Positions 1-64,000 of a stretch of DNA of 64,000 nt are shown piece by piece. Position numbers and translations under genes: made by a program. The notes under the pieces are model-generated. The model saw nothing but the letters and a program-made list of their open reading frames with translations. It was not told the origin of the DNA and did no database searches. The first letter of the stretch is position 1. The number at the start of each line of letters is the position of its first letter. Origin of the DNA: a bacterium (lineage in GTDB: Bacteria > Krumholzibacteriota > Krumholzibacteriia > LZORAL124-64-63); assembly GCA_031441465.1 (NCBI GenBank), contig JANOEP010000072.1:30385-94384 (forward strand), in the 5' to 3' direction.

Positions 1-3
1 CGT

Positions 4-30
4 TAAAGTGCCTCCCCCGCTCGACGATAA
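4..30 (+). promoter_or_regulatory. sigma28 (FliA)-type promoter upstream of motA
   Basis: TAAA(4-7)-N15-GACGATAA(23-30); one mismatch to the TAAA-N15-GCCGATAA consensus, about 75 nt upstream of the motA ATG. Confidence 0.75.
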
Positions 31-104
31 CACCCACGACCGCCGCATCCGGCGGAAGCGTCGGGCGTGGCCCGGCCGGAGTCCATCTCCCAGAGGAATG
101 GCGC

Positions 105-962
105 ATGCTTACCCTGATCGGCGTCCTCTTCGGCCTCGCCAGCGTTGTCGGCGGCTTCATCATGGAAGGCGGCAACCCCGCCGCCCTGTTCATCCTCGCC
201 GAGTACGTCATCATCCTGGGCTGTTCGCTGGGGACGCTCGTCGCGATGTCGACCCCGCGCGTCACGAAGCGCCTCGGCGCCGCGTTCGGCACCATGATGA
301 AGGGCGACCGCAGCAGCAAGAAGAAGTACCTCGAGCTGCTCACGATGCTCTACGACCTGTTCCAGATCACGCGCAAGGACGGCCTGCTGGGCCTCGAGTC
401 CCACGTCGAGGACCCGCCCAAGAGCGAGATCTTCTCGAAATACCCGGCGTTCCTGGCCGACCACCACGCGATGGCCTTCCTCTGCGACACGATCCGGCTG
501 ATCATCTCCTCGAACCTGCCCGCCCATGACCTCGAGGCGCTCATGGACGCGGACATCGAGACGCGCCACGCCGAGGAGCACCAGCCGATCAGCGTCCTGA
601 CGAAGGTCGCCGATGCGCTGCCGGGCCTGGGCATCGTGGCGGCCGTGCTCGGCATCGTGATCACGATGGCGCACATCGACGGTCCGCCGGCGGAGATCGG
701 CCACAAGGTGGCCGCGGCGCTCACCGGCACCTTCCTGGGCATCCTGCTCTCCTACGGCGTGTTCGGGCCGATCGCCACGAACATGGAGCTGCTGGCCCAG
801 AACGAGTCGCGCTACTACTCCGTGATGAAGACGGCGCTGGTCGCTTTCTGGAAGATGCTGCCTGCGTCGGTCGCGGTGGAGTTCGCGCGGCGCACCATCG
901 AAACCGACGTCCGTCCCTCGTTCAGCGAACTCGAAGAGGCATGCCGCGCGTCTCGCGGCTAG
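105..962 (+). CDS. motA: flagellar motor stator protein MotA
   Basis: N-terminal TM hairpin, RKDGLLGLE rotor-contact R/E, ALPGLGIVAAVLG, AALTGTFLGILLSYG, VEFARR; adjacent to motB. Confidence 0.95.
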   Translation: MLTLIGVLFGLASVVGGFIMEGGNPAALFILAEYVIILGCSLGTLVAMSTPRVTKRLGAAFGTMMKGDRSSKKKYLELLTMLYDLFQITRKDGLLGLESHVEDPPKSEIFSKYPAFLADHHAMAFLCDTIRLIISSNLPAHDLEALMDADIETRHAEEHQPISVLTKVADALPGLGIVAAVLGIVITMAHIDGPPAEIGHKVAAALTGTFLGILLSYGVFGPIATNMELLAQNESRYYSVMKTALVAFWKMLPASVAVEFARRTIETDVRPSFSELEEACRASRG

Positions 963-977
963 GAAGGGATTCCGGGC

Positions 978-1874
978 ATGGCGGAGCAGAAGGGCAAGAG
1001 CGGCGACCAGCCGCTGCAGCCCATCATCGTCATCAAAAAGGTTGTCGGGCACGGCCACCACGGCGGCGCCTGGAAGGTGGCGTACGCCGACTTCGTGACC
1101 TCGATGATGTCGCTGTTCATCGTGCTCTGGATCGTCAATCAGGACCAGGCGGTGAAGGAAGCGGTGGCCGGCTACTTCCGCGATCCCGGCGCGTTCCGAG
1201 CCTCGGGCGCCGGTGGCCCGCTGGGCGGCCAGTCGATCCTGCCCGAATCGGGCAAGGGGATCATGGAAGGGATGCAGGCAGAGGCGAAGCGCCTGCTGGA
1301 GGAAGCGGCCACCGAGCTGCGCGAGCAGCTGTCCGGCATGGAGCACTTCGAGCAGATCATGAAGCAGGTCGAGATCAAGATGACCGACTCGGGGCTCAAC
1401 ATCCAGATGGTCGAGATGTCGAACTCGCTGTTCTTCGACGTGGGCAGCGCGAACCTCAGCGCGGCCGCCGAGGAAGTGCTCCAGGTCCTGGCGCGGCAGC
1501 TCAGCAAGCTGCCCAACAAGCTCGTGATCGAGGGGCACACGGACAGCCGGCCCTATCCCGCCGGCGGCGGCTACAGCAACTGGGAACTGTCGACCGAGCG
1601 CGCCAACTGTGCCCGCCGCTACATGATCAGCCACGGCCTGCCCGGCGAGCAGGTGGCCGAGGTCAGCGGCTACGCCGACACGCGCCTGCGCCACCCCGAG
1701 GATCCGGCCGACGTCGGCAACCGCCGCATCAGCATCACGGTCCTCTACCAGGACGGTCAGATGCCCTGGTCGTCGGGCGACGCGGGAGCGGCGCCCGGTG
1801 ACGGGGAGCGCCTGCCCCAGAGCCAGAACACCGGCACCCCCAGCCCCACGATCAGCAACCCCGGCCACGAGTAG
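978..1874 (+). CDS. motB: flagellar motor stator protein MotB
   Basis: HHGGAWKVAYADFVTSMM plug/TM motif with the essential Asp; OmpA-like peptidoglycan-binding domain (EGHTD, NWELSTERAN, NRRI). Confidence 0.95.
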   Translation: MAEQKGKSGDQPLQPIIVIKKVVGHGHHGGAWKVAYADFVTSMMSLFIVLWIVNQDQAVKEAVAGYFRDPGAFRASGAGGPLGGQSILPESGKGIMEGMQAEAKRLLEEAATELREQLSGMEHFEQIMKQVEIKMTDSGLNIQMVEMSNSLFFDVGSANLSAAAEEVLQVLARQLSKLPNKLVIEGHTDSRPYPAGGGYSNWELSTERANCARRYMISHGLPGEQVAEVSGYADTRLRHPEDPADVGNRRISITVLYQDGQMPWSSGDAGAAPGDGERLPQSQNTGTPSPTISNPGHE

Positions 1875-3262
1875 CGGGGCTTGACGATCAGCAGGTCCAC
1901 GCAGATCGCCACCGCGGCCAGCACGTACAGGGCCGGCAGCACCGGGTAGCCCGGCGCGCGCCAGCTCCGTACGGCCGTCGGCCGACGCCGCCGCAGCACG
2001 AAGATCCCCACCACCGACAGCGCGTAGAAGATCAGCACCGCGAAGATGACGTAGTCGAGCAGGTCGCCGTAGCGCCCGGTCAGGCAGAGCAGGCAGGCCC
2101 AGACGCCCTGCATGACCAGCGCGGCGGCGGGCACGCGACGGCGGTTGAGCTTGCCGGTGCTGCGGAAGAAGAGACCGTCGTGCGCCATCGCGTAGTAGAC
2201 GCGGGCGCCGGTCAGGATCATGCCGTTGTTGCAGCCGAAGGTGCTGATCATCACCAGCACCGCCATGATCGCGGCGGCGACCGGACCCAGGATCGTCGAG
2301 GCGGCCGCGGTGCCGACGCGGTCGGCGGTCGCGAACTGCAGCCCGCGCCCGGCCGCGTCCAGGGCGGCGGGGTCGCCGGCCACCGGCAGGGCCAGGATGT
2401 AGACCAGGTTCGTCAGCATGTAGACGACGACCACGATGGCGACGCCCACCACCAGGGCGCGCGTGATCGTCCGCTGCGGGTTCACGGTCTCGCCGCTGGT
2501 GAAGGTGACGTTGTTCCAGGCGTCGCAGGCGAAGAGCGAACCGACCGACGCCGCGCCCAGGGCCATGAGCAGGCCGATCCCGGTCAGGGCCTCGCGCGTG
2601 ACCGTCCCGTCGGCGCCCACGATCGTCCGGCTCGCCGACCACATGTCGTGGAAGTTCGCCGCGATCGCCCCGGCGTGGCGCCCCAGCGCCAGGCCGCAGA
2701 CGACCAGCACGAGCAGGGCCGCCACCTTGGCGACGGTGAAGCTGTCCTGGACGAGCTTGCCCTCGCGCAGGCCGAGCGTGTTGAGCCAGGTCAGCAGGGC
2801 GATGCTGGCGATGGCGACCAGCTGCGCCGCGTTGACGTCCAGGCCGCCGACCGACAGCAGCACGTGCTGCTCGCCCAATGACGGCGCCAGCAGCGCGAGG
2901 TGTTTGGCGAAGGCCATGCCCACTGCCGCGATCGAGCCGGTCTGGATCACCATGAACAGCGTCCAGCCGTAGAGGAAGCCGGTCAGCCTGCCGAACGATT
3001 CGCGCAGGTAGACGTACTGGCCGCCGGCCTGCGGCATCAGCGCCGCCAGCTCGCCGTAGCACGCCGCGCCCAGCAGCGTCACCAGGCCGCTGAACAGCCA
3101 GACCGCCATCAGCCAGCCCGTCGAGCCCACGCTGCGGGCGATGTCGGCGCTGACGATGAAGATGCCCGAGCCGATCATCACGCCCACCACGATCATCACC
3201 GCGTCGAAGAGGCGGATGTCCCGCTTGAACCCGGGCGCGCCCGGCGTCTTCTGATCGTGCAT
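1757..3262 (-). CDS. APC-family amino acid permease
   Basis: GVMIGSGIF, ELAALMPQAGGQYVYL, about 12 TM segments; start moved to ATG 3262, which has a GGAGG RBS; 3' end overlaps motB by 118 nt. Confidence 0.9.
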   Translation of the reverse strand: MHDQKTPGAPGFKRDIRLFDAVMIVVGVMIGSGIFIVSADIARSVGSTGWLMAVWLFSGLVTLLGAACYGELAALMPQAGGQYVYLRESFGRLTGFLYGWTLFMVIQTGSIAAVGMAFAKHLALLAPSLGEQHVLLSVGGLDVNAAQLVAIASIALLTWLNTLGLREGKLVQDSFTVAKVAALLVLVVCGLALGRHAGAIAANFHDMWSASRTIVGADGTVTREALTGIGLLMALGAASVGSLFACDAWNNVTFTSGETVNPQRTITRALVVGVAIVVVVYMLTNLVYILALPVAGDPAALDAAGRGLQFATADRVGTAAASTILGPVAAAIMAVLVMISTFGCNNGMILTGARVYYAMAHDGLFFRSTGKLNRRRVPAAALVMQGVWACLLCLTGRYGDLLDYVIFAVLIFYALSVVGIFVLRRRRPTAVRSWRAPGYPVLPALYVLAAVAICVDLLIVKPRYSWPGLLIVGLGVPVFWLWGRRSPSPGAAPASPDDQGI

Positions 3263-3437
3263 GTAGTACCTCCGGATCGCCGGCGGGCGGAGCGGCCCGC
3301 GTGGGCGTGGCCCCATTGGAAGCGGGGCGCGCCGGTTTGGCAAGAGGGGAGTGGCCGCGCGTGGCGCAGATCCCGATTGCCATCCCGGCGCCGCGCCGCC
3401 AAGATCGGCGGGAATCGTCCACCGGCCGGGAGGCGTC

Positions 3438-4730
3438 GTGAAGAGCCCGCAGCGTTCGCCCTGGATCTTCGTGCCCTCGCTGTATTTCGCCGAGGGCGTC
3501 CCCTACGTCCTGGTCAACACGGTCTCGGTGATCCTCTACAAGAACCTGGGCGTGGACAACGCCCGCATCGCGCTGTGGACCAGCCTGCTCTACCTGCCCT
3601 GGGTCCTGAAGATGCTCTGGGGTCCGCTGGTGGACACGCGCTCGACCAAGCGCGCCTGGATCCTCGGCACGCAGGTCGCCCAGGCGGCGTGCCTCGCGGC
3701 CGTGGCGGCGACGATCGTCGCGCCGGGCTTCTTCTTCTGGTCGTTGGCCGCCTTCACGCTGGCGGCGCTGGTTTCGGCCACCCACGACATCGCCGCCGAC
3801 GGGTTCTACCTCCACGCCCTGGACGAGCGCGCGCAGGCGTATTTCGTCGGCGTGCGCACGTTGTTCTACCGCGCGGCGATGATCTTCGGTTCGGGGCTGC
3901 TGGTGACCGTGGCCGGTCGCCTCGAGGGCGGGCCGCGCGGGGTGGCGGCCGCCTGGTCGATGGTCTTCGCGTGCGCGGCGGTCCTGTACGGGGGGATGTG
4001 GCTCTATCACCGGGCCGCCCTGCCGCGCCCGGCCACCGATGTTCTCGTCGCCGCGGGTAATCAAGGCGCCAGCAGACCGGCCGAGTCCGGCTGGTTGCGG
4101 ATCGTGGCGGCGTGGCTGCGGCAGCCCCGCGCCGGTGTGATCGTCGCCTTCATCCTGCTGTACCGCCTGGGCGAGGCCCTGCTGCTGAAGCTGGCCGCGC
4201 CCTTCCTGCTGGACGGGCGGGACGCGGGCGGCCTGGGCCTGACCACGCAGCAGGTCGGCCTCGCCTACGGCACCATCGGTCTGGGCTGCCTGATCGTGGG
4301 CGGCGTGACGGGCGGCTGGCTCATCGCGCGCTTCGGTCTGCGGCGCCTGCTGTGGCCGCTGGCCCTGGCGCTCAACGTGCCCCACGTCGCGTACCTCTAC
4401 CTGGCCTACGCGCAGCCCGGCCCGGTGGTGGCCTACCCCCTGGTCGCGCTGGAGCAGCTGGGCTACGGGCTGGGCACCACCGCGTTCATGGTCGTGCTGA
4501 TGCGCGTCTCGCGCGGGGAACACCGGACTTCCCACTTCGCGATCGCCACCGGTCTGATGGCGCTGGGCATGATGCTGCCGGGCATGGTCAGCGGGGCGAT
4601 CCAGGCGGCGGTGGGCTACCGCGCCTTCTTCCTGCTGGTGCTGCTGTGCGGAGTGCCCGGCCTGGCGCTGCTGCCGTGGCTGCCGAGGTTCGCGGAGGAG
4701 GCCGAAGGCCGGGCGTCAGGATCCGCCTGA
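3438..4730 (+). CDS. AmpG-like MFS transporter (muropeptide/signal transducer family)
   Basis: SLYFAEGVPY, LPWVLKMLWGPLVD, ATHDIAADGFY, FILLYRLGE; GTG start after GGGAGG. Confidence 0.85.
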   Translation: MKSPQRSPWIFVPSLYFAEGVPYVLVNTVSVILYKNLGVDNARIALWTSLLYLPWVLKMLWGPLVDTRSTKRAWILGTQVAQAACLAAVAATIVAPGFFFWSLAAFTLAALVSATHDIAADGFYLHALDERAQAYFVGVRTLFYRAAMIFGSGLLVTVAGRLEGGPRGVAAAWSMVFACAAVLYGGMWLYHRAALPRPATDVLVAAGNQGASRPAESGWLRIVAAWLRQPRAGVIVAFILLYRLGEALLLKLAAPFLLDGRDAGGLGLTTQQVGLAYGTIGLGCLIVGGVTGGWLIARFGLRRLLWPLALALNVPHVAYLYLAYAQPGPVVAYPLVALEQLGYGLGTTAFMVVLMRVSRGEHRTSHFAIATGLMALGMMLPGMVSGAIQAAVGYRAFFLLVLLCGVPGLALLPWLPRFAEEAEGRASGSA

Positions 4731-5972
4731 GGTTCCCAGCGCCGCGGCGACCTCGCGCGCGACCACCGCGTTGCCGGGCACGCTCCAGTGGCCGTTGTTG
4801 GGGATGTACTGGCGCAGGCCGGTCTGCTGCTGAGCCAGGCGCAGGGCGTCGAGCGGATCGACGCAGGCGATGCCGCGGGCGGCGGCGAAAGCGCGCAGCC
4901 GGTGCGTCGGCGCCGAGAAGTCGTAGGCCGCGGCCGGCAGCGGCGCCCGGCGCAGGGTCAGCTCCCGCACGACCGGGTCGACCTGGATCTCCGAGGGGGC
5001 GATCAGCAGCACGCAGCGAGCACCGGCCTGCCGGCAGGCGGCGTCGAACTCCAGCACCTGCCGCTCGGCCTGCTCCCACCAGCGGGCGACCTCGGGCGGC
5101 GTCTGCGACTGGTAGAGGGGCAGGTTGTCCACGCGTCGGCGCAGGAACTCCGCCTTCAGGGGGATGCGCAGCGCGGGATCGGCCGGGTCGCCCCACATCC
5201 CCTTGAAGACCGGCGCGCCGGGATGGGCCGCGCCTTCGGGCGCCTCCGTGGCGGCCGTCGCTTCCGGCGAGGCTTGCGCTGGGGGAGCGGCCGCCGCGCC
5301 GCCGAAGCGGACCGCGGCCCGCCAGCGGCGCAGCGAGTTGACCGCGCGGACCCCGTAGAGCTGCTCGGCCAGCACGAACAGGTGGCTCTTGCGCAGCAGG
5401 TTCAGCAGCGGCTCCCGCGAACCCGTGAAGTGCAGGTTGCCCTGGAAGACGGCGCCGGGGATGGGGATGCCCGTCACGTCGCTGTCGATGGAGAAGCAGA
5501 GCAGGGCCACGTCCGGGCGCCAGGACTCGCCCTTGCCCCGCATCAGGCCCACGGCGTTGCGCACGTCCCAGCCGGGCAGGCCGGCGATCATGGCCTCGGC
5601 AGCCGCGGTCCCGGCCGGGGGGGCCGCCCGCAGCGAATCGTCCAGCACCCGCAGGAAGTTGTGGGCGATCGGCACGTCCCCGTAGACGAACGAATCCCCG
5701 ATGCCGACCAGCCGCCACACGCCGGCCGGCTTCGGGACGGCGCGGTCGCGATCGCGGAAGCCCAGGGGGTTGACGTGGCGGTCGTCGTCCGGCGGGTAGA
5801 GGCCGGGATCGCCGGGATTCAGGACATAGCCGCAGTCGGGGTCGTTGCGGTAGGGCGTGCCGTCGGGGGGCGGGATCGTGCCCTGCAGGTAGCGCACCGC
5901 CAGCTCGCAGACCACCAGGGTGGCGAGCAGGCCCGCGAGGGAGATCATCAGGATGCGCAGGCGTCTTCTCAC
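4716..5972 (-). CDS. membrane-anchored SGNH/GDSL hydrolase-fold protein (AlgX/AlgJ-like)
   Basis: N-terminal TM, NPLGFRD, IGDSFVYG block I, C-terminal NNGHWSVPGN; Ala/Pro-rich insert. Confidence 0.75.
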   Translation of the reverse strand: MRRRLRILMISLAGLLATLVVCELAVRYLQGTIPPPDGTPYRNDPDCGYVLNPGDPGLYPPDDDRHVNPLGFRDRDRAVPKPAGVWRLVGIGDSFVYGDVPIAHNFLRVLDDSLRAAPPAGTAAAEAMIAGLPGWDVRNAVGLMRGKGESWRPDVALLCFSIDSDVTGIPIPGAVFQGNLHFTGSREPLLNLLRKSHLFVLAEQLYGVRAVNSLRRWRAAVRFGGAAAAPPAQASPEATAATEAPEGAAHPGAPVFKGMWGDPADPALRIPLKAEFLRRRVDNLPLYQSQTPPEVARWWEQAERQVLEFDAACRQAGARCVLLIAPSEIQVDPVVRELTLRRAPLPAAAYDFSAPTHRLRAFAAARGIACVDPLDALRLAQQQTGLRQYIPNNGHWSVPGNAVVAREVAAALGTSGGS

Positions 5973-6010
5973 GTCGATCCTTCGTCGGGCGGCGAATTGG
6001 AGCCGCCGCC

Positions 6011-6040
6011 AGTATAGACGCGGCCGGGTCGCGGCGTCAA
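6011..6040 (-). promoter_or_regulatory. sigma70-type promoter for the SGNH gene
   Basis: minus strand TTGACG-N18-TATACT. Confidence 0.55.
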
Positions 6041-6062
6041 AGTGCGAAAAACCCGCAAATCA

Positions 6063-6092
6063 TTGACAGGAATGGTCTCCGGGGGCTAGTTT
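6063..6092 (+). promoter_or_regulatory. sigma70-type promoter for the outer-membrane module operon
   Basis: TTGACA-N18-TAGTTT, divergent from the promoter at 6011-6040. Confidence 0.5.
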
Positions 6093-6122
6093 CGTCCGTC
6101 ACGGACCCATCGCGCACCGGCC

Positions 6123-8174
6123 GTGCCCCTCGGTCGCCGCCCAGAGGACCGCATCCCGTCATCGGGACCAGATCCCCATCTCGGGACCGCATCCCCATTT
6201 CCCGGAGGCCGCCCCTTGCCCCGCCCCGGCAGCACCGCCCGCCTCGCCCTCGTCGCCGCTCTGTGCGGCGTCCTGTGCTTCTGCTGCGCCGGGCCGGCCG
6301 GCGCCATCCCGCGCACCGAGCTGGTGGCCAACGCGGGCATCATCGGGTTGACGATCACGAATCTCGGCTACGTCGGCAACGGGCTCTCCATTCCCTACCA
6401 GCCCTCGTGCGAGTACCCGCTCAACAGCCACGTCGAGCACCTGTTCATCGGCGGCCTCTGGGTCGGCGCCATGACGCCGGAGGGGCTGCGCCGCGTGTCG
6501 ACCGGCGCCCAGGACGCTTCGAGCCTGACAAACGGCGAGGACAACCGCGAGTTCACCGACTCCATCACGCAGGACGTGCAGGTCTGGTCCAACACGCAGA
6601 ACAGCGACGACTACAACCCCGCCGCCCTGGCCACGCAGCACATCGAGTGCTACTTCCACGACGACAAGTACGACGAGACCGGCAACCACACGCCGCTGTT
6701 CGTCAAGGTCATCCTGCGCGCGCTGTCCTGGAGCAGTTCGTACGCGGACGACTTCATCGTCCTGGACTACCGCATCATCAACGATTCGGGCAGCGAGCTG
6801 CGCGACGTGTACGTCGGCTACTGGAACGACACCACCGTCGGCAACACGACGGTCACCGTGCCTTCCGGCTACGGCGGCGGCGCTGCGCGCCCCTGGCAGT
6901 TCTACGACGACATGAACGGCGGCTGGCGTCCGGGCGACGTCGCCGACGATCCCGGCCTCTGGATGATGTACGAGCACGACGATGACGGCGAAGAGGGGAT
7001 GGCCACGTCCTGGATCGGGGCGCGCCTGCTGGGCGCCGTGCCGGCCCCCACGCCGGCCTCGGGCATGCCGCCGGTGATCTACAACAGTTGGCGCTTCGGG
7101 TCAGTGCCCGACGAGGACGATACCTACATCGTCGACGGCGAGACGGAGGCGCGGCCCGGCAAGTACCAGATGCTCTCCAACGGCGATTTCGACGCCGGCG
7201 GCGACTTCTCCTACCCCGGCAACTGGAACGGCCTGCTCGCGACCGGCCCGTTCCCCAACCTCGCCCCCGGCGACACCCTGCAGGTGACCTACGCCGTGGT
7301 CTGCGGCGCCGACTCCCTGAACCTGCTGGCCAACGCCAAGGTGGCCCAGGTGGCCTACGACTCGGGCTTCGCGATCCCGACCGGCCCGCCCTCGCCGCGG
7401 CTGGGGCTGGAGTACGAGGACAACACGATCGTGCTGGCCTGGGCCCCCGGCGACTCCGTCGCCCTGGACGACCAGGGCGAGCCCGTGCCCCTGCTGTCCG
7501 ACGACCCGCGTCGCTCCCCCGAGCACCACATCAGCATCATCACCCACCGGCCCGACTTCCAGGGCTACCGGATCTTCCGCTTCCAGGGCGAGTCCTTCGG
7601 TGGCGACCCCTACGAGCAGTCGACCATGGTGGCCCAGTTCGACAAGATCGACGGCATCGGCTTCGACACCGGGCTGCCGCCGGTCGGCGCCGACGGCAAG
7701 CGGCGCTTCCGCGACACCTCGCTGCTCGACGGCTTCGGCTACTGGTACTCCGTGGTCTCCTTCTCCGCCCCGGACGTGGTCTCCAGCCTGCCGGAGTTCC
7801 AGAGCGGTTACTACGAGAACGCGACGCTGGTCTACCCCGGTCCGGCCCCCCAGCCGCTGGGCGAAGGCCGGGGCGTGGGCGTCTTCCCGAACCCGTACCG
7901 GGTCGCCTCGCGCTTCGACGACCAGCAGGGCGAGCAGGAGCTGGGCCGCAAGCTCTGGTTCACCGGTCTGCCGGCCCGCTGCGTCATCAAGGTCTTCAAC
8001 CTCAACGGCGACCTGGTCAAGACCTTGAACCACGACGACCCGGCCTCGGGCCTCGAGTCCTGGAACATCCTGAGCGAGCCGGTGCGCGCCATCGCGTCGG
8101 GCCTCTACATCTTCGCCGTGGAGGATCTCGCCACCGGCAAGGTGGAACGCGGGAAGCTGGTGATCGTGAAATGA
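6123..8174 (+). CDS. secreted protein with a T9SS type-A/FlgD-Ig-like C-terminal domain (uncharacterised FCB family)
   Basis: signal peptide ending AGA|IPR; GLTITNLGYVG...PSCEYP...EHLFIGGLWVGA N-domain; FN3-like DFQGYRIFR; CTD VFPNPY...IKVFNLNGDLVK...ASGLYIF...GKLVIVK. True start may be downstream (TTG about 6216). Confidence 0.8.
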   Translation: MPLGRRPEDRIPSSGPDPHLGTASPFPGGRPLPRPGSTARLALVAALCGVLCFCCAGPAGAIPRTELVANAGIIGLTITNLGYVGNGLSIPYQPSCEYPLNSHVEHLFIGGLWVGAMTPEGLRRVSTGAQDASSLTNGEDNREFTDSITQDVQVWSNTQNSDDYNPAALATQHIECYFHDDKYDETGNHTPLFVKVILRALSWSSSYADDFIVLDYRIINDSGSELRDVYVGYWNDTTVGNTTVTVPSGYGGGAARPWQFYDDMNGGWRPGDVADDPGLWMMYEHDDDGEEGMATSWIGARLLGAVPAPTPASGMPPVIYNSWRFGSVPDEDDTYIVDGETEARPGKYQMLSNGDFDAGGDFSYPGNWNGLLATGPFPNLAPGDTLQVTYAVVCGADSLNLLANAKVAQVAYDSGFAIPTGPPSPRLGLEYEDNTIVLAWAPGDSVALDDQGEPVPLLSDDPRRSPEHHISIITHRPDFQGYRIFRFQGESFGGDPYEQSTMVAQFDKIDGIGFDTGLPPVGADGKRRFRDTSLLDGFGYWYSVVSFSAPDVVSSLPEFQSGYYENATLVYPGPAPQPLGEGRGVGVFPNPYRVASRFDDQQGEQELGRKLWFTGLPARCVIKVFNLNGDLVKTLNHDDPASGLESWNILSEPVRAIASGLYIFAVEDLATGKVERGKLVIVK

Positions 8175-9679
8175 GACGGCCGCCGCTCGCCCCGCCGCTC
8201 GCCCCGCCGCTCGCCCTGCCGCTCGCCCTGTCGATCGCCCTGTCGATCGCCGCAGTGCTCTGCGTGCTGGCGGCCGGCTGCGGCAACGACCCCTTCGATC
8301 CCGGCTCGGTGACCAACCGGCGCCCGGTCGCGCGGATCTTCGTGACCGCCCCGGTGGGGGGCGAGTTGAATCCCACGAGCTACTTCCAGCGCACGTTCCA
8401 CTGGTCGGGCACCGACGAGGACGGCTTCGTCCGGGCCTACTACGTCTCGATCGAGACCGAGGCGGGCGCGAGCGCCCCCTGGGACACGACCGCCGCCACC
8501 GACACGACGATGACCTTCGAGACCGACGACACCGGCCGGGCGCAGGCCCTGATCCGGGTGGCCTGCCGGGACGACCGCGGCGCCTACAGCGACACGGTCA
8601 GCCAGTACATCCCGCTGCGGAATTTCCCGCCGGTGATCAACTTCGTCAGCGATTACGACACGTTCTTCTGGAGCTACGGCTCGGCGGACTTCCGCTGCTT
8701 CGCCCTGGATCTCGACGGCAACGTGACGATGGACGACTCCGTCGTCTTTCATCTGGACACGGCGGACACCACGCTGGCCCCCCTGTCCGAGGGCGAGCCG
8801 GGCGCGGACCCCGCCCTGCGCCCGGTGATCAAGCGCCTCGACGACCCCGCCCTCGGCACGTTCCAGATCGACCTGCACGGCCAGGCCCAGCCCGGCCAGC
8901 GCACGCTGACCATCCGGGTCAGCGACGAGGCCGACGCCACGACGCGCTTCGATTGGACCTGGGAGGTCCGGCCGGCGCTCAGCGACGTGCTGCTGGTCGA
9001 CGACAGCGTCGGCAACTTCGACCGCGCCTTCTACCACACGGTCATGGACTCGATCTACGGGCCGGGCGGCTGGTCCCTCTACGACATCTCCGACGGCCTG
9101 CCCGACCGGCTGTGGGTCCTGCTCGAGACCCTGCGCCAGTTCCCGGCGGTGTTCTGGTACACCGGCGCCAGCGCCTCGCCGCGCCTGGCCGCGGCGGCGG
9201 ATCTCGTCGCCCAGTACGTGCAGCCGTCCGCCGGTTACGAGCCGGGCAAGCTGCTGCTGGTCTCGCCGGCCCTGATCGGCGTGCCCGGCGCGCCGCCGCC
9301 CAGCTTCGTCACCAACACGCTGGGCTTCCGGGTCACCCCGGAGCAGTCCACGTTCTACATCCCGTCCACGAAGAAGGGGCTGCCGCTGAAGGCCGGCCTG
9401 CCGGAACTGACTTTCAACGGCAACATCTCCGCCGGGGTGGGGATGGCCGCCGCGGATTCCAGCACGACCAAGTACCTCTACCGGATGGAGTACCACCGGT
9501 ACATCAACGGCCGCCCTTCCAGCCGCCCCTTCGTGGCCGTGCGCAACCCGCCCTCGTCGTCCGGGACCTTCGCCCAGGCGGTGACCGTGACCGTGCAGCT
9601 GGACTACAGCACGCCGGGCAGCGGCCTGGCGGTCGTGCGCGCCCTGCTCTCGCAGGAGCTGGGGGTGATCCTGCCGTGA
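8171..9679 (+). CDS. lipoprotein with two Ig/PKD-like DxDG repeats and a C-terminal alpha/beta domain
   Basis: ATGA overlap with upstream stop; lipobox LAAGC; repeats FHWSGTDEDG / FRCFALDLDG; DVLLVDD...VFWYTG domain. Confidence 0.8.
   Translation: MRRPPLAPPLAPPLALPLALSIALSIAAVLCVLAAGCGNDPFDPGSVTNRRPVARIFVTAPVGGELNPTSYFQRTFHWSGTDEDGFVRAYYVSIETEAGASAPWDTTAATDTTMTFETDDTGRAQALIRVACRDDRGAYSDTVSQYIPLRNFPPVINFVSDYDTFFWSYGSADFRCFALDLDGNVTMDDSVVFHLDTADTTLAPLSEGEPGADPALRPVIKRLDDPALGTFQIDLHGQAQPGQRTLTIRVSDEADATTRFDWTWEVRPALSDVLLVDDSVGNFDRAFYHTVMDSIYGPGGWSLYDISDGLPDRLWVLLETLRQFPAVFWYTGASASPRLAAAADLVAQYVQPSAGYEPGKLLLVSPALIGVPGAPPPSFVTNTLGFRVTPEQSTFYIPSTKKGLPLKAGLPELTFNGNISAGVGMAAADSSTTKYLYRMEYHRYINGRPSSRPFVAVRNPPSSSGTFAQAVTVTVQLDYSTPGSGLAVVRALLSQELGVILP
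8180..8251 (+). repeat. 6 x 12-nt degenerate tandem repeat in the lipoprotein signal peptide
   Basis: CCGCCGCTCGCC x3, CTGCCGCTCGCC, CTGTCGATCGCC x2, encoding PPLA PPLA PPLA LPLA LSIA LSIA. Confidence 0.9.
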
Positions 9680-12570
9680 GCGTCGCCCCGGATCCCCGCC
9701 GCGCCGCGCTGGGACTGGCGCTGGTCGTCGCGATGCTCGCGGCGGCGACGCCGGTCTGCGCGCAGGCCCCGCGGGCCGCCGCCGTGGACCAGCGGCCGGC
9801 CATGATCAAGGGCTACGTCGTCGAGGCGGAGGACGGGGACCCGCTGCCCTACACGAACGTCTACATCTCGAGCTCGCGCATCGGCACCATCGCCCTGCAG
9901 GAGGGCCAGTTCTTCCTGGCCGGGCTGCGGCCGGGCACCTACACGGTGAACGCGTCCTACATCTCCTACTCGCTCGGCTCCGAGACCGTGACCGTGGGGC
10001 CGGGCGAGACGGCCGTGATCGAATTCCGCCTGACGGTCGAGGCGATCCTCAGCGAGGCCGTCGAGGTCTCGGCCGAGCGCCGGCTCATCGAGATCGAGCG
10101 CACGGGTTCCACGCACCGCCTGTCCTCGGAGCAGATGGAGGCCCTGCCGCTGGACAACCTGGTCGAGATGATCGCGCAGAAGCCGGGCGTGACGCTGCAG
10201 GACAACGAGATCCACATCCGCGGCGGCCGCTCCGACGACACGCAGTTCATCATCGACGGCGTCAGCGTCAACGACCCTCTGGCCGGCGGCGGCTACGGCT
10301 ACGCCATCGACCCCTCGATCATCAACGAGATCGAGGTGCTCACCGGCGGCTTCAACGCCGAGTACGGGCAGGCCGTCTCCGGCGTGGTCAACGTCTCCAC
10401 CAAGGAAGGCAGCGACCGCTGGAGCGGCAAGACGAGCTGGAAGCGGGACTACTGGCGGCGCGCCGAGGTGTCCGTCCAGCCCGACTGGCGGCAGCCGTAC
10501 GATCTCGACCGGCCCCAGAACATCGACGTGGTCAAGGCCTCCGTCTCGGGGCCCGACCCCTTCAGCGACGCCCTCGGCGCGCTGGGGCTGCGGCCGCCGG
10601 GCAAGACCTACCTGCTGCTCTCGGGCTCGATGGACGTGCGCGACGGTCCGCTGCCGATCTACTCCCGCACGCGGCGGCTCTCCTCGCCCATGTACGACTT
10701 CGACTGGGCCGCGCCCCGGCAGCAGAACGAGTGGAACGGCCTGGCGAAGTGGACCTGGAACGTCAACGCCAGGCACAAGCTCAACTTCACCGCCAGCCGC
10801 CAGTTCGAGATCAGCCAGGGCTTCGAACTGGCGGGGGAGGGCTACCCGCGCCCGTTCCAGGACAACCTGGACCGCTACCTCGTCTTCACCAACGAGAGCA
10901 TCCTGAGCCAGCTCTACTACCGCTGGGTGATGGGCGAGAACGACTACTTCGAACTCAACTTCGGCCGCAACTTCTCGCGCCAGCACGCGAACATCAACGG
11001 CAACGACGACTTCACGACCTACCCGCTCATCAACTCCCCGCCGTCGCCCACGGGGCTCGCCTTCGGTTCGGCCGACCGCTGGCACGACCACTTCGCCGAG
11101 TCGTGGAACCTGAAGACGACGTACGCCTGGGTGGCCAACGAGACCAACCAGTTCAAGACGGGCCTGGAGATGAACTTCACCGAGATGCAGCTGGTGGACC
11201 TGCAGTCCTCGCTGGGGTCGCCCCCGCCCGGCAAGCTGGGCATCAAGGAGGACATCTTCAAGGTGCACCCCATCGTGGGCGCCGCCTACATCCAGGACAC
11301 GGTCAACTACAAGGGCATGATCGTGAACGCGGGCCTGCGGCTGGACGCCTGGGCGCCGGGCCGCGAGGTCGAGTACGTCATGGACCACTCGGACGACTAC
11401 CTGTTCATCTTCGACGACATGGCCGACGAGTTCTACGACAACACCGTCGAGTTCTGGATGCGCAGCTGGAAGATGCGCGTCTCGCCGCGCCTGGGGGTCA
11501 GCTTCCCGGTGACGGACAAGGACAAGTTCTTCTTCAACTACGGGCACTTCTCGCAGTGGCCGCGGTACTCGTACGTCTACCCGCAGCTGCAGGCGCAGAC
11601 GGCCACCAAGATCCAGCTGCTCGGCAACCCCAATCTCGACCCCAAGATCACCGTGGAGTACGAGACCGGCGTCCAGCACGAGTTCCCCGGGCTGTGGAGC
11701 CTCGGCGTCACCTTCTTCAACCGCGACATCTACGGCTACGCCAAGTCGGTCCAGATGAAGCCGGTGAACATCGGCGCCGACGAGACCCCCGACCCGAACG
11801 ACACCGGCACGGTCACCATCGACCCCGTGCGCTATTTCAACGGCGATTCGGCGCGCAGCCTGGGCGTGGAGTTCAGCGTCATCAAGCGGACCACGCGCTG
11901 GCTGAGCGGTTCGGCGAGCCTCGAGCTGTCGCGCAGCACCGGCACCAACAGCGACGCCGACGAGGCGTACCTGCTGGCCGTCTACGACGAGGCCTACACG
12001 CCCACCGCGAGCATCGGCGGCCTGAAGCGCAACCCCCTGCTCTGGGACAAGCCCTGGAAGGTCTCCTTCAACCTCGACTTCGCCGTCGACAAGAAGGACC
12101 GCCTGCAGCTGTTCGGCTGGGACCTGCCCGCCGACTGGAGCCTCAACCTGCTCTTCCAGGCGGAGGCCGGCCAGCGCTACACGCCGCGCGGCTTCGCCGA
12201 CCCGGAGAACCCCGTGTTCGGCGAGTACGTCTACGGCGATCCCTACTCGGAGCTGGGGCCGGCGAAGCACTCGCTCAACCTGCGCTTCAACAAGACCTGG
12301 GACCTGTCGCGACGCCAGCGCCTGACGTTCTTCTTCGAGGGCCGCAACGTCCTGGACCACAAGAACTACCGGCGCATCAACCCCTGGACGGGCACGGGCT
12401 ACCAGGTCGGGGACAGCAACCCCGGCTGGGTCGACAACTACGCCGACTGGTACGGCGAGGAGGGGCCGGTCCTCAACACCTACTCCCGCGAGTACGTCAA
12501 GAGCCAGATCGACCCGAGCTACGTCGAGGATCCCCGCATGCTGCTGATGGGGGTGAGCTTCTCATGGTAG
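9676..12570 (+). CDS. TonB-dependent receptor with an N-terminal carboxypeptidase-regulatory-like domain
   Basis: GTGA overlap; signal peptide; IKGYVVEAEDGDPLPYTNV; TonB box EAVEVSA; plug HIRGGRS...IDG...GGFNAEYGQAVSGVVN; SPRLGVSFPV, GNPNL; ends in aromatic FSW. Confidence 0.92.
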   Translation: MSVAPDPRRAALGLALVVAMLAAATPVCAQAPRAAAVDQRPAMIKGYVVEAEDGDPLPYTNVYISSSRIGTIALQEGQFFLAGLRPGTYTVNASYISYSLGSETVTVGPGETAVIEFRLTVEAILSEAVEVSAERRLIEIERTGSTHRLSSEQMEALPLDNLVEMIAQKPGVTLQDNEIHIRGGRSDDTQFIIDGVSVNDPLAGGGYGYAIDPSIINEIEVLTGGFNAEYGQAVSGVVNVSTKEGSDRWSGKTSWKRDYWRRAEVSVQPDWRQPYDLDRPQNIDVVKASVSGPDPFSDALGALGLRPPGKTYLLLSGSMDVRDGPLPIYSRTRRLSSPMYDFDWAAPRQQNEWNGLAKWTWNVNARHKLNFTASRQFEISQGFELAGEGYPRPFQDNLDRYLVFTNESILSQLYYRWVMGENDYFELNFGRNFSRQHANINGNDDFTTYPLINSPPSPTGLAFGSADRWHDHFAESWNLKTTYAWVANETNQFKTGLEMNFTEMQLVDLQSSLGSPPPGKLGIKEDIFKVHPIVGAAYIQDTVNYKGMIVNAGLRLDAWAPGREVEYVMDHSDDYLFIFDDMADEFYDNTVEFWMRSWKMRVSPRLGVSFPVTDKDKFFFNYGHFSQWPRYSYVYPQLQAQTATKIQLLGNPNLDPKITVEYETGVQHEFPGLWSLGVTFFNRDIYGYAKSVQMKPVNIGADETPDPNDTGTVTIDPVRYFNGDSARSLGVEFSVIKRTTRWLSGSASLELSRSTGTNSDADEAYLLAVYDEAYTPTASIGGLKRNPLLWDKPWKVSFNLDFAVDKKDRLQLFGWDLPADWSLNLLFQAEAGQRYTPRGFADPENPVFGEYVYGDPYSELGPAKHSLNLRFNKTWDLSRRQRLTFFFEGRNVLDHKNYRRINPWTGTGYQVGDSNPGWVDNYADWYGEEGPVLNTYSREYVKSQIDPSYVEDPRMLLMGVSFSW

Positions 12571-13616
12571 ACCGCGCGACACGATCCGGACGGCGCCCGG
12601 CGGCGGCGGCGCTGCTGGCGGCGGCGCTGCTGGCGACGGTTCTCGCCGGCGCCGCGCGGGCCGGGGACGTGCTCGAACTCTACGGCGACGAGAACGTGGG
12701 CACCGCCGGCGCCCAGTTCCTGCGCCTGCCGGTCGGCGCGCGCGCGGTCGGGCTGGGCCGCGCCTACGTCGCCTGCGCCGTCGACGGTCCGGCCGCCTTC
12801 TGGAACCCCGCGGGGATCATGCGCACCCCCGGCTTGAGCAACCTGTTCTTCTCCCACGTGGCCTACGCCGCCGACATCGACCTGGAATACGCCTCCTGCC
12901 ACTGGCGCCGCCAGAACTTCGGCTTCGCCCTGTCGGGCGCGATGCTGCGTTCGGGCGAGATCCCGCGCACCGACGAGTTCCACCAGGAAGGGACCGGCCA
13001 GACCTTCACCGCCAACCAGTTCGTGCTGTCGGCGAGCGTGGCGAAGGCGATGACCGACCGCTTCTCGCTGGGCGGCACCGCGAAGCTCTACCAGGAGAAC
13101 CTGGACGAGTTCGTGGTGCGCGGCCTGCTGATGGACCTCGGCGTGCTCTACTACACGGGCCTCGGCGACATGCGCGTCGGTTTCGCCGTGCGGAACTTCG
13201 GCCCCGACCTGCGCCCGGGCGGCACGCCGCCGCCGCTGGGCCCCGGCTACGCCACGCCGCGGGACTTCCAGAGCTTCCAGGCGCCGACCTCCGGCAGCTT
13301 CGGCCTCGCCTACACCTTCCGCCTCGGGGAGCGGACGACCCTGCTGACCACGTCCGATTTCCACCACCCCACCGACGCCTCCGAGAGCTTCCGCGCCGGC
13401 GCCGAGCTGGGGCTGGCCGAGCGCCTGCTGCTGCGCGCCGGCTTCGAGACCAACCGGCTCGAGGGCGGCCTCGGCGCGGGCTTCGGCGTGAACCTGGCGC
13501 GCGACCAGTGGCGGATCCGGCTCGACTACGCGGTCAGCGACATGGGCGCCTTCGGCACGATCCACTACCTCTCGCTCGACCTGTCGCCCCTGCCCGACGG
13601 AAGGAGGCGGCGATGA
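12564..13616 (+). CDS. PorV/PorQ-family outer-membrane beta-barrel
   Basis: GTAGAQFLRLPVGARAVGLGRAY...AFWNPAG FadL/PorV-type N-terminus; amphipathic strands; LLRAG...RLDYA; start overlaps the TBDR stop. Confidence 0.85.
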   Translation: MVDRATRSGRRPAAAALLAAALLATVLAGAARAGDVLELYGDENVGTAGAQFLRLPVGARAVGLGRAYVACAVDGPAAFWNPAGIMRTPGLSNLFFSHVAYAADIDLEYASCHWRRQNFGFALSGAMLRSGEIPRTDEFHQEGTGQTFTANQFVLSASVAKAMTDRFSLGGTAKLYQENLDEFVVRGLLMDLGVLYYTGLGDMRVGFAVRNFGPDLRPGGTPPPLGPGYATPRDFQSFQAPTSGSFGLAYTFRLGERTTLLTTSDFHHPTDASESFRAGAELGLAERLLLRAGFETNRLEGGLGAGFGVNLARDQWRIRLDYAVSDMGAFGTIHYLSLDLSPLPDGRRRR

Positions 13617-14779
13617 CCCGCCCGCGTCCGGAGTGCGGCCGGTCGACGCCGCTGCTGCTGGCGGCGGCGCTCGCGGCGCTGGTCGCCGGCTGCGGCGTCA
13701 AGATCGTCGCGCCGCGGGCCGTCGGCCTGTTCTCGACCAACGCGTACACGACGGACACGCTGTTCGTCGACCCCGGCGCGCGGCAGATGGTCGCGGCCAT
13801 CGGCCGCCTCTTCGTCGTGGGCGCCGACGGCAGCCTCGTCAAGCGCACCCTCGACTACGAGGAGTTCTCGCGCATCGACGGGTTCGCCGACCCGGTCGCC
13901 GTCTGCACCGACGAGAGCGCCCGCCTGGTCTTCGTCTGGGAGGCGGGCGCGAACCGCCTCAGCGCCTTCCATACCGCCGACCTGACGCCGGCCGGATCCG
14001 CGACGCTGACGACCGTGCAGCGGGCCACCCACATCTACGCCTGCGAGACCGGGAAGGCGGAACTGGCGCCGACCGCGGCGACGTTCCTCTACCTCGCCGA
14101 CCCCGACTCCGGCGTGGTCCACCGCTTCGCCTGGTACGAGGGCGGCGACATGGCCCCGATGGGCATCCTCTGCCGCGACGAGGGCTTGTCGACGCGCTCC
14201 GTCCACGTGCCCGCGGGCATGCTGCGCGACACCGGCGGCATGCTGCTGGTCTGCGATGCCGACACCGCGCGCAACTGGGTCACCCGCTTCGACCCGACGC
14301 CGATCCTGACCGACGTCGTCGCCGCCCCCGAAGGGCCGCATCCCTGGCGGGGCCTCGCCGTCGTCTTCGCCATGGAGGGTTGCGAGCCCCAGCCCCAGTC
14401 CGCCTACACCCTCGGCGACGCGCCGCAGTGCGGCGAGGACGAGACCTGGGTCGGCGGCCGCAGCGCCGCGCCCGGAGAGTTCGACACGCCCTCGGCCCTG
14501 GCGAGCGACGGCCAGGGCCGGATCTTCGTGGCGGACACCGGCAACGACCGCGTGCAGATCTTCTCGGACCGCGGCGTCTTCGAGATGGCCTTCCGCGACA
14601 CGAGCCGGACGTCGGATCCGGTCAGCATCGGCGTGGTGGACGTGAGGATCGCCGGCGGCGGCGTCAACTACGGCGCCTACGTGTTCACGCTCTCGGGAGC
14701 GGACGGCAAGGTGCGCCGCTTCATCTCCTACGACCACTACATGTCGCTCAACGACGAGCCGCCGCCGCCGCCGAACTAG
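13613..14779 (+). CDS. NHL-repeat (beta-propeller) lipoprotein
   Basis: ATGA overlap and AGGAGG RBS; lipobox LVAGC; NHL motif GEFDTPSALASDGQGRIFVADTGNDRVQIF. Confidence 0.8.
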   Translation: MTRPRPECGRSTPLLLAAALAALVAGCGVKIVAPRAVGLFSTNAYTTDTLFVDPGARQMVAAIGRLFVVGADGSLVKRTLDYEEFSRIDGFADPVAVCTDESARLVFVWEAGANRLSAFHTADLTPAGSATLTTVQRATHIYACETGKAELAPTAATFLYLADPDSGVVHRFAWYEGGDMAPMGILCRDEGLSTRSVHVPAGMLRDTGGMLLVCDADTARNWVTRFDPTPILTDVVAAPEGPHPWRGLAVVFAMEGCEPQPQSAYTLGDAPQCGEDETWVGGRSAAPGEFDTPSALASDGQGRIFVADTGNDRVQIFSDRGVFEMAFRDTSRTSDPVSIGVVDVRIAGGGVNYGAYVFTLSGADGKVRRFISYDHYMSLNDEPPPPPN

Positions 14780-14822
14780 ACCGGCCGCGGCACGCGCCTC
14801 GGGCCCACGGAGGGAAGCACGC

Positions 14823-15512
14823 ATGCCCGGACAGCCGCCAACCGCCCACGTCCGCGACGACGTGCCGTTCTACCTCTCCATCTCGGGCAACATCGGCGTC
14901 GGCAAGTCCACCGTCTGCGCCATGATGGGCGAGGCGCTGGGCTGGCCCGCCTACTACGAGCCGGTCGCCGACAACCCCTACCTCGAGGACTACTACCGGG
15001 ACATGCCCCGCTGGGCGTTCCACCTGCAGATCTACTTCCTGAGCAAGCGGTTCGAGGTCCAGAAGGACATCATCGAGCGGGGCACCTCGGCGGTGCAGGA
15101 CCGCACCATCTACGAGGACGTCGAGATCTTCGCCCCGGTGCTGCACCGGCGCGGCGCCATGGACACCCGCGACTACGAGAACTACCGCGAGGTCTTCCAG
15201 AACATGATCTCGTTCCTGCGGCCGCCGGACCTGGTGCTCTACCTGCGCTGCTCGCCCGACGTGGCCATGGCCCGCATCGGCGACCGCGGCCGCGACTGCG
15301 AGAAGACGATCCCCCGCGACTTCATCGTCGACCTGCACGAGGCCTACGAGGATTGGGTGCCCCGCGCCCGCGGGATCTGCCCGGTGCGGGTGATCGACAC
15401 CGAGCAGGTCAACCTGCGCGACGACCAGGCGGCCCAACAGGCGCTGCTGGACGAGATCCGCGCCCTGCACGCGGCCAAGCGCGACCGCGCGAAACGGGAG
15501 GCGTCACGATGA
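14823..15512 (+). CDS. deoxynucleoside kinase
   Basis: P-loop SGNIGVGKST, EPVADNPYLEDYY, QIYFL, DRTIYED, PDLVLYL, RGR lid. Confidence 0.92.
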   Translation: MPGQPPTAHVRDDVPFYLSISGNIGVGKSTVCAMMGEALGWPAYYEPVADNPYLEDYYRDMPRWAFHLQIYFLSKRFEVQKDIIERGTSAVQDRTIYEDVEIFAPVLHRRGAMDTRDYENYREVFQNMISFLRPPDLVLYLRCSPDVAMARIGDRGRDCEKTIPRDFIVDLHEAYEDWVPRARGICPVRVIDTEQVNLRDDQAAQQALLDEIRALHAAKRDRAKREASR

Positions 15513-16606
15513 GCATCGGCCGACGAAGCGACCTGCTGCGGGGGACCCGCATCCCCGACGACGTGCTGCGCGAGCTGCCCAAGACCGACCTGCTGCGGCA
15601 CCTGGACGGCAGCCTGCGCCCCGGCACGTTCCGCGAGCTGGCCGCCGCCCGCGGCTGGGAGGTCCCGGCCGGGGACCGCGCCCTGCTCGCGCGCTACTTC
15701 CCGGTGGATCCCGAGAGCTGCCAGCAGCACTTCGTGAACTTCTTCGACCGCACGACCGAGGTGCTGCAGCGGGCCGACGACTTGGCGCGCGTCGCCCGCG
15801 AGACGGTCGAGGACGCCGCCGCCGACGGCTGCTGGTACCTGGAGGTCCGCTTCTGCCCGCTGCGCCACGTGAACGAGGGCTTGTCCCCGGACGACGTCGT
15901 GACCGCCGTGCGCCGCGGCCTGGACGAAGCGACCACCCTGACGGGCGTGCAGGCCGGGATCATCATCACCGGGATCCGCACCATCAGCCCCGACGCCTCG
16001 CTGCACCTGGCCGAGCTGGCCGTGCGCTGGAAGGGCCGCGGCGTGGTGGGGTTCGACCTGGCCGGCACGGAGCGGGACTACCCTGCCAAGGACCACCGCG
16101 AGGCGTTCTACCACATCATGAACAACAACCTCGCCGCCACCATCCACGCCGGCGAGGGCTTCGGCCCCGAGTCCATCCACCAGGCCCTGCACTACTGCGG
16201 CGCCAACCGCATCGGGCACGGCACGCGGTTGCACGAGGACCAGGATCTGTTAGCCTATGTGAACGACCTGCGGATCCCCCTGGAGCTGTGCCTGACCAGC
16301 AACGTGCTGACGGGCGTGGTCCCGTCGGTCGGGGAGCACCCGCTGCGGCGCTACCTGGAGCTGGGCCTGCGCGTGACGCTCAACACGGACAACACGCTGT
16401 TCGCGCGCACGTCGCTGCTGACGGAGCTGCGCCGCGCGGTGGACGCCTTCGACCTGAACCTGCTGGAGACCGAGACCTTGCTGCTCAACGGCTTCAAGAG
16501 CGCGTTCCTGCCGCAGGCGGTCAAGGCCGACCTGATCCGCGAAGCGGCCGGGGCCTTCCTGTCCCTGCGCGACAAGTTCGACCTCGACGCGCTGGAAATC
16601 GCATGA
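15509..16606 (+). CDS. add: adenosine deaminase (first Zn-ligand His replaced by Leu)
   Basis: PKTDLLRHLDGS, YLEVRFCP, GFDLAG, HAGE, RIGHG, ELCLTSN, LNTDN; ATGA overlap. Confidence 0.88.
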   Translation: MSIGRRSDLLRGTRIPDDVLRELPKTDLLRHLDGSLRPGTFRELAAARGWEVPAGDRALLARYFPVDPESCQQHFVNFFDRTTEVLQRADDLARVARETVEDAAADGCWYLEVRFCPLRHVNEGLSPDDVVTAVRRGLDEATTLTGVQAGIIITGIRTISPDASLHLAELAVRWKGRGVVGFDLAGTERDYPAKDHREAFYHIMNNNLAATIHAGEGFGPESIHQALHYCGANRIGHGTRLHEDQDLLAYVNDLRIPLELCLTSNVLTGVVPSVGEHPLRRYLELGLRVTLNTDNTLFARTSLLTELRRAVDAFDLNLLETETLLLNGFKSAFLPQAVKADLIREAAGAFLSLRDKFDLDALEIA

Positions 16607-17496
16607 CCGGGGATCGCTCGGGCGGGCGCGCCAGCAGGCTGAGCGACCTCTGGCGCGGGCGCGTGGAGGAGGCCGCCGCCTGGCTGCGCGGGCGCGGCTT
16701 TACCGGCGGCCAGGGTCGTACGAGAGGCATCGGCATCATCCTGGGCAGCGGCCTCGGCAACTTCGTCGACGCGGTGAGCGACCCGCGCGCGATCGACTAC
16801 GCCGGGATCCCCGGCTGGGCGACCACCACCGTGGCCGAGCACCGCGGCCGCCTGGTGGCCGGCACGGCCGGCGGCCGGGACGTGGTCGTCATGCAGGGCC
16901 GCCTGCACCCCTACGAGGGCCTGCCCTGGGACGAACTGCTGCTGCCCACGGCGGTGCTGGCCTGCCTGGACGTGGACACGGTCGTGGTGACCAACGCCGC
17001 GGGCGGACTGAACCGGTTCTATCGCCCCGGCGACCTGATGGTCATCCGCGACCAGCTCGACCTGCACCTGCAGGACCCGCTGCGCGGCCTGCTGGCCGAC
17101 CCCGTGCCGCCGGCCGCGGCGCCGGGCCGGGGCGCGCGGCCGCACGCCGTCTTCGACGAGGACCTGGCCCGCGCCCTGCTCGCGGCCGGCGCCGCCACGG
17201 GCGTGCCCCTGCACGCCGGCGTCTACGGCAGCATGTGGGGGCCCGCCTACGAGACCAAAGCCGAGATCGGGATGCTGCGCCGGGCGGGCTGCGACGCCGT
17301 GGGCATGTCGACGGCGCCGGAGACGTCCCTGCTGGCGGCTCTGGGCGTCCGCGTGGTGGGGCTGTCCTGCATCACCAACCCCGCCCAAGAGGTGGGGCAG
17401 CCGGAACTGTCGCATCAGGACGTCGTAGAAGCGGGCGCGATGGTGCGGGACCGCATGGCCCGCCTGCTGCTGGATTTCCTGCCGCGCCTGGGCTGA
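16603..17496 (+). CDS. punA: purine nucleoside phosphorylase (trimeric type)
   Basis: IILGSGLG, MQGRLHPYEG, TNAAGG, GPAYETKAE, DAVGMSTAPE, SCITN, LSHQDV. Confidence 0.92.
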   Translation: MTGDRSGGRASRLSDLWRGRVEEAAAWLRGRGFTGGQGRTRGIGIILGSGLGNFVDAVSDPRAIDYAGIPGWATTTVAEHRGRLVAGTAGGRDVVVMQGRLHPYEGLPWDELLLPTAVLACLDVDTVVVTNAAGGLNRFYRPGDLMVIRDQLDLHLQDPLRGLLADPVPPAAAPGRGARPHAVFDEDLARALLAAGAATGVPLHAGVYGSMWGPAYETKAEIGMLRRAGCDAVGMSTAPETSLLAALGVRVVGLSCITNPAQEVGQPELSHQDVVEAGAMVRDRMARLLLDFLPRLG

Positions 17497-17528
17497 CCCC
17501 GGGCGTTTTCTCAAGGGAGTGAGCGCAC

Positions 17529-18200
17529 ATGTTCGACATCACGTTCGCGCTGCTGATCCCGGTGTTCATCTTCGCCCTCTGGGCGCAGCACCGTGTCAAG
17601 ACCACCTACGCCAAGTACCTGCTGGTGCCCGCCGCCCGCGGCCTGACCGGCAGCGAGGCCGCCCGCCGCCTGCTGGACGCCGCCGGGCTCTCGGCGGTGG
17701 GCATCGAGCGCATCGGCGGCGACCTGACCGACCACTACGACCCGCGCAAGCGCGTGCTGCGCTTGAGCGAGGCCAACCACGAGGGCCGCAGCATCGCCGC
17801 GTTGGGCGTCTCCTGCCACGAGGCGGGCCACGCCGTGCAGCACGCCCGCGGCTACGCGGCGCTGCAGGTCCGACAGGCCATCTGGCCGGTGGCCGGCTTC
17901 GGCAGCACCCTGGCCATGCCCCTGTTCTTCATCGGATTCCTGTTCCACTTCCCGATGCTGATGGACGTGGGTATCCTGATCTACGCCGTGGCGGCGGTGT
18001 TCACGCTGGTGACCCTGCCGGTGGAGTTCGACGCCAGCAACCGCGCCGTGCAGTTGCTGACGACCCATGGCATCGTCTCGACGCAGGAGCGCGGGCAGGT
18101 GCGCGCGGTGCTCAACGCCGCCGCGCTGACCTACGTCGCGGCGGCCCTGATGGCCGTGGTCCAGCTCGTGCGGTTGCTGCTGCTGCGCGGACGTCGCTGA
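17529..18200 (+). CDS. putative neutral zinc metallopeptidase (YugP-like membrane protein)
   Basis: LTDHYDP, HEAGHAVQH, TLPVEFDASNRA, VLNAAALTYVA. Confidence 0.9.
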   Translation: MFDITFALLIPVFIFALWAQHRVKTTYAKYLLVPAARGLTGSEAARRLLDAAGLSAVGIERIGGDLTDHYDPRKRVLRLSEANHEGRSIAALGVSCHEAGHAVQHARGYAALQVRQAIWPVAGFGSTLAMPLFFIGFLFHFPMLMDVGILIYAVAAVFTLVTLPVEFDASNRAVQLLTTHGIVSTQERGQVRAVLNAAALTYVAAALMAVVQLVRLLLLRGRR

Positions 18201-18252
18201 CCGTTCGTCGATCCCGACCCCGAACCCGGCTCGGCCGGACCTGGAGGACCGC

Positions 18253-19011
18253 ATGCGCCGCAAGCTCGTCGCCGGAAACTGGAAGATGAACCTCGGACCC
18301 GCCGCCGCGACCAAACTGGCGCGCCAGGTGGCCCTCGGCGTGCCGGGTCTCGACGGGCCGCCCGAAGTGCTGGTCTGCCCGCCCTTCGTCTCGATCCCCG
18401 CCGTGGCCGCCGTCCTGAAGGACAGCGCCGTGCTGCTCGGCGCCCAGAACTGCGCTGGCGAGGACGCGGGCGCCCACACCGGCGAGGTCGCGGCGCCCAT
18501 GCTGAGCGAGGTCGGGGCGACCCACGTCATCGTCGCCCACTCGGAGCGGCGGACCCACCAGCGCGAGACCGACGACGAATTCGTGCGCAAGATCGACCGC
18601 GCCCACGCGGCCGGCCTCACCGCCATCTTCTGCTACGGCGAACGCATCGAGGAACGGCGGGCCGGCCGCGAGCGCGACGTGGTCCGCGCCCAGCTCGCCG
18701 GCGTGCTGCCGCGCCTCGCCGCACCCACGCCCGCGAACCTGGTGCTGGCCTACGAACCGGTCTGGGCCATCGGCACCGGCGAGACGGCGACCCCGGAGCA
18801 GGCCCAGGAGATCCACGCCTTCTCGCGCGGGATCGTGGGCGAGCTGCTCGGCAACGACGCGGCCGCCCGGATGCGCATCCTCTACGGCGGCAGCATGAAG
18901 CCCGACAACGCGGCGGAACTGATGCGCCAGCCGGACATCGACGGCGGCTTGATCGGCGGCGCCAGCCTGAAGGCCGACGATTTTCTGGCGATCGTGCGCG
19001 GCGCCCTCTGA
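18253..19011 (+). CDS. tpiA: triosephosphate isomerase
   Basis: AGNWKMN, HSERR, AYEPVWAIGTG, LYGGS, DGGLIGGASL. Confidence 0.97.
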   Translation: MRRKLVAGNWKMNLGPAAATKLARQVALGVPGLDGPPEVLVCPPFVSIPAVAAVLKDSAVLLGAQNCAGEDAGAHTGEVAAPMLSEVGATHVIVAHSERRTHQRETDDEFVRKIDRAHAAGLTAIFCYGERIEERRAGRERDVVRAQLAGVLPRLAAPTPANLVLAYEPVWAIGTGETATPEQAQEIHAFSRGIVGELLGNDAAARMRILYGGSMKPDNAAELMRQPDIDGGLIGGASLKADDFLAIVRGAL

Positions 19012-19034
19012 CGTACCCAACCCGGGAGACGAAC

Positions 19035-21659
19035 ATGTACCGACGCCTCCAGCGCCCGGCCGCCGTCGCGGCGTGCGCGTTGCTGATCACGATCGTGACC
19101 GCGACCGCGGCGCTCGCCGCCGGCGAGGACCTGCTGTTCCCCGACCCGGTTTTCCCAGACTTGCCGCCCGGCGCCGAAGTCCTGAGCCTGGAGAACGGCC
19201 TGCAGGTGGTGCTGCTGCCCAACCCGGCCCAGCCCATGACGGCGGTGCTGACCCAGGTGCGGGTCGGCTCGGCGTACGAGGACTTCCGCACCAGCGGCAT
19301 GAGCCACATGCTCGAGCACCTGCTGTTCAACGGCACCGCGACGATGACCCAGGAAGAGCTGTACGCCGCCGCCGACCGCCTCGGTGCCTGGAACAACGCC
19401 CACACGAGCGACTTCTTCACGAACTTCATCATGATCGTCCCGTCGGCGAAGCTGGCCGAGGGTGTGGCCCTGCAGGCCGGGATGCTCTTCCACTCCACGC
19501 TGCCGGCCGACAAGTTCGAGAAGGAGCGGGGCATCGTGGTGGGCGAGATCGTCCAGGCCCGCGATCGCGACGAAGACCCCGCGGGCGGGATCATCCGCGA
19601 GGCCGCCTTCGCGGGCAGCAGCCTCGCGCTGCCGACCCTCGGCACCCTGAGCACGATCGAGCACCTGCGCCGCGACGACGTCGACGCCTTCTACCACAAC
19701 CACTACGTGCCCAACAACATGATCACCACGGTGGCCGGCAACTTCGACCGCGAGGCCGTCCTCGCCCTGCTGCGCGAGCACTTCGGCGCCGTGCCGCCCG
19801 GCACCGTGCAGCGGCCGCCGCTGACGCCCGCGCCGCCGGTGAACGGCGCCGGGGTCGTCACCCGCCGCGCCGGCGACACCCACGTGCTGGCCCTGGTCTA
19901 CGAGGCGCCCGGCTACGGCGCGGCTGATTTCTTCGCCTTCGAGGCCCTGACCGGTCTGCTGGACGCGCCCGCGACCGGCCTGCTGGCGCAGGCCTTCGTG
20001 AAACTGCCCGAGGACCGGCGCCCCACCGTGTCGTCGTGGTGGGACCGGGCCGACGGTTTCGCCCGCCTCACGCTGCGCCTCGACCTGCCCGCGGACGCCG
20101 ATCCCGCCCTCTACCGCGGTCTGGTCGTGGACGCCCTGGCCGCGGCCGCGAAGAAGGGCTTCGCGGCGGCCGACATCACCGAGATCGTGCGCGGGCGCAC
20201 CACCGCGACGCTGCTCGAACGCGAGCAGTTGCGGATGCTGGCGATCACCGCCGCCGAGCCCCTGACCCTGGGCGGTCCGGACCACTTCCTGGGCTACCTC
20301 GACCGTCTGGCCGCCGTCTCGCCCGCCCGGATCGTCCGCACCCTCGAACGCCACCTCGTGGGCCGGCCGCACCTGGCGGTGCACGTGCTGCCCGCCGCGG
20401 CCGCCGCCGCCGGCGCGGACAGCGCCGCCGTCATGGTGGAGCGCTCGACGTTGGCCAACGGCACGGTGCTGGTCACGCTGCGCAACCCCGTCTCGCCGCT
20501 GTTCGCGGCACACGTCGCGGTGCGCAACCGCGTCGCCCTGGACGGCGACCACGCCGGCGCCCTGAACCTCGTGCACCGGCTGTTGCCGATGGGCACGCGG
20601 GACTGCGACCGGGAATGCCTCGCGCACCGCCTGGGCGCGCTGGGCGCCGAACTGAAGCTCGTCGACGATCCGAACATCCCCATGGACGACTACTACACCG
20701 GCGGCCGCTTCTCCTGGGTGCGCCTGGAGACCGGCGCCGACGTCGGCCCGGCGGCCCTGACCCTGTTGCTCGGCCTGCTGCGCGAACCCGCCTTCACGGC
20801 GGCCGACGTGGCCGCCGAAATCGCGGCCCAGCAGGAGATCCTCCAACGCCAGGCGGGCAGCGCCGGGCAGCGCGCGCGGCGCCTGTTCGCCGACGCCCTC
20901 TACGGCGCCCACCCGCTGTCCCGTGCGCCCGAGGGTGTGCCGGGCTCGCTCGACGGCCTCGACCTCGCGGCCCTGAAGGACCTCCACCGCCGCGCCTTCG
21001 CGCCGGCGAATCTGGTGGTGACCGTGGTGTCGTCCTTGCCCCACGCGCAGATCGCCGCGCTGGTCGAGGCCCACCTGCCCGGCCGCGGCGAACCCAGCCC
21101 GGAGCTGCCGGCCCTGCCGGTGACCGCGCAGGACGCCCGCGTGACCGCGACGGCCGGCGGGCCCATGGCCGCGATCCGCACCGGCTCGCTCTTCGCCGTC
21201 GATCCGGCCGACGCCCCCGCCCTGCAGATGCTGGTGGACGTGCTGTCGGACCGCATCGCGATGGATCTGCGCGAGACGCGCGGTTTGAGTTACAGTACGG
21301 GGGCCGGCGTGGAGATTCACGGCTCGGGAGCGGCCCTCGAGGCCTGGCTCAACCCCCCGGCGGCGCGCCTGGCCGAAGGGGAGCAGGCGCTGCTGGAGGC
21401 GGTGCGCGGCTTCGACGCCGCGACGGTCACGCAGGCGGAGCTGGACAAGGCGCGCGGGGCGCGCTCCGGCCGCCTGATGATGCGGCGCCTGGCGAGCATC
21501 AGCCAGGCCTACTACCTGGCGACGGCCGAACTCGACGGTCGGGTCGACGGCTACCTGACGGCGCTCGCGGCCCACGACACGGTGACGCTGGACGACCTCG
21601 TGCGCGTCGGCGGCAGGTACCTGAAGGACCGGCCGCTGGTGACCGCGGTCGCGAACTGA
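19035..21659 (+). CDS. secreted M16 (insulinase-family) zinc peptidase, two fused halves
   Basis: signal peptide; LENGLQV; GMSHMLEHLLF (HxxEH); NAHTS; KERGIVVGE; inactive second half with LRETRGLSYS. Confidence 0.9.
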   Translation: MYRRLQRPAAVAACALLITIVTATAALAAGEDLLFPDPVFPDLPPGAEVLSLENGLQVVLLPNPAQPMTAVLTQVRVGSAYEDFRTSGMSHMLEHLLFNGTATMTQEELYAAADRLGAWNNAHTSDFFTNFIMIVPSAKLAEGVALQAGMLFHSTLPADKFEKERGIVVGEIVQARDRDEDPAGGIIREAAFAGSSLALPTLGTLSTIEHLRRDDVDAFYHNHYVPNNMITTVAGNFDREAVLALLREHFGAVPPGTVQRPPLTPAPPVNGAGVVTRRAGDTHVLALVYEAPGYGAADFFAFEALTGLLDAPATGLLAQAFVKLPEDRRPTVSSWWDRADGFARLTLRLDLPADADPALYRGLVVDALAAAAKKGFAAADITEIVRGRTTATLLEREQLRMLAITAAEPLTLGGPDHFLGYLDRLAAVSPARIVRTLERHLVGRPHLAVHVLPAAAAAAGADSAAVMVERSTLANGTVLVTLRNPVSPLFAAHVAVRNRVALDGDHAGALNLVHRLLPMGTRDCDRECLAHRLGALGAELKLVDDPNIPMDDYYTGGRFSWVRLETGADVGPAALTLLLGLLREPAFTAADVAAEIAAQQEILQRQAGSAGQRARRLFADALYGAHPLSRAPEGVPGSLDGLDLAALKDLHRRAFAPANLVVTVVSSLPHAQIAALVEAHLPGRGEPSPELPALPVTAQDARVTATAGGPMAAIRTGSLFAVDPADAPALQMLVDVLSDRIAMDLRETRGLSYSTGAGVEIHGSGAALEAWLNPPAARLAEGEQALLEAVRGFDAATVTQAELDKARGARSGRLMMRRLASISQAYYLATAELDGRVDGYLTALAAHDTVTLDDLVRVGGRYLKDRPLVTAVAN

Positions 21660-21678
21660 GCCGGGGACGGGGAGGACC

Positions 21679-23757
21679 ATGATCCGGAGAGCGACGATCC
21701 TCTGCGCCTGTCTGCTGACCGCCGCCGCCGCGAGCGGGATGCCGGTCATCCATCACGATCTCCAGGTGCGCTTCGATCTGCCGAACCACCGCGTCGACGT
21801 CACGGACCAGCTGACGGTGCCCGCCGGCGTCGACACCCTGCTGCTGAACGCGGGCGTGGCGCTGACGGGCCTGTCCCGCCGCCATCCCGACGGCACGGGC
21901 GAGCAGCAGAAGCTCGACGCCGCCGTCGGGGAGACTGCGCCGCCCGACACGGCGGTCGTCCACCTGCAGGTCGATCCGAGCGGGCACACGCTCGCGGAGG
22001 ACGAGGTCCTGCAGATGACCCTCACGTACGCCGCCCGCTGGTCCGAGTCCACCGCCGACGTCACCTTCTCCCGCGAGAACGTCGGCCGCGAGATCCAGGG
22101 CACGATCTCCGACGAGGGGATCTACCTGGCCGCGTCCTCCTACTGGCTGCCGCTCGCCGACGGCGCGCTGCACACCTACCGCTTGAAGGTCGTCACGCCG
22201 GCGGGATGGGAGCCGCTGACCCAGGGCGAGCGCACGCTGCACGAGGAGAAGGACGGCCTGCTGACGACGGTGTGGGAGTCCGCCGAGCCCTCCGACGGCC
22301 TCACCCTGATCGCCAACCGCTACCTGGTGACCGAGCGCGACTTCGGCGGCGTCCTGGGCGCCACGTACTTCCTCGCCGACGAGCCGGCGCTGGTCGAGAC
22401 CTACCTCGAGCGCACCGGCGCCTACCTCGACATGTACCGCGCGATGATCGGCCCGTACCCCTTCAGCCGCTTCACGACGGTCGAGAACTGGTTCCCCACC
22501 GGCTACGGCATGCCCGGCTGGACCCTGCTCGGCGGCCAGGTGCTGCGCCTGCCCTTCATCCCCACCACCAGCTTCGGCCACGAGATCGCCCACAACTGGT
22601 GGGGCAACTCGGTGTTCGTCGACGTTGAGCGCGGCAACTGGTGCGAGGGGCTGACCGTCTACTGCGCCGACTACCACTACAAGGAGCTGGAGTCGCCCGC
22701 GGCCGCGCGGGAGTACCGCCGCACCCTGCTGAAGGACTACGCCGCCTACGTGCGCGACGGCCGCGACCTGCCGTTGCGCGACTTCCGCGAGCGCCACAGC
22801 GGCGCCACGCGGGCCGTGGGCTACGGCAAGTCGATGATGGTCTTCCACATGATCGACGAGACGATCGGCCGCGACGCGTTCCTGTCCGCCCTGCGCGACG
22901 TCGCCCGCACGCACCTGTTCCGCGAAGCGGCCTGGGACGACTTCCTGGCGGCCTTCGCGGCGTACGGGACCCGCGACCTGACGGCCTTCGGCGAGGCCTG
23001 GCTGGGCCGCGCCGGCGCGCCGACGCTGCGCCTGGAGTCGGCGGCCCGCGAGGGCGACCGGGTGACGGTGACGCTGACCCAGGGCGACGACGTCTGGCCG
23101 CTGCGGGTGCCGGTCACGGCCACGACACCGGCGGGCCCGATCACTGCCATGGTCGTGATGGACGACCGGCGCCTGACCCACACCTGGACGGCGCCCGGAG
23201 CGACGGCGGTCCAGGTGGATCCCGATTATCATGTATTCCGGCGCCTGCATCCCGAGGAGATCGAACCGACCCTCAGCCAGATCCTCGGCGATCCCGCGCC
23301 CCGTTTCATCCTGCCGGCGGGAGCGCTGGCGGATGCGGCCTCGGCCTTCGCCGCCGACTGGGTCGAAGGGGGAGAGGCGGTCGTCGTCGACGCCGCCGCC
23401 GATCCCGAGGGCCACAGCCGGATCCTGGTGAACCCCGACGGCGCCGTCGCCAAGACGCTGCTGCCGGCCCAGGCGCAACTCGCGGGCGGGCTGCTGTTCC
23501 TGAACGGGCAGCGCCTCGACCTCGCGACCAACGACGCGGTCCTGGCCGTGCCGGCACCCGGCCGGCCGGGAGCCGCCGACCTGCTGGTCTTCTGCCGTTC
23601 GGCCGAGCGCCTGACGGCGTTGGCCGGCCGACTGAGCCACTACGGCAAGTACTCGCACCTCGTGTTCCCCGCCCGGGGAGCCGCGCTCAAGGGCAACTGG
23701 GAGGCTGCGGCCTCGCCCCTGCGCGCGGACCTCACCGGCAAGACGAAGGAGAAGTGA
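21679..23757 (+). CDS. secreted M1-family aminopeptidase-like gluzincin
   Basis: signal peptide; IGPYPF; GYGMP; HEIAHNWWGN...NWCEGL; YGKSMMVFHM. Confidence 0.85.
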   Translation: MIRRATILCACLLTAAAASGMPVIHHDLQVRFDLPNHRVDVTDQLTVPAGVDTLLLNAGVALTGLSRRHPDGTGEQQKLDAAVGETAPPDTAVVHLQVDPSGHTLAEDEVLQMTLTYAARWSESTADVTFSRENVGREIQGTISDEGIYLAASSYWLPLADGALHTYRLKVVTPAGWEPLTQGERTLHEEKDGLLTTVWESAEPSDGLTLIANRYLVTERDFGGVLGATYFLADEPALVETYLERTGAYLDMYRAMIGPYPFSRFTTVENWFPTGYGMPGWTLLGGQVLRLPFIPTTSFGHEIAHNWWGNSVFVDVERGNWCEGLTVYCADYHYKELESPAAAREYRRTLLKDYAAYVRDGRDLPLRDFRERHSGATRAVGYGKSMMVFHMIDETIGRDAFLSALRDVARTHLFREAAWDDFLAAFAAYGTRDLTAFGEAWLGRAGAPTLRLESAAREGDRVTVTLTQGDDVWPLRVPVTATTPAGPITAMVVMDDRRLTHTWTAPGATAVQVDPDYHVFRRLHPEEIEPTLSQILGDPAPRFILPAGALADAASAFAADWVEGGEAVVVDAAADPEGHSRILVNPDGAVAKTLLPAQAQLAGGLLFLNGQRLDLATNDAVLAVPAPGRPGAADLLVFCRSAERLTALAGRLSHYGKYSHLVFPARGAALKGNWEAAASPLRADLTGKTKEK

Positions 23758-24413
23758 TGATGCGCAAGAAGATGATGGTCGGATTCCTGTTGATGGCGGC
23801 CCTGGCCCTGGTCCTGGGCGGTTGCGGCATGAGCCGGGCCCAGAAGGGCGCGCTGCTGGGCGGCGCGGCGGGCGCCGGCGCCGGCGCGGCGGTGAGCAAG
23901 AACAACACCAAGGGGGCGGTGATCGGCGGCGCGGCGGGCGCCGTCATCGGCGGGCTGATCGGCTCCTACCTCGACAACCAGGCGCGCGAGATGGAGGAGA
24001 TCGAGGGGGCCGCGGTCACCCGCCAGGGCGACGAACTGCAGGTCACCTTCGAAAACGCCATCCTGTTCGACTACGACTCGTCGGCCCTCAAGACCGCCTC
24101 GCAGGACCAGCTGCGCGAGGTCGCCGACGTGCTCTCGCGCTACCCTGACACCGACATCATGGTCCGTGGACACACCGATAGTTCGGGTTCCGACGACTAC
24201 AACCAGTCCCTCAGCGAGCGCCGCGCCGCCGCGGTCCGCGGCTTCCTGATGGGCGCCGGCGTGGCCGCGAACCGCATCACCGCCCACGGCTACGGCGAGT
24301 CCGCACCGGTCGCCGACAACGGCTCCGAGTCCGGCCGCTCGCAGAACCGCCGCGTCGAACTGAACGTCCAGGTCAACGAGGAATTCCGCCAGCGCGCCGC
24401 CGAGCAGGGCTGA
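23757..24413 (+). CDS. OmpA-family lipoprotein with a glycine zipper (YiaD-like)
   Basis: lipobox LGGC; GALLGGAAGAGAGA; ILFDYDS, GHTD, LSERRA, GYGE, NRRVE. Confidence 0.92.
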   Translation: MMRKKMMVGFLLMAALALVLGGCGMSRAQKGALLGGAAGAGAGAAVSKNNTKGAVIGGAAGAVIGGLIGSYLDNQAREMEEIEGAAVTRQGDELQVTFENAILFDYDSSALKTASQDQLREVADVLSRYPDTDIMVRGHTDSSGSDDYNQSLSERRAAAVRGFLMGAGVAANRITAHGYGESAPVADNGSESGRSQNRRVELNVQVNEEFRQRAAEQG

Positions 24414-24487
24414 TCCGATCCCGATCCCGGGCGGGCGGCGTCCCTGCCGCCCGCCCCGCCGCCGACCGACCAACCAGGGAGCGAACC

Positions 24488-25945
24488 GTGACCACCTACG
24501 AGAGCCTGCAGCCCCGGTCCGTCTGGAGCATCTTCGCCGAACTGTCCCGCATCCCCCGCGGCTCCGGCAACGAGGCCGCGGTCCTGGACATGCTCAAGGC
24601 CTGGGCCGACGCCCGCGGCCTGAAGTGGAGCCAGGACCAGGTGGGCAACCTCCTGGTGCGCATCCCGGGCACGCCGGGCCGCGAGCAGGCCGCGCCGGTG
24701 CTCGTGCAGGGGCACGTCGACATGGTCTGCGAGAAGAACGGCGCCACGAAGCACGACTTCGCCAAGGACCCGATCAAGCTCCTGGTTGCCGACGGCTGGG
24801 TGACGGCCGACGGCACCACGCTGGGCGCGGACAACGGCATCGGCGTGGCCATGGGGCTCGCCTTGGCCGACGAGAAGGGGCTCAAGCACCCCCCGGTGGA
24901 AGTGCTGCTGACCGTCGACGAGGAGCGCGGCCTGACCGGCGCGGCCGGCGTCGAGCCGGGCTTCTTCAGCGCCCGCCGCATGATCAACCTCGACTCCGAG
25001 GAGGACCGCTCCCTGTTCATCGGCTGCGCCGGCGGACGCGACTCGGTCATCACCGTGAAGAACAAGAAGAGCGCGCTGGGCAAGGGGCTCGTCGGGCACA
25101 AGGTCGTCGTGTCCGGCCTCAAGGGCGGGCACTCCGGCCTGGACATCGACAAGAACCGCGGCAACGCGATCAAGATCCTCGCCCGCCTGCTGCTGGCCGC
25201 GCGCGAGACGGTGCCCTTCAAGCTCGTGGACTTCGACGGCGGCAGCATGCGCAACGCCATCCCGCGCGAGGCCACGGCCCGCGTGGCGGTGCCCGAAGCG
25301 CAGGCCGGCGCCTTCAAGAAGCTCGTCGACAAGGCGGCGGCGGCGCGCATCCTGAGCGAGGAACTGGCCGGCATCGACGACCTGGCGTCCGTGAAGGTCG
25401 CCAAGTGCAAGGTGGACCACAGCCTGGGCGGCAACTGCACCCTGCGCGTCCTGCGCCTGATCGAGGCGCTGCCCAACGGCGTGCTGGCCATGAGCCAGGC
25501 CATCCCGGGACTGGTCGAGACCAGCTCCAACGTGGGCGTGGTGAAGACCAAGGGGACCACGGTGGAGCTGGTCTGCTGCAGCCGCTCCTCGAACATGTCG
25601 GCCCTGGACGGCCTCGTGCAACGCCACCGGACCATCGTCGCCCTGCTGGACGACCGGGCCGCGATCGAGCAGCCCGAAGGCTACCCCGGCTGGCAGCCGA
25701 ACCCGGCCTCGCTGCTGGTGCAGGCCACGGCGCGCACCTACGAGCGGATCTTCAAGGTCGTGCCGGAGCTGAAGGCGATCCACGCCGGTCTGGAGTGCGG
25801 CCTGCTGACCGAGAAGTACCCGGACCTGGACATCGTCTCCTTCGGCCCGGACATCCACGGCGCCCACTCGCCCGACGAGAAGGTGAGCGTGGCCTCGGTC
25901 GCGAAGGTCTGGCAGCTGTTCACCGGGGTGATGAGCGAACTCTAG
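24488..25945 (+). CDS. pepD: aminoacyl-histidine dipeptidase (M20C)
   Basis: IPRGSGNE, QGHVDMVCEK, TTLGADNGIG, TVDEERG, NLDSEE, GGHSG, IHAGLECG, HSPDE. Confidence 0.93.
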   Translation: MTTYESLQPRSVWSIFAELSRIPRGSGNEAAVLDMLKAWADARGLKWSQDQVGNLLVRIPGTPGREQAAPVLVQGHVDMVCEKNGATKHDFAKDPIKLLVADGWVTADGTTLGADNGIGVAMGLALADEKGLKHPPVEVLLTVDEERGLTGAAGVEPGFFSARRMINLDSEEDRSLFIGCAGGRDSVITVKNKKSALGKGLVGHKVVVSGLKGGHSGLDIDKNRGNAIKILARLLLAARETVPFKLVDFDGGSMRNAIPREATARVAVPEAQAGAFKKLVDKAAAARILSEELAGIDDLASVKVAKCKVDHSLGGNCTLRVLRLIEALPNGVLAMSQAIPGLVETSSNVGVVKTKGTTVELVCCSRSSNMSALDGLVQRHRTIVALLDDRAAIEQPEGYPGWQPNPASLLVQATARTYERIFKVVPELKAIHAGLECGLLTEKYPDLDIVSFGPDIHGAHSPDEKVSVASVAKVWQLFTGVMSEL

Positions 25946-25970
25946 ACGGAGCGGCTCCCACCGACACGGA

Positions 25971-26003
25971 AGCGGCCCCTGCTCACCGGGAGCAGGGGCC
26001 GCT
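25971..26003. terminator. 14-bp stem hairpin between convergent pepD and the vWA gene
   Basis: AGCGGCCCCTGCTC-accgg-GAGCAGGGGCCGCT; no clear U-tract. Confidence 0.55.
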
Positions 26004-26022
26004 CGCGTCTGGGGAGACGCGG

Positions 26023-28191
26023 TCACTCGCGGGGATCGAGCGGCCGTTCGCCGTCGTGTTCCAGGGCCGCGGCCCGCCGCACGGCGTCGCGGAAGTCGCG
26101 GACGCGCCCGTCGCCGCGCAGCTCGTCGGCCAGGTCGTCGGCCAGCGGGATCAGGTCGGCGATGCGGTGCTCCTTCGCCCAGAAGCTGTGCCGCAGGATC
26201 TCGGCGAACTCCGCCACGGCGGCCTGCAGGCGGAACCGCGCCGGCGCGGCGTCGAAGCTGCGGGAGAGGTCCTCCAGGCCGACGCGCTGCTCGATCTCGC
26301 GGACCGTGCCGCGGTCGCGGCCGGCCGGCTCCTCGTAGCGGACGCGCACGGTCGCCAGGCGGGGGGCGCGGCGCCGCGCGAGCGGGTCGGCCCGGTCGTC
26401 GCCGCGGACGAGCTTCAGCTCGTAGAGTGCGGTCACGGTGTGGCCGGCGCCGACTTCGCCCGCGTCCACGTCGTTGTTGCGGAAGTCGCGGTCGGCGACG
26501 TCGCGGTTCTCGTAGCCGAGCAGGCGGTAGCGGTCGACCGTCTCGGGGTCGAACTCCACCTGGATCTTCGCGTCGCGGGCGACGACCTGCAGGGTCGCGG
26601 TCAGGTTCTCGCGGAAGACGCGCTCGGCCTCGTCGGCGCGGTCCACGTAGGCGTAGTTGCCGTCGCCCGAGTCGGCCAGCCTCTCCATCAGCACGTCGTT
26701 GTAGTTGCCCATGCCGAAGCCCACCGCCGACAGGTAGATGCCGCGGTCCGACTCGCGGCGGGCGCGGGCGAGGATGTCGTCGGCCGCGGTCTGCGCCACG
26801 TTGGCGACGCCGTCCGAGCAGAGGACCAGGCGGTTGTTGGCGCCGTCGCGGAAGTGGCGGCGCGCCATGTCGTAGCCCTCGTCGAGGCCGGCCGCGGCGT
26901 TGGTGCTGCCCTCGGGCCGCAGTCGGTCCACGGCGTCGAGGATCAGTTCGCGGCGCGAAGCGTCCACCGGCTCGAGGACCGTGCGCGCGTCGGAGCCGTA
27001 GACCACGATGCCCACGCGGTCGCCCTCGCCCAGCTCGTCCACCAGGACGCGCAGGGTCCGCTTCACCAGGCCGAGGCGGTTCTCCTGCTCCATCGAGCCG
27101 GACACGTCGATCACGAAGACCAGCTGCGAGGGACGCCGCCGTTCCGCGCTCACGGTGCGGCTCTGCACGGTCAGCCGCAGCAGGTGGTAGCCGTCGCGGA
27201 AGGGGGCCGGCGAGCCGTCGGCGTGGATCGCGAAGTCGCCGCGGCGCTCGGGCGCGAAGCCGGCGTCGAAGGCGTTGACGAACTCCTCGACCCGCACCGC
27301 CGCCGCTGGCGGCAATTCGTTGCGGGACAGGTAGTTGCGCGTCACGGTCCACGACGCCTGGTCCACGTCCACGGCGAAGGTCGACAGGGGGTCGTCCTCG
27401 ACGGCGATGAACGGGTTCACTCCCGCGTGTTCGAAGTACATCAGCTCGTAGGGCTCGCCGTTGGGCGGGGTGGTGCCGCCGGTGACCGAGCCGCGGCCGG
27501 GTTCGACGACCGGCGCTCCGGGGACCCGCATGGCGACCTCTCCGCTGCGACCGCCGCGGCCGCTCATCTCGCCTTCGCGCATCCGTACGCCGCCTTGCTT
27601 GGCGCTGGATTCCTCGACCGAATCGATGGCGTAATCGGAGAGTCGGTCGCCTGTGAAGGACTGCTCCGTCGTGGCGTTCTTGTCCTCGACCATGTACTTC
27701 GAACCTTCGACAACGAACGCCTCCGTGGTCATCAGCACGTCGTCCGGCGAACCGCCGCCGGTATCGCCCGAAATGCCGGCGACTTCGTCGCGGCCGGATT
27801 TCCGGGCCTCGCCGGCCGCGGTCCGCGGCGCCGGCGGCGGCGTGCCGTGCTCCGGCGTCGCCCTCGTGCCGAGATCGGCGGGCGCGGTCGCGGCCGAAGG
27901 CACGCCCAGCTCCGTGTAGCGGACGGTCCCGGTCGCGGGCGCCTCCAGGACGCGTTCGTCCACGATGTGCGTGGACCCGCGAATCGCCGGGTTTTCCCGT
28001 GCGACGTCGCCGCCGCGCATGACGAGCAGCGCCAGCGCGGCCAGCGCCAGGGTGCCCGCGACACCGGTCGCCGGCAGCAACAGGGTGCGCCGGCGGGGAC
28101 GCGCCTCGCCCTCGGCGACGATCCGCCGCCAGAGGCTCTCGCGTTCGTGATCGGTGAGCAGGTGCTGGTTCTTATCGAGATGGCTTTTCAT
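26023..28191 (-). CDS. membrane-anchored YfbK-like vWA protein (N-terminal cytoplasmic helix, TM, relic TBDR plug, vWA, DUF3520-like)
   Basis: start ATG overlaps the sigma-factor stop; TM LAALALLVM; STFAVDVDQAS, VRVEEFVNAF, MIDAS DVSGSM, GSTN, LCSDG, YRLLGYENR, DAGEVGAGHTVTALYE. Confidence 0.88.
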   Translation of the reverse strand: MKSHLDKNQHLLTDHERESLWRRIVAEGEARPRRRTLLLPATGVAGTLALAALALLVMRGGDVARENPAIRGSTHIVDERVLEAPATGTVRYTELGVPSAATAPADLGTRATPEHGTPPPAPRTAAGEARKSGRDEVAGISGDTGGGSPDDVLMTTEAFVVEGSKYMVEDKNATTEQSFTGDRLSDYAIDSVEESSAKQGGVRMREGEMSGRGGRSGEVAMRVPGAPVVEPGRGSVTGGTTPPNGEPYELMYFEHAGVNPFIAVEDDPLSTFAVDVDQASWTVTRNYLSRNELPPAAAVRVEEFVNAFDAGFAPERRGDFAIHADGSPAPFRDGYHLLRLTVQSRTVSAERRRPSQLVFVIDVSGSMEQENRLGLVKRTLRVLVDELGEGDRVGIVVYGSDARTVLEPVDASRRELILDAVDRLRPEGSTNAAAGLDEGYDMARRHFRDGANNRLVLCSDGVANVAQTAADDILARARRESDRGIYLSAVGFGMGNYNDVLMERLADSGDGNYAYVDRADEAERVFRENLTATLQVVARDAKIQVEFDPETVDRYRLLGYENRDVADRDFRNNDVDAGEVGAGHTVTALYELKLVRGDDRADPLARRRAPRLATVRVRYEEPAGRDRGTVREIEQRVGLEDLSRSFDAAPARFRLQAAVAEFAEILRHSFWAKEHRIADLIPLADDLADELRGDGRVRDFRDAVRRAAALEHDGERPLDPRE

Positions 28192-28787
28192 GACCGGCCT
28201 CCTCGGATGACATCCAGTCCGCTGTCCGCGTCCTGGAGGAATGTCCGCATGCTGTGGCACGCCCGGTGGTGGTGGACCCGCGCGGTGGCCTCGGCGCAGC
28301 CGAGGCAGTCCGCGACCTCGCGGAACGGGAGTTCCTCGAGTTCCCGCAGCAGCAGGGCGGCCCGCTGCTGGGCGGGCAGCCGCATCAGCGCCGCCCGGAA
28401 GGCGGGATCGGCGACGGTCGGCGCGGGTCCGGGGGGCGCGACGGCGAGGTCGGAGGCGGTCTCGAGCGCGAAGGAGCGCAGGTGCCCGAGCCGCCGGCGC
28501 AAGCCGCGCCGCCAGTCCAGGGTCTTGCGCAGGGCGATGGCGCGCAGCCAGCCGAGCACGGGAGCCTCGCCGCGGTACGACGACATCCTGTGCATCGCCG
28601 TGACGTAGGTCTCCTGGAGCAGGTCCAGCGCGGTGTCGCGATCACCGGTCTGGTAGCACAGGAAGTTGAAGAGGGGCCGGCAGGTCTCCTCGTAGAGAGT
28701 CCGCCAGGTCTGCTCGTGGTCCCGTGCCGTGTCGTGCTCGTTGGTCAAGGCAGGTCGTCCTGAGGGTTCCGCGTTCATGGTCTCCAC
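28188..28787 (-). CDS. ECF RNA polymerase sigma factor
   Basis: region 2 DLLQETYV...WLRAIA...DWRR; region 4 LPAQQRAALLLRELEELPFREVADCLG...TARVHHHRA; start may be ATG 28778. Confidence 0.92.
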   Translation of the reverse strand: METMNAEPSGRPALTNEHDTARDHEQTWRTLYEETCRPLFNFLCYQTGDRDTALDLLQETYVTAMHRMSSYRGEAPVLGWLRAIALRKTLDWRRGLRRRLGHLRSFALETASDLAVAPPGPAPTVADPAFRAALMRLPAQQRAALLLRELEELPFREVADCLGCAEATARVHHHRACHSMRTFLQDADSGLDVIRGGRS

Positions 28788-28804
28788 CTCCGTTCACCCA
28801 CCAG

Positions 28805-28832
28805 GACGTTCCCGGCGGGCGATCCGTTTACA
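28805..28832 (-). promoter_or_regulatory. putative ECF-type autoregulatory promoter
   Basis: minus strand TGTAAAC-N17-CGTC just upstream of the ECF gene; AAC/CGT pattern typical of ECF promoters. Confidence 0.55.
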
Positions 28833-28884
28833 CGGACGGAAGCTTTTCATGAGGAAGCGGGCGGGAGGGCGGCCCGTCAAGCCC

Positions 28885-28923
28885 GGAAAGAGCGGCGGCG
28901 GCCCCTTGCGGAACCGCCGCCGC
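28885..28923 (-). terminator. intrinsic terminator after gdh
   Basis: minus strand GCGGCGGCGGTTCC-GCAA-GGGGCCGCCGCCGC followed by TCTTTCC. Confidence 0.7.
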
Positions 28924-28943
28924 GCCGTCGTCGGGATCGCGGG

Positions 28944-30230
28944 CTAGACGCGGCCGCGCAGGCGGCAGGCCTCGGCCACGCGCTGGATGGCGATCATGTA
29001 CGCCGCGTCGCGCATGGGCACGTTCTGGGTTTCGGCGAGGTCGGCCACGCCGTGGAAAGCCTTGGTCATGATGGCGTCGAGGCGCTCCAGGACCTCGTCC
29101 TTGGGCCAGAAGTAGTTCATGTTGCACTGGACCTGCTCGAAGTACGAGCACGTCACGCCGCCGGCGTTGCACAGGAAGTCGGGGATCGTGAAGACGCCGT
29201 GGGCGAACAGGACCTCGTCCGCCTCGGGCGTGGTCGGGCCGTTGGCGCCTTCGGCCATGAACTTCACGCGCTTGCCGATCTTCTTGACCGTCGCGGCGTT
29301 GACCTGGTTCTCCAGGGCGCAGGGCAGCAGGATGTCGACGTCCTGCTCGATCCAGGCGTCGCCCGGCAGCACCTCGTAGCCGGCGGCCTTGGCCTTGGCC
29401 TTGTCGATGCCGCCGAAGCGGTCCGCCATGCCCTGCAGCTCGTGCAGGTTGATCCCGGACGTCTTCTTGAAGGTATAGCTGGTCTGGTCGCCCTGGTCCC
29501 AGCTCGAGACGCAGATCGCGCGGCCGCCCAGCTTCGTGTACAGCTCGACGCCGTACTGGGAGACGTTGCCGAAGCCCTGGAAGGAGGCCGTGGTCTTGGC
29601 GATGTCGACGCCCTTGCGCTTCAGCGCCTCGCGCAGCGTGTAGACGACGCCGTAGCCGGTCGCCTCGGTGCGGCCCTCGCTGCCGCCCATGCCCAGGGGC
29701 TTGCCGGTGATCATGCCGGGGAAGTGGCCGCGGTGGATCTTCTCGTACTCGTCCATCATCCACAGCATGTGCTGGCCGTTGGTCATCACGTCGGGAGCGG
29801 GCACATCCTGGACCGGGCCGATGTAGCCGGAGACCTGCTGGACCCAGCCCCGGCACAGCCCTTCCTGCTCGCGCTGGGAGAGGTGGTGGGGGTCGCAGAT
29901 CACGCCGCCCTTGCCGCCGCCCAGCGGAATGTTCACCACGGCGCACTTCCAGGTCATCCAGGTGGCCAGCGCGCGCACCGTGTCGACGGTCTCCTGGGGG
30001 TGGAAGCGGATGCCGCCCTTGCAGGGGCCGCGCGCGTCGTTGTGCTGCACGCGGAAACCGCGGAATATCTTCATGCTCCCGTCATCCATGCGCACCGGGA
30101 CGTTGAACTGGAACTCGCGGTCGGGATTGCGCAGCAGATCCCGCGTCGCCTGGTCAAGACCCAGCATCTCGGCCACGCGGTCGAACTGCTGCTGGGCCAT
30201 CGCGAAAGCGTTGAACGACTTGTCGGCCAT
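28944..30230 (-). CDS. gdhA: Glu/Leu/Phe/Val dehydrogenase, most likely glutamate dehydrogenase
   Basis: GFRVQHN, GPCKGGIRFHP, MTWKCA, GGGKGG, DVPAPDV, EATGYG, QGFGNV, EGANGP, NAGGVTCSYFE; ATG 30230 with GAGGA RBS. Confidence 0.92.
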   Translation of the reverse strand: MADKSFNAFAMAQQQFDRVAEMLGLDQATRDLLRNPDREFQFNVPVRMDDGSMKIFRGFRVQHNDARGPCKGGIRFHPQETVDTVRALATWMTWKCAVVNIPLGGGKGGVICDPHHLSQREQEGLCRGWVQQVSGYIGPVQDVPAPDVMTNGQHMLWMMDEYEKIHRGHFPGMITGKPLGMGGSEGRTEATGYGVVYTLREALKRKGVDIAKTTASFQGFGNVSQYGVELYTKLGGRAICVSSWDQGDQTSYTFKKTSGINLHELQGMADRFGGIDKAKAKAAGYEVLPGDAWIEQDVDILLPCALENQVNAATVKKIGKRVKFMAEGANGPTTPEADEVLFAHGVFTIPDFLCNAGGVTCSYFEQVQCNMNYFWPKDEVLERLDAIMTKAFHGVADLAETQNVPMRDAAYMIAIQRVAEACRLRGRV

Positions 30231-30489
30231 GTCCTCGCTCCTCGATGAGAAACGTCCCGTGTCCGCGTCTGGATCGGGGCAGGTCCCGGTTCCGGACCCC
30301 GGGCCGGGATGGCTCGGGTGCGCGGTGCGGCGCCGGATGATCCGTCGCCGCAGCCCAAATCTAGGCTCCCGGGGCAGGTCGTCCAAAGAAAAACAGGTCC
30401 GCGACGCCGTCGCCGTCGTGAACGGTTCACGGACGGCGCCCCGGATCGGGACTTGCCGTCCCGGGAAATCCTGCGTATCCCTGTGATGC

Positions 30490-30501
30490 TTGTTGCAACA
30501 A
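30490..30501. promoter_or_regulatory. perfect 12-bp palindrome, candidate operator
   Basis: TTGTTGCAACAA, AT-rich, 20 nt upstream of the CDGSH start in the divergent gdh/CDGSH spacer. Confidence 0.4.
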
Positions 30502-30521
30502 CCTTTATCGGAGGCACCCGC

Positions 30522-30776
30522 ATGGACAAGCCGAAAATCGCCGACACCCGGCCCAAGGTGCTCGATCTGCAGCCCGGCACCTACTACTACTGCGCCTGCG
30601 GCGAATCGCAGAGCCAGCCCTTCTGCGACGGCGCGCACACGGGCACCGCGTTCGCGCCGCTGAAGTTCGAGATCGCCGAGACCACCCGCGCCGCCCTCTG
30701 CCAGTGCAAGCGCTCCCGCGAGGAACCGCACTGCGACGGCAGCCACAAACTGTACACGCAAGGAGAGACGCGATGA
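30522..30776 (+). CDS. tandem CDGSH [2Fe-2S] protein
   Basis: CACGESQSQPFCDGAH and CQCKRSREEPHCDGSH; GGAGG RBS. Confidence 0.92.
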   Translation: MDKPKIADTRPKVLDLQPGTYYYCACGESQSQPFCDGAHTGTAFAPLKFEIAETTRAALCQCKRSREEPHCDGSHKLYTQGETR

Positions 30777-31363
30777 AGATCCGCAACACGATGTCGGCCT
30801 TCCTGGCCGTGAGCCTGCTGACGGCGGCCGTCGCCGGCGCCGCCACCTACACCATCGACGCCAGCCACTCGTCGGTGGGCTTCAAGGTGCGCCACATGAT
30901 GGTCAGCAAGGTGACCGGGTCGTTCGGCGAGTTCGCCGGCACCGTCGACTACGTCGAGGGCCAGCCCGGGCAATGGACCACCACCGCGACGATCAAGACC
31001 GCGTCGGTCAACACCAACGACGCCAAGCGCGACGGCCACCTCAGCGGCGCCGACTTCTTCGACGCCGAGAAGTACCCCGAGATCACCTTCGCCTCCAAGG
31101 GCGTGCGCAAGGAAGGCGACGGCTGGGTCCTGGCCGGCGACCTGACCATGCACGGCGTGACCAAGCCCGTCGAGCTGGCGCTGGAGTTCAACGGCGCCAT
31201 GACCGACCCCTGGGGCAACAACCGCATCGGTTTTTCCGCTGAGGGTGTCCTGGACCGCCGCGACTTCGGGATCAGCTACAACACCGTGCTGGACAAGGGC
31301 GGCGTGGCGGCCAGCAACGAGGTCGACCTGATGCTGGAGATCGAGGCCATCGCGAACAAGTAG
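30773..31363 (+). CDS. yceI: YceI-family periplasmic polyisoprenoid-binding protein
   Basis: signal peptide; YTIDASHSSVGFKVRH, RDGHLSGADFFDAEKYPEITF, GDLTMHGVTKPV, DPWG. Confidence 0.92.
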   Translation: MKIRNTMSAFLAVSLLTAAVAGAATYTIDASHSSVGFKVRHMMVSKVTGSFGEFAGTVDYVEGQPGQWTTTATIKTASVNTNDAKRDGHLSGADFFDAEKYPEITFASKGVRKEGDGWVLAGDLTMHGVTKPVELALEFNGAMTDPWGNNRIGFSAEGVLDRRDFGISYNTVLDKGGVAASNEVDLMLEIEAIANK

Positions 31364-31391
31364 CGGGTGGACTGACCCAGTCGATACCAAA

Positions 31392-31421
31392 GAAGGGGCG
31401 GCCCACCCGGGCCGCCCCTTC
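31392..31421. terminator. bidirectional terminator between yceI and the M14 peptidase gene
   Basis: GAAGGGGCGGCCC-accc-GGGCCGCCCCTTC with pyrimidine-rich flanks on both strands. Confidence 0.75.
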
Positions 31422-31444
31422 GTTCTGTCCTTCGCGGCGTCGGC

Positions 31445-34063
31445 CTAGCGCACCATCATGATGCGGCCGACCTTCGTCTCGCCGCCGGCGCGGGCCCGCA
31501 CAAAGTACACGCCCGAAGGCGCCGTGCGACCGCTCGTGTCGCGGCCGTCCCAGGTCAGCAGCACCGTGCCGGCCGCGCTGTCGCCGGCGTGGAGGCTGCG
31601 CACGACCTGGCCGCGGGCGTTGTAGACGTCCACGGTCAGGGCGCCGGCCCGCGGCAGGTTTAACTGGATGCCGGCCCGGTCGCCGGTCACCCCGCCGAGC
31701 ACCGACAGCCCGAGGCTGCGCAGCGCGTCCCCGGCGCCGACGATGTACGACTCGTAGAGGAAGCTCCAGGTATCGCCGAGCGGGCCGCGGGCCGTGGGGT
31801 CGGCGGCGTAGGCCCGCCACCAGTAGGTGCCGTCCACGGTGAGGCCCGGGAAGAAGGACGGGGAGGTGAGGCCGTCGGCGCGCGCGGCCAGGTCGGTGCC
31901 CAGGGCGTCGCGATAGACGCGGAAGCCGTAGGTGACCGGGCCGGGGCCGTCGGGATCGGTCGACGTTGCGGCGACGAGCTCGGTGACCGGTCCCAGGGGG
32001 CCGCCGTCGTACGGCGACACGAGCGCCGGCGCGGGCGGCGTCTGGTTCTGCGAGCCCAGGCCGGTCACGATCAGGTCGTCGAGGTACCAGCCGTCGAGGG
32101 TGACCGAGGAGTCCGTCTCGAACCGGAAGCGCAGGTAGACGGACTGGCCGGCGTAGGCGCTCAGGTCGACTTCGGCCTGGGTCCAGGCCGTGATCGTGCC
32201 GTTGTACGTCGCCACCGTGGTCCAGGTGGAGTTGTTGGTCGAGACCTGCACGTAAGCGTAGTCGTAGCCCGACTCGAGCGCGTACTTGTGCCAGAACGAC
32301 AGCTTGGCGCCGGCCGGCATGGCGATGGGCGTGTTCAGCGAGGCGTAGGTCGCGCTGTTGTCGACGTAGTCGCCGGCGGGCGAGTCGTGCAGCGAGTGCG
32401 TGGCCGAGTGGCTGGAGTTGGTGACCAGGGCCCAGGTGCCCGTCGTCGTCCAGCCGGCGAAGCCGCTCTCGAAGGTGTTGCTGTAGACCGAGACGGGCAG
32501 GCCCGCCGGGTAGTTCAGGGTGAACGAACTGGTCTGGCCGTCGGCGACCACGGTCACGTGCACGGGCACGCTGTGGGCCGGCGGGACTCCGGCGTCCAGG
32601 GTCACGGAGAAGGGCGTCGCCGTCAGCGACAGCGAGGAGCGGGCGCCGATCGCGCCCACGGTGCGCTGGGCCTCGTGCAGCTGGAGGTAGGGGTCGTCGC
32701 TGGACAGCGTCACCGAGACCGAGGAGGCGCCCACGGTCACGCCCAGGTTCTCGAGCGTGAAGGCGAGGCCGGCCGTCTCGCCGGGATCCAGGATGGCGTC
32801 GCCGTCGCCGCCGACGACCGCCGGGGTCCTGGCCTGGACGTAGAGTCCGGCCGCCTTGACCTGGTAGAGCGAGGGGAAGAGGTTCTCGGCGAAGAGCGCC
32901 GGGATGCGCGACTCGTCGGGCCAGAACCCGTCACCGCTGCCGCCGATCTCGTTGGAGAAGGCGAGGCACTCGGGGTGCTCGCTGGTGGCGCCGTAGACCC
33001 AGTCGAAGGAGCCGCCGTTGACCGCGTAGAGCAGGTCGGGCGCCTGGCCGGGTTCGTAGGCGTTGTACTGGCACATGATCGCGGCCATGTGCTGGAAGAC
33101 CGCCTCGTCGGGCGAGTTGGTGGACGTGTAGCCCCACGGGTACAGCGTCAGGTTGCTGTAGGTGTGGAAGCTCTGCGAGGTGATGAAGTTGTGCGAGTTG
33201 ACGAGGGCCATGATCGCCTGGACCTCGCGCTCGCTGCCGGCCGAGGGGCCGCGGTAGGTGTCGTCGCTGGGGATCGTGCTGCTGCCGCCGCCGACCCACT
33301 GGTACGGGTAGTTGCGGTTGGGGTCGACGCCGTACGAGCCGTCGCCGTTGGCGCGCCGGTTCTTGCGCCACATGCCGCCGCCGGTCGGGTTGGTCGACTC
33401 GTTGTAGAGGAACCCGTCCGGGTTCACGATCGGCACGATGTAGATCTCGCGGTTGTCGAGCAGCCAGGTGATCTCGGGATCGACGCCGTAATGCGAGCCG
33501 AAGTACTCCACGAGCATCGAGGCGGTTTCCGAGGACATGATCTCGCGGGCGTGGTGCATGGCGTCGAACAGGATCTCGGGCTCGCCCGCCTCGTTGACCT
33601 CGGGATTGTCGGAGACGCGGACGCACCAGATCGCGTTGCCCTGCAGCGTCGTGCCCAGGCTCCACTTGGCGCTGACGACCTCGGGGTACAGGGTGTGCAG
33701 CTGGTCGAGCCAGGTGATGGTCTCGGAGTAGGAATGGAACAGGCCGAAGTTCAGGCCCCGGTTGCGCGAGGCGTACATCGCCTCCATGTCGGGCTCCACC
33801 ACTTCGTAGCGCACGCCGGCCTGGTCGAGCCAGGTCAGGTCCTTGGGCAGGGCCACGATCTCGACGTGGTGGCCGGGTTTGCGGGCCACGATGTCCAGGC
33901 CGGGGTTGGTGCTCAGGGCCGCCTCGACGCCCGTGGCGTCCAGCGCGACGCGCACCAGGGCGTACTTGGGATTCTCGGCCGAGGCGGTGGACGCCAGGCA
34001 CAGGACGAGCAGCAGGGCTGCCGCGATCAGGGCGCGGCTTGGGAGATGCAGGCGAATGGACAT
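31445..34063 (-). CDS. secreted M14 zinc carboxypeptidase (CPT-like) with jelly-roll, FN3-like and FlgD-Ig/T9SS-like CTD
   Basis: HHARE, NPDG, WRKNRR, GVDPNRNY, SFHTYS, FSNEIG; LESGYDY...DGWYLDD; VDVYNARGQVVR...WDGRD...SGVYFVR; ATG 34063 with GGAGG RBS. Confidence 0.9.
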   Translation of the reverse strand: MSIRLHLPSRALIAAALLLVLCLASTASAENPKYALVRVALDATGVEAALSTNPGLDIVARKPGHHVEIVALPKDLTWLDQAGVRYEVVEPDMEAMYASRNRGLNFGLFHSYSETITWLDQLHTLYPEVVSAKWSLGTTLQGNAIWCVRVSDNPEVNEAGEPEILFDAMHHAREIMSSETASMLVEYFGSHYGVDPEITWLLDNREIYIVPIVNPDGFLYNESTNPTGGGMWRKNRRANGDGSYGVDPNRNYPYQWVGGGSSTIPSDDTYRGPSAGSEREVQAIMALVNSHNFITSQSFHTYSNLTLYPWGYTSTNSPDEAVFQHMAAIMCQYNAYEPGQAPDLLYAVNGGSFDWVYGATSEHPECLAFSNEIGGSGDGFWPDESRIPALFAENLFPSLYQVKAAGLYVQARTPAVVGGDGDAILDPGETAGLAFTLENLGVTVGASSVSVTLSSDDPYLQLHEAQRTVGAIGARSSLSLTATPFSVTLDAGVPPAHSVPVHVTVVADGQTSSFTLNYPAGLPVSVYSNTFESGFAGWTTTGTWALVTNSSHSATHSLHDSPAGDYVDNSATYASLNTPIAMPAGAKLSFWHKYALESGYDYAYVQVSTNNSTWTTVATYNGTITAWTQAEVDLSAYAGQSVYLRFRFETDSSVTLDGWYLDDLIVTGLGSQNQTPPAPALVSPYDGGPLGPVTELVAATSTDPDGPGPVTYGFRVYRDALGTDLAARADGLTSPSFFPGLTVDGTYWWRAYAADPTARGPLGDTWSFLYESYIVGAGDALRSLGLSVLGGVTGDRAGIQLNLPRAGALTVDVYNARGQVVRSLHAGDSAAGTVLLTWDGRDTSGRTAPSGVYFVRARAGGETKVGRIMMVR

Positions 34064-34200
34064 CGGGGCCTCCAGCCTCGTGAGGGTCGCGAGAGCCAAG
34101 GATTGAGTGTGGCGGGTACTCGATTCTAGCATGTCCGGCAGATTGATGCCAGAACTCGGTTTTTGTCGTTCAGAGGGGTTGTGGATTCGCGTCCTGATAG

Positions 34201-34235
34201 TAACGGTTGACGTTAATAACGTCTCGCGTTACTAT
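34201..34235 (+). promoter_or_regulatory. higBA-type promoter with two tandem palindromic operators
   Basis: TTGACG(34207-12)-N17-TACTAT(34230-35), overlapped by TAACG-N5-CGTTA at 34201-34215 and 34217-34231. Confidence 0.8.
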
Positions 34236-34244
34236 AGGGGTGGC

Positions 34245-34277
34245 ATGATCAAGTCGCTCAAGGGAAAAATAGGTGAC
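34245..34277 (+). pseudogene. higB: probable remnant of the higB toxin 5' end, fused in frame to higA
   Basis: ATG-ATC-AAG-TCG (MIKS) is the typical HigB/killer-protein N-terminus and lies where higB should start; only 11 codons precede the higA ATG. Confidence 0.5.
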
Positions 34278-34598
34278 ATGAGCGGTCAGAAGCTCCCCCC
34301 AGTTCATCCCGGCGAGATCCTGAACGCGGAGTACCTCGTGCCGCTGGGGATCAGCCAGTACCGACTCGCCAAGGAAATGAGCGTGCCGCCGCGCCGCATC
34401 AACGAGATCGTTCACGGGAAACGTGCGATTAGTGCGGACACCGCCCTGCGGCTGTCGCGGTTCTTCGGCACGACCGAGCAGTTCTGGGTCAATCTGCAAG
34501 TCAGGTACGATATGGAGATCGAGAAGGATCGGCTTGCGGATCGGCTCGAGAAGGAAGTGTCGGTGTACAAGGCGCCTGGAAGCTGGAACGTGATCTGA
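34278..34598 (+). CDS. higA: HigA/VapI-family antitoxin (HTH-XRE), orphan
   Basis: PPVHPGEIL, ISQYRLAK, RINEIVHGKRAISADTALRLSRFFGTT, FWVNLQ. Confidence 0.93.
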   Translation: MSGQKLPPVHPGEILNAEYLVPLGISQYRLAKEMSVPPRRINEIVHGKRAISADTALRLSRFFGTTEQFWVNLQVRYDMEIEKDRLADRLEKEVSVYKAPGSWNVI

Positions 34599-34631
34599 CG
34601 GTGTGCATGCGGATCGACGGCTATGAACGAA

Positions 34632-34661
34632 CAAAGCCCCTGTCCATCGACAGGGGCTTTG
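34632..34661. terminator. bidirectional terminator between higA and mdh
   Basis: CAAAGCCCCTGTC-catc-GACAGGGGCTTTG. Confidence 0.75.
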
Positions 34662-34681
34662 CCGTGGCCTCTGTGTCGGAA

Positions 34682-35746
34682 TCACTTCTTCTTTGTCGGC
34701 GCCGACTTTTTCTTGGCCGCCGGCGCCTTCGCGGCCGGTTTCTTCGCCGCCGCCGTCCTGCCCGCCTTCTTCTCCTTGTCCATCTCCGCGCCCATGCGGT
34801 CGACTTCCCGGGCGGTCTGACGCACGGCTTCGACCGAGGCCTTGAACAGTTCCTTCTCGGCGGGGGTCATCTTGACCTCGATGATCCGCTCGATGCCGCC
34901 GCGGCCCATGACGGCCGGCACGCCGATGAACAGGCCGTGGACGCCGTACTCGCCCTCGAGCAGGGTGGCCACCGGCAGGATCTTCTTCTTGTCGTGGACC
35001 TGGGCCTCCATCATCTCCAGGGTGGCCCAGCACGGGCTGACGAAGGCCGAACCGGTGCCGAGCAGGCTGACGACCTCGCCGCCGGCCTTGCGCACGCGGT
35101 CCTCGATCTCGTCCAGCTTCTTGCTGCTGATGAACTGCTCGACCGGCATGCCCGCGATGCGGGTGCAGCTGCGGATCGGCACCATGGTGTCGCCGTGGCC
35201 GCCCAGGACCATCGCCTCGACGTTCTCCACCGACACGCCCGCTTCCTGGGCGATGAACAGGCGGTAGCGGGCGGTGTCCAGCACGCCGGCCATGCCCGAG
35301 ATCCGGTGCTTGGGCTTCTTGAGCTTCTGGTGCAGGCGGTAGACGATGGCGTCCAGCGGGTTGGCGATGTTCACCAGGCAGGCGTCGGGGCAGTACATGT
35401 TGATGCCGTCGGCGACCGCGTCGGCGATCTGCAGGTTCGTGGCCAGCAGTTCCTCGCGGCTCGGGAAGGTGCCGTCGGGGCGCATGGCGCGCGGCACGCC
35501 GGCGGTGTTGATGACGCACTCGCAACCCTCCAGCGCGCTGAAGTCGCGCGAGGCGACGAAGTTGACGTCGGCGTTGATGATGGGCGTGCCTTCGGCCACG
35601 TCCAGGGCCTTGCCGGCCGCGACCGCCGGCGGCTTGATGTCCACGATGCCGATCGTGCGCGCCAGCTTGCGGGCGGCGATCTCCAGCAGCAGGATGCCGC
35701 CGATGTTGCCGGCGCCGACGATGCCCAGTTTTCTCTTGATGGCCAT
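34682..35746 (-). CDS. mdh: LDH-like malate dehydrogenase with a loop insertion and a Lys/Ala-rich tail
   Basis: GAGNIG, GKALD, TAGVPR, IANPLDA, GMAGVLDTARY, LGGHGDTMVP, RVRKAGGEVV, GSAF. Confidence 0.88.
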   Translation of the reverse strand: MAIKRKLGIVGAGNIGGILLLEIAARKLARTIGIVDIKPPAVAAGKALDVAEGTPIINADVNFVASRDFSALEGCECVINTAGVPRAMRPDGTFPSREELLATNLQIADAVADGINMYCPDACLVNIANPLDAIVYRLHQKLKKPKHRISGMAGVLDTARYRLFIAQEAGVSVENVEAMVLGGHGDTMVPIRSCTRIAGMPVEQFISSKKLDEIEDRVRKAGGEVVSLLGTGSAFVSPCWATLEMMEAQVHDKKKILPVATLLEGEYGVHGLFIGVPAVMGRGGIERIIEVKMTPAEKELFKASVEAVRQTAREVDRMGAEMDKEKKAGRTAAAKKPAAKAPAAKKKSAPTKKK

Positions 35747-35882
35747 GCTCGTTCTCCTCAGGGTCTGACGACGGTTGGTTGCGCAGTGCGGTAATCTACA
35801 CGGGTCGAGAACCCTCTTTCAACGTGAAAATCTCACAGCATGATGCTGGCCGCGGGTCGGCGGACAGTCTACCATGGTCGGC

Positions 35883-36482
35883 ATGAACAGCTGGGACGAC
35901 AAATACGCTGCCGAACGCTACTACTACGGCACCGAGCCCAACGAGCTGGTGCGGGACGCGATCGCCGGTCTGCCGACCGGCCGGGCCCTGTTCCTGGCCG
36001 AGGGGGAGGGCCGCAACGCCGTCCACGCCGCCTCCCTGGGCCACGAGGTCGTCGCGGTGGACTCGTCGGCCGAAGGCCGCCGCAAGGCGCTGGCCCTGGC
36101 CGCCGAGCGCGGCGTGACCCTGACCTACCTCCTGGGCGATGTCGAGGTCACGGACTGGGACGACGCCCCCTACGACCTGGCCGTGCTCTGCTTCTTCCAC
36201 AACGCGCCCGCCGCGCGCGCCCGCATCCACGCCCGCGTCGCCGCGGCGCTGCGGCCGGGCGGCCGGCTGGTCGTGGTCGCGTTCGCGAAGGAGCAGTTCG
36301 GCCGCGGCACCGGGGGGCCGCGGGATCTCGAACTCCTGCAGGATCTCACCGAGGTGTGCGGGGATTTCCCGGGCGTGACCTGGGAGCGGACCGAGCGGCT
36401 GGAGGTCGTCCAGCGCGAGGGTCCCGGCCACGACGGGGCGGCGTCGGTGAACCTGCTGGTGGGGACCGCCGGTCAGCGGTAG
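35883..36482 (+). CDS. class I SAM-dependent methyltransferase
   Basis: WDDKY...YYYGTEPN, LAEGEGRNA, VDSS, LRPGGRL, GTGGP; alternative start 35874. Confidence 0.88.
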   Translation: MNSWDDKYAAERYYYGTEPNELVRDAIAGLPTGRALFLAEGEGRNAVHAASLGHEVVAVDSSAEGRRKALALAAERGVTLTYLLGDVEVTDWDDAPYDLAVLCFFHNAPAARARIHARVAAALRPGGRLVVVAFAKEQFGRGTGGPRDLELLQDLTEVCGDFPGVTWERTERLEVVQREGPGHDGAASVNLLVGTAGQR

Positions 36483-37141
36483 GCGGCTTTGATGGTGGAC
36501 CAGCTTCCCGACTGCGCCGCGACGGTGCCCTCGTAGACGATGACCAAGCGCGGCGGGATCGCGTAGGCCGTACCCCCCACGGAAATCCAGTCCTCGTAGC
36601 CCACTTCGGAGTACACGCCGGCCAGCAGGAAGCCCGCCCGCGCCGCGCCGCCGGCGACGAGATCCTGCACCGCCGCGGTGACGTCGAAACTCAGATCGAC
36701 GTTGGCCGACGACGGGAACACCACATCCAGCATGGTGTCGGGGCTCAGCGCGTTGCGGTCCACCGAGACCGGTTCGCCCGTCGCCGGGTAGTCGAAGACG
36801 CCGACGTAGGGGAAGCCCTCGGAGTCGTCGGAGTAGCCGGTCTTGCGGACCGTCAGCGTGGCTGAGATCACCGGCTGCTGGGCCGGCACGGCGTCGAGAC
36901 TGAACTCCAGGCTGGTCGCCCACTCCGAGTCGCAGCCCGCCGCCTCGCCCCCGATCTTCAGGTGCAGGGCGGTTGAGACGGTGCCGGCCGTGAATTTCGT
37001 TTCCTGGAGGCAGGCGCCGGCGCTCTCCTCGCGCTCGTCGTCGCCGCACTGCAAGGGGGGGATGGTGGCGGTGTCGGAGGCTGATGAAGTTGCCGCTATG
37101 ACGATGAGCAGATAGCAAAGCAGCGAGATCTTGTGAAACAT
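36473..37141 (-). CDS. secreted DNRLRE/CBM96-like protein ending in SWSTIKAAYR
   Basis: signal peptide; LEFSLDAVP...VISATLTV, LSFDVTAAVQ, PRLVIVY; C-terminal motif. Confidence 0.65.
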   Translation of the reverse strand: MFHKISLLCYLLIVIAATSSASDTATIPPLQCGDDEREESAGACLQETKFTAGTVSTALHLKIGGEAAGCDSEWATSLEFSLDAVPAQQPVISATLTVRKTGYSDDSEGFPYVGVFDYPATGEPVSVDRNALSPDTMLDVVFPSSANVDLSFDVTAAVQDLVAGGAARAGFLLAGVYSEVGYEDWISVGGTAYAIPPRLVIVYEGTVAAQSGSWSTIKAAYR

Positions 37142-37153
37142 GGATCCCCAATT

Positions 37154-38305
37154 CTATCTAGTGAGTGTCTGTGTTTCGGATGGTTTCTTATTGATCGGCT
37201 CCACCCGGATCAAGGTGTCAAAGACCGTGCTGGCGGCGAGACTCGCACCCGCGTCGGTCAAGTGCACGCTATCAGCGAAGGTGGCATCATCCTTGGGCAT
37301 GGACGCCTCAAGATCGATCAGCACGTAGCCCACACTATCGCAATGCGCACGTGTGGTATTGGCGAATTCGCGTGAAATGGCCAGCAGTCCGGAGGGTGAG
37401 TAACTGGGGAGCCAGTGCTGTCGACCCAGCATGCCGGCAACGGCCGACTTCGACCCGTCGATGCGCAAACTGTTGGGATAGGTGCTGAACGCCACGTCCA
37501 CGCCATTCGTGGCAAGTTGTCGGGCCAGTTTGTCCATGAGTTGGGTGTAGGCCGCCAGGTGTTGTTGCGGCGGCGAGTCGAGGAGCACGGTGGGATTGAT
37601 GGGGTCGGGATGTCGTATTTTGTTTTTCAGACGTCGCAGGCCGATGGCGAGGGAGTCCGTCCATTTTTCGGGCAACCGGCTTTTCAGGCAGGCGCGGGCC
37701 TTGGGAAGAAATCGCGAGTAATCCCGCATCGTCGGTTTGCAGGCGGCACGCATGCGGGCGATACGATCAGGATTGGAAAACTCCGTCACTTCGGGCGCAG
37801 CCTCGCCATTCATGCCCTGGACGAAGCTGAAAGGACTGATGACCAAGACGACCAGGTCGGGATGCTGCGGCAATACGTAGTGATCGAGGTAGGCTGCGTA
37901 TTGGAATGGGGACATGCCGACGACGGAGGCGTTGGAGCACGCGAACCCATACCGTGCGGAGATCTCAGCCAAGGCGGCGGGCCACTCCCGTCCATAGCTC
38001 TCGTAGAGTCCGTAGGATTCGGATGTTCCCAGGCATATGATGTCGGCCAAGACAGAGTCCGTGGCGGCATGATAGGGGTGTGAGCGGAAACCGCGCTCAT
38101 CGTGCCGCCATTTCTCGAACCTGATGCCGGGTTGGTTGAAGGTAAGGCCGCGATCGTCCACCCAACGGAGATTCAACGACCCGTAAAAGGCAAGGGGATC
38201 GGCTCGGTAATGAATCCAGTCGTCGGCTCGGGCAGCGATCTCGAAGGTAACCCCCACTAGGATGCAGGCTATCGATAATCGAATCAGTCTGCGGGCGCGT
38301 CCCAT
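37154..38305 (-). CDS. SGNH-fold protein (putative polysaccharide O-acetyltransferase partner)
   Basis: N-terminal TM; ERGFRS, ICLGTSESYG, PDLVVL, FADSVHLTDAG (DxxH); downstream of the MBOAT gene; atypical low-GC codons. Confidence 0.7.
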   Translation of the reverse strand: MGRARRLIRLSIACILVGVTFEIAARADDWIHYRADPLAFYGSLNLRWVDDRGLTFNQPGIRFEKWRHDERGFRSHPYHAATDSVLADIICLGTSESYGLYESYGREWPAALAEISARYGFACSNASVVGMSPFQYAAYLDHYVLPQHPDLVVLVISPFSFVQGMNGEAAPEVTEFSNPDRIARMRAACKPTMRDYSRFLPKARACLKSRLPEKWTDSLAIGLRRLKNKIRHPDPINPTVLLDSPPQQHLAAYTQLMDKLARQLATNGVDVAFSTYPNSLRIDGSKSAVAGMLGRQHWLPSYSPSGLLAISREFANTTRAHCDSVGYVLIDLEASMPKDDATFADSVHLTDAGASLAASTVFDTLIRVEPINKKPSETQTLTR

Positions 38306-38318
38306 GCAACCACCTACC

Positions 38319-39746
38319 TCAGAACTGGGCGTAGATAAAAGATTGCGTTTGCACGCCGAGAATGAAGACAGCGTAGGCTGCAAGGGCGATCAGGATGGGC
38401 TTACTCCACCAGGGAAGCCGGGCGCTTCCCAACAGGCGGGGGTTCTCTTCCTTGCCGGCGAGTACGTCGATCAACATCATCAGAACTGCCAAGGGGGCGA
38501 CTGTCGTCAGGAATGATCGCCATTCCCCGGCTCCGTCGGTGATGCCGCCCTTCAAAGCCGAGGTGAGTTGTCCTGGTCCATCGGCACGAAAGATCAGCCA
38601 GCCGACGCACACCAGTGAGAACGTGAGCGCGATCTCGGTGGCGTGCCGCAGCCGGCCCCGCAAGCGCAACCGGCGGCGCAGCCGCTTCAACGACGGCTGT
38701 AGGACGCGGTGCCCCACCAGCAGCAGCCCGAAATACAGTCCCCACAGCACGAACATCCACGAGGCGCCGTGCCAGAGGCCGGCCACGAGCATCGTGATCA
38801 CCAGGTTCAGGTACGCGCGGCCGCGGGAGCGGAAGGCGCCGCCCAGCGGCAGGAACACGTAGTCGCGCAGCCAGGACGACAGGGACATGTGCCAGCGCTG
38901 CCAGAACTCGCTGGGGCTGTGCGCCGCGTACGGGGTGCGGAAGTTGATCGCGAGGTCGAAGCCGAGGCAGGCGGCGAACCCGCGCGCGATGTCCGTGTAG
39001 CCGGAGAAGTCGGCGTAGATGAAGAACGCGTAGGTGACGGCCGCCAGGGCCGCAGCTCCCGTGCTCGTGAAATCGCCGGCGAAAGCCCGGTCGACGGCGA
39101 CGGCCAGATGATTGGCGATGACGAGCTTCTTGATGACTCCCGCGAACAGCAGATCGCCGCCGCGGCGCAGGGAGGCCAGCAGAGGCGGGCGGGCGGTGGG
39201 GTCCAGTTGGGCGAGGAACGGTTGCGGCCGGTCGATGGGCCCCGCGGTCAGGGATGGGAAAAACAGAAGATAGATGGCGTGGTGGAGGGGCGTGGGCGCG
39301 ACCGGCAGTCGGCCGAGGTACGCTTCGGCCTGGATGGAAATGGCCTTCAGGCAGAAGTAGGACAGGCCCAGGGGGACGGCGATCTCCAGCGTGAGCGGCG
39401 CCGTGGTCAGGCCGACGGCCTGCAGGACGGCGCGGCCGCTGTCGATGAAGAATCCGAAATACTTGAACACGAACAGCAGAATGCACTGGAACGCGATGCC
39501 GGCCCGCAGGACGGCGCGGCGCCTGGCCGCGGGCGGCGTTGCGGCCGGTTGCGTGATGCTGCGGACGACGGCGTGATTGACCATCGCCGCGGCGAGCAGC
39601 AGTGCGAGCAGCCGTACGTCCCAGATCGCATAGAAAAGGACACTGGCGGCCAGCAACACCCAGGAACGGACGCGAGACGGCGCCAGCCAGTAGGCTGCGG
39701 CGACGACCGCCATGAACAGGATGAAGCCGGCGGACAACAAGTTCAT
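38319..39746 (-). CDS. MBOAT-family O-acyltransferase (AlgI/PatA-like)
   Basis: LAASVLFY, FKYFGFF, PLGLSY, FFPSLTAGPI, IYADFSGYTDIARG, NFRTPY, EFWQRWHMSLSSWLRDY, GLWHGA, FIYAQF. Confidence 0.95.
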   Translation of the reverse strand: MNLLSAGFILFMAVVAAAYWLAPSRVRSWVLLAASVLFYAIWDVRLLALLLAAAMVNHAVVRSITQPAATPPAARRRAVLRAGIAFQCILLFVFKYFGFFIDSGRAVLQAVGLTTAPLTLEIAVPLGLSYFCLKAISIQAEAYLGRLPVAPTPLHHAIYLLFFPSLTAGPIDRPQPFLAQLDPTARPPLLASLRRGGDLLFAGVIKKLVIANHLAVAVDRAFAGDFTSTGAAALAAVTYAFFIYADFSGYTDIARGFAACLGFDLAINFRTPYAAHSPSEFWQRWHMSLSSWLRDYVFLPLGGAFRSRGRAYLNLVITMLVAGLWHGASWMFVLWGLYFGLLLVGHRVLQPSLKRLRRRLRLRGRLRHATEIALTFSLVCVGWLIFRADGPGQLTSALKGGITDGAGEWRSFLTTVAPLAVLMMLIDVLAGKEENPRLLGSARLPWWSKPILIALAAYAVFILGVQTQSFIYAQF

Positions 39747-40387
39747 CGGTTCACCACGATCCGCGACCAGTCCTCGAAATCACCGCCGTCGGGCGCCGCG
39801 GCCGGTGCGACCATGCCGCGCAGCCCGGCCTCGGGCAGCCACAGGGCGCGTTCCGGTTCGGCCTGCCCGCTGACGGTCGCCAACAACTCCTCATCGGAGC
39901 CCGCGATCCCGTCCAGGTCGATGCGGAAGACCACCCCGAAGTGCACGCTCGACACGTCCTGCGCGTCTGAGTTGATGAACCCGATCGGCGACAGGGCCGT
40001 GGCCTCCACGATCAAGCCGGTCTCCTCGACCAGTTCCCGCAGCGCGCTCACGGCCAGCAGCCCGTGCGCGGCGACGGCCGGGTCGTCGCGGTCCAGGGGC
40101 TCGACGTGCCCGCCGAAGCCCACCGACCACAGGCCGCCGAGGCGGCGCTCGGTGTGCTTGCTGCGGCGCTGGTAGCAGAGGACGCGGGCGCGCGGCCCCT
40201 CACCGCGGTGCAACACCAGGTAGGGGATGATCTGCTTGTAGTGGGAGTTGCGCTCCATGTACTCGCGCTCGGCGAAGAACAGGTGCGGCAGCAGGGCGTC
40301 GAGGTCGACGCTGCCCGGCGGCAGGAACCCCTGCGGGCTCAGGCCTGGGAACAGGTGCTTGCGTTCGACGACCAGGATGCTGCGCAC
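39743..40387 (-). CDS. NUDIX-family phosphoesterase-like protein
   Basis: YKQIIPY, ERRL, SVGFGGHVE, ALRELVEETG, GFINSD...VHFG. Confidence 0.8.
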   Translation of the reverse strand: MRSILVVERKHLFPGLSPQGFLPPGSVDLDALLPHLFFAEREYMERNSHYKQIIPYLVLHRGEGPRARVLCYQRRSKHTERRLGGLWSVGFGGHVEPLDRDDPAVAAHGLLAVSALRELVEETGLIVEATALSPIGFINSDAQDVSSVHFGVVFRIDLDGIAGSDEELLATVSGQAEPERALWLPEAGLRGMVAPAAAPDGGDFEDWSRIVVNR

Positions 40388-40424
40388 GCGACGGCCTTTC
40401 GCCGGAGTGAAGTGGACGGGCCGG

Positions 40425-41267
40425 TCAGCCGCGCAGCCGCGCGGTCGCCTGGCGGAAGCGGTCCTGGTAGCGGTTGCGCGGCGAGTTGCCGAGATCGTAC
40501 AGCGTGATCTCGGTGCGGGCGCGCGCGATCCGCTCTTCGGTCGCCGGGTGGGTGCTGAACCAGCCGGCGGCGCCGCTCGCGCCTTCCCCGTTCATGTCGA
40601 CCAGCGTCTGGAAGAAGCGCAGGATGCCCTCGGGATCGTAGCCCGCGGCGACCAGGTACTTGACGCCGAACTGGTCGGCTTGGAATTCGTGGTCGCGGCT
40701 GTTCTTCATCGTGAACAGGCCGGCTCCCAGGCCGGCCACCTGCTGCCAGGCGGCGCCCTGGGTGTCGCCCAGCAGCAGCTCGGCGGCCATCTGCATGCCC
40801 ATCGTCTGCTGGATCTGGCGCACGGAATGGCGGCCGATGACGTGGCCCAGCTCGTGGGCCATCACGCCGGCCAGCTCGGACTCGTCGTGCGCGGCCTTCA
40901 GCAGTCCGGTGGTCACGTAGATGTAGCCCCCGGGGGCGGCGAAGGCGTTGACGATGTCGCTTTCCAGCAGCGTGAAGGTGTAGGCGACGTCTTTGCGCTC
41001 GCTGTGCGCGGCCACGCGCGCGCCCACCTCGGCGACGTAGGCGTTCAGGGCGGCGTCCCGGTGGGGCGGGTACTCCAGGCGGATCCCGCGGTCGGTCTCC
41101 ACGCCCATCTGGATTTCGGTGGGGGTGTCGATCAGGATCAGGCTCTGCTCGCCGTGCGGGCCGGTGGTGGCGCAGCCCGCCAGCAGGGCCAGGGTCAGCG
41201 CCAGCGCGGCCGCCGTGTCACGAAGCGGGTGTCTCATGGTCTGTCTCCTCATGGTCGGTCTCCTCAT
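40425..41267 (-). CDS. M48-family zinc metalloprotease lipoprotein
   Basis: lipobox LAGC; VNAFAAPGG, ELAGVMAHELGH, SRDHEFQAD, STHP; three in-frame ATGs (41267, 41252, 41237). Confidence 0.9.
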   Translation of the reverse strand: MRRPTMRRQTMRHPLRDTAAALALTLALLAGCATTGPHGEQSLILIDTPTEIQMGVETDRGIRLEYPPHRDAALNAYVAEVGARVAAHSERKDVAYTFTLLESDIVNAFAAPGGYIYVTTGLLKAAHDESELAGVMAHELGHVIGRHSVRQIQQTMGMQMAAELLLGDTQGAAWQQVAGLGAGLFTMKNSRDHEFQADQFGVKYLVAAGYDPEGILRFFQTLVDMNGEGASGAAGWFSTHPATEERIARARTEITLYDLGNSPRNRYQDRFRQATARLRG

Positions 41268-41270
41268 GGT
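41231..41270 (-). repeat. about 2.7 x 15-nt tandem repeat containing an SD and an ATG
   Basis: minus strand ACCATGAGGAGACCG-ACCATGAGGAGACAG-ACCATGAGAC, encoding MRRPT MRRQT MRH. Confidence 0.85.
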
Positions 41271-42505
41271 AGGAACGCCCTCACGTCGCCCAGCTTGCGG
41301 GGCAGGTATTCGTCGATGACGTAGTTGAGGCCGTGCTTGGCCAGGGCCTGCTGCTCCGCGCGTACTCCCATCTTAACCATTTGATGCAGCGCCAGCTGCC
41401 ACGGCTTGTGGTGCAGGATGAACGGGTCGTTCTTCAGGGCGTCCTTGGCCCGCTTGATGTCCACGTCCTTCAGGGGATGGGTAGGCAGGTCGTAGTCGAT
41501 GATGTCCTGCGGGGTGATGCCCAGGAACCGGGCCTGCGGCACGCAGAAGAACTCGTTCAGGTGGGCGGCGTTGCCGCTGCCGACCTTGAGCGTGCGGTAG
41601 ATGTTGGAGAATCCGTAGGGGTCGCCGTCGACGAAGACGTAGACCGGGATGTTCTTCTCGTCGGCCAGCCGGCGCACGAAGCGGCGGCAGGCGCGCGTGG
41701 GCACGCCCCCGAGCGAGACCAGCACGCAGTTGGCCTGCTTCCAGTAGTTGTGCTTCACCAGGCGCTGGAACATGCCAGCTGTCTCGATGCAGAGGATGAA
41801 GTCGGCGTCGGTCTCGAAGCCGAGCGTCTCGACCGAGATGGGGATCGAGTAGGCCCCGCTGCCGAACCGGGTGCAGTCGATGCGCAGCGTCTCGCCGGTG
41901 TCGCGGTCCTGGTCGATGACCACCAGCCGGCCGGCCACGTCGCCGCCCTTCTCCTCGGGCACGAAGCCGAGCTGCTCGCGGTTGACCCCGAAGAACGCCT
42001 CGACGTCCTCCATGACCGCGTCGGACTCGGGCTGCTCCTTGAAGCGCGCCTCCGCCCAGTTCTTGCTGACGTAGTAGGCTTCTCGCTTGGTGGCGATGTC
42101 GTCGGTGCGGACCAGCTCCTGCGACAGGGACATCATCTTGAGCGTCTGGGCGAAGGTCTTGACCGTGCTGACGGTCAGGGTGCGCTCCTTCTCGCGGCCC
42201 TTCAGCTCGAAGTAGCCCACGCCGGGCCGGTAGGTCACGTTCTGCAGCGAGCGCACCGGGAAGCGCAGCGTCGGCTTGATGCCCTTCAGGATGCTCGTGC
42301 GGACGTCGCCCGCCTCCTTGGCGATGCGGCGCAGCAGGGGCTCGACGCCGGTCGGCGGGTCGGCCCGGCGCGCGGCGCGCCCCGGCGCGGCCTTCTTCGC
42401 GGCGGCTTTCGGCGCCGTCTTCGGCGCCGGTTTCGACGGCAGGGGCGGCCGGGCGGAGCCGAAGGCCAGCTCGGGCTGCTCGCGGTCGGGTTTCTTCTCG
42501 GGCAC
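41264..42505 (-). CDS. top6A: DNA topoisomerase VI subunit A (Spo11-like)
   Basis: TKREAYY catalytic Tyr, F..Q.ESD, TOPRIM CIETAGMFQRL, SLGGVP, FVDGDPYG, YRTLKVGS, AEQQAL; GTG start after GGGAG; Lys/Ala/Pro N-terminal tail. Confidence 0.93.
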   Translation of the reverse strand: MPEKKPDREQPELAFGSARPPLPSKPAPKTAPKAAAKKAAPGRAARRADPPTGVEPLLRRIAKEAGDVRTSILKGIKPTLRFPVRSLQNVTYRPGVGYFELKGREKERTLTVSTVKTFAQTLKMMSLSQELVRTDDIATKREAYYVSKNWAEARFKEQPESDAVMEDVEAFFGVNREQLGFVPEEKGGDVAGRLVVIDQDRDTGETLRIDCTRFGSGAYSIPISVETLGFETDADFILCIETAGMFQRLVKHNYWKQANCVLVSLGGVPTRACRRFVRRLADEKNIPVYVFVDGDPYGFSNIYRTLKVGSGNAAHLNEFFCVPQARFLGITPQDIIDYDLPTHPLKDVDIKRAKDALKNDPFILHHKPWQLALHQMVKMGVRAEQQALAKHGLNYVIDEYLPRKLGDVRAFLP

Positions 42506-42534
42506 GACGTTCTCCCAGTCTCCCGCCGGGCGGG

Positions 42535-44028
42535 TCAGACGGCGTACAGCGCGCCGAACTTGGCGCGCAGGTAGTCGAGGTACGGGCCGGCGCCGGGTTC
42601 GCGGCCCGTCGCCGCGCGCACCAGTTCCCGCGGCGCGAGTTCGCGGCCGCGGCGGTGGATGTGCTCCCGCAGCCAGGATAGCAGCGGCAGGAAGTCGCCG
42701 CGCGCGACGTCGTCGTCCAGGCCGGGCATGGCCCGCCGCGCCGCGAGGTGCAGTTCGGCCGCGTAGAGGTTGCCCAGGGCGTAGGTCGGGAAGTAACCGA
42801 ACAGGCCGAAGGACCAGTGGATGTCCTGCAGGACGCCCTCGGCGTCGTCGGCCGGGACCACGCCCAGGTCCGCGCGCATCCGCTCGTTCCACAGCGAGGG
42901 CAGGTCGGCGACGTCGATTTCCGAACGCAGCAGCGCCCGCTCCAGCTCCATGCGCAGCACGATGTGCAGGGTGTAGGTCACCTCGTCGGCCTCGATGCGG
43001 ATCGCCGAGGGGCGCACCACGTTGACGGCGCGGTCGAGCTGCTCGGGCGCGACGCCGTCGAAGCGCCCCGGGAAGTGCCGGCGCAGCAGCGGCAGCAGGT
43101 AGCTCATGAAGGCGCGCGAGCGCCCGATCTGGTTCTCCCACAGTCGCGACTGGGACTCGTGGACGCCCAGGCTCACGGCCTCGCCCAGGGGCAGGCCGAC
43201 CTGGTCGGCGGGCAGGCCCTGCTCGTACATGCCGTGGCCCGCTTCGTGGATCGTGGAGTAGAGGGACTTCTGAAGGTCGTCGGCGTCGTAGTGGGTCGTC
43301 AGGCGCACGTCGCCCGGCGCGATCTGCGTGGAGAAGGGGTGGGCCGAGAGGTCCAGCCGCCCGCCCTCGAGGTCGAAGCCCAGGTCCTTCAGGACGTGGC
43401 GGCCCAGGGCGTCCTGGGCCGCGACCGGCAGGTTCCCGTGCAGCAGGTCTTCGCCGCGGTCGGCGGGGTCGCGGCGCGCGGCCTCGACCAGCGGCACCAG
43501 CGCGGTGCGCACCTCGGTGAAGATCCGCGCCAGGTCGGCGGCGCGGGCGCCCGGCTCGTACTCGTCCAGCAACGCGTCGTACGGTTCGTCCTGGTAGCCC
43601 AGAGCCTCGGCCTCGCGGCGCTTCAGGCCGACGATGCGCCCCAGCAGCGGCGCGAACAGCGGCCACTCGTTGCGGGAGCGCGCGTCGACCCAGGCCTGCT
43701 GCGCCAGCGTGGTGGTCTCGGCCAGTTCGGTGACCAGGTCGCGCGGCACGCGCACGGCGCGCCGGTAGTCCCGCAGGGATTCGCGCACGTTGGCCGCCGC
43801 GGCGGCGTCCAGGCCCGCGCCGCCGAGTTTCTCCAGCAGCGCGCCCAGGGCGGGGTCGGTGGCGCGGTCGTGCACCAAGCCGGCCAGCGCCGCGCGCGTC
43901 GTGGATCGCGACGCGAGGCCGCGCGGCGGCATCAGCGTCTCCTGGTCCCAGGACAGCAGCGACAGGGCCGAGTTCAGGGCCTGGATCTCCGACATGCGTT
44001 CACGGTACCGGGCATAGGCTTCGTTCAT
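42535..44028 (-). CDS. M32 carboxypeptidase (carboxypeptidase Taq)
   Basis: LSWDQET, YDALLDEYEPG, HPF, DVRLTT, HEAGHGMYEQG, HESQSRLWEN, IRIEADE, LQDIHWS, GYFPTYALG. Confidence 0.95.
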   Translation of the reverse strand: MNEAYARYRERMSEIQALNSALSLLSWDQETLMPPRGLASRSTTRAALAGLVHDRATDPALGALLEKLGGAGLDAAAAANVRESLRDYRRAVRVPRDLVTELAETTTLAQQAWVDARSRNEWPLFAPLLGRIVGLKRREAEALGYQDEPYDALLDEYEPGARAADLARIFTEVRTALVPLVEAARRDPADRGEDLLHGNLPVAAQDALGRHVLKDLGFDLEGGRLDLSAHPFSTQIAPGDVRLTTHYDADDLQKSLYSTIHEAGHGMYEQGLPADQVGLPLGEAVSLGVHESQSRLWENQIGRSRAFMSYLLPLLRRHFPGRFDGVAPEQLDRAVNVVRPSAIRIEADEVTYTLHIVLRMELERALLRSEIDVADLPSLWNERMRADLGVVPADDAEGVLQDIHWSFGLFGYFPTYALGNLYAAELHLAARRAMPGLDDDVARGDFLPLLSWLREHIHRRGRELAPRELVRAATGREPGAGPYLDYLRAKFGALYAV

Positions 44029-44059
44029 GGTCGCTCCCGTAGTCGTGGCGTGGACGCCG

Positions 44060-45748
44060 TCAAACCTTGCGGCTGCGTTCCAGGGTGTCGGTGAGCGTGG
44101 TGATGATCTCCGCCCGCTCGCCCTCGTCCAGGTGCAGCATGTCGCGCAGCGCGTCGCCGATGTGGGGGATGTACTTCTGGATATAGCCCTGCTTCTTCAG
44201 CGCCTCGCGCTCGCGCACGCGGCGGCGGATGTGGATCTGCAGCTGCCGGCCGGCCTCCTGGAGCGCCAGCTTGATCTCCTTGACGATCTCCGGGTAGTGG
44301 GCCACCGCCTCCTTGCTCTCCGAGGTGAACGGCACCCAGACCGACGCCATGTGCACGAAGATCACCAGCGGACCCGACGGCAGCGCGCCCCGGGACTGCT
44401 GCAGGCCGTAGCTGCGCCAGTTGTTGGTCAGCACGGCCTTGTGGATGGCGCAGGCCGAAGCCTGGTAGAGCAGGGGCACGCGGTTGGCGAAGCGCAGCAC
44501 CTGGGCCAGGTCGTCGGCGGGCAGGCCGCCGCCGTAGGCCAGGCCCACCTCCACCTGGAAGGGGTTGCCGCGGTAGACCGACGGCGGGCGGGTGACGGCC
44601 GTGGTGAACTCGGCCTCGAGGCGCTGGCGCAGCCCGGCCAGGATCAGCGGTTCGCCGATGGGCGAGAGGCAGTCGGTCGGAGGGCTGGGGATCTTCGTGG
44701 CGGCGATGGCGTCCATCAGCCGTTGGACCTCGTCCTGGTCGGTGTGGCGCGGCGATTTGGTCGGCGCCAGGCCGGCGGTCTCGAGGATCTGATCGGCGGT
44801 CTTGGGGCCGACCCGGCAGAACTCGTGGCGCAGGAAGCCCGTCAGGTTGCGCTGCTTGGTCTCCTTGAGCATCCGCAGCAGCATGCCCAGCTCCACGCCG
44901 TAGGGGTGGGGCTGGATCTCGTGGGCCTCGACGGGCAGCTCGGCGGCGGCCCGCGGGTAGATCATCTCGTCGCCGCGCGGCGAGCGGTAGATCAGCCGCA
45001 CGTGCGGGTTCGCGACGGCGGTCTGCTGGAGGTAGACGTCGACCGAGTGCTGGCCGCGCTTGTAGGAGCCGGTCAGCTCGATCTCGACGCGGGTGCCGTG
45101 GGGGCGATCCCAGTCGCACTCCTCGTCCTTCTGGACGACCGGCTCGTTCTTCTTCATGTCCAGCAACAGCTCGAAGCGGTGGCCGCGGTCCTGCTGGGCG
45201 GTGCGGCTGACGATCACCACCGGCTTGCCGGTCGTGAGCTGCCCGTACATGCCGGCGGCCGAGATGCCGATGCCCTGCTGGCCGCGACTCTGGCGCAGGC
45301 TGTGGAACTTCGACCCGTACAACAACTTGCCGAAGATGCGCGGCACCTGCTGGCGCACGATGCCCGGGCCGTTGTCCTCCACGACGACCCGGTAGCGCTC
45401 CTCCTTGACCGGGGCGACGGCGCCCTTGCGGCGCGACGGCTTCTCCGGTTCGGCTTCCAGTTCCAGAACCGTCTCGAACTCGGCGCCGTTGCGTTTGCCG
45501 TTGCCCACCGGCTGGATCTCGACCAGCACTTCGGGCAGGATGCCGGCCTCCTCGCAGGCGTCCAGGGAGTTGTCGACGGCCTCCTTGATGGTCGTCATCA
45601 GCGCCTTGGCGGGCGAATCGAACCCCAGCAGGTGGCGGTTCTTGGTGAAGAACTCGCTGATGGAGATCTCGCGCTGCTTCTCGGCCATGCTCTGGGCGGT
45701 GGCGGCGACCCGGGGTGGTCGCCGGGAGGGTTTCGCGGCAGCGGGCAT
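44060..45748 (-). CDS. top6B: DNA topoisomerase VI subunit B (GHKL ATPase)
   Basis: [80 protein letters not shown]. Confidence 0.95.
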
Positions 45749-45863
45749 GGGGATCCTTCCTGGTCTCCCAAGGGGGCGGTCCGTCGGATCCGCTAAGACT
45801 ATAGGCAGCCGTCCGGGAGATCAAGAATGCAAACGGGCGACGAGCGCCGGCGGGGCGCAACGC

Positions 45864-46853
45864 CTAACGGTAGAAGGACTTGATGGTGCCCCAGGCCGTC
45901 GTCTCGTTGGGGACGATCCCGTCCGTGCAGACCGACTGCAGGAAATAGAACCCGTCGAATTCGCCCGACGGGGGCTGGGCGGCGTCCACGGCCAGGTAGT
46001 AGGTGTGGCGAGCGCCGGTGAGGTTGCGGTAGACGAGGACTTCCGACGTTCCGGAGACGCCGTCGTCGGCGAAGGCGACGCAGTCGGCCGTCGCTTCGCA
46101 GCCGTCGAAGAGCCACAGCGCGGCGTCGAAGGACTGCTCCTGCAGCGTGAGCGTCGCCCGGGCGCTGTCGGCCAGGCTCACCGCGTACCAACGTTCGCCG
46201 CCCGCCTCGAGGTACTCCGCGCAGGTATTCGTGAAGAGCTGGTTGGGCAGGCCGTAGAGGCTGCCCTCTGCGGTGGCGGCCTCCGTCCGGCAGAGCAGGG
46301 GCGTGGCGGTCGCGCAGACCTCCGGCGGCACCCCCGAGGCGAAGGCCCGCACCGTCAGGCTCCAGGGGCCGGCGGCGCCCAGGTAACCATCGATCACCAC
46401 GACCCAGGGGTCGAGCCGGCCTTCGACCTCGACCTCGAACTCGCGGGTGTGGTGGGCCACGCACAGGTCGCTGTCGCAGCCCGAGAGCAGGAAGAGGTCC
46501 AGGTCGACGGTGGATTCCAGGATCAGGTGCAGCGTGACCGGGGAAGGGACGTCCAACAGCAGCACCGACTCGGGGCCGCTCTCGTTCCAGCCGACGCAGC
46601 CGTAGCCGTCGACGACCGAGGCGCCGGCTGTGGTGTCGCCGGTGATCACGGTGTCCAGGCCCGGGGCGACGGTCAGGACGGGGGCGCTGGCGCAGCCGGG
46701 GTCGCCGGCGCGCAGGGTGGAGGAGGGGGGGAGGTCGGGGCGGTCGGTGGTCTTGGGGACGCGGAAGGAGGGGGGGGCGGCCGCAGCGGCCGTCACCAGG
46801 CACAAGGCCAAGGCGGCGCAGAACTTGCTTGCTCTCATCGTGGCAGTCGACAC
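45864..46853 (-). CDS. secreted protein with two tandem Cys-containing PPC-like domains, ending in AWGTIKSFYR
   Basis: signal peptide; two repeats C-A-x-A...G-x-E...DxxLxLxxxC...C-V-A...VD; C-terminal motif; GTG start with GGAGG RBS. Confidence 0.7.
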   Translation of the reverse strand: MSTATMRASKFCAALALCLVTAAAAAPPSFRVPKTTDRPDLPPSSTLRAGDPGCASAPVLTVAPGLDTVITGDTTAGASVVDGYGCVGWNESGPESVLLLDVPSPVTLHLILESTVDLDLFLLSGCDSDLCVAHHTREFEVEVEGRLDPWVVVIDGYLGAAGPWSLTVRAFASGVPPEVCATATPLLCRTEAATAEGSLYGLPNQLFTNTCAEYLEAGGERWYAVSLADSARATLTLQEQSFDAALWLFDGCEATADCVAFADDGVSGTSEVLVYRNLTGARHTYYLAVDAAQPPSGEFDGFYFLQSVCTDGIVPNETTAWGTIKSFYR

Positions 46854-46999
46854 GGGTCGCCTCCGGTTCGGGTGACCGTTGGAACCCCTTGAAATTGGCG
46901 GGGTTCCGTGAAATCACATTTAGCGCTTGTCCGGTTGATCGGGTACACTACTTTCCCGTTTCCGGCCGCCGCCCACACCAGACACGGATACCGTACCAC

Positions 47000-48325
47000 A
47001 TGCTGAACCGCTCGCTCTACCTCATGTCGTCCAAGCTGCTGGGTTACGGCGTGCGGTTGATCCTGCCGTATTTCCTGGTGCGCCTGCTGACCGTGGCGGA
47101 TTTCGGCGCCTACCGGCAGTTCTTCCTGCTCGAGGTCTACATCGCGTCGCTCTTCCAGCTCGGGCTCAACCAGGCGCTGTACTATTTCATCCCGCGGGAC
47201 CTTCGTAACGCCGGAGCGTATTTTCTCAATAGCGTGCTGATGAACGTGGTCGTCTTCTCGGTGGCATTCGCGGTGATCGCTTCGTTCGTGACACCGTTGA
47301 GCGGCTGGTTGAACATGGCGATCCTGAAGGAAGCTTTCTGGTTGCTGGCCGTCTATACCGTGTTGCTGATGCTGGTTTCGGCCTGCGACTGCTACTTGAC
47401 TGCCCGACAGATGGTCAAGGCTTCGGCGGCGTTTGAAATCTTCGGGCAGGTAGTCGTCAGTGCGGCCACAGTGGCTGCAGCCTATGCCACGCGCAGGCTG
47501 GACTCGGTGCTCCTTGGTTTGGTCGCTGCCAGGGCCCTCCACCTGATCGTCATGCTTGCGTACATTCACCTCAAGTTGCACGGGTTCAAGGCGGATCGAT
47601 ATTTTTTCGGTATTACTGAGCAGATTCGCTACGGAGTGGTGCTGGGTGTGGCCGGCATGCTGTGGACGCTGATGATGCGGATGCATGAGTTCTTCGTCAG
47701 CCGTTACTATGGGACCGAGACCTACGCTCTTTACTCGGTCGGCTGTACGGAAATTCCCATCATCCAGATCTTCACGCAGTCGCTGGCCGTGGTGGTTCTC
47801 GGCCAGTTCGCGATGCTCGATCAACAACGGGATTGGGATGGTATCCGTGCGCTATGGAAACGCGTGCTGACGAGTACCTACGCCGTGACGATCCCCGCCA
47901 CGCTTATATTCGTCCTGTTGGCGAAGCCACTGATTGTCTTCATGTTCACCGATAGTTATGCAGCCGCGGTCCCGATCTTCCAGATCAACACGCTGCTCAA
48001 GCTACACTTCATCTTCAATGCGTCCCTGGTGCTGCGGGCCATGAACCGAAACGACGTTTCTATTTGGGTCAACATCGCCACGCTGGTAATCACGCCTGTA
48101 CTGCTTTATGCGGGCATGAAATTGGGCGGTCTGGTCGGGATCATCTCCGCGCAGGCGGTGCTGATGATCGGCAGCCGGATCGCGACCACGATCATGATGA
48201 ATCGACTCACGAGCGTCTACCTGCCCTATACCGTGAGGGTTCGGGATCTGATTGAGTTTTACAGGGATACTTGGGCCAAAGGTCGTAACACGATCGCGAC
48301 ACGCATGCGTCGCGACCCTGCTTGA
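47000..48325 (+). CDS. Wzx-type oligosaccharide flippase
   Basis: LVRLLTVADFGAY, LGLNQALYYFIP, about 12 TM, LYSVG, FTDSYAAAVPIF. Confidence 0.85.
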   Translation: MLNRSLYLMSSKLLGYGVRLILPYFLVRLLTVADFGAYRQFFLLEVYIASLFQLGLNQALYYFIPRDLRNAGAYFLNSVLMNVVVFSVAFAVIASFVTPLSGWLNMAILKEAFWLLAVYTVLLMLVSACDCYLTARQMVKASAAFEIFGQVVVSAATVAAAYATRRLDSVLLGLVAARALHLIVMLAYIHLKLHGFKADRYFFGITEQIRYGVVLGVAGMLWTLMMRMHEFFVSRYYGTETYALYSVGCTEIPIIQIFTQSLAVVVLGQFAMLDQQRDWDGIRALWKRVLTSTYAVTIPATLIFVLLAKPLIVFMFTDSYAAAVPIFQINTLLKLHFIFNASLVLRAMNRNDVSIWVNIATLVITPVLLYAGMKLGGLVGIISAQAVLMIGSRIATTIMMNRLTSVYLPYTVRVRDLIEFYRDTWAKGRNTIATRMRRDPA

Positions 48326-48348
48326 GCCGACGGAGGAGAGCTGCGGTG

Positions 48349-49509
48349 ATGTCGAACGTCGGTCCTGGACAACCATGCCACGTGGCTCATGTCATCGGAG
48401 CTTTGCGGACGGGTGGCGCCGAACGGCAACTGGTAAACTACCTTCTAGCTGCCGACCGGACCGAGTTCCGCCATACGGTGGTGTGCCTCGAAGCGAGGGG
48501 CGAACTCGCGGCAACAGTTGAAGCAATTGGCATCCCGGTTATTCGTATGCCGATCCGTATGCGGAGCTCCCTTGGCAGTCTCTTGCGCTTCGCGCGCTGG
48601 CTGAAAGCCGAAAATGTGATCGTTCTCCACGCGCACATGCACGACTCCGCCCTATGGGGACGCGTGGCCGGCCGGCTGGCGGGCGTCCCCGTCCTGATGA
48701 CCACTGAACACGGCAAGGAACTCTGGAAGGGGCCACTTCGCGTCGCGATCGATCACCATCTGAGCCGCTGTACGGCCCGGCACATCGCGGTCTCCCGCGA
48801 CGGCATGGAAATCCGGATCCGGCGGGAACGCCTCGATCCGGGCAAGCTGATTCTGATCCCCAATGGCGTGCCCATTCCGGTCGCGTTCGATAATGACGCA
48901 GGACGGCGGCGCATCCGTGCTGAGTTCGGGTTGGCTCCTGGCACACCGGTACTGGGCACGGTCGGCCGAGTCGTCGCAGCCAAGGGCTACGAATACCTGC
49001 TGACCGCGGTGGGTCTGCTTCGGGAATCGTACCCGCAATTGCGGTGGCTCGCGGTCGGCGATGGCGACTGCCGCTCCGCCTTGACGGCGCGAGCCGCCGC
49101 TGCAGGGCTGGACGACGCCGTGATCTGGGCGTGTCGACGCAACGACGTGACCGACCTGCTCGCGGCCATGGACATCTGGGTCATGAGCAGCGTGCGCGAG
49201 GGGTTGCCGGTGGCTCTTTTGGAGGCGATGGCTGCGGGACGCCCCATTGTCGCCACGCAAGTCGGGGGCATTCCCGACGCCGTCCGTGACGGAAGAGAGG
49301 GACTGCTGGTGCCGCCGGCTGACCCGTCGGCGTTGGCAGCCGCGATTTCGGCGTTGCTCGCGGATCCTATACGTACCGCCGAGCTGGCCGCGGCGGCGCG
49401 CCGGCGAGCGGCCACCGACTATGGCATCGACTCAGTGGCGAGCCGAATCGAAGATGTCTACCGAGAGGAACTCGCCGCGGCACGGCAGAAAGGCCGGATC
49501 CGGTCATGA
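48349..49509 (+). CDS. GT4 glycosyltransferase
   Basis: GGAERQL, LHAH, IPNGV, VGRVVAAKGY, SVREGLPVALLEAMAAG. Confidence 0.92.
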   Translation: MSNVGPGQPCHVAHVIGALRTGGAERQLVNYLLAADRTEFRHTVVCLEARGELAATVEAIGIPVIRMPIRMRSSLGSLLRFARWLKAENVIVLHAHMHDSALWGRVAGRLAGVPVLMTTEHGKELWKGPLRVAIDHHLSRCTARHIAVSRDGMEIRIRRERLDPGKLILIPNGVPIPVAFDNDAGRRRIRAEFGLAPGTPVLGTVGRVVAAKGYEYLLTAVGLLRESYPQLRWLAVGDGDCRSALTARAAAAGLDDAVIWACRRNDVTDLLAAMDIWVMSSVREGLPVALLEAMAAGRPIVATQVGGIPDAVRDGREGLLVPPADPSALAAAISALLADPIRTAELAAAARRRAATDYGIDSVASRIEDVYREELAAARQKGRIRS

Positions 49510-50684
49510 ACGAGCCCAGACTGCCCGTAGTCATGTACCACTCTGTTGGCAAGCCCGATCCCGGTTGGGTCTGGGGAGAACTGATCTGTCCTCTGGCGCT
49601 GTTCACGCGACAGATCGAACGGTTCATCGCGGTCGGCTACCGGCCCGCCACACTCGACGAGGTCCACGACGAGCAGGCGGCGGGCTCGATGTCACGTGAG
49701 CGCCGGGTCGTGCTCAGTTTCGACGACGGCTATCTCGACAACTGGGTGTATGTCTACCCGCTCCTGAAGCGGGCGGGTTGGCGGGGTGTCGTCTACGTGA
49801 ATCCGGAATTCGTCGATCCCGGTGAGCAGCCACGGCCGACCCTGGAAGATGTCTGGGAGGGCCGTTGTGCGGAGTCGGATCTGCAGACCAGGGGATTCCT
49901 GAACTGGGCCGAGCTGGAGATCCTAGATCGCAGTGGCGTACTCGAAGTGGGGAGCCACTCGATGTCCCACACCTGGTATCCGACGGGTCCCGAGATTGTG
50001 GACTTCCACCGGCCGGGACTGATGACGCCCTGGTTGTCCTGGAACGCACGGCCGGAGCGCAAGCCCTTCTACCTCGGAGAGGACCAGACCGGCTTCGTCC
50101 CCTGGGGAATGCCGGTGTTCCGCAACGGCCGGTCTCTGGGCATACGCCGATTCCTGCCGGATCCAGCGGTGGGAACGGCCGTGGTTGAACATGTTGCCGC
50201 GCACGGCGGTGGTTCCTTCTTCCTTGCCGACGGATGGAGCAATGAACTTCGTACTGTGGCGCGCGAGGTCGATCGTGGAAAGGGACGCCACGAGTCCGAC
50301 CAGGAGATGCTCGACAGGTTTGCGTTTGAAATCGGGGAAGCCTCGCGCATCATTGCGGCGCGATTGGGCAGGGAGGTGCGACACTTCTGTTGGCCCGGCG
50401 GCGCCTACTGTGACGAATCGTGGGAACTGGCCGCTCGCGCGGGTTTCCATACACTCACGGTCAAGCGGAGCGATCACAGGCGTTGGCAAGAGGCAGATCC
50501 CCGCTTCGTCCGGCGAATCTCGGATCACAAACAGTATTCTCTACTCGGTCGCTTGTACCGTACTGACAACGCAAAATTGCTGGTGACGGCGAGTGACGCC
50601 CAGCTTGGCAGGACCGGGGCTCGCACACAGATGCGTTTGTGCAAACTCTTCGATGCCATGGGCCAAAAGCCGGTGGTCAGATGA
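49506..50684 (+). CDS. polysaccharide deacetylase (NodB/CE4-like) with an insertion
   Basis: VMYHSV, LSFDDGYLDN, GSHSMSH, FCWPGG. Confidence 0.85.
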   Translation: MNEPRLPVVMYHSVGKPDPGWVWGELICPLALFTRQIERFIAVGYRPATLDEVHDEQAAGSMSRERRVVLSFDDGYLDNWVYVYPLLKRAGWRGVVYVNPEFVDPGEQPRPTLEDVWEGRCAESDLQTRGFLNWAELEILDRSGVLEVGSHSMSHTWYPTGPEIVDFHRPGLMTPWLSWNARPERKPFYLGEDQTGFVPWGMPVFRNGRSLGIRRFLPDPAVGTAVVEHVAAHGGGSFFLADGWSNELRTVAREVDRGKGRHESDQEMLDRFAFEIGEASRIIAARLGREVRHFCWPGGAYCDESWELAARAGFHTLTVKRSDHRRWQEADPRFVRRISDHKQYSLLGRLYRTDNAKLLVTASDAQLGRTGARTQMRLCKLFDAMGQKPVVR

Positions 50685-50694
50685 CGGACAACGC

Positions 50695-51666
50695 TCAGGT
50701 GCGGCGCCTTCGTGCAGCCTCGAACACGCCGATCGTGAGGTGGGCCGTGTTCTCCAGGCTGACCTCCATGACCTTGTCGCGGCCGTTCGTGGGTCGGTCA
50801 TAGGCCAGAGCAGCCTCGAGCTTGGCCGCCACGTCCTTGGCGGTGCGTGCGCAGAGAAAGCATCCCGCGACCCCCGCGATTCTCTCGGCCACGTCGCCGA
50901 CATCCACCGAGACGATGGGCAGGTTGCTGGCCAGGGCCTCCTTGATCACGCAAGGCGAAGCCTCGTGGTCTGAGGTCAGGACCAGGACGTTTCCCGCGCT
51001 CATGTACAGCGGAACTCGGTCGTGAGGAATATTGAAGACCGGCAGCAGTTCCACCGCGGGATCACTTGTGGCAACGATTGCGACTGCTGCCTTGGCGATG
51101 TCGTGCCGCTTGCAGCGGTTGTCCGGGTTGGCGACGAACAGGACGTACTTGCGTTCCGGATCCAGGCCCAACGTCCTGCGTGCTTCCGGGCGCGGTTGCG
51201 GTCGAAACAGGCCCATATCCACGCCCATGGGGATCAGCGTGGCCCGCCACAGCCGGTTTCTCAGGATCTCGGCGACGATGATGCGTTCATTCACGACGAA
51301 ACCGAGCAACTTGCTGAGTAGGACCTTGAGCCGTCCGCCGAAGGTGTACCGCCCGTCCGGCCCTACCTCCCCGAGGAGGTCGCTGCCGTGGTATGTCAGG
51401 ATGATCGGGCAACTGAACTGCATGCGGGCGGGGAGGCCGGCCAGGCCGTAGTGGGCGTGGACAAGGTCGATGTCGCCGATCTTCAGCCGTTTCCGCAGTG
51501 CGAAGCCGACGCGCAGGTAGTTCCTGAAGGAACGCGCGCCGTCGAACGCCAGGACCTCCACGTCGATCCCCGCTCGGATGAGCGAATCCACCTGCTCACG
51601 GACGAACGTGCCCGCCGCGGGTTTTTCTGGTGTCGGGTACATGGCAGTCAGCACCAAGACGCGCAT
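50695..51666 (-). CDS. GT4 glycosyltransferase (TuaC-like)
   Basis: MYP...GTFVREQV, VHAHYG, TYHGSD, SDHEASPCVIKEAL. Confidence 0.9.
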   Translation of the reverse strand: MRVLVLTAMYPTPEKPAAGTFVREQVDSLIRAGIDVEVLAFDGARSFRNYLRVGFALRKRLKIGDIDLVHAHYGLAGLPARMQFSCPIILTYHGSDLLGEVGPDGRYTFGGRLKVLLSKLLGFVVNERIIVAEILRNRLWRATLIPMGVDMGLFRPQPRPEARRTLGLDPERKYVLFVANPDNRCKRHDIAKAAVAIVATSDPAVELLPVFNIPHDRVPLYMSAGNVLVLTSDHEASPCVIKEALASNLPIVSVDVGDVAERIAGVAGCFLCARTAKDVAAKLEAALAYDRPTNGRDKVMEVSLENTAHLTIGVFEAARRRRT

Positions 51667-51676
51667 GCGGGCCCCT

Positions 51677-52807
51677 TCAGGTCGCGTTGCAGCCGGCGCT
51701 GCAGCCGTCGGGCTGGGCGGTGATGCCCGTGACTTCAGATAGGACGGCGTCCCACGACGACAACACCGAATCCAGCGAGAAACGATCGGCGACCCCGAGG
51801 GCGGCTTGAGCCAATCTCACTCGGAGTTCTTCGGATGTGATCAGGCGTTCCAGAGCCGCCGCCATCGCTCGTGGATCCTCGGGCGGGATCAGGAGGCCGT
51901 CGACTTCCGGAGTGATGATATTCACGGGTCCGCTGGGGCAGTCCGTAGATATGACCGGGAGGCCGGCGGCCATCGCCTCGCAGAGCGCGTTGGGGAAGCC
52001 CTCGCTGCGCGACGACATCAAGAAAATCTGAGCCTGTGCCAGCCAAGGTTGGGGGTCCGATATCTGCCCCGGAAGCAGAATCCGGTCACCGAGTCCGAGT
52101 TCATCACGCAACTTCTCTAGATTCTTCCTCTCCTGACCTTCGCCTAGGATCACCAGGCGCCATGCAGCACAAGTGATGGGCAGATAGGCCATGGCCCGCA
52201 GCGCGAGGTCGAACCCTTTCATATGATACAAGCGCCCCAAGGAGACGATCGTCGGTCGGTCGGGATCAGGAATGACGACTTGTTCATCCAGGTTGCGGGC
52301 TGGTTTCAGCACCGGATTGTTGATGACCCGCACCTTTCCGGGGGCCAGATGCTGGAACAAGTCGGCAGCCGTGGCAGTTTGGGCGACTAAGCATGCAGCC
52401 TGGCGGTAGGTGATCAGCCGCAGGAATGACCAGATAGGTCCGATTTTGATGATCCTGGGATCCGCACGTTCAGATACGATGACTGGGCAATCGAGATTTC
52501 GGCAGGCCGCGAGCGTTAGGATGTTGGTGTAGTTGAGAAAGCTGATGACCACATCGGGCTCGAACTCCCGGATCGCCCTGCGCAAGGAGCGGACGACCGC
52601 CGGTTGCTTGAGCGGTCCCTTGACCCGGGGATCTACGGATCTGCGGCGGACGCGTGCCGAGAGCTGATAATGGGGTTCGCGGCCGGCGTCGTGGGTCGTG
52701 AGCAGTTCAATCTCATGGCCTCGTTCGGCCCAGGCGTTCGCGAGCGTGCTCATCACGCGCTCCGCGCCGCCCGCGTTGAGCGAGGAGATCACCAGGCTCA
52801 ACCGCAT
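51677..52807 (-). CDS. GT4 glycosyltransferase (PglH/AmsD-like)
   Basis: SLNAGGAERV, VSER, INNPV, GRL..KGFD, SRSEGFPNALCEAM, DCPSGP. Confidence 0.92.
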   Translation of the reverse strand: MRLSLVISSLNAGGAERVMSTLANAWAERGHEIELLTTHDAGREPHYQLSARVRRRSVDPRVKGPLKQPAVVRSLRRAIREFEPDVVISFLNYTNILTLAACRNLDCPVIVSERADPRIIKIGPIWSFLRLITYRQAACLVAQTATAADLFQHLAPGKVRVINNPVLKPARNLDEQVVIPDPDRPTIVSLGRLYHMKGFDLALRAMAYLPITCAAWRLVILGEGQERKNLEKLRDELGLGDRILLPGQISDPQPWLAQAQIFLMSSRSEGFPNALCEAMAAGLPVISTDCPSGPVNIITPEVDGLLIPPEDPRAMAAALERLITSEELRVRLAQAALGVADRFSLDSVLSSWDAVLSEVTGITAQPDGCSAGCNAT

Positions 52808-53009
52808 GTCGGCAAGCTATGGCAGCAGGTCCGGTGCGTCATAATGGAGCCTTCAGCGTGTTTCCGTGAGTCGAGAACTTGGTACGTTAGCGGTCGTCGT
52901 TTGCAAGGCGTTCGCCGTCACAACACAAATCGTCGAACGCTGGACGATAGCAGCACGGGACTGCCCCCGCAACATCCTTTCGTTTGTAGAGTTGCCGCAA
53001 CGGCGAAGC

Positions 53010-53038
53010 TTGACGCGGCCTAAACGAGTCCGCATACT
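53010..53038 (+). promoter_or_regulatory. sigma70-type promoter
   Basis: TTGACG-N17-CATACT, 30 nt upstream of the GT4 start. Confidence 0.55.
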
Positions 53039-53067
53039 GCCTTCTTCCCGCTCTTGGAGGTCGCCGC

Positions 53068-54267
53068 GTGATTCGGGTAGCCATGATCGTCCTGTCCCAG
53101 TATCCGGGGGATCCCCGCGTCCGGCGCGAAGCCGAGGCGCTGGCGCGGCACGGCATCGGGGTCGACATCATCTGCTACCGGAATCCGGACCAGACGGAAG
53201 TCGAGACATTCGGCCTGGTCACCGCCCACCGGATCATGACCGTCCGCGATAAAACCAGCATCTTGCGCTATCTGGTGTTTTCCCAAGGTTTCGGCTTGGC
53301 CGCCTTCTTCAAGCTGGAATCCCTCGCGCGCCGGCATCACCACGCCCTCGTGCAGATCCACAACATGCCCGACCAGCTCGTCTTCGCGGCCGTCCTGCAG
53401 CGTCTTCGGGGCGTGCCGGTGGTCCTGGACCTGCACGACCTCATGGTGGAGCTCTTTGAGTCCAAGTGGCACGGGGTGCGGGCGCGATTGTTGTTGCCGG
53501 TCGTGAAACTCGTCGAAGGCCTGTCCTGCCGCTTCGCCAACCGATTGATCACCACGAGCGAGGGGTTCCGCAAGCAGCTGCTGTCGCGGGGGATCCGCGC
53601 CGACAAGGTGACCCTCGTGCTCAACTCCGCCGACAATCACATCTTTTTCCGCCCGGCGGACGGTTTCATGGAGCGCCAGTCCCGAGACGGTGCACGGCTG
53701 ACCCAACCTTGCCTAGTTTATCACGGCACCATCGCGCACCGGTTCGGCATCCACGTGCTGATCGAGGCCGTCGCGTTGCTGCGGGACCGGGGGCTGAAGC
53801 CCGTGCTCAAGATCCACGGCAAGTACGATGCCAATTATAGGCTGGTCCTGGAGCGTCTGATCGCCGAACACGGGCTGGGCGATGCCGTCCTGCTGGGCGA
53901 CTACCTTTCCCACGAAGAGATCAGGGAACTGCTCTACCGGATGGACATCGGCGTCGTTCCCTACCTCAGGGATTCCTTCATGGACCTGGCCCTCTCCACC
54001 AAGTCGTTCGAGTATATCGCTGTCGGCCTGCCCGTGGTGGCTTCGCGCGTGGATTCGATGACCGCGCTGTTCACCGGCCGGAGCCTGCAGTACAGCGAAC
54101 CCGGCAATGCCGGCGATCTCGCCGACCAGATCCAGCGGCTGTGCGATTTTCCGCACGAGCGGGTGGAATTGAGCCGACACGCGGATCGGGAGTACGAAGG
54201 GATTGCTTGGCCCGAGATGGAGAAGCGTTACGTATCGTTGATCAAGGGGTTAATCGCTCCTACATAG
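53068..54267 (+). CDS. GT4 glycosyltransferase
   Basis: DPRVRREA, HNMPD, DLHDL, YHGTIAHRFG, STKSFEYIAVG. Confidence 0.9.
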   Translation: MIRVAMIVLSQYPGDPRVRREAEALARHGIGVDIICYRNPDQTEVETFGLVTAHRIMTVRDKTSILRYLVFSQGFGLAAFFKLESLARRHHHALVQIHNMPDQLVFAAVLQRLRGVPVVLDLHDLMVELFESKWHGVRARLLLPVVKLVEGLSCRFANRLITTSEGFRKQLLSRGIRADKVTLVLNSADNHIFFRPADGFMERQSRDGARLTQPCLVYHGTIAHRFGIHVLIEAVALLRDRGLKPVLKIHGKYDANYRLVLERLIAEHGLGDAVLLGDYLSHEEIRELLYRMDIGVVPYLRDSFMDLALSTKSFEYIAVGLPVVASRVDSMTALFTGRSLQYSEPGNAGDLADQIQRLCDFPHERVELSRHADREYEGIAWPEMEKRYVSLIKGLIAPT

Positions 54268-54351
54268 CGCCGCCGCTTTTACTGATTGACGATATATCCG
54301 AATATATGATAATATAGACGGAGATGGAGACGTTTTTTCCAGGAGGCTGAT

Positions 54352-55641
54352 ATGAGGCGCGTGTTGCTGGCGGGACTCGCTTTCTCTGTATTTTTGACGC
54401 TTTTCATTCCGGCGGTCACGCGTGCCCAGGGTAAATGGGATGGCTACGACTTCGCATTCTGCTTCGTGACCGATGATGGGACCAAGTGCAACCTGGCTTG
54501 GGCGGATACAGCCAGGGTGATGGACTTTCGTTTCACCATCGCCGTGAATGTTCGCAGCGGCGTGCTTTCATCCAACAAACTGACCGTGCAGCAGGTCCAC
54601 GACCTTGCTGCGGACGGGTTCGAGATCGCCCAACACGGCGCTTCCCATGGGCAGGCCGGTCTTCCGGTTGCCTGCACCAGCCCGCCCCGCGGATCTTGGA
54701 TGGGTTATTTCCTCTGCAGCGAGCCGGGTGAGCAGGCAAGGATGACCGCCCTGAAGGCGGATATCGAGCGCGACACGATCGCCGCGACTTGCAACCTCCC
54801 CGTTTCCAGCATCAGGGTTTGTGCCTACCCTCAGCATCTACACGGCAAGGCGCTGATCGATTCGTTGATTGCCGAGGGATTCATCGGTGCCCGCACTGGC
54901 GGTATTTGGGATCCCTCCGGCTACAGTTATGGCGATTTCACGTTCATGTCCAGCAACAGCTGGGATGGCGGGATCAGTTTGTACCGGATCTCGACAGCCG
55001 ACACGGATTCCCACTTCTTTGGTAATCACAGCGCAACGCCACCCGTCCACAAGTCCTATGAATCGTTCCTTGCGATCGCCCAGCCGGTGATCGACGACTT
55101 CCGCGCCTCCGAGGGCATCTGCATCATCTACACCCACCATCTCGGGGACGACAACGATACCTACGGCAACATCAACTACGGTAGTGGCGGGATCACCAAG
55201 CAGGATCTGGCCTGGTTGATCGATCTGGTCCGCGCGAACAACGGCAAGATTATGACGCTCGGCGACGCCGTTGCCTATTATCGTGAACGATCGCATGCGG
55301 TGGACGTGGACGGCGACCTCATCTGGATGCCCGGCACCACGGGTGCCGATGTTGTCTCTCCTGCAGTGTTCACAGATCTGAGTGTCTATCCCAACCCATT
55401 CAATCCCAATACGTTGATTTCTTTTGATCTGGATGCCCGCCGGCCGGTGCGTGTCGCGGTTCATGACATGAGAGGCCGGTTGGTCGGGGTCCTGGCTGAT
55501 GGCGAACTGGACGCCGGGCACCATTCCGTCGCATGGGATGGCCGCGACGTTGCCGGACGCTATGTTGCCGCGGGTACCTACCTAGTGCGGGTGCGCACTG
55601 GTGCTGTGGTAATGTCGCGCACGGTCACGCTCGTCAAGTAA
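54352..55641 (+). CDS. secreted polysaccharide deacetylase-like protein with a FlgD-Ig/T9SS-like CTD
   Basis: signal peptide; FCFVTDDG, FEIAQHGASH, CAYP, IYTH; CTD VYPNPFNPNT...VHDMRGRLV...WDGRD...AGTYLVR...VTLVK; own promoter TTGACG-N18-TAATAT near 54286-54315. Confidence 0.8.
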   Translation: MRRVLLAGLAFSVFLTLFIPAVTRAQGKWDGYDFAFCFVTDDGTKCNLAWADTARVMDFRFTIAVNVRSGVLSSNKLTVQQVHDLAADGFEIAQHGASHGQAGLPVACTSPPRGSWMGYFLCSEPGEQARMTALKADIERDTIAATCNLPVSSIRVCAYPQHLHGKALIDSLIAEGFIGARTGGIWDPSGYSYGDFTFMSSNSWDGGISLYRISTADTDSHFFGNHSATPPVHKSYESFLAIAQPVIDDFRASEGICIIYTHHLGDDNDTYGNINYGSGGITKQDLAWLIDLVRANNGKIMTLGDAVAYYRERSHAVDVDGDLIWMPGTTGADVVSPAVFTDLSVYPNPFNPNTLISFDLDARRPVRVAVHDMRGRLVGVLADGELDAGHHSVAWDGRDVAGRYVAAGTYLVRVRTGAVVMSRTVTLVK

Positions 55642-55807
55642 TCGCGCGCGCGGGAAAATTCAACATTTGGTTCAAGGCCCCCCCAGGAAGCCGGAACCGT
55701 CGTTGCGGGCTGTTCCGTCAATCGCAGATCATGCGACTTGAAGTTGACAGCTATGATCGATCGGGATCACCATCCGGGTGGTGGTCTTGAGCCGGGGAGC
55801 CTACTGC

Positions 55808-57154
55808 ATGCGCCGACACCTATCCGCTACGCTGATGCGTCTGTCGAAGCCGGTTCTTTGGGGACACATGCAATCCATGATGGTCGAGCAGTGGATGGGT
55901 CGCCTCGCCTTGCAGGAGTTGCATGATCGCAGGCTGGAGGCGACCCTCAGGCATGCCGTCGCCCATGTGCCGCGCTATCGTGATCTTGCCGTATCCAGAG
56001 GCATCAACCCGGATGCGGTGAGCCACGAGAATCTGGCTGATTTTCCGCTGACCGACAAGAAGTTGATGACCGCGGAACAGGGATCGTTCCTGGCTGATGA
56101 CGCCGGACTGGTCGATCGACAGACGGCAGAAACTGGCGGATCTTCCGGTGTTTGGTTCGAATTCTTCTTCGATAAGCGCTCCAAGGAAATCAGGCGTGCC
56201 GGCGACTTGTTCGGCAGGACCTGGGCGGGATGGCGGGTTGGTGATCCGATGGCCTCGGTATGGGGGCACCGAGGTGACGTGGCTGCCGTTTCGACCGTGC
56301 GTGGGCGTGTCGCCAATGCCCTGTTGCACCGAACGGACACCCTCAACGCCTACGATATGGACGAGACGGTGATCCGCGACTTCATTGCACGACTCGGTCG
56401 CCATCATCCCAGTCTGATTCTGGGTTACGCCTCCTCGCTTGCGTTCTTCGCCGAGTATCTCGGCCGACACGGCGAACACGGAATTCGTCCCGCCGGCATC
56501 ATCAGTTCCGCAGAGACGCTCGACCAGGATCGCCGCGCTTCGATCGCCCGGCAATTCCACTGTCCGGTGCTCAATCGCTACGGGTCCAGGGAGTTTGCGA
56601 CCATCGCCCAGCAGTGCGAACTCATGGGTGGCCTCCATATCTTTTCGGGCCGGATTCATGTCGAGGTGTTGCGCCCCGACGGTAACGCATGTCAGCCGGG
56701 TGAGCGGGGCGAGATCGTGGTCACGGATCTGATCAACGGCGTCATGCCCTTCATCCGATACCGTACGGGAGACATCGGGGTACCGACAGCCGAGGTTTGT
56801 CCATGCGGTCGGGGAATGCCCTTGCTGGCGAGCGTGGAAGGCCGTGTATCGGAGCTCATCGTCGGCCCGAACGGGAAATACTATTCATGCCAGAGCCCGC
56901 GATTGTTCGGCTCTGACATCCCGGGCATCGAACAGATGCAGGTGATCCAGGATAGGATCTCTGATCTGGAGATCAGGATCGTTCCCGGAACCGCTTGGAC
57001 CGAAGCGTCGCAGCAGCTTCTCATCGATAGGATGCGCAACCTGCTGGGCGAGGTCGAAGTGCGCATCGTATTGACCGACTCCATCCCGCCGGCTCCGTCC
57101 GGAAAATACCGCTTCACGATCTCCAAGGTCTCACCTTTCGATCGCCCAGGCTGA
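55808..57154 (+). CDS. phenylacetate-CoA ligase-like adenylate-forming enzyme (CapK-like)
   Basis: HAVAHVPRYR, ETGGSSG, GYASSL, SAETL, NRYGSRE, IRYRTGD, SGKYR; start uncertain (55778-55868). Confidence 0.85.
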   Translation: MRRHLSATLMRLSKPVLWGHMQSMMVEQWMGRLALQELHDRRLEATLRHAVAHVPRYRDLAVSRGINPDAVSHENLADFPLTDKKLMTAEQGSFLADDAGLVDRQTAETGGSSGVWFEFFFDKRSKEIRRAGDLFGRTWAGWRVGDPMASVWGHRGDVAAVSTVRGRVANALLHRTDTLNAYDMDETVIRDFIARLGRHHPSLILGYASSLAFFAEYLGRHGEHGIRPAGIISSAETLDQDRRASIARQFHCPVLNRYGSREFATIAQQCELMGGLHIFSGRIHVEVLRPDGNACQPGERGEIVVTDLINGVMPFIRYRTGDIGVPTAEVCPCGRGMPLLASVEGRVSELIVGPNGKYYSCQSPRLFGSDIPGIEQMQVIQDRISDLEIRIVPGTAWTEASQQLLIDRMRNLLGEVEVRIVLTDSIPPAPSGKYRFTISKVSPFDRPG

Positions 57155-57255
57155 TGATGCCAAGATGATCTCCTCCTGCGGCGACTGCCGGGCCTCGATG
57201 GCCGGATCGGCAGAGTTTTGCTATACTCAAAGCTCAACATTTTCCGGGGGTTACA

Positions 57256-58044
57256 ATGCAGAAAGCTCAGGATACGCTCTCCAAACCGGAATATTGGGAC
57301 GGAATTTGGGAAAACCAGTCGGCGGCGTTTTTGGCGGAATATCAAGCGGACCCCGTGATCGATCTGCAATGGGCGCTTTTCGACCGGTTCCTGGTTCCGG
57401 ATCCCAGCAAGAAGCTCATCGAGATCGGTTGTGCCCATTCCAAGTGGCTCGTCAACATGCGCCGCCGCTATGGATTTGAAGTTCATGGCATCGACTATTC
57501 CGAAGTCGGATGCCGCTCGATGAGCCAGGCGCTCGCTGCGGCTGAATTCGATATTGGGGGCACGATCCACTGCCGAGATCTTCTGGGGGATTTGGACGAT
57601 CTAGCCGGCAGTTTCGACTATGTCACCTCGTTCGGCGTGGTCGAGCATTTCAAGGATCCGTCCGCGATCTTGGCGCGATTCGCCATGTTGCTCCGACCAG
57701 GCGGAGTGGTGCTCACGTCGATCCCCAATACCGCCGGCGCCTACTTCGGTCTGTACCGCATTCTGGACCGGTCGATTTATGATATGCACGAGATGATCGA
57801 TTCCGCCCGGCTCCGGCGCGAACATGAATCCGCCGGCCTGCAGATCGAATACTGTGCATATAATGGTCTCTTCAGTCCCGGCTTACTCACATCAGCCAAG
57901 CCATCCAGGAAAAGAAAGGCCGTTCTCCTTTCGGGGCGGGCAGTTTACCGCCTCGTCTGGCCTGTTGCGAAGCGGCTTAACCGTCACCCTGAGGCTGGCT
58001 GGCATTCGCCTTATATCGTCTGCGTGGCGCGTAAGCCTGCCTGA
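57256..58044 (+). CDS. class I SAM-dependent methyltransferase
   Basis: IEIGCA, GIDYS, FDYVTSFGVVEHF, LLRPGG...IPN. Confidence 0.88.
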   Translation: MQKAQDTLSKPEYWDGIWENQSAAFLAEYQADPVIDLQWALFDRFLVPDPSKKLIEIGCAHSKWLVNMRRRYGFEVHGIDYSEVGCRSMSQALAAAEFDIGGTIHCRDLLGDLDDLAGSFDYVTSFGVVEHFKDPSAILARFAMLLRPGGVVLTSIPNTAGAYFGLYRILDRSIYDMHEMIDSARLRREHESAGLQIEYCAYNGLFSPGLLTSAKPSRKRKAVLLSGRAVYRLVWPVAKRLNRHPEAGWHSPYIVCVARKPA

Positions 58045-58214
58045 GCCGACATGGGAATGGCCACTTGAATGGATGGGTTCGACTTGGCCTACGCATCAGC
58101 GAGCCGGAAGGGGATAGCGACAGACTTGGGTCTTCCCGTCACGCAGGGGCTACGGCTGGACCAAATTCCCCTCTGGAAAGGGGAGGGATCACCGCCATTC
58201 CGGGGAGGGGCTAG

Positions 58215-58243
58215 TTGACAATCGAATCATTTCAAACTACACT
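58215..58243 (+). promoter_or_regulatory. strong sigma70-type promoter of the polysaccharide export operon
   Basis: TTGACA-N17-TACACT, about 195 nt upstream of the next ATG. Confidence 0.7.
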
Positions 58244-58438
58244 AATTAGCTCGATCTGTAGCGTTCTTCTAGAGTTGGATCCCTGTTCCGGAGGATCTCG
58301 GACGGTTTTTGCTAAAGACTCCGCGCATCCGAGCCGATTGCGATCCGTGGGTTCCTAGGTGACGACCGTCGAAGCGGTTTTCGGCCCTGTTGGGGCTGCC
58401 GCGACAACCGAGTATCTTTCACGAGTGGACAGGCGGCC

Positions 58439-59155
58439 ATGAGTACGATCCACCAAGCTTTCAAGAAAAAAACCTCCGGTAGTCCGGATTTCACGGCTGA
58501 GCTGTCCGCCATGGACCGGATCAGCTTGTTTCCGGTACCCGACGGCCAGCAACGCGACGAGTTCATCCATCTGGCGAACATGCTGCTGGACTTCAAGCCC
58601 GCGAATCGGGGCGCCGTGATCGCCTTCGCGTCGTCGGTCTCCGGCGAGGGGGCGAGCTTTGTTTCGTACAACACCGCCCGGCAGCTCGCCCATGTCATGA
58701 ACCGCTCGGTAGCCTGGGTCGACGCAAACTTTCGTTCGCCCCAGCGCAAGCTGGCGGTCTTGGGGGACGTCACTTTCTCGGAGATGCTGCGTGAGCCTGA
58801 ACGCTTCGCCCACCTGCCCGGCGGCGTCAACCTGACCCTGGTGCCCGGTGGACTGGACCTTGACGGCTGCGCCAGCGACCTGGCCTCGGAGCGTTCCCCG
58901 GCCCTGTTGAAGCTGTTCTCCCAGAAGTTCGACTTTACGGTGGTGGATTGTCCGCCTATCCTCGGCTCGGTCGAGACCGAATTGCTCGCCTCGAGGTCGG
59001 ATGGTTTGGTCGCGGTCGTCGAACGCCGGCGGCTCAAACGGGAAATCATCCGCTCCGGGCTGGAACACTTGGCCTCGAAGCGGGTGAATGTCCTGGGCAC
59101 CGTCTTCAATCGCCGTTCGTACGAGCTGCCCAAGCTCATCTACGACCGGCTGTGA
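58439..59155 (+). CDS. CpsD/CapB-family BY-kinase homolog with a degenerate Walker A
   Basis: MSTIHQAFKK, SSVSGEGAS (K to A), VDANFRSP, VVDCPP, DGLVAVV, LGTVFN. Confidence 0.8.
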   Translation: MSTIHQAFKKKTSGSPDFTAELSAMDRISLFPVPDGQQRDEFIHLANMLLDFKPANRGAVIAFASSVSGEGASFVSYNTARQLAHVMNRSVAWVDANFRSPQRKLAVLGDVTFSEMLREPERFAHLPGGVNLTLVPGGLDLDGCASDLASERSPALLKLFSQKFDFTVVDCPPILGSVETELLASRSDGLVAVVERRRLKREIIRSGLEHLASKRVNVLGTVFNRRSYELPKLIYDRL

Positions 59156-59201
59156 CCGGCAAGGACGCCCGGTCGTCGCGACTCACGGAGGGGAACGCGC
59201 C

Positions 59202-59987
59202 ATGAGCTTCGTGAACCGCCGCTATTCCATCTGGACGCGAGTCGTCTGCAACACGCTCGCGTGTTTCGTGTTGCTGGCGGTCGCCGGTTGTGCCGGCTCG
59301 TCCCGCCAGGTAGTCCGTCGCGAGATACTCTGCGAGTTCACGGACGAGCAGCGTGCCGCCATTGCGGGCGCCGAGGCGGCTCCTTACCGGCTCCAGCGCG
59401 GTGACGTGTTCTCCATCGAAACGCTTGTGGACGATGAGCTTCGCCAGGACAGCATCATCGTCCTGCCGGATGGGTCAGCGTCATTCGTCGATTTGGGAAA
59501 CGTGGCGATCGAGGGCCTGACCATCGCCGAGATCGAGCAAACCCTCAACGCCGCCTACAGTCGCAACTACCGCGACGTCGCACTCAGTGTCGTGCTGAAA
59601 AAGGTCGCGGGGCAGCAGGTCTACGTCCTGGGAGAGGTCCGTAATCCGGGGCTGTATGACGTGTCCGGTCGCGGCATCGGCATCATGGGCGCCATCGCCC
59701 AGGCCGGCGGGTTCACGGAATGGGCCGGCCACGCTTCGGTGGTGGTGATGCGGTTGACCAAGGACGGGTACTTCGTCCGCGAACTGGACCTGACGACGTT
59801 GCGGAAGGGCGGCGAGTTCGACGCAGCCGCCGTGGATCTGCAGTCCTACGACGTCATCTATGTCAACCGTTCGAAGATCGGCGATTTCGCCGCCTTTGCC
59901 AAGAACGTCACCGCCTCGCTCGTGCAGTACTCCCGTTTCATCCTGGATGTGCGGCAGATCGAGAATCCGGACATCTACAGGAGGTAG
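59202..59987 (+). CDS. Wza/OPX polysaccharide export lipoprotein
   Basis: lipobox VAGC; YRLQRGD, VLPDG, GLTIAE, VYVLGEVRNPGLY, AIAQAGGF, LQSYDVIYV. Confidence 0.88.
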   Translation: MSFVNRRYSIWTRVVCNTLACFVLLAVAGCAGSSRQVVRREILCEFTDEQRAAIAGAEAAPYRLQRGDVFSIETLVDDELRQDSIIVLPDGSASFVDLGNVAIEGLTIAEIEQTLNAAYSRNYRDVALSVVLKKVAGQQVYVLGEVRNPGLYDVSGRGIGIMGAIAQAGGFTEWAGHASVVVMRLTKDGYFVRELDLTTLRKGGEFDAAAVDLQSYDVIYVNRSKIGDFAAFAKNVTASLVQYSRFILDVRQIENPDIYRR

Positions 59988-59991
59988 TGTG

Positions 59992-61416
59992 ATGGCGGAA
60001 TTTCCCGGCATCTCCGTCGGCGGCCGAGGCCAGGCCATGGGCCTGCGCGATGTCGTCTACGTGATCTATCGCCGACGGTTCGTCATCGCCGCGATCGCGT
60101 TGCCGATCATTCTGGTGGCTTCGCTGGGCCTGTTCAAGAACACGGGTTCCTTCGTCGCGGCCTGCCAGATCTTGCTGGACCTCCAATCGCCGGACACTCC
60201 CCGCTGGAACACGCGGGCCTACGTCGATTACGACCGGTCACTGAGTACATACACGCACATGGCGATGAGCGTCCCCGTGGCGCGGATGGCCGCCACCAGC
60301 CTGCAGGACTCGCTCGAGGTCATCAAGTTGCTCGACGAGGGTGCGCACGCCCATCTGGCGGATTATGATGCTCTGTCGAGCTATCTCGGCGCGCATCTCG
60401 ATGTGGCGCCGGTCGGTGAGTCCAGCATTCTGGACTTTCGCTTCGGTTCGCCCAACACGCGCCTTTCCCTGATGTCCGTGGCTGCCTGCCGGGACGCGTT
60501 CATGGCCTACAGCATCAGCGCGACCAAGAACACTCACGCGTTGGAGTACTACGACGAGCAGGTGCGGATCGTCCGCGACGAAGTGGATGATCTGCTGAGC
60601 CGCCGGGCCGATGTCATTTCGCAGGCGGGATTCGGCATCGTGGAAAACGATCTCAAAGCTGAAACAGCCCACATCACCGAGATGCGGGACACCTTGTTCA
60701 AGAATCAGATCGACGCGAGCTTCCTCGAATCGAAGGTCCGGTCCATGCGGCAGGTCTTCACGACGAACCCCGACTACTACCCCACGCCCGATAAAGAGGA
60801 CGAGGCGGGTGTGATGATCGGCGCCAAGGACCAGGTCGAGGTCATCCGGAGTGAGCTGGACGGCAAGCTGAGCCGGTACACCGAGGACCACATCGAGGTC
60901 CAGCGCGCGCGGGAACGCCTCGAAAAGGCCCGGGAAGTCCTGCGCCGCGAAGTCGATGCCTACATCGCCGGTTTCGAGATGAACCTCGTGGCTCTCAACA
61001 CCCAGGCGCTGGTCATGCAGCGACAGATTCGCGACAGTGAAGCGCGCATGACCCTAGTGCCGGAGATCGACCGACAGGTCAGCCTCATCGACACCGAAGT
61101 GACGGCGAAGATCGGGTTGCTGAAAGATCTTCAGCTCAAGCGCGGTGAGGTTCAGATCAATGCCGGCGCCGACGAGCGCATCACGACCATGGTCAAGCTG
61201 ACCGAACCCCAGATCGAAGTCGTCATCACCGAAGCCCGCAAGTTCGTGTACTTCGCGCTGGTGTCTCTGTTCGGCATCATCTTCGCCATCTTTGTCGGGT
61301 TCATTGTCGACTCCCAGGATCACCGGCTCTACTCGCCCGACCGGATCGAGACGCAGCTGGGCGTGCCCGTGCTGGGCGCGGTCTCGGACGAGAGGACCGG
61401 TGGGTCGGGCCCATGA
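59992..61416 (+). CDS. polysaccharide co-polymerase (GumC/Wzc periplasmic part, no fused kinase)
   Basis: two TM segments flanking a coiled coil; YTEDHIEV; C-terminal IETQLGVPVLGAV. Confidence 0.85.
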   Translation: MAEFPGISVGGRGQAMGLRDVVYVIYRRRFVIAAIALPIILVASLGLFKNTGSFVAACQILLDLQSPDTPRWNTRAYVDYDRSLSTYTHMAMSVPVARMAATSLQDSLEVIKLLDEGAHAHLADYDALSSYLGAHLDVAPVGESSILDFRFGSPNTRLSLMSVAACRDAFMAYSISATKNTHALEYYDEQVRIVRDEVDDLLSRRADVISQAGFGIVENDLKAETAHITEMRDTLFKNQIDASFLESKVRSMRQVFTTNPDYYPTPDKEDEAGVMIGAKDQVEVIRSELDGKLSRYTEDHIEVQRARERLEKAREVLRREVDAYIAGFEMNLVALNTQALVMQRQIRDSEARMTLVPEIDRQVSLIDTEVTAKIGLLKDLQLKRGEVQINAGADERITTMVKLTEPQIEVVITEARKFVYFALVSLFGIIFAIFVGFIVDSQDHRLYSPDRIETQLGVPVLGAVSDERTGGSGP

Positions 61417-62945
61417 GCGCCCCTCCCGCACTTCCCGCCGCTGATCTGCGCTCGCAGGCTCGTCAGCATTCTGCCGTCGTTTCGATTCTGTCTGCGTTGC
61501 TGATTGCCGCCATCAGCTATGTCATCTACCTGAAGCTCGGCTTGATGGGCCTCGTCTTCGTCAGCGGCGCCTTGGCGCTTGGCAGTGTCTTCGCCGCCAT
61601 ATCGGTGAAGTTTCTCGCGATTCCGGTAATGATCTGGTTCGTTTCCCTGATGGGATTCCGTACATTGTTCATGCTCCGGACGCCAGGGTTGCCTGATATT
61701 TCCCTCGATCGGGCGCTGCTTCTCTGGATCATTCTGGTCTACATCATCAGGTCGGCTACTGCCGGCAAGAGCCGTCAGAAAATTGAACCTCTCGACGTGC
61801 TGCTGGTCGTTCACGCCCTCTATCTGTTGGCATCTCTCCTCTTGAGGAAATCCTGGGGACTGAACTCCTGGACGCATAGTTACTTGATGGGATACTCCGC
61901 TTACTTCGTCGCCAAGTACATCGTCGCTGGGCGTTGGTCCTGGATTCAGAGAATTATGGTGTTGTTGGCCGTGCTGAATGTCTACCACGGCGTGACGGGT
62001 ATTGCGGAACATTTTCATATTGATGAGCTGATCTGGCCTAAATCGATCCTGGGGCAGGATATCAGGCGTTCGTTCGCCTCGAGGTCGAGCGGTATTTTCA
62101 TGCAGCCGGCTGTTTACGGCACCATGATTGGCATGCAATTGCCTTTTCATATCTATTTCATGCGTACGGTTCGCAACCCCCTCGTGCGCGCGGCGCTCTA
62201 CATCTCGTTCCCGTTGGTCCTGCTCGGATTCTACTACTGCTACACGCGAGGCTCGTGGCTCGCCGGCATCGCGGCTTTGCTGGCGATGGGACTTGTGGGG
62301 AGGCGTCAGTACCTGCCGCTGATCGGACGATTTGCGCTCATCGGTATCTTGGTCCTGGGCACCGGTATCATCAACGTCAAGCAGGACCAGTTTTTTAACG
62401 AACGCATGGGAACGGAACAGACGATCACCGGACGCATCGGCACCTTGGGCCGCGCCTACCGCGTCTTCGTCGCCAACCCCCTGTTCGGCTGTGGATTCTT
62501 CCGCTACAACGAAGTCAAAGCCGATTACATGGGTACCATGGATGTGCCGTTCTACGGCGTCATCAAGCGCACGCACGATGTCCAGTCCACGTTGCACGAC
62601 ATGTACATCGGCGCCCTCGCCGAGGAGGGACTCGTCGGCGTCAGCCTGCTGGTGGCGATCTGGTGGCAGATGTTCAGGATCTTCCGCCGCAAGTGGGCCT
62701 TGCGAATAAAGGGAGACCACTTCGCGATTTACGCCTTGCCGGCCTTCGCCGGCACGATCATCGGCTACTTTGTCGGCGGCATCGCCTTCGACTACCGGTT
62801 CTTCGCGGCCATGGGCTCGTTGCTCTTCCTCTCGGTGGGTCTGATCGCAGGGTATGTTCCGGAAGAGCGGCCCGACGAACTCACGATCCAGGGACCTGTA
62901 CCCGATTCTGCGGCAATGCCGCCGCGCATCAAGCTCGCCCGCTGA
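61413..62945 (+). CDS. O-antigen ligase/Wzy-family membrane protein
   Basis: multi-TM; RSSGIFMQP, YTRGSWL, NPLFGCG, LHDMYIGALAEEGLVG. Confidence 0.85.
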   Translation: MSAPPALPAADLRSQARQHSAVVSILSALLIAAISYVIYLKLGLMGLVFVSGALALGSVFAAISVKFLAIPVMIWFVSLMGFRTLFMLRTPGLPDISLDRALLLWIILVYIIRSATAGKSRQKIEPLDVLLVVHALYLLASLLLRKSWGLNSWTHSYLMGYSAYFVAKYIVAGRWSWIQRIMVLLAVLNVYHGVTGIAEHFHIDELIWPKSILGQDIRRSFASRSSGIFMQPAVYGTMIGMQLPFHIYFMRTVRNPLVRAALYISFPLVLLGFYYCYTRGSWLAGIAALLAMGLVGRRQYLPLIGRFALIGILVLGTGIINVKQDQFFNERMGTEQTITGRIGTLGRAYRVFVANPLFGCGFFRYNEVKADYMGTMDVPFYGVIKRTHDVQSTLHDMYIGALAEEGLVGVSLLVAIWWQMFRIFRRKWALRIKGDHFAIYALPAFAGTIIGYFVGGIAFDYRFFAAMGSLLFLSVGLIAGYVPEERPDELTIQGPVPDSAAMPPRIKLAR

Positions 62946-63066
62946 CTTTGATTCGTCGTTGCCGGGAACCAGCCCATCGGCTACCTTCTGGCCGGACGCG
63001 GGGGCTCACTGAGCCCTCCTGACGGTGCGCCCTCCGGACGACCGGTCCGGATTCCAGCGAGGTTTC

Positions 63067-64000
<934 letters not shown>

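Follow-up and report, generated by a model that had tools for sequence, protein, structure and literature searches.

A cluster of five overlapping genes in a Krumholzibacteriota genome has, in our estimate, about an even chance of encoding a single outer-membrane uptake module centred on a TonB-dependent receptor (TBDR), in which a capture protein would be placed at the cell surface independently of SusD. The window, that is, the whole stretch of 64,000 nucleotides that was analysed, carries this cluster (g1-g5) at positions 6216-14779 of the + strand, as read directly from its open reading frames, followed by three genes of nucleoside salvage:

6216..8174, + strand: g1, secreted 652-aa protein with a tail resembling a C-terminal domain (CTD), in no Pfam or NCBIfam family
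8171..9679, + strand: g2, 502-aa lipoprotein
9676..12570, + strand: g3, 964-aa TBDR
12564..13616, + strand: g4, 350-aa outer-membrane barrel of the PorV/PorQ family (FadL-like)
13613..14779, + strand: g5, 388-aa lipoprotein with NHL repeats
14823..17496, + strand: block of nucleoside-salvage genes (dNK-ADA-PNP) downstream of g5
14823-15512, + strand: deoxynucleoside kinase (dNK)
15509-16606, + strand: adenosine deaminase (ADA)
16603-17496, + strand: purine nucleoside phosphorylase (PNP)

The original prediction, made from this sequence, described five genes coupled through overlapping stop and start codons, and this observation is confirmed: ATGA joins g1 to g2 (8171-8174), GTGA joins g2 to g3 (9676-9679), ATGGTAG joins g3 to g4 (12564-12570) and ATGA joins g4 to g5 (13613-13616). 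The GC content by codon position of all five is like that of real genes (GC3 0.95-0.98, in a genome of about 70% GC), and overlapping starts are also present in orthologous clusters. The arrangement is beyond chance, given that the same order and coupling are found again in 54 of 59 related loci; the count refers to Krumholzibacteriota loci that offer 8.7 kb of room or more, and g1-g5 are colinear in the 54. The conserved linkage that the prediction anticipated also extends to distant loci from metagenomes (GC 34-62%), counted where 9 kb or more follow a g1-like gene. A TBDR and a PorV-like gene lie downstream of that gene on the same strand in 25/26 of them, the last one showing the TBDR only because the locus ends; 18 of the 26 have a g2-like gene too, and an NHL protein comes next after the PorV-like gene in all eight distant loci tested. 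One distant locus belongs to Fidelibacterota/Marinimicrobia, judging by the names of its homologs (69-81% identity). Two paralogous modules exist in the same genome, one on contig C54 (TBDR, g1-like, PorV-like) and one on C47, where the same three genes are followed by a PF10091 glycoamylase-family protein with a Por_Secre_tail. In five loci with a g1 homolog at about 41%, no TBDR or PorV-like gene was found within 10 kb.

The longest open reading frame of g1 opens at 6123 (GTG), which had been taken as its start. The TTG at 6216 is more likely on sequence grounds, since it has a Shine-Dalgarno sequence (GGAGG) 7 nt upstream, is followed by a signal peptide and fits the length of g1 orthologs (640-670 aa). 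The predicted fold comprises a beta-supersandwich N-domain (about residues 28-395, to 467 in some alignments), an FN3-like domain (about 397-545) and a CTD-like sandwich (about 550-652, nt 7863-8171). By Foldseek and structure alignment, the N-domain matches those of dextran dextrinase 9ju0 (VIA Z 19.9, rmsd 3.2, 256 aligned) and GH15 glucoamylase 1lf6 (Z 18.8), as well as the beta-supersandwich N-domains of GH116 and of GH94/GH65 phosphorylases. The matches are restricted to the N-domains of these enzymes (for example residues 35-283 of 1lf6 and 18-301 of 1ulv), and g1 was rejected as a glycoside hydrolase or phosphorylase: it is without the catalytic (alpha/alpha)6 or any other catalytic domain, the FN3-like domain and CTD following instead. 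Of the two roles suggested for g1, substrate-capturing lid or enzyme, the latter is disfavoured; on its predicted fold the protein looks like a beta-supersandwich binding module. Its family is large (8610 representative clusters at E <= 0.001) and has no Pfam model.

The tail of g1 had been called a type A-like CTD, a description that its model supports and its profile scores do not. It is modelled as a seven-strand sandwich (555-557, 579-583, 588-595, 600-607, 614-617, 629-637 and 643-651; pLDDT mostly 50-86), but falls below the cut-offs of Por_Secre_tail PF18962 (15.9 bits, cut-off 27, E 0.016) and TIGR04183 (16.2 bits, cut-off 23), and it is absent from the 114 FlgD_ig matches in the genome, of which 110 are over cut-off. 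Among NCBIfam models it is matched best by the PorZ C-terminus (E 0.003; 16 bits against an equivalog cut-off of 260), which is also the best match of the C47 CTD (E 1.8e-4). The g1-type CTDs are unusually conserved and unlike the 114 cargo-type FlgD_ig tails, with ordinary FlgD_ig or Por_Secre_tail domains in 3 of the 26 family members scanned.

The two lipoproteins carry the lipoboxes LAAG-C (g2, where Cys37 is invariant) and LVAG-C (g5). In g2, two Ig/FN3-like sandwiches (about residues 50-266) precede a GATase1/ThuA-like alpha/beta domain (270-502) that aligns with 3rht (VIA Z 13.8, rmsd 3.1, 195 aligned) and with ThuA-like 4jqs (13.6). The fold would fit a class I glutamine amidotransferase but the conserved catalytic Cys-His-Glu triad is missing, and this candidate was rejected; among 44 orthologs no Cys or His is invariant or nearly invariant in residues 270-502. 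As for the predicted "DxDG-repeat lipoprotein", the lipoprotein stands, and the repeat shrinks to a pair of motifs, DEDG (82) and DLDG (180), each in its own Ig-like domain. g5 matches NHL repeat PF01436 (30.9 bits, cut-off 20) and, over four stretches, the TRIM71 NHL propellers in the PDB (E 2e-26), and is probably a beta-propeller.

Profile matches above cut-off bear out the identities proposed for g5, for the TBDR and for the PorV-family barrel. g3 has a plug (PF07715, 55.2 bits, cut-off 23.9, residues 143-237), a CarbopepD_reg_2 N-domain (51.0 bits, above cut-off) and a putative barrel matching PF14905 OMP_b-brl_3 (47.5 bits against 27); the barrels of its paralogs match PF00593. Ahead of the plug stands AVEVSA, which we take to resemble TonB boxes. 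A SusC/RagA assignment was rejected, TIGR04056 reaching 47.2 bits against a cut-off of 368.25 and covering the N-terminal 204 residues only. The absence of a SusD-like gene, noted earlier for the cluster, holds genome-wide: SusD_RagB PF07980 has no match at E <= 0.01 in this genome (96.8% complete), whereas the B. thetaiotaomicron control was matched, and the predicted folds of g1 and g2 are not SusD-like.

g4 belongs to the PorV/PorQ family (NF033709, 157.7 bits, cut-off 90). Its best equivalog is PorQ (NF033711), far below cut-off (87.1 bits against 220), and its sole sequence relative in the PDB is F. johnsoniae PorV (6h3i_F, E 4.4e-9). It was rejected as PorV proper, the type IX secretion system's (T9SS) shuttle, with 38.4 bits against 250 for NF033710 and with a PorU-like gene (403 bits, cut-off 420) adjoining a different paralog, on contig C10. 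Eight PorV-family paralogs over cut-off are present in the genome, g4 included, and thus g4 is not the sole PorV of a canonical T9SS, a possibility that the original prediction had left standing. The same prediction had named sprA as a gene to look for, and an SprA_N match (43.5 bits against 27) lies in a 2267-aa open frame; together with the PorU-like gene it identifies, at the level of sequence, a T9SS translocon in the genome. GldM has no match in this genome, and GldM models were above cut-off in no control genome either.

A CTD protein is encoded directly upstream of the PorV-family gene on C10 (the PorU-like protein), on C49 and C9 (by FlgD_ig, below cut-off for C9) and, judged by homology to the CTD of g1, on C54 and C47. 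The predicted complex of g4 with the g1 CTD has a median ipSAE of 0.86 over three runs, where the best of three controls gave 0.00; this score may mirror likeness to solved PorV-containing complexes and cannot distinguish g4 from the other seven PorV paralogs. The mark used for ipSAE is passed by 116/157 solved complexes and by 2/215 mismatched pairs; the runs share at least 81% of contacts, with partner pLDDT of at least 73. Invariant columns are enriched in the predicted interface on both sides, in g4 (18/58 vs 40/260, p 0.006) and in the CTD (14/41 vs 12/67, p 0.047). The PorV-CTD interface that had been anticipated thus finds a counterpart in the model. Counting against the pairing, the similarity matrices of the seven PorV/CTD pairs are only weakly congruent (exact Mantel test, 346/5040 permutations). 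There is a precedent for a private anchor, as PorZ and PorU are described as retaining their CTDs, held by PorQ and PorV (PMC10947112). Of the proposed tethering by a private PorV, then, the predicted interface, the conserved linkage and the several PorVs speak in favour, and the fold of g1 speaks for a binding module rather than an enzyme.

Could the genes be co-expressed only, with g4 acting as a FadL-type channel or general shuttle and PorU cleaving the CTD from g1 as from an ordinary T9SS cargo? PorV is homologous to FadL, the C54 paralog weakly matches Toluene_X (E 9e-5), and the g1 CTD is weakly similar to type A tails, which, like the ordinary tails of the three family members mentioned above, would agree with it. 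We nevertheless give this reading little credence: the predicted interface employs invariant residues of both g4 and the CTD, CTD genes repeatedly stand directly upstream of PorV-family paralogs, and the g1-type CTDs are distinct from cargo tails.

The leaning of g4 towards PorQ and of the g1 CTD towards PorZ raises another alternative, a module that is an accessory of T9SS or of cell-surface biogenesis, with g3 PorF-like, g4 a PorQ-like anchor and g1 PorZ-like. PG0534 (PorF), a barrel resembling TonB-dependent receptors, is listed as essential for the P. gingivalis T9SS (PMC5445135), in the BAM complex of Bacteroidota, as described in PMC12578637, a surface lipoprotein is held by a FadL-like barrel, BamG, and g1, g3 and g4 are conserved about as well as neighbouring enzymes (median identity 58-66%). 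The distribution of the genes points elsewhere. g2 orthologs are present in 75/86 genomes of family f1; the 11 without g2, some 93-97% complete, fall among the 12 having weak g1 hits only, so that g1 orthologs were not found in them either, and in the twelfth a contig edge truncates g2. Families f2, f7 and f8 retain g1-like paralogs, and g2 was not found in them. This patchy presence is unlike that of core machinery. Three paralogous modules in one genome beside a separate PorU-PorV pair, the regular plug domain of g3 and the nucleases and DNA-binding proteins of related loci also count against an accessory role, which we regard as improbable.

What might an uptake module of this kind import? 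Between g5 and dNK lie 43 nt with no terminator-like site, and dNK, ADA and PNP overlap one another; g1-g5 possibly share a transcript with them. dNK is found downstream of the cluster in 37/42 related loci with room, ADA and PNP following as well; genes inserted between g5 and dNK in relatives include RpiB and an ADP-ribosylglycohydrolase. The association is limited to the Krumholzibacteriota lineage: dNK and PNP are absent from 80 distant loci and ADA occurs in only one of them, and therefore the adjacency may be lineage-specific synteny. Distant loci offer a different context. In 50 of these loci, 54 having more than 2.5 kb of room, the g1-like gene is directly followed downstream by an open reading frame that combines ExeM/NucH-type OB units with a type A CTD (9/9 tested match NF033681 positions 1-136), and in 17/48 with room a nuclease with a CTD lies directly upstream, EEP-type in 16 and Endonuclease I in one, the two scanned having an LTD besides the CTD. 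DUF5689 occurs in two inserted CTD proteins of distant loci. No gene for a nuclease, an OB-fold protein or a DUF5689 protein lies in the window's own cluster, and DUF5689 has no match in the whole genome.

The gene context thus suggests a nucleic-acid substrate, and fragments of extracellular nucleic acid are, tentatively and at somewhat less than even probability, the most likely substrate class for this window. Glycans are the main alternative. The same architecture could serve a glycan or glycoconjugate, as a true analog of a polysaccharide utilization locus (PUL) with g1 replacing SusD or SGBP, and several features count for this and against nucleic acids: domains of g1 and g2 look like accessory domains found in glycoside hydrolases and phosphorylases, the GATase1-like relatives of the g2 C-domain occurring also in GH42 enzymes, Agd3 and PelA; the C47 module ends in its CTD-bearing, glycoside-hydrolase-like protein; and some inserted CTD proteins have CBM_56 matches, one over cut-off. 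But a fold in common proves no function, the 54 colinear loci have no glycoside hydrolase within or beside the cluster, and the flanks of orthologous and distant loci hold genes of nucleoside salvage, nucleases and proteins with an OB fold or DUF5689. We consider a glycan substrate unlikely.

A model of the uptake module can be outlined as follows. g1 would be exported by Sec and then use its C-terminal domain to pass the outer membrane by way of the type IX translocon. The CTD would be retained and is predicted to dock on the extracellular face of g4, its dedicated PorQ/PorV-like barrel, in the manner of PorZ on PorQ. g4 would sit beside g3, as the invariant adjacency of the two genes and their translational coupling suggest; it is gene order alone that points to a contact of g4 and g1 with this transporter. 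The beta-supersandwich domain of g1 would bind the substrate and pass it to g3, with g2 (Ig-Ig-GATase1-like) and g5 (NHL propeller) as possible accessory binders or a lid, by analogy with SusD and BtuG, and TonB would energise import through g3.

Parts of this model are known from other systems. The genetically validated DNA-utilization locus ddbABCDEF of Bacteroides, in which DdbD (DUF5689) is the proposed partner of the transporter DdbC, and the natural-transformation transporter pair of Riemerella anatipestifer are described as encoding a TonB-dependent transporter (TBDT) with secreted nucleases and non-catalytic surface proteins (bioRxiv 10.1101/2025.03.18.642099). As described there, ddb has a PUL-like organisation without SusD, and the DdbD family recurs in the CTD proteins inserted in the two distant relatives of our cluster. 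The surface parts of ddb are lipoproteins (SPII), whereas here nucleases, OB-fold proteins and g1 bear T9SS CTDs, always accompanied by a PorV/PorQ-like barrel; nuclease and DUF5689 adjoin the ddb transporter, and both are met here in distant relatives instead of in the window's cluster. P. gingivalis PorQ-PorZ and PorV-PorU likewise have a PorV-family barrel holding a CTD-retaining surface protein (PMC10947112), as predicted for g4. In our cluster the place of the sortase or A-LPS carrier is taken by a beta-supersandwich protein whose gene accompanies that of a TBDR, and both g4 against PorQ (87 vs 220) and the g1 CTD against PorZ (16 vs 260) stay far below cut-off. SusCD/RagAB and BtuBG "pedal-bin" transporters are also encoded with surface partners, and BtuG is a beta-propeller lipoprotein lid (PMC10404256), as g5 might be; BtuG has a seven-bladed fold, and g5 has NHL repeats known from sequence. 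Unlike SusCD, the present system has no SusD in the genome and g3 scores 47 bits against 368 on the SusC/RagA model, and as these systems are described, they have no counterpart of the PorV-like barrel and CTD partner. BamG, a FadL-family 14-strand barrel, binds a surface protein, BamH, by extracellular loops beside another barrel (PMC12578637); in that account the client is BamA, not a TBDT, the partner is a lipoprotein, not a CTD protein, and the barrel families differ (Toluene_X for BamG, PorV for g4). Finally, PorP/SprF-like barrels that anchor adjoining type B CTD proteins also place a dedicated barrel gene beside its cognate cargo, and are described with the PorP barrel family, a type B CTD and no TBDR (Gorasia et al. 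2022 IJMS, cited in PMC10947112).

A broader reading, speculative and in our opinion rather unlikely, is that the cluster is the Krumholzibacteriota form of a widespread machine for capture and import of extracellular DNA in non-Bacteroidota FCB bacteria. T9SS would deliver all the surface components (nuclease, OB-fold DNA binder, beta-supersandwich protein), at least one of them seated on a dedicated PorQ-like barrel beside the TBDR, as a counterpart of the lipoprotein-based Bacteroides Ddb and Riemerella transformation systems; it would supply nucleoside salvage (dNK, ADA, PNP), and it could even take up DNA for transformation.

If the model is true, TonB-dependent transporters would have a second route, besides surface lipoproteins, to extracellular capture subunits, namely T9SS cargo docked on private PorV/PorQ-like barrels, and this would explain the numerous PorV paralogs in non-Bacteroidota FCB genomes. 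For the g1 family, the neighbours now suggest a testable role. Should nucleic acid be the substrate, the module would offer a marker of DNA scavenging in Krumholzibacteriota and Fidelibacterota (Marinimicrobia) and a natural comparison for the recently described ddb loci of Bacteroides.

Five genes on the + strand of the window, at 6216-14779, encode a protein with a CTD-like tail (g1), a lipoprotein (g2), a TonB-dependent receptor (TBDR; g3), a PorV/PorQ-family barrel (g4) and an NHL lipoprotein (g5). The original prediction that they are joined by overlapping stop and start codons was confirmed by direct reading of the sequence at all four junctions:

8171-8174, +, g1/g2 junction, ATGA stop/start overlap
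9676-9679, +, g2/g3 junction, GTGA overlap
12564-12570, +, g3/g4 junction, ATGGTAG overlap
13613-13616, +, g4/g5 junction, ATGA overlap

The GC content of the window is about 70%, and in GC by codon position the five ORFs behave as real genes do, with a GC3 of 0.95-0.98 in all of them. The longest frame of g1 begins at 6123; an alternative TTG start at 6216, preceded 7 nt upstream by GGAGG, gives a signal peptide and a protein of 652 aa, matching the ortholog lengths (640-670 aa). A promoter and terminator scan of 5800-18300 returned no promoter-like site on the + strand and a sole terminator-like site, inside g2, while by eye only a TTGACA is seen at 6063-6068 with TAGTTT 18 nt further on. 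An Rfam scan of 5700-6500 gave no riboswitch match at E≤1. The gap of 43 nt from g5 to a deoxynucleoside kinase gene (dNK), followed by genes for adenosine deaminase (ADA) and purine nucleoside phosphorylase (PNP), holds no terminator-like site. RNA-library contigs from relatives (85-99% alike; two metatranscriptome studies) span all 30 bins of 6000-17600, and one of 1465 nt crosses both the g3/g4 and g4/g5 junctions; such contigs prove neither transcription nor a single transcript and were not counted as evidence.

Elsewhere in the window, a MotA_N/MotA_ExbB gene and a MotB_plug/OmpA gene lie at its start (3-1874, +), and between this pair and the cluster are two transporters and a divergent gene of 418 aa and no family (4716-5972, -), found beside g1 just in the closest relatives. 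Both subunits of topoisomerase VI are encoded in this bacterial genome, A at 41267-42505 (-) and B at 44063-45748 (-), and the gene of an M32 carboxypeptidase separates them (region 41267-45748, -). Across 46000-62000 the GC fraction, otherwise about 0.70, is 0.59-0.64, and few of the ORFs there satisfy the high-GC3 gene filter; this stretch may be foreign or differently composed DNA.

Is this arrangement conserved? Searching one genome per species yielded 164 g1 relatives, of which 80 loci were kept. Where at least 8.7 kb follow the g1 start, the five genes stand in the same order in 54 of 59 loci, and the overlapping starts are seen again in orthologous loci. The other five carry a g1 homolog of about 41% identity with neither a TBDR nor a PorV-like gene within 10 kb. 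Homologs of this kind, lacking both neighbours, are L079, L081 and L085-L088, and in L081, L085, L086 and L088 ORFs with OB units lie 4-6 kb upstream of them. Starting from ten distant members of the g1 family (8610 representative clusters in a profile search at E≤0.001, 467 at E≤1e-30), a metagenome scan gave 415 relatives and 80 kept loci with a GC of 34-62%. A TBDR and a PorV-like gene follow downstream on the same strand in 25 of the 26 that extend 9 kb or more beyond the g1-like gene, the remaining one having a TBDR alone and ending there; a g2-like gene is also present in 18 of the 26, and an NHL protein follows the PorV-like gene in all eight distant loci tested. One distant locus is assigned to Fidelibacterota/Marinimicrobia from what its homologs (69-81% identity) are called. 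The linkage predicted for other genomes is thus borne out, chance adjacency of the five genes is ruled out by the synteny counts, and the arrangement is real and strongly non-random.

When 200 further genomes of the phylum were searched, families f1 and f6 proved to have full-length orthologs of g1. Orthologs of g2 are present in 75 of 86 f1 and 9 of 9 f6 genomes; none was found in f2, f7 or f8 genomes. The 11 f1 genomes without g2 show only weak g1 hits (in one further genome g2 is cut at a contig edge). Because g1 and g2 are jointly missing, the set is lost as a unit and is not core machinery; the f1 genomes are related, not independent, but losses fall both within genera g12 and g18 and between genera. 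The orthologs of g1 and g2 in G198:C19 and G200:C14 are broken into several matching pieces and contain in-frame TGA stops, which means either that the copies are decaying or that the assembly has frameshifts there.

In profile searches g3 matched CarbopepD_reg_2, Plug and OMP_b-brl_3, all above cut-off, and failed the SusC/RagA model (47 bits against a cut-off of 368). g4 passed the PorV/PorQ family model (157.7 against 90) and failed both equivalogs (PorV, 38 against 250; PorQ, 87 against 220). g5 has NHL repeats and matched NHL propellers in PDB at E 2e-26. A lipobox is present in each of g2 and g5, and in g2 its Cys37 is invariant among 44 orthologs. For g2, which had no match in Pfam or NCBIfam, the model (pLDDT 85.8) predicts two Ig/FN3-like sandwiches followed by a GATase1/ThuA-like domain at 270-502 (against 3rht: VIA Z 13.8, rmsd 3.1, 195 aligned). 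Because no conserved Cys or His was found in this domain among the 44 orthologs, it is not an amidotransferase. The DxDG repeat for which g2 had been named comes down to one such motif per sandwich.

Sequence searches with g1 gave no significant match in Pfam, NCBIfam or PDB, and ESM Atlas matches were to unnamed clusters only, whose commonest taxa (Bacteroidota, Zixibacteria, Fidelibacterota) are leads only. Its model (pLDDT 81.6, pTM 0.79) consists of a beta-supersandwich N-domain, an FN3-like domain and a C-terminal 7-strand sandwich. The N-domain resembles non-catalytic N-domains of dextran dextrinase (Z 19.9, rmsd 3.2, 256 aligned), GH116, GH15 glucoamylase (Z 18.8) and GH94/GH65 phosphorylases. 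Since no catalytic domain was found in the predicted structure, we read g1 as a putative binding module. Its tail lies under the CTD cut-offs (PF18962, 15.9 against 27; TIGR04183, 16.2 against 23), and the best NCBIfam match is the PorZ C-terminus both for it (E 0.003) and for the tail of its paralog on contig C47 (E 1.8e-4). An ordinary FlgD_ig or Por_Secre_tail stands at the CTD position in 3 of 26 distant family members scanned.

The original prediction had g4 hold g1 by this tail, and the modelled complex agrees. For g4 (33-350) with the g1 tail (545-652) the ipSAE was 0.86 (median of three runs) and the best of three controls 0.00; the mark is reached by 116 of the 157 solved complexes used for calibration and by 2 of the 215 mismatched pairs. 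The runs showed at least 81% contact agreement and a partner pLDDT of at least 73, and the predicted interface is enriched in invariant columns on both partners (g4, p 0.006; CTD, p 0.047). The prediction was built on our own alignments, and solved PorV-containing complexes exist, so likeness to them may account for the pass; it covers g4 alone and not the other seven PorV paralogs. Similarity matrices of seven PorV/CTD pairs grouped {C72, C54, C47} and {C9, C49} in both, C72 being the g4 pair, but the exact Mantel test was not significant (346/5040). According to PMC10947112, PorZ and PorU retain their CTDs, held by PorQ and PorV; PorQ-PorZ is a known analog of the proposed g4-g1 pairing. Likewise, BamG, a FadL-like barrel, is described in PMC12578637 as holding a surface lipoprotein beside BamA. 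Less probably, g4 is a FadL-type channel unconnected with g1, and g1 is processed by cleavage like any ordinary cargo; the predicted interface points to g4 holding g1.

That g4 is not the sole PorV of a canonical T9SS also stood. The assembly (3.49 Mb, 96.8% complete, its homologs carrying Krumholzibacteria names) has 13 PorV-family matches, 8 above cut-off, 114 FlgD_ig matches, 110 above cut-off, nine Plug-bearing receptors, a SprA_N match inside a 2267-aa frame and a PorU-like gene (403 bits against 420). The latter lies directly upstream of the PorV paralog on C10, and therefore g4 is not the canonical PorV. A profile search of the whole genome gave no SusD match, its positive control being detected. 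GldM searches (TIGR03517, PF12081) gave no match, but these models stayed below cut-off in every control genome too, so the result does not show that the motor is lacking; the GldK search (TIGR03525) gave just generic sulfatase-modifying-domain matches. The other paralogs and modules are:

C49, gene directly upstream ends in a CTD (FlgD_ig, 34 bits)
C9, gene directly upstream ends in a CTD (FlgD_ig, 22-26 bits, below cut-off)
C54 and C47, CTD genes directly upstream, tails homologous to the g1 tail
C29, product of the directly preceding gene CTD-like, by eye only
C31, no directly preceding CTD gene
C54 module, TBDR, g1-like, PorV-like, GWxTD protein, ExbB
C47 module, TBDR, g1-like, PorV-like, glycoamylase-family protein with Por_Secre_tail

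A 444-aa PorV paralog (G000:C49:42157-43491; L101:5158-6489) has its own FlgD_ig-like domain (residues 334-398); its neighbours are a giant FlgD_ig protein on one side and a large TPR protein on the other. The best FlgD_ig match of the assembly (54 bits) forms the tail of a typical T9SS-type cargo of this genome, the window's M14 carboxypeptidase (31448-34132, -), which also has an InhA-like MAM domain.

What might be taken up? The clues disagree. Toward a glycan, the predicted folds of g1 and g2 resemble accessory domains of carbohydrate-active enzymes, and the C47 module has a hydrolase-like gene. Toward nucleic acids, the window has dNK, ADA and PNP genes just after g5, and of the 42 related loci that are long enough, 37 have dNK 3′ of the cluster; genes inserted between g5 and dNK include RpiB and ADP-ribosylglycohydrolase. 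Near distant g1 relatives dNK and PNP were found in 0 of 80 loci and ADA in 1 of 80. In 50 distant loci (54 have more than 2.5 kb of room) an ORF combining ExeM/NucH-type OB units with a type A CTD directly follows the g1-like gene; all nine that were tested pass TIGR04183 and match NF033681 at positions 1-136. A CTD-bearing nuclease directly precedes the g1-like gene in 17 of 48 distant loci with room (16 EEP-type, one Endonuclease I), LTD being also present in both upstream nucleases scanned. Loci that carry the EEP-type nuclease have a tandem PorV-like pair upstream of it and of the g1-like gene, about 4.5 kb before the latter in L125, L131, L136, L141, L143, L147, L148, L152, L164 and L182; the PorV-like barrels of such a locus thus number up to three and its CTD proteins at least three. 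Two inserted proteins of distant loci carry DUF5689, the family of DdbD, proposed partner of the TonB-dependent transporter DdbC, and thereby share it with Bacteroides ddbABCDEF, a genetically validated DNA-utilization locus according to bioRxiv 10.1101/2025.03.18.642099. The window's genome gave no DUF5689 match; it does encode ORFs with OB units (C49) and a stretch resembling Endonuclease I (C73), with a FlgD_ig match after one of the C49 ORFs and after the C73 stretch. For the window itself, nucleic-acid fragments are a tentative assignment and a glycan an unlikely one.

This nuclease context, the repeated loss of the set and the three paralogous modules in one genome speak against a T9SS accessory rather than an importer, a reading with some support from PorF (PG0534), a TBDR-like T9SS component (PMC5445135). 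Literature searches outside subscription journals found no account of a TBDR whose gene stands together with those of a PorV paralog and a CTD protein. The proposed uptake module, in which g1 would keep its CTD and assemble with the transporter to take up a substrate of the kind considered here, survives the tests of linkage, of interface and of g4 not being the only PorV.
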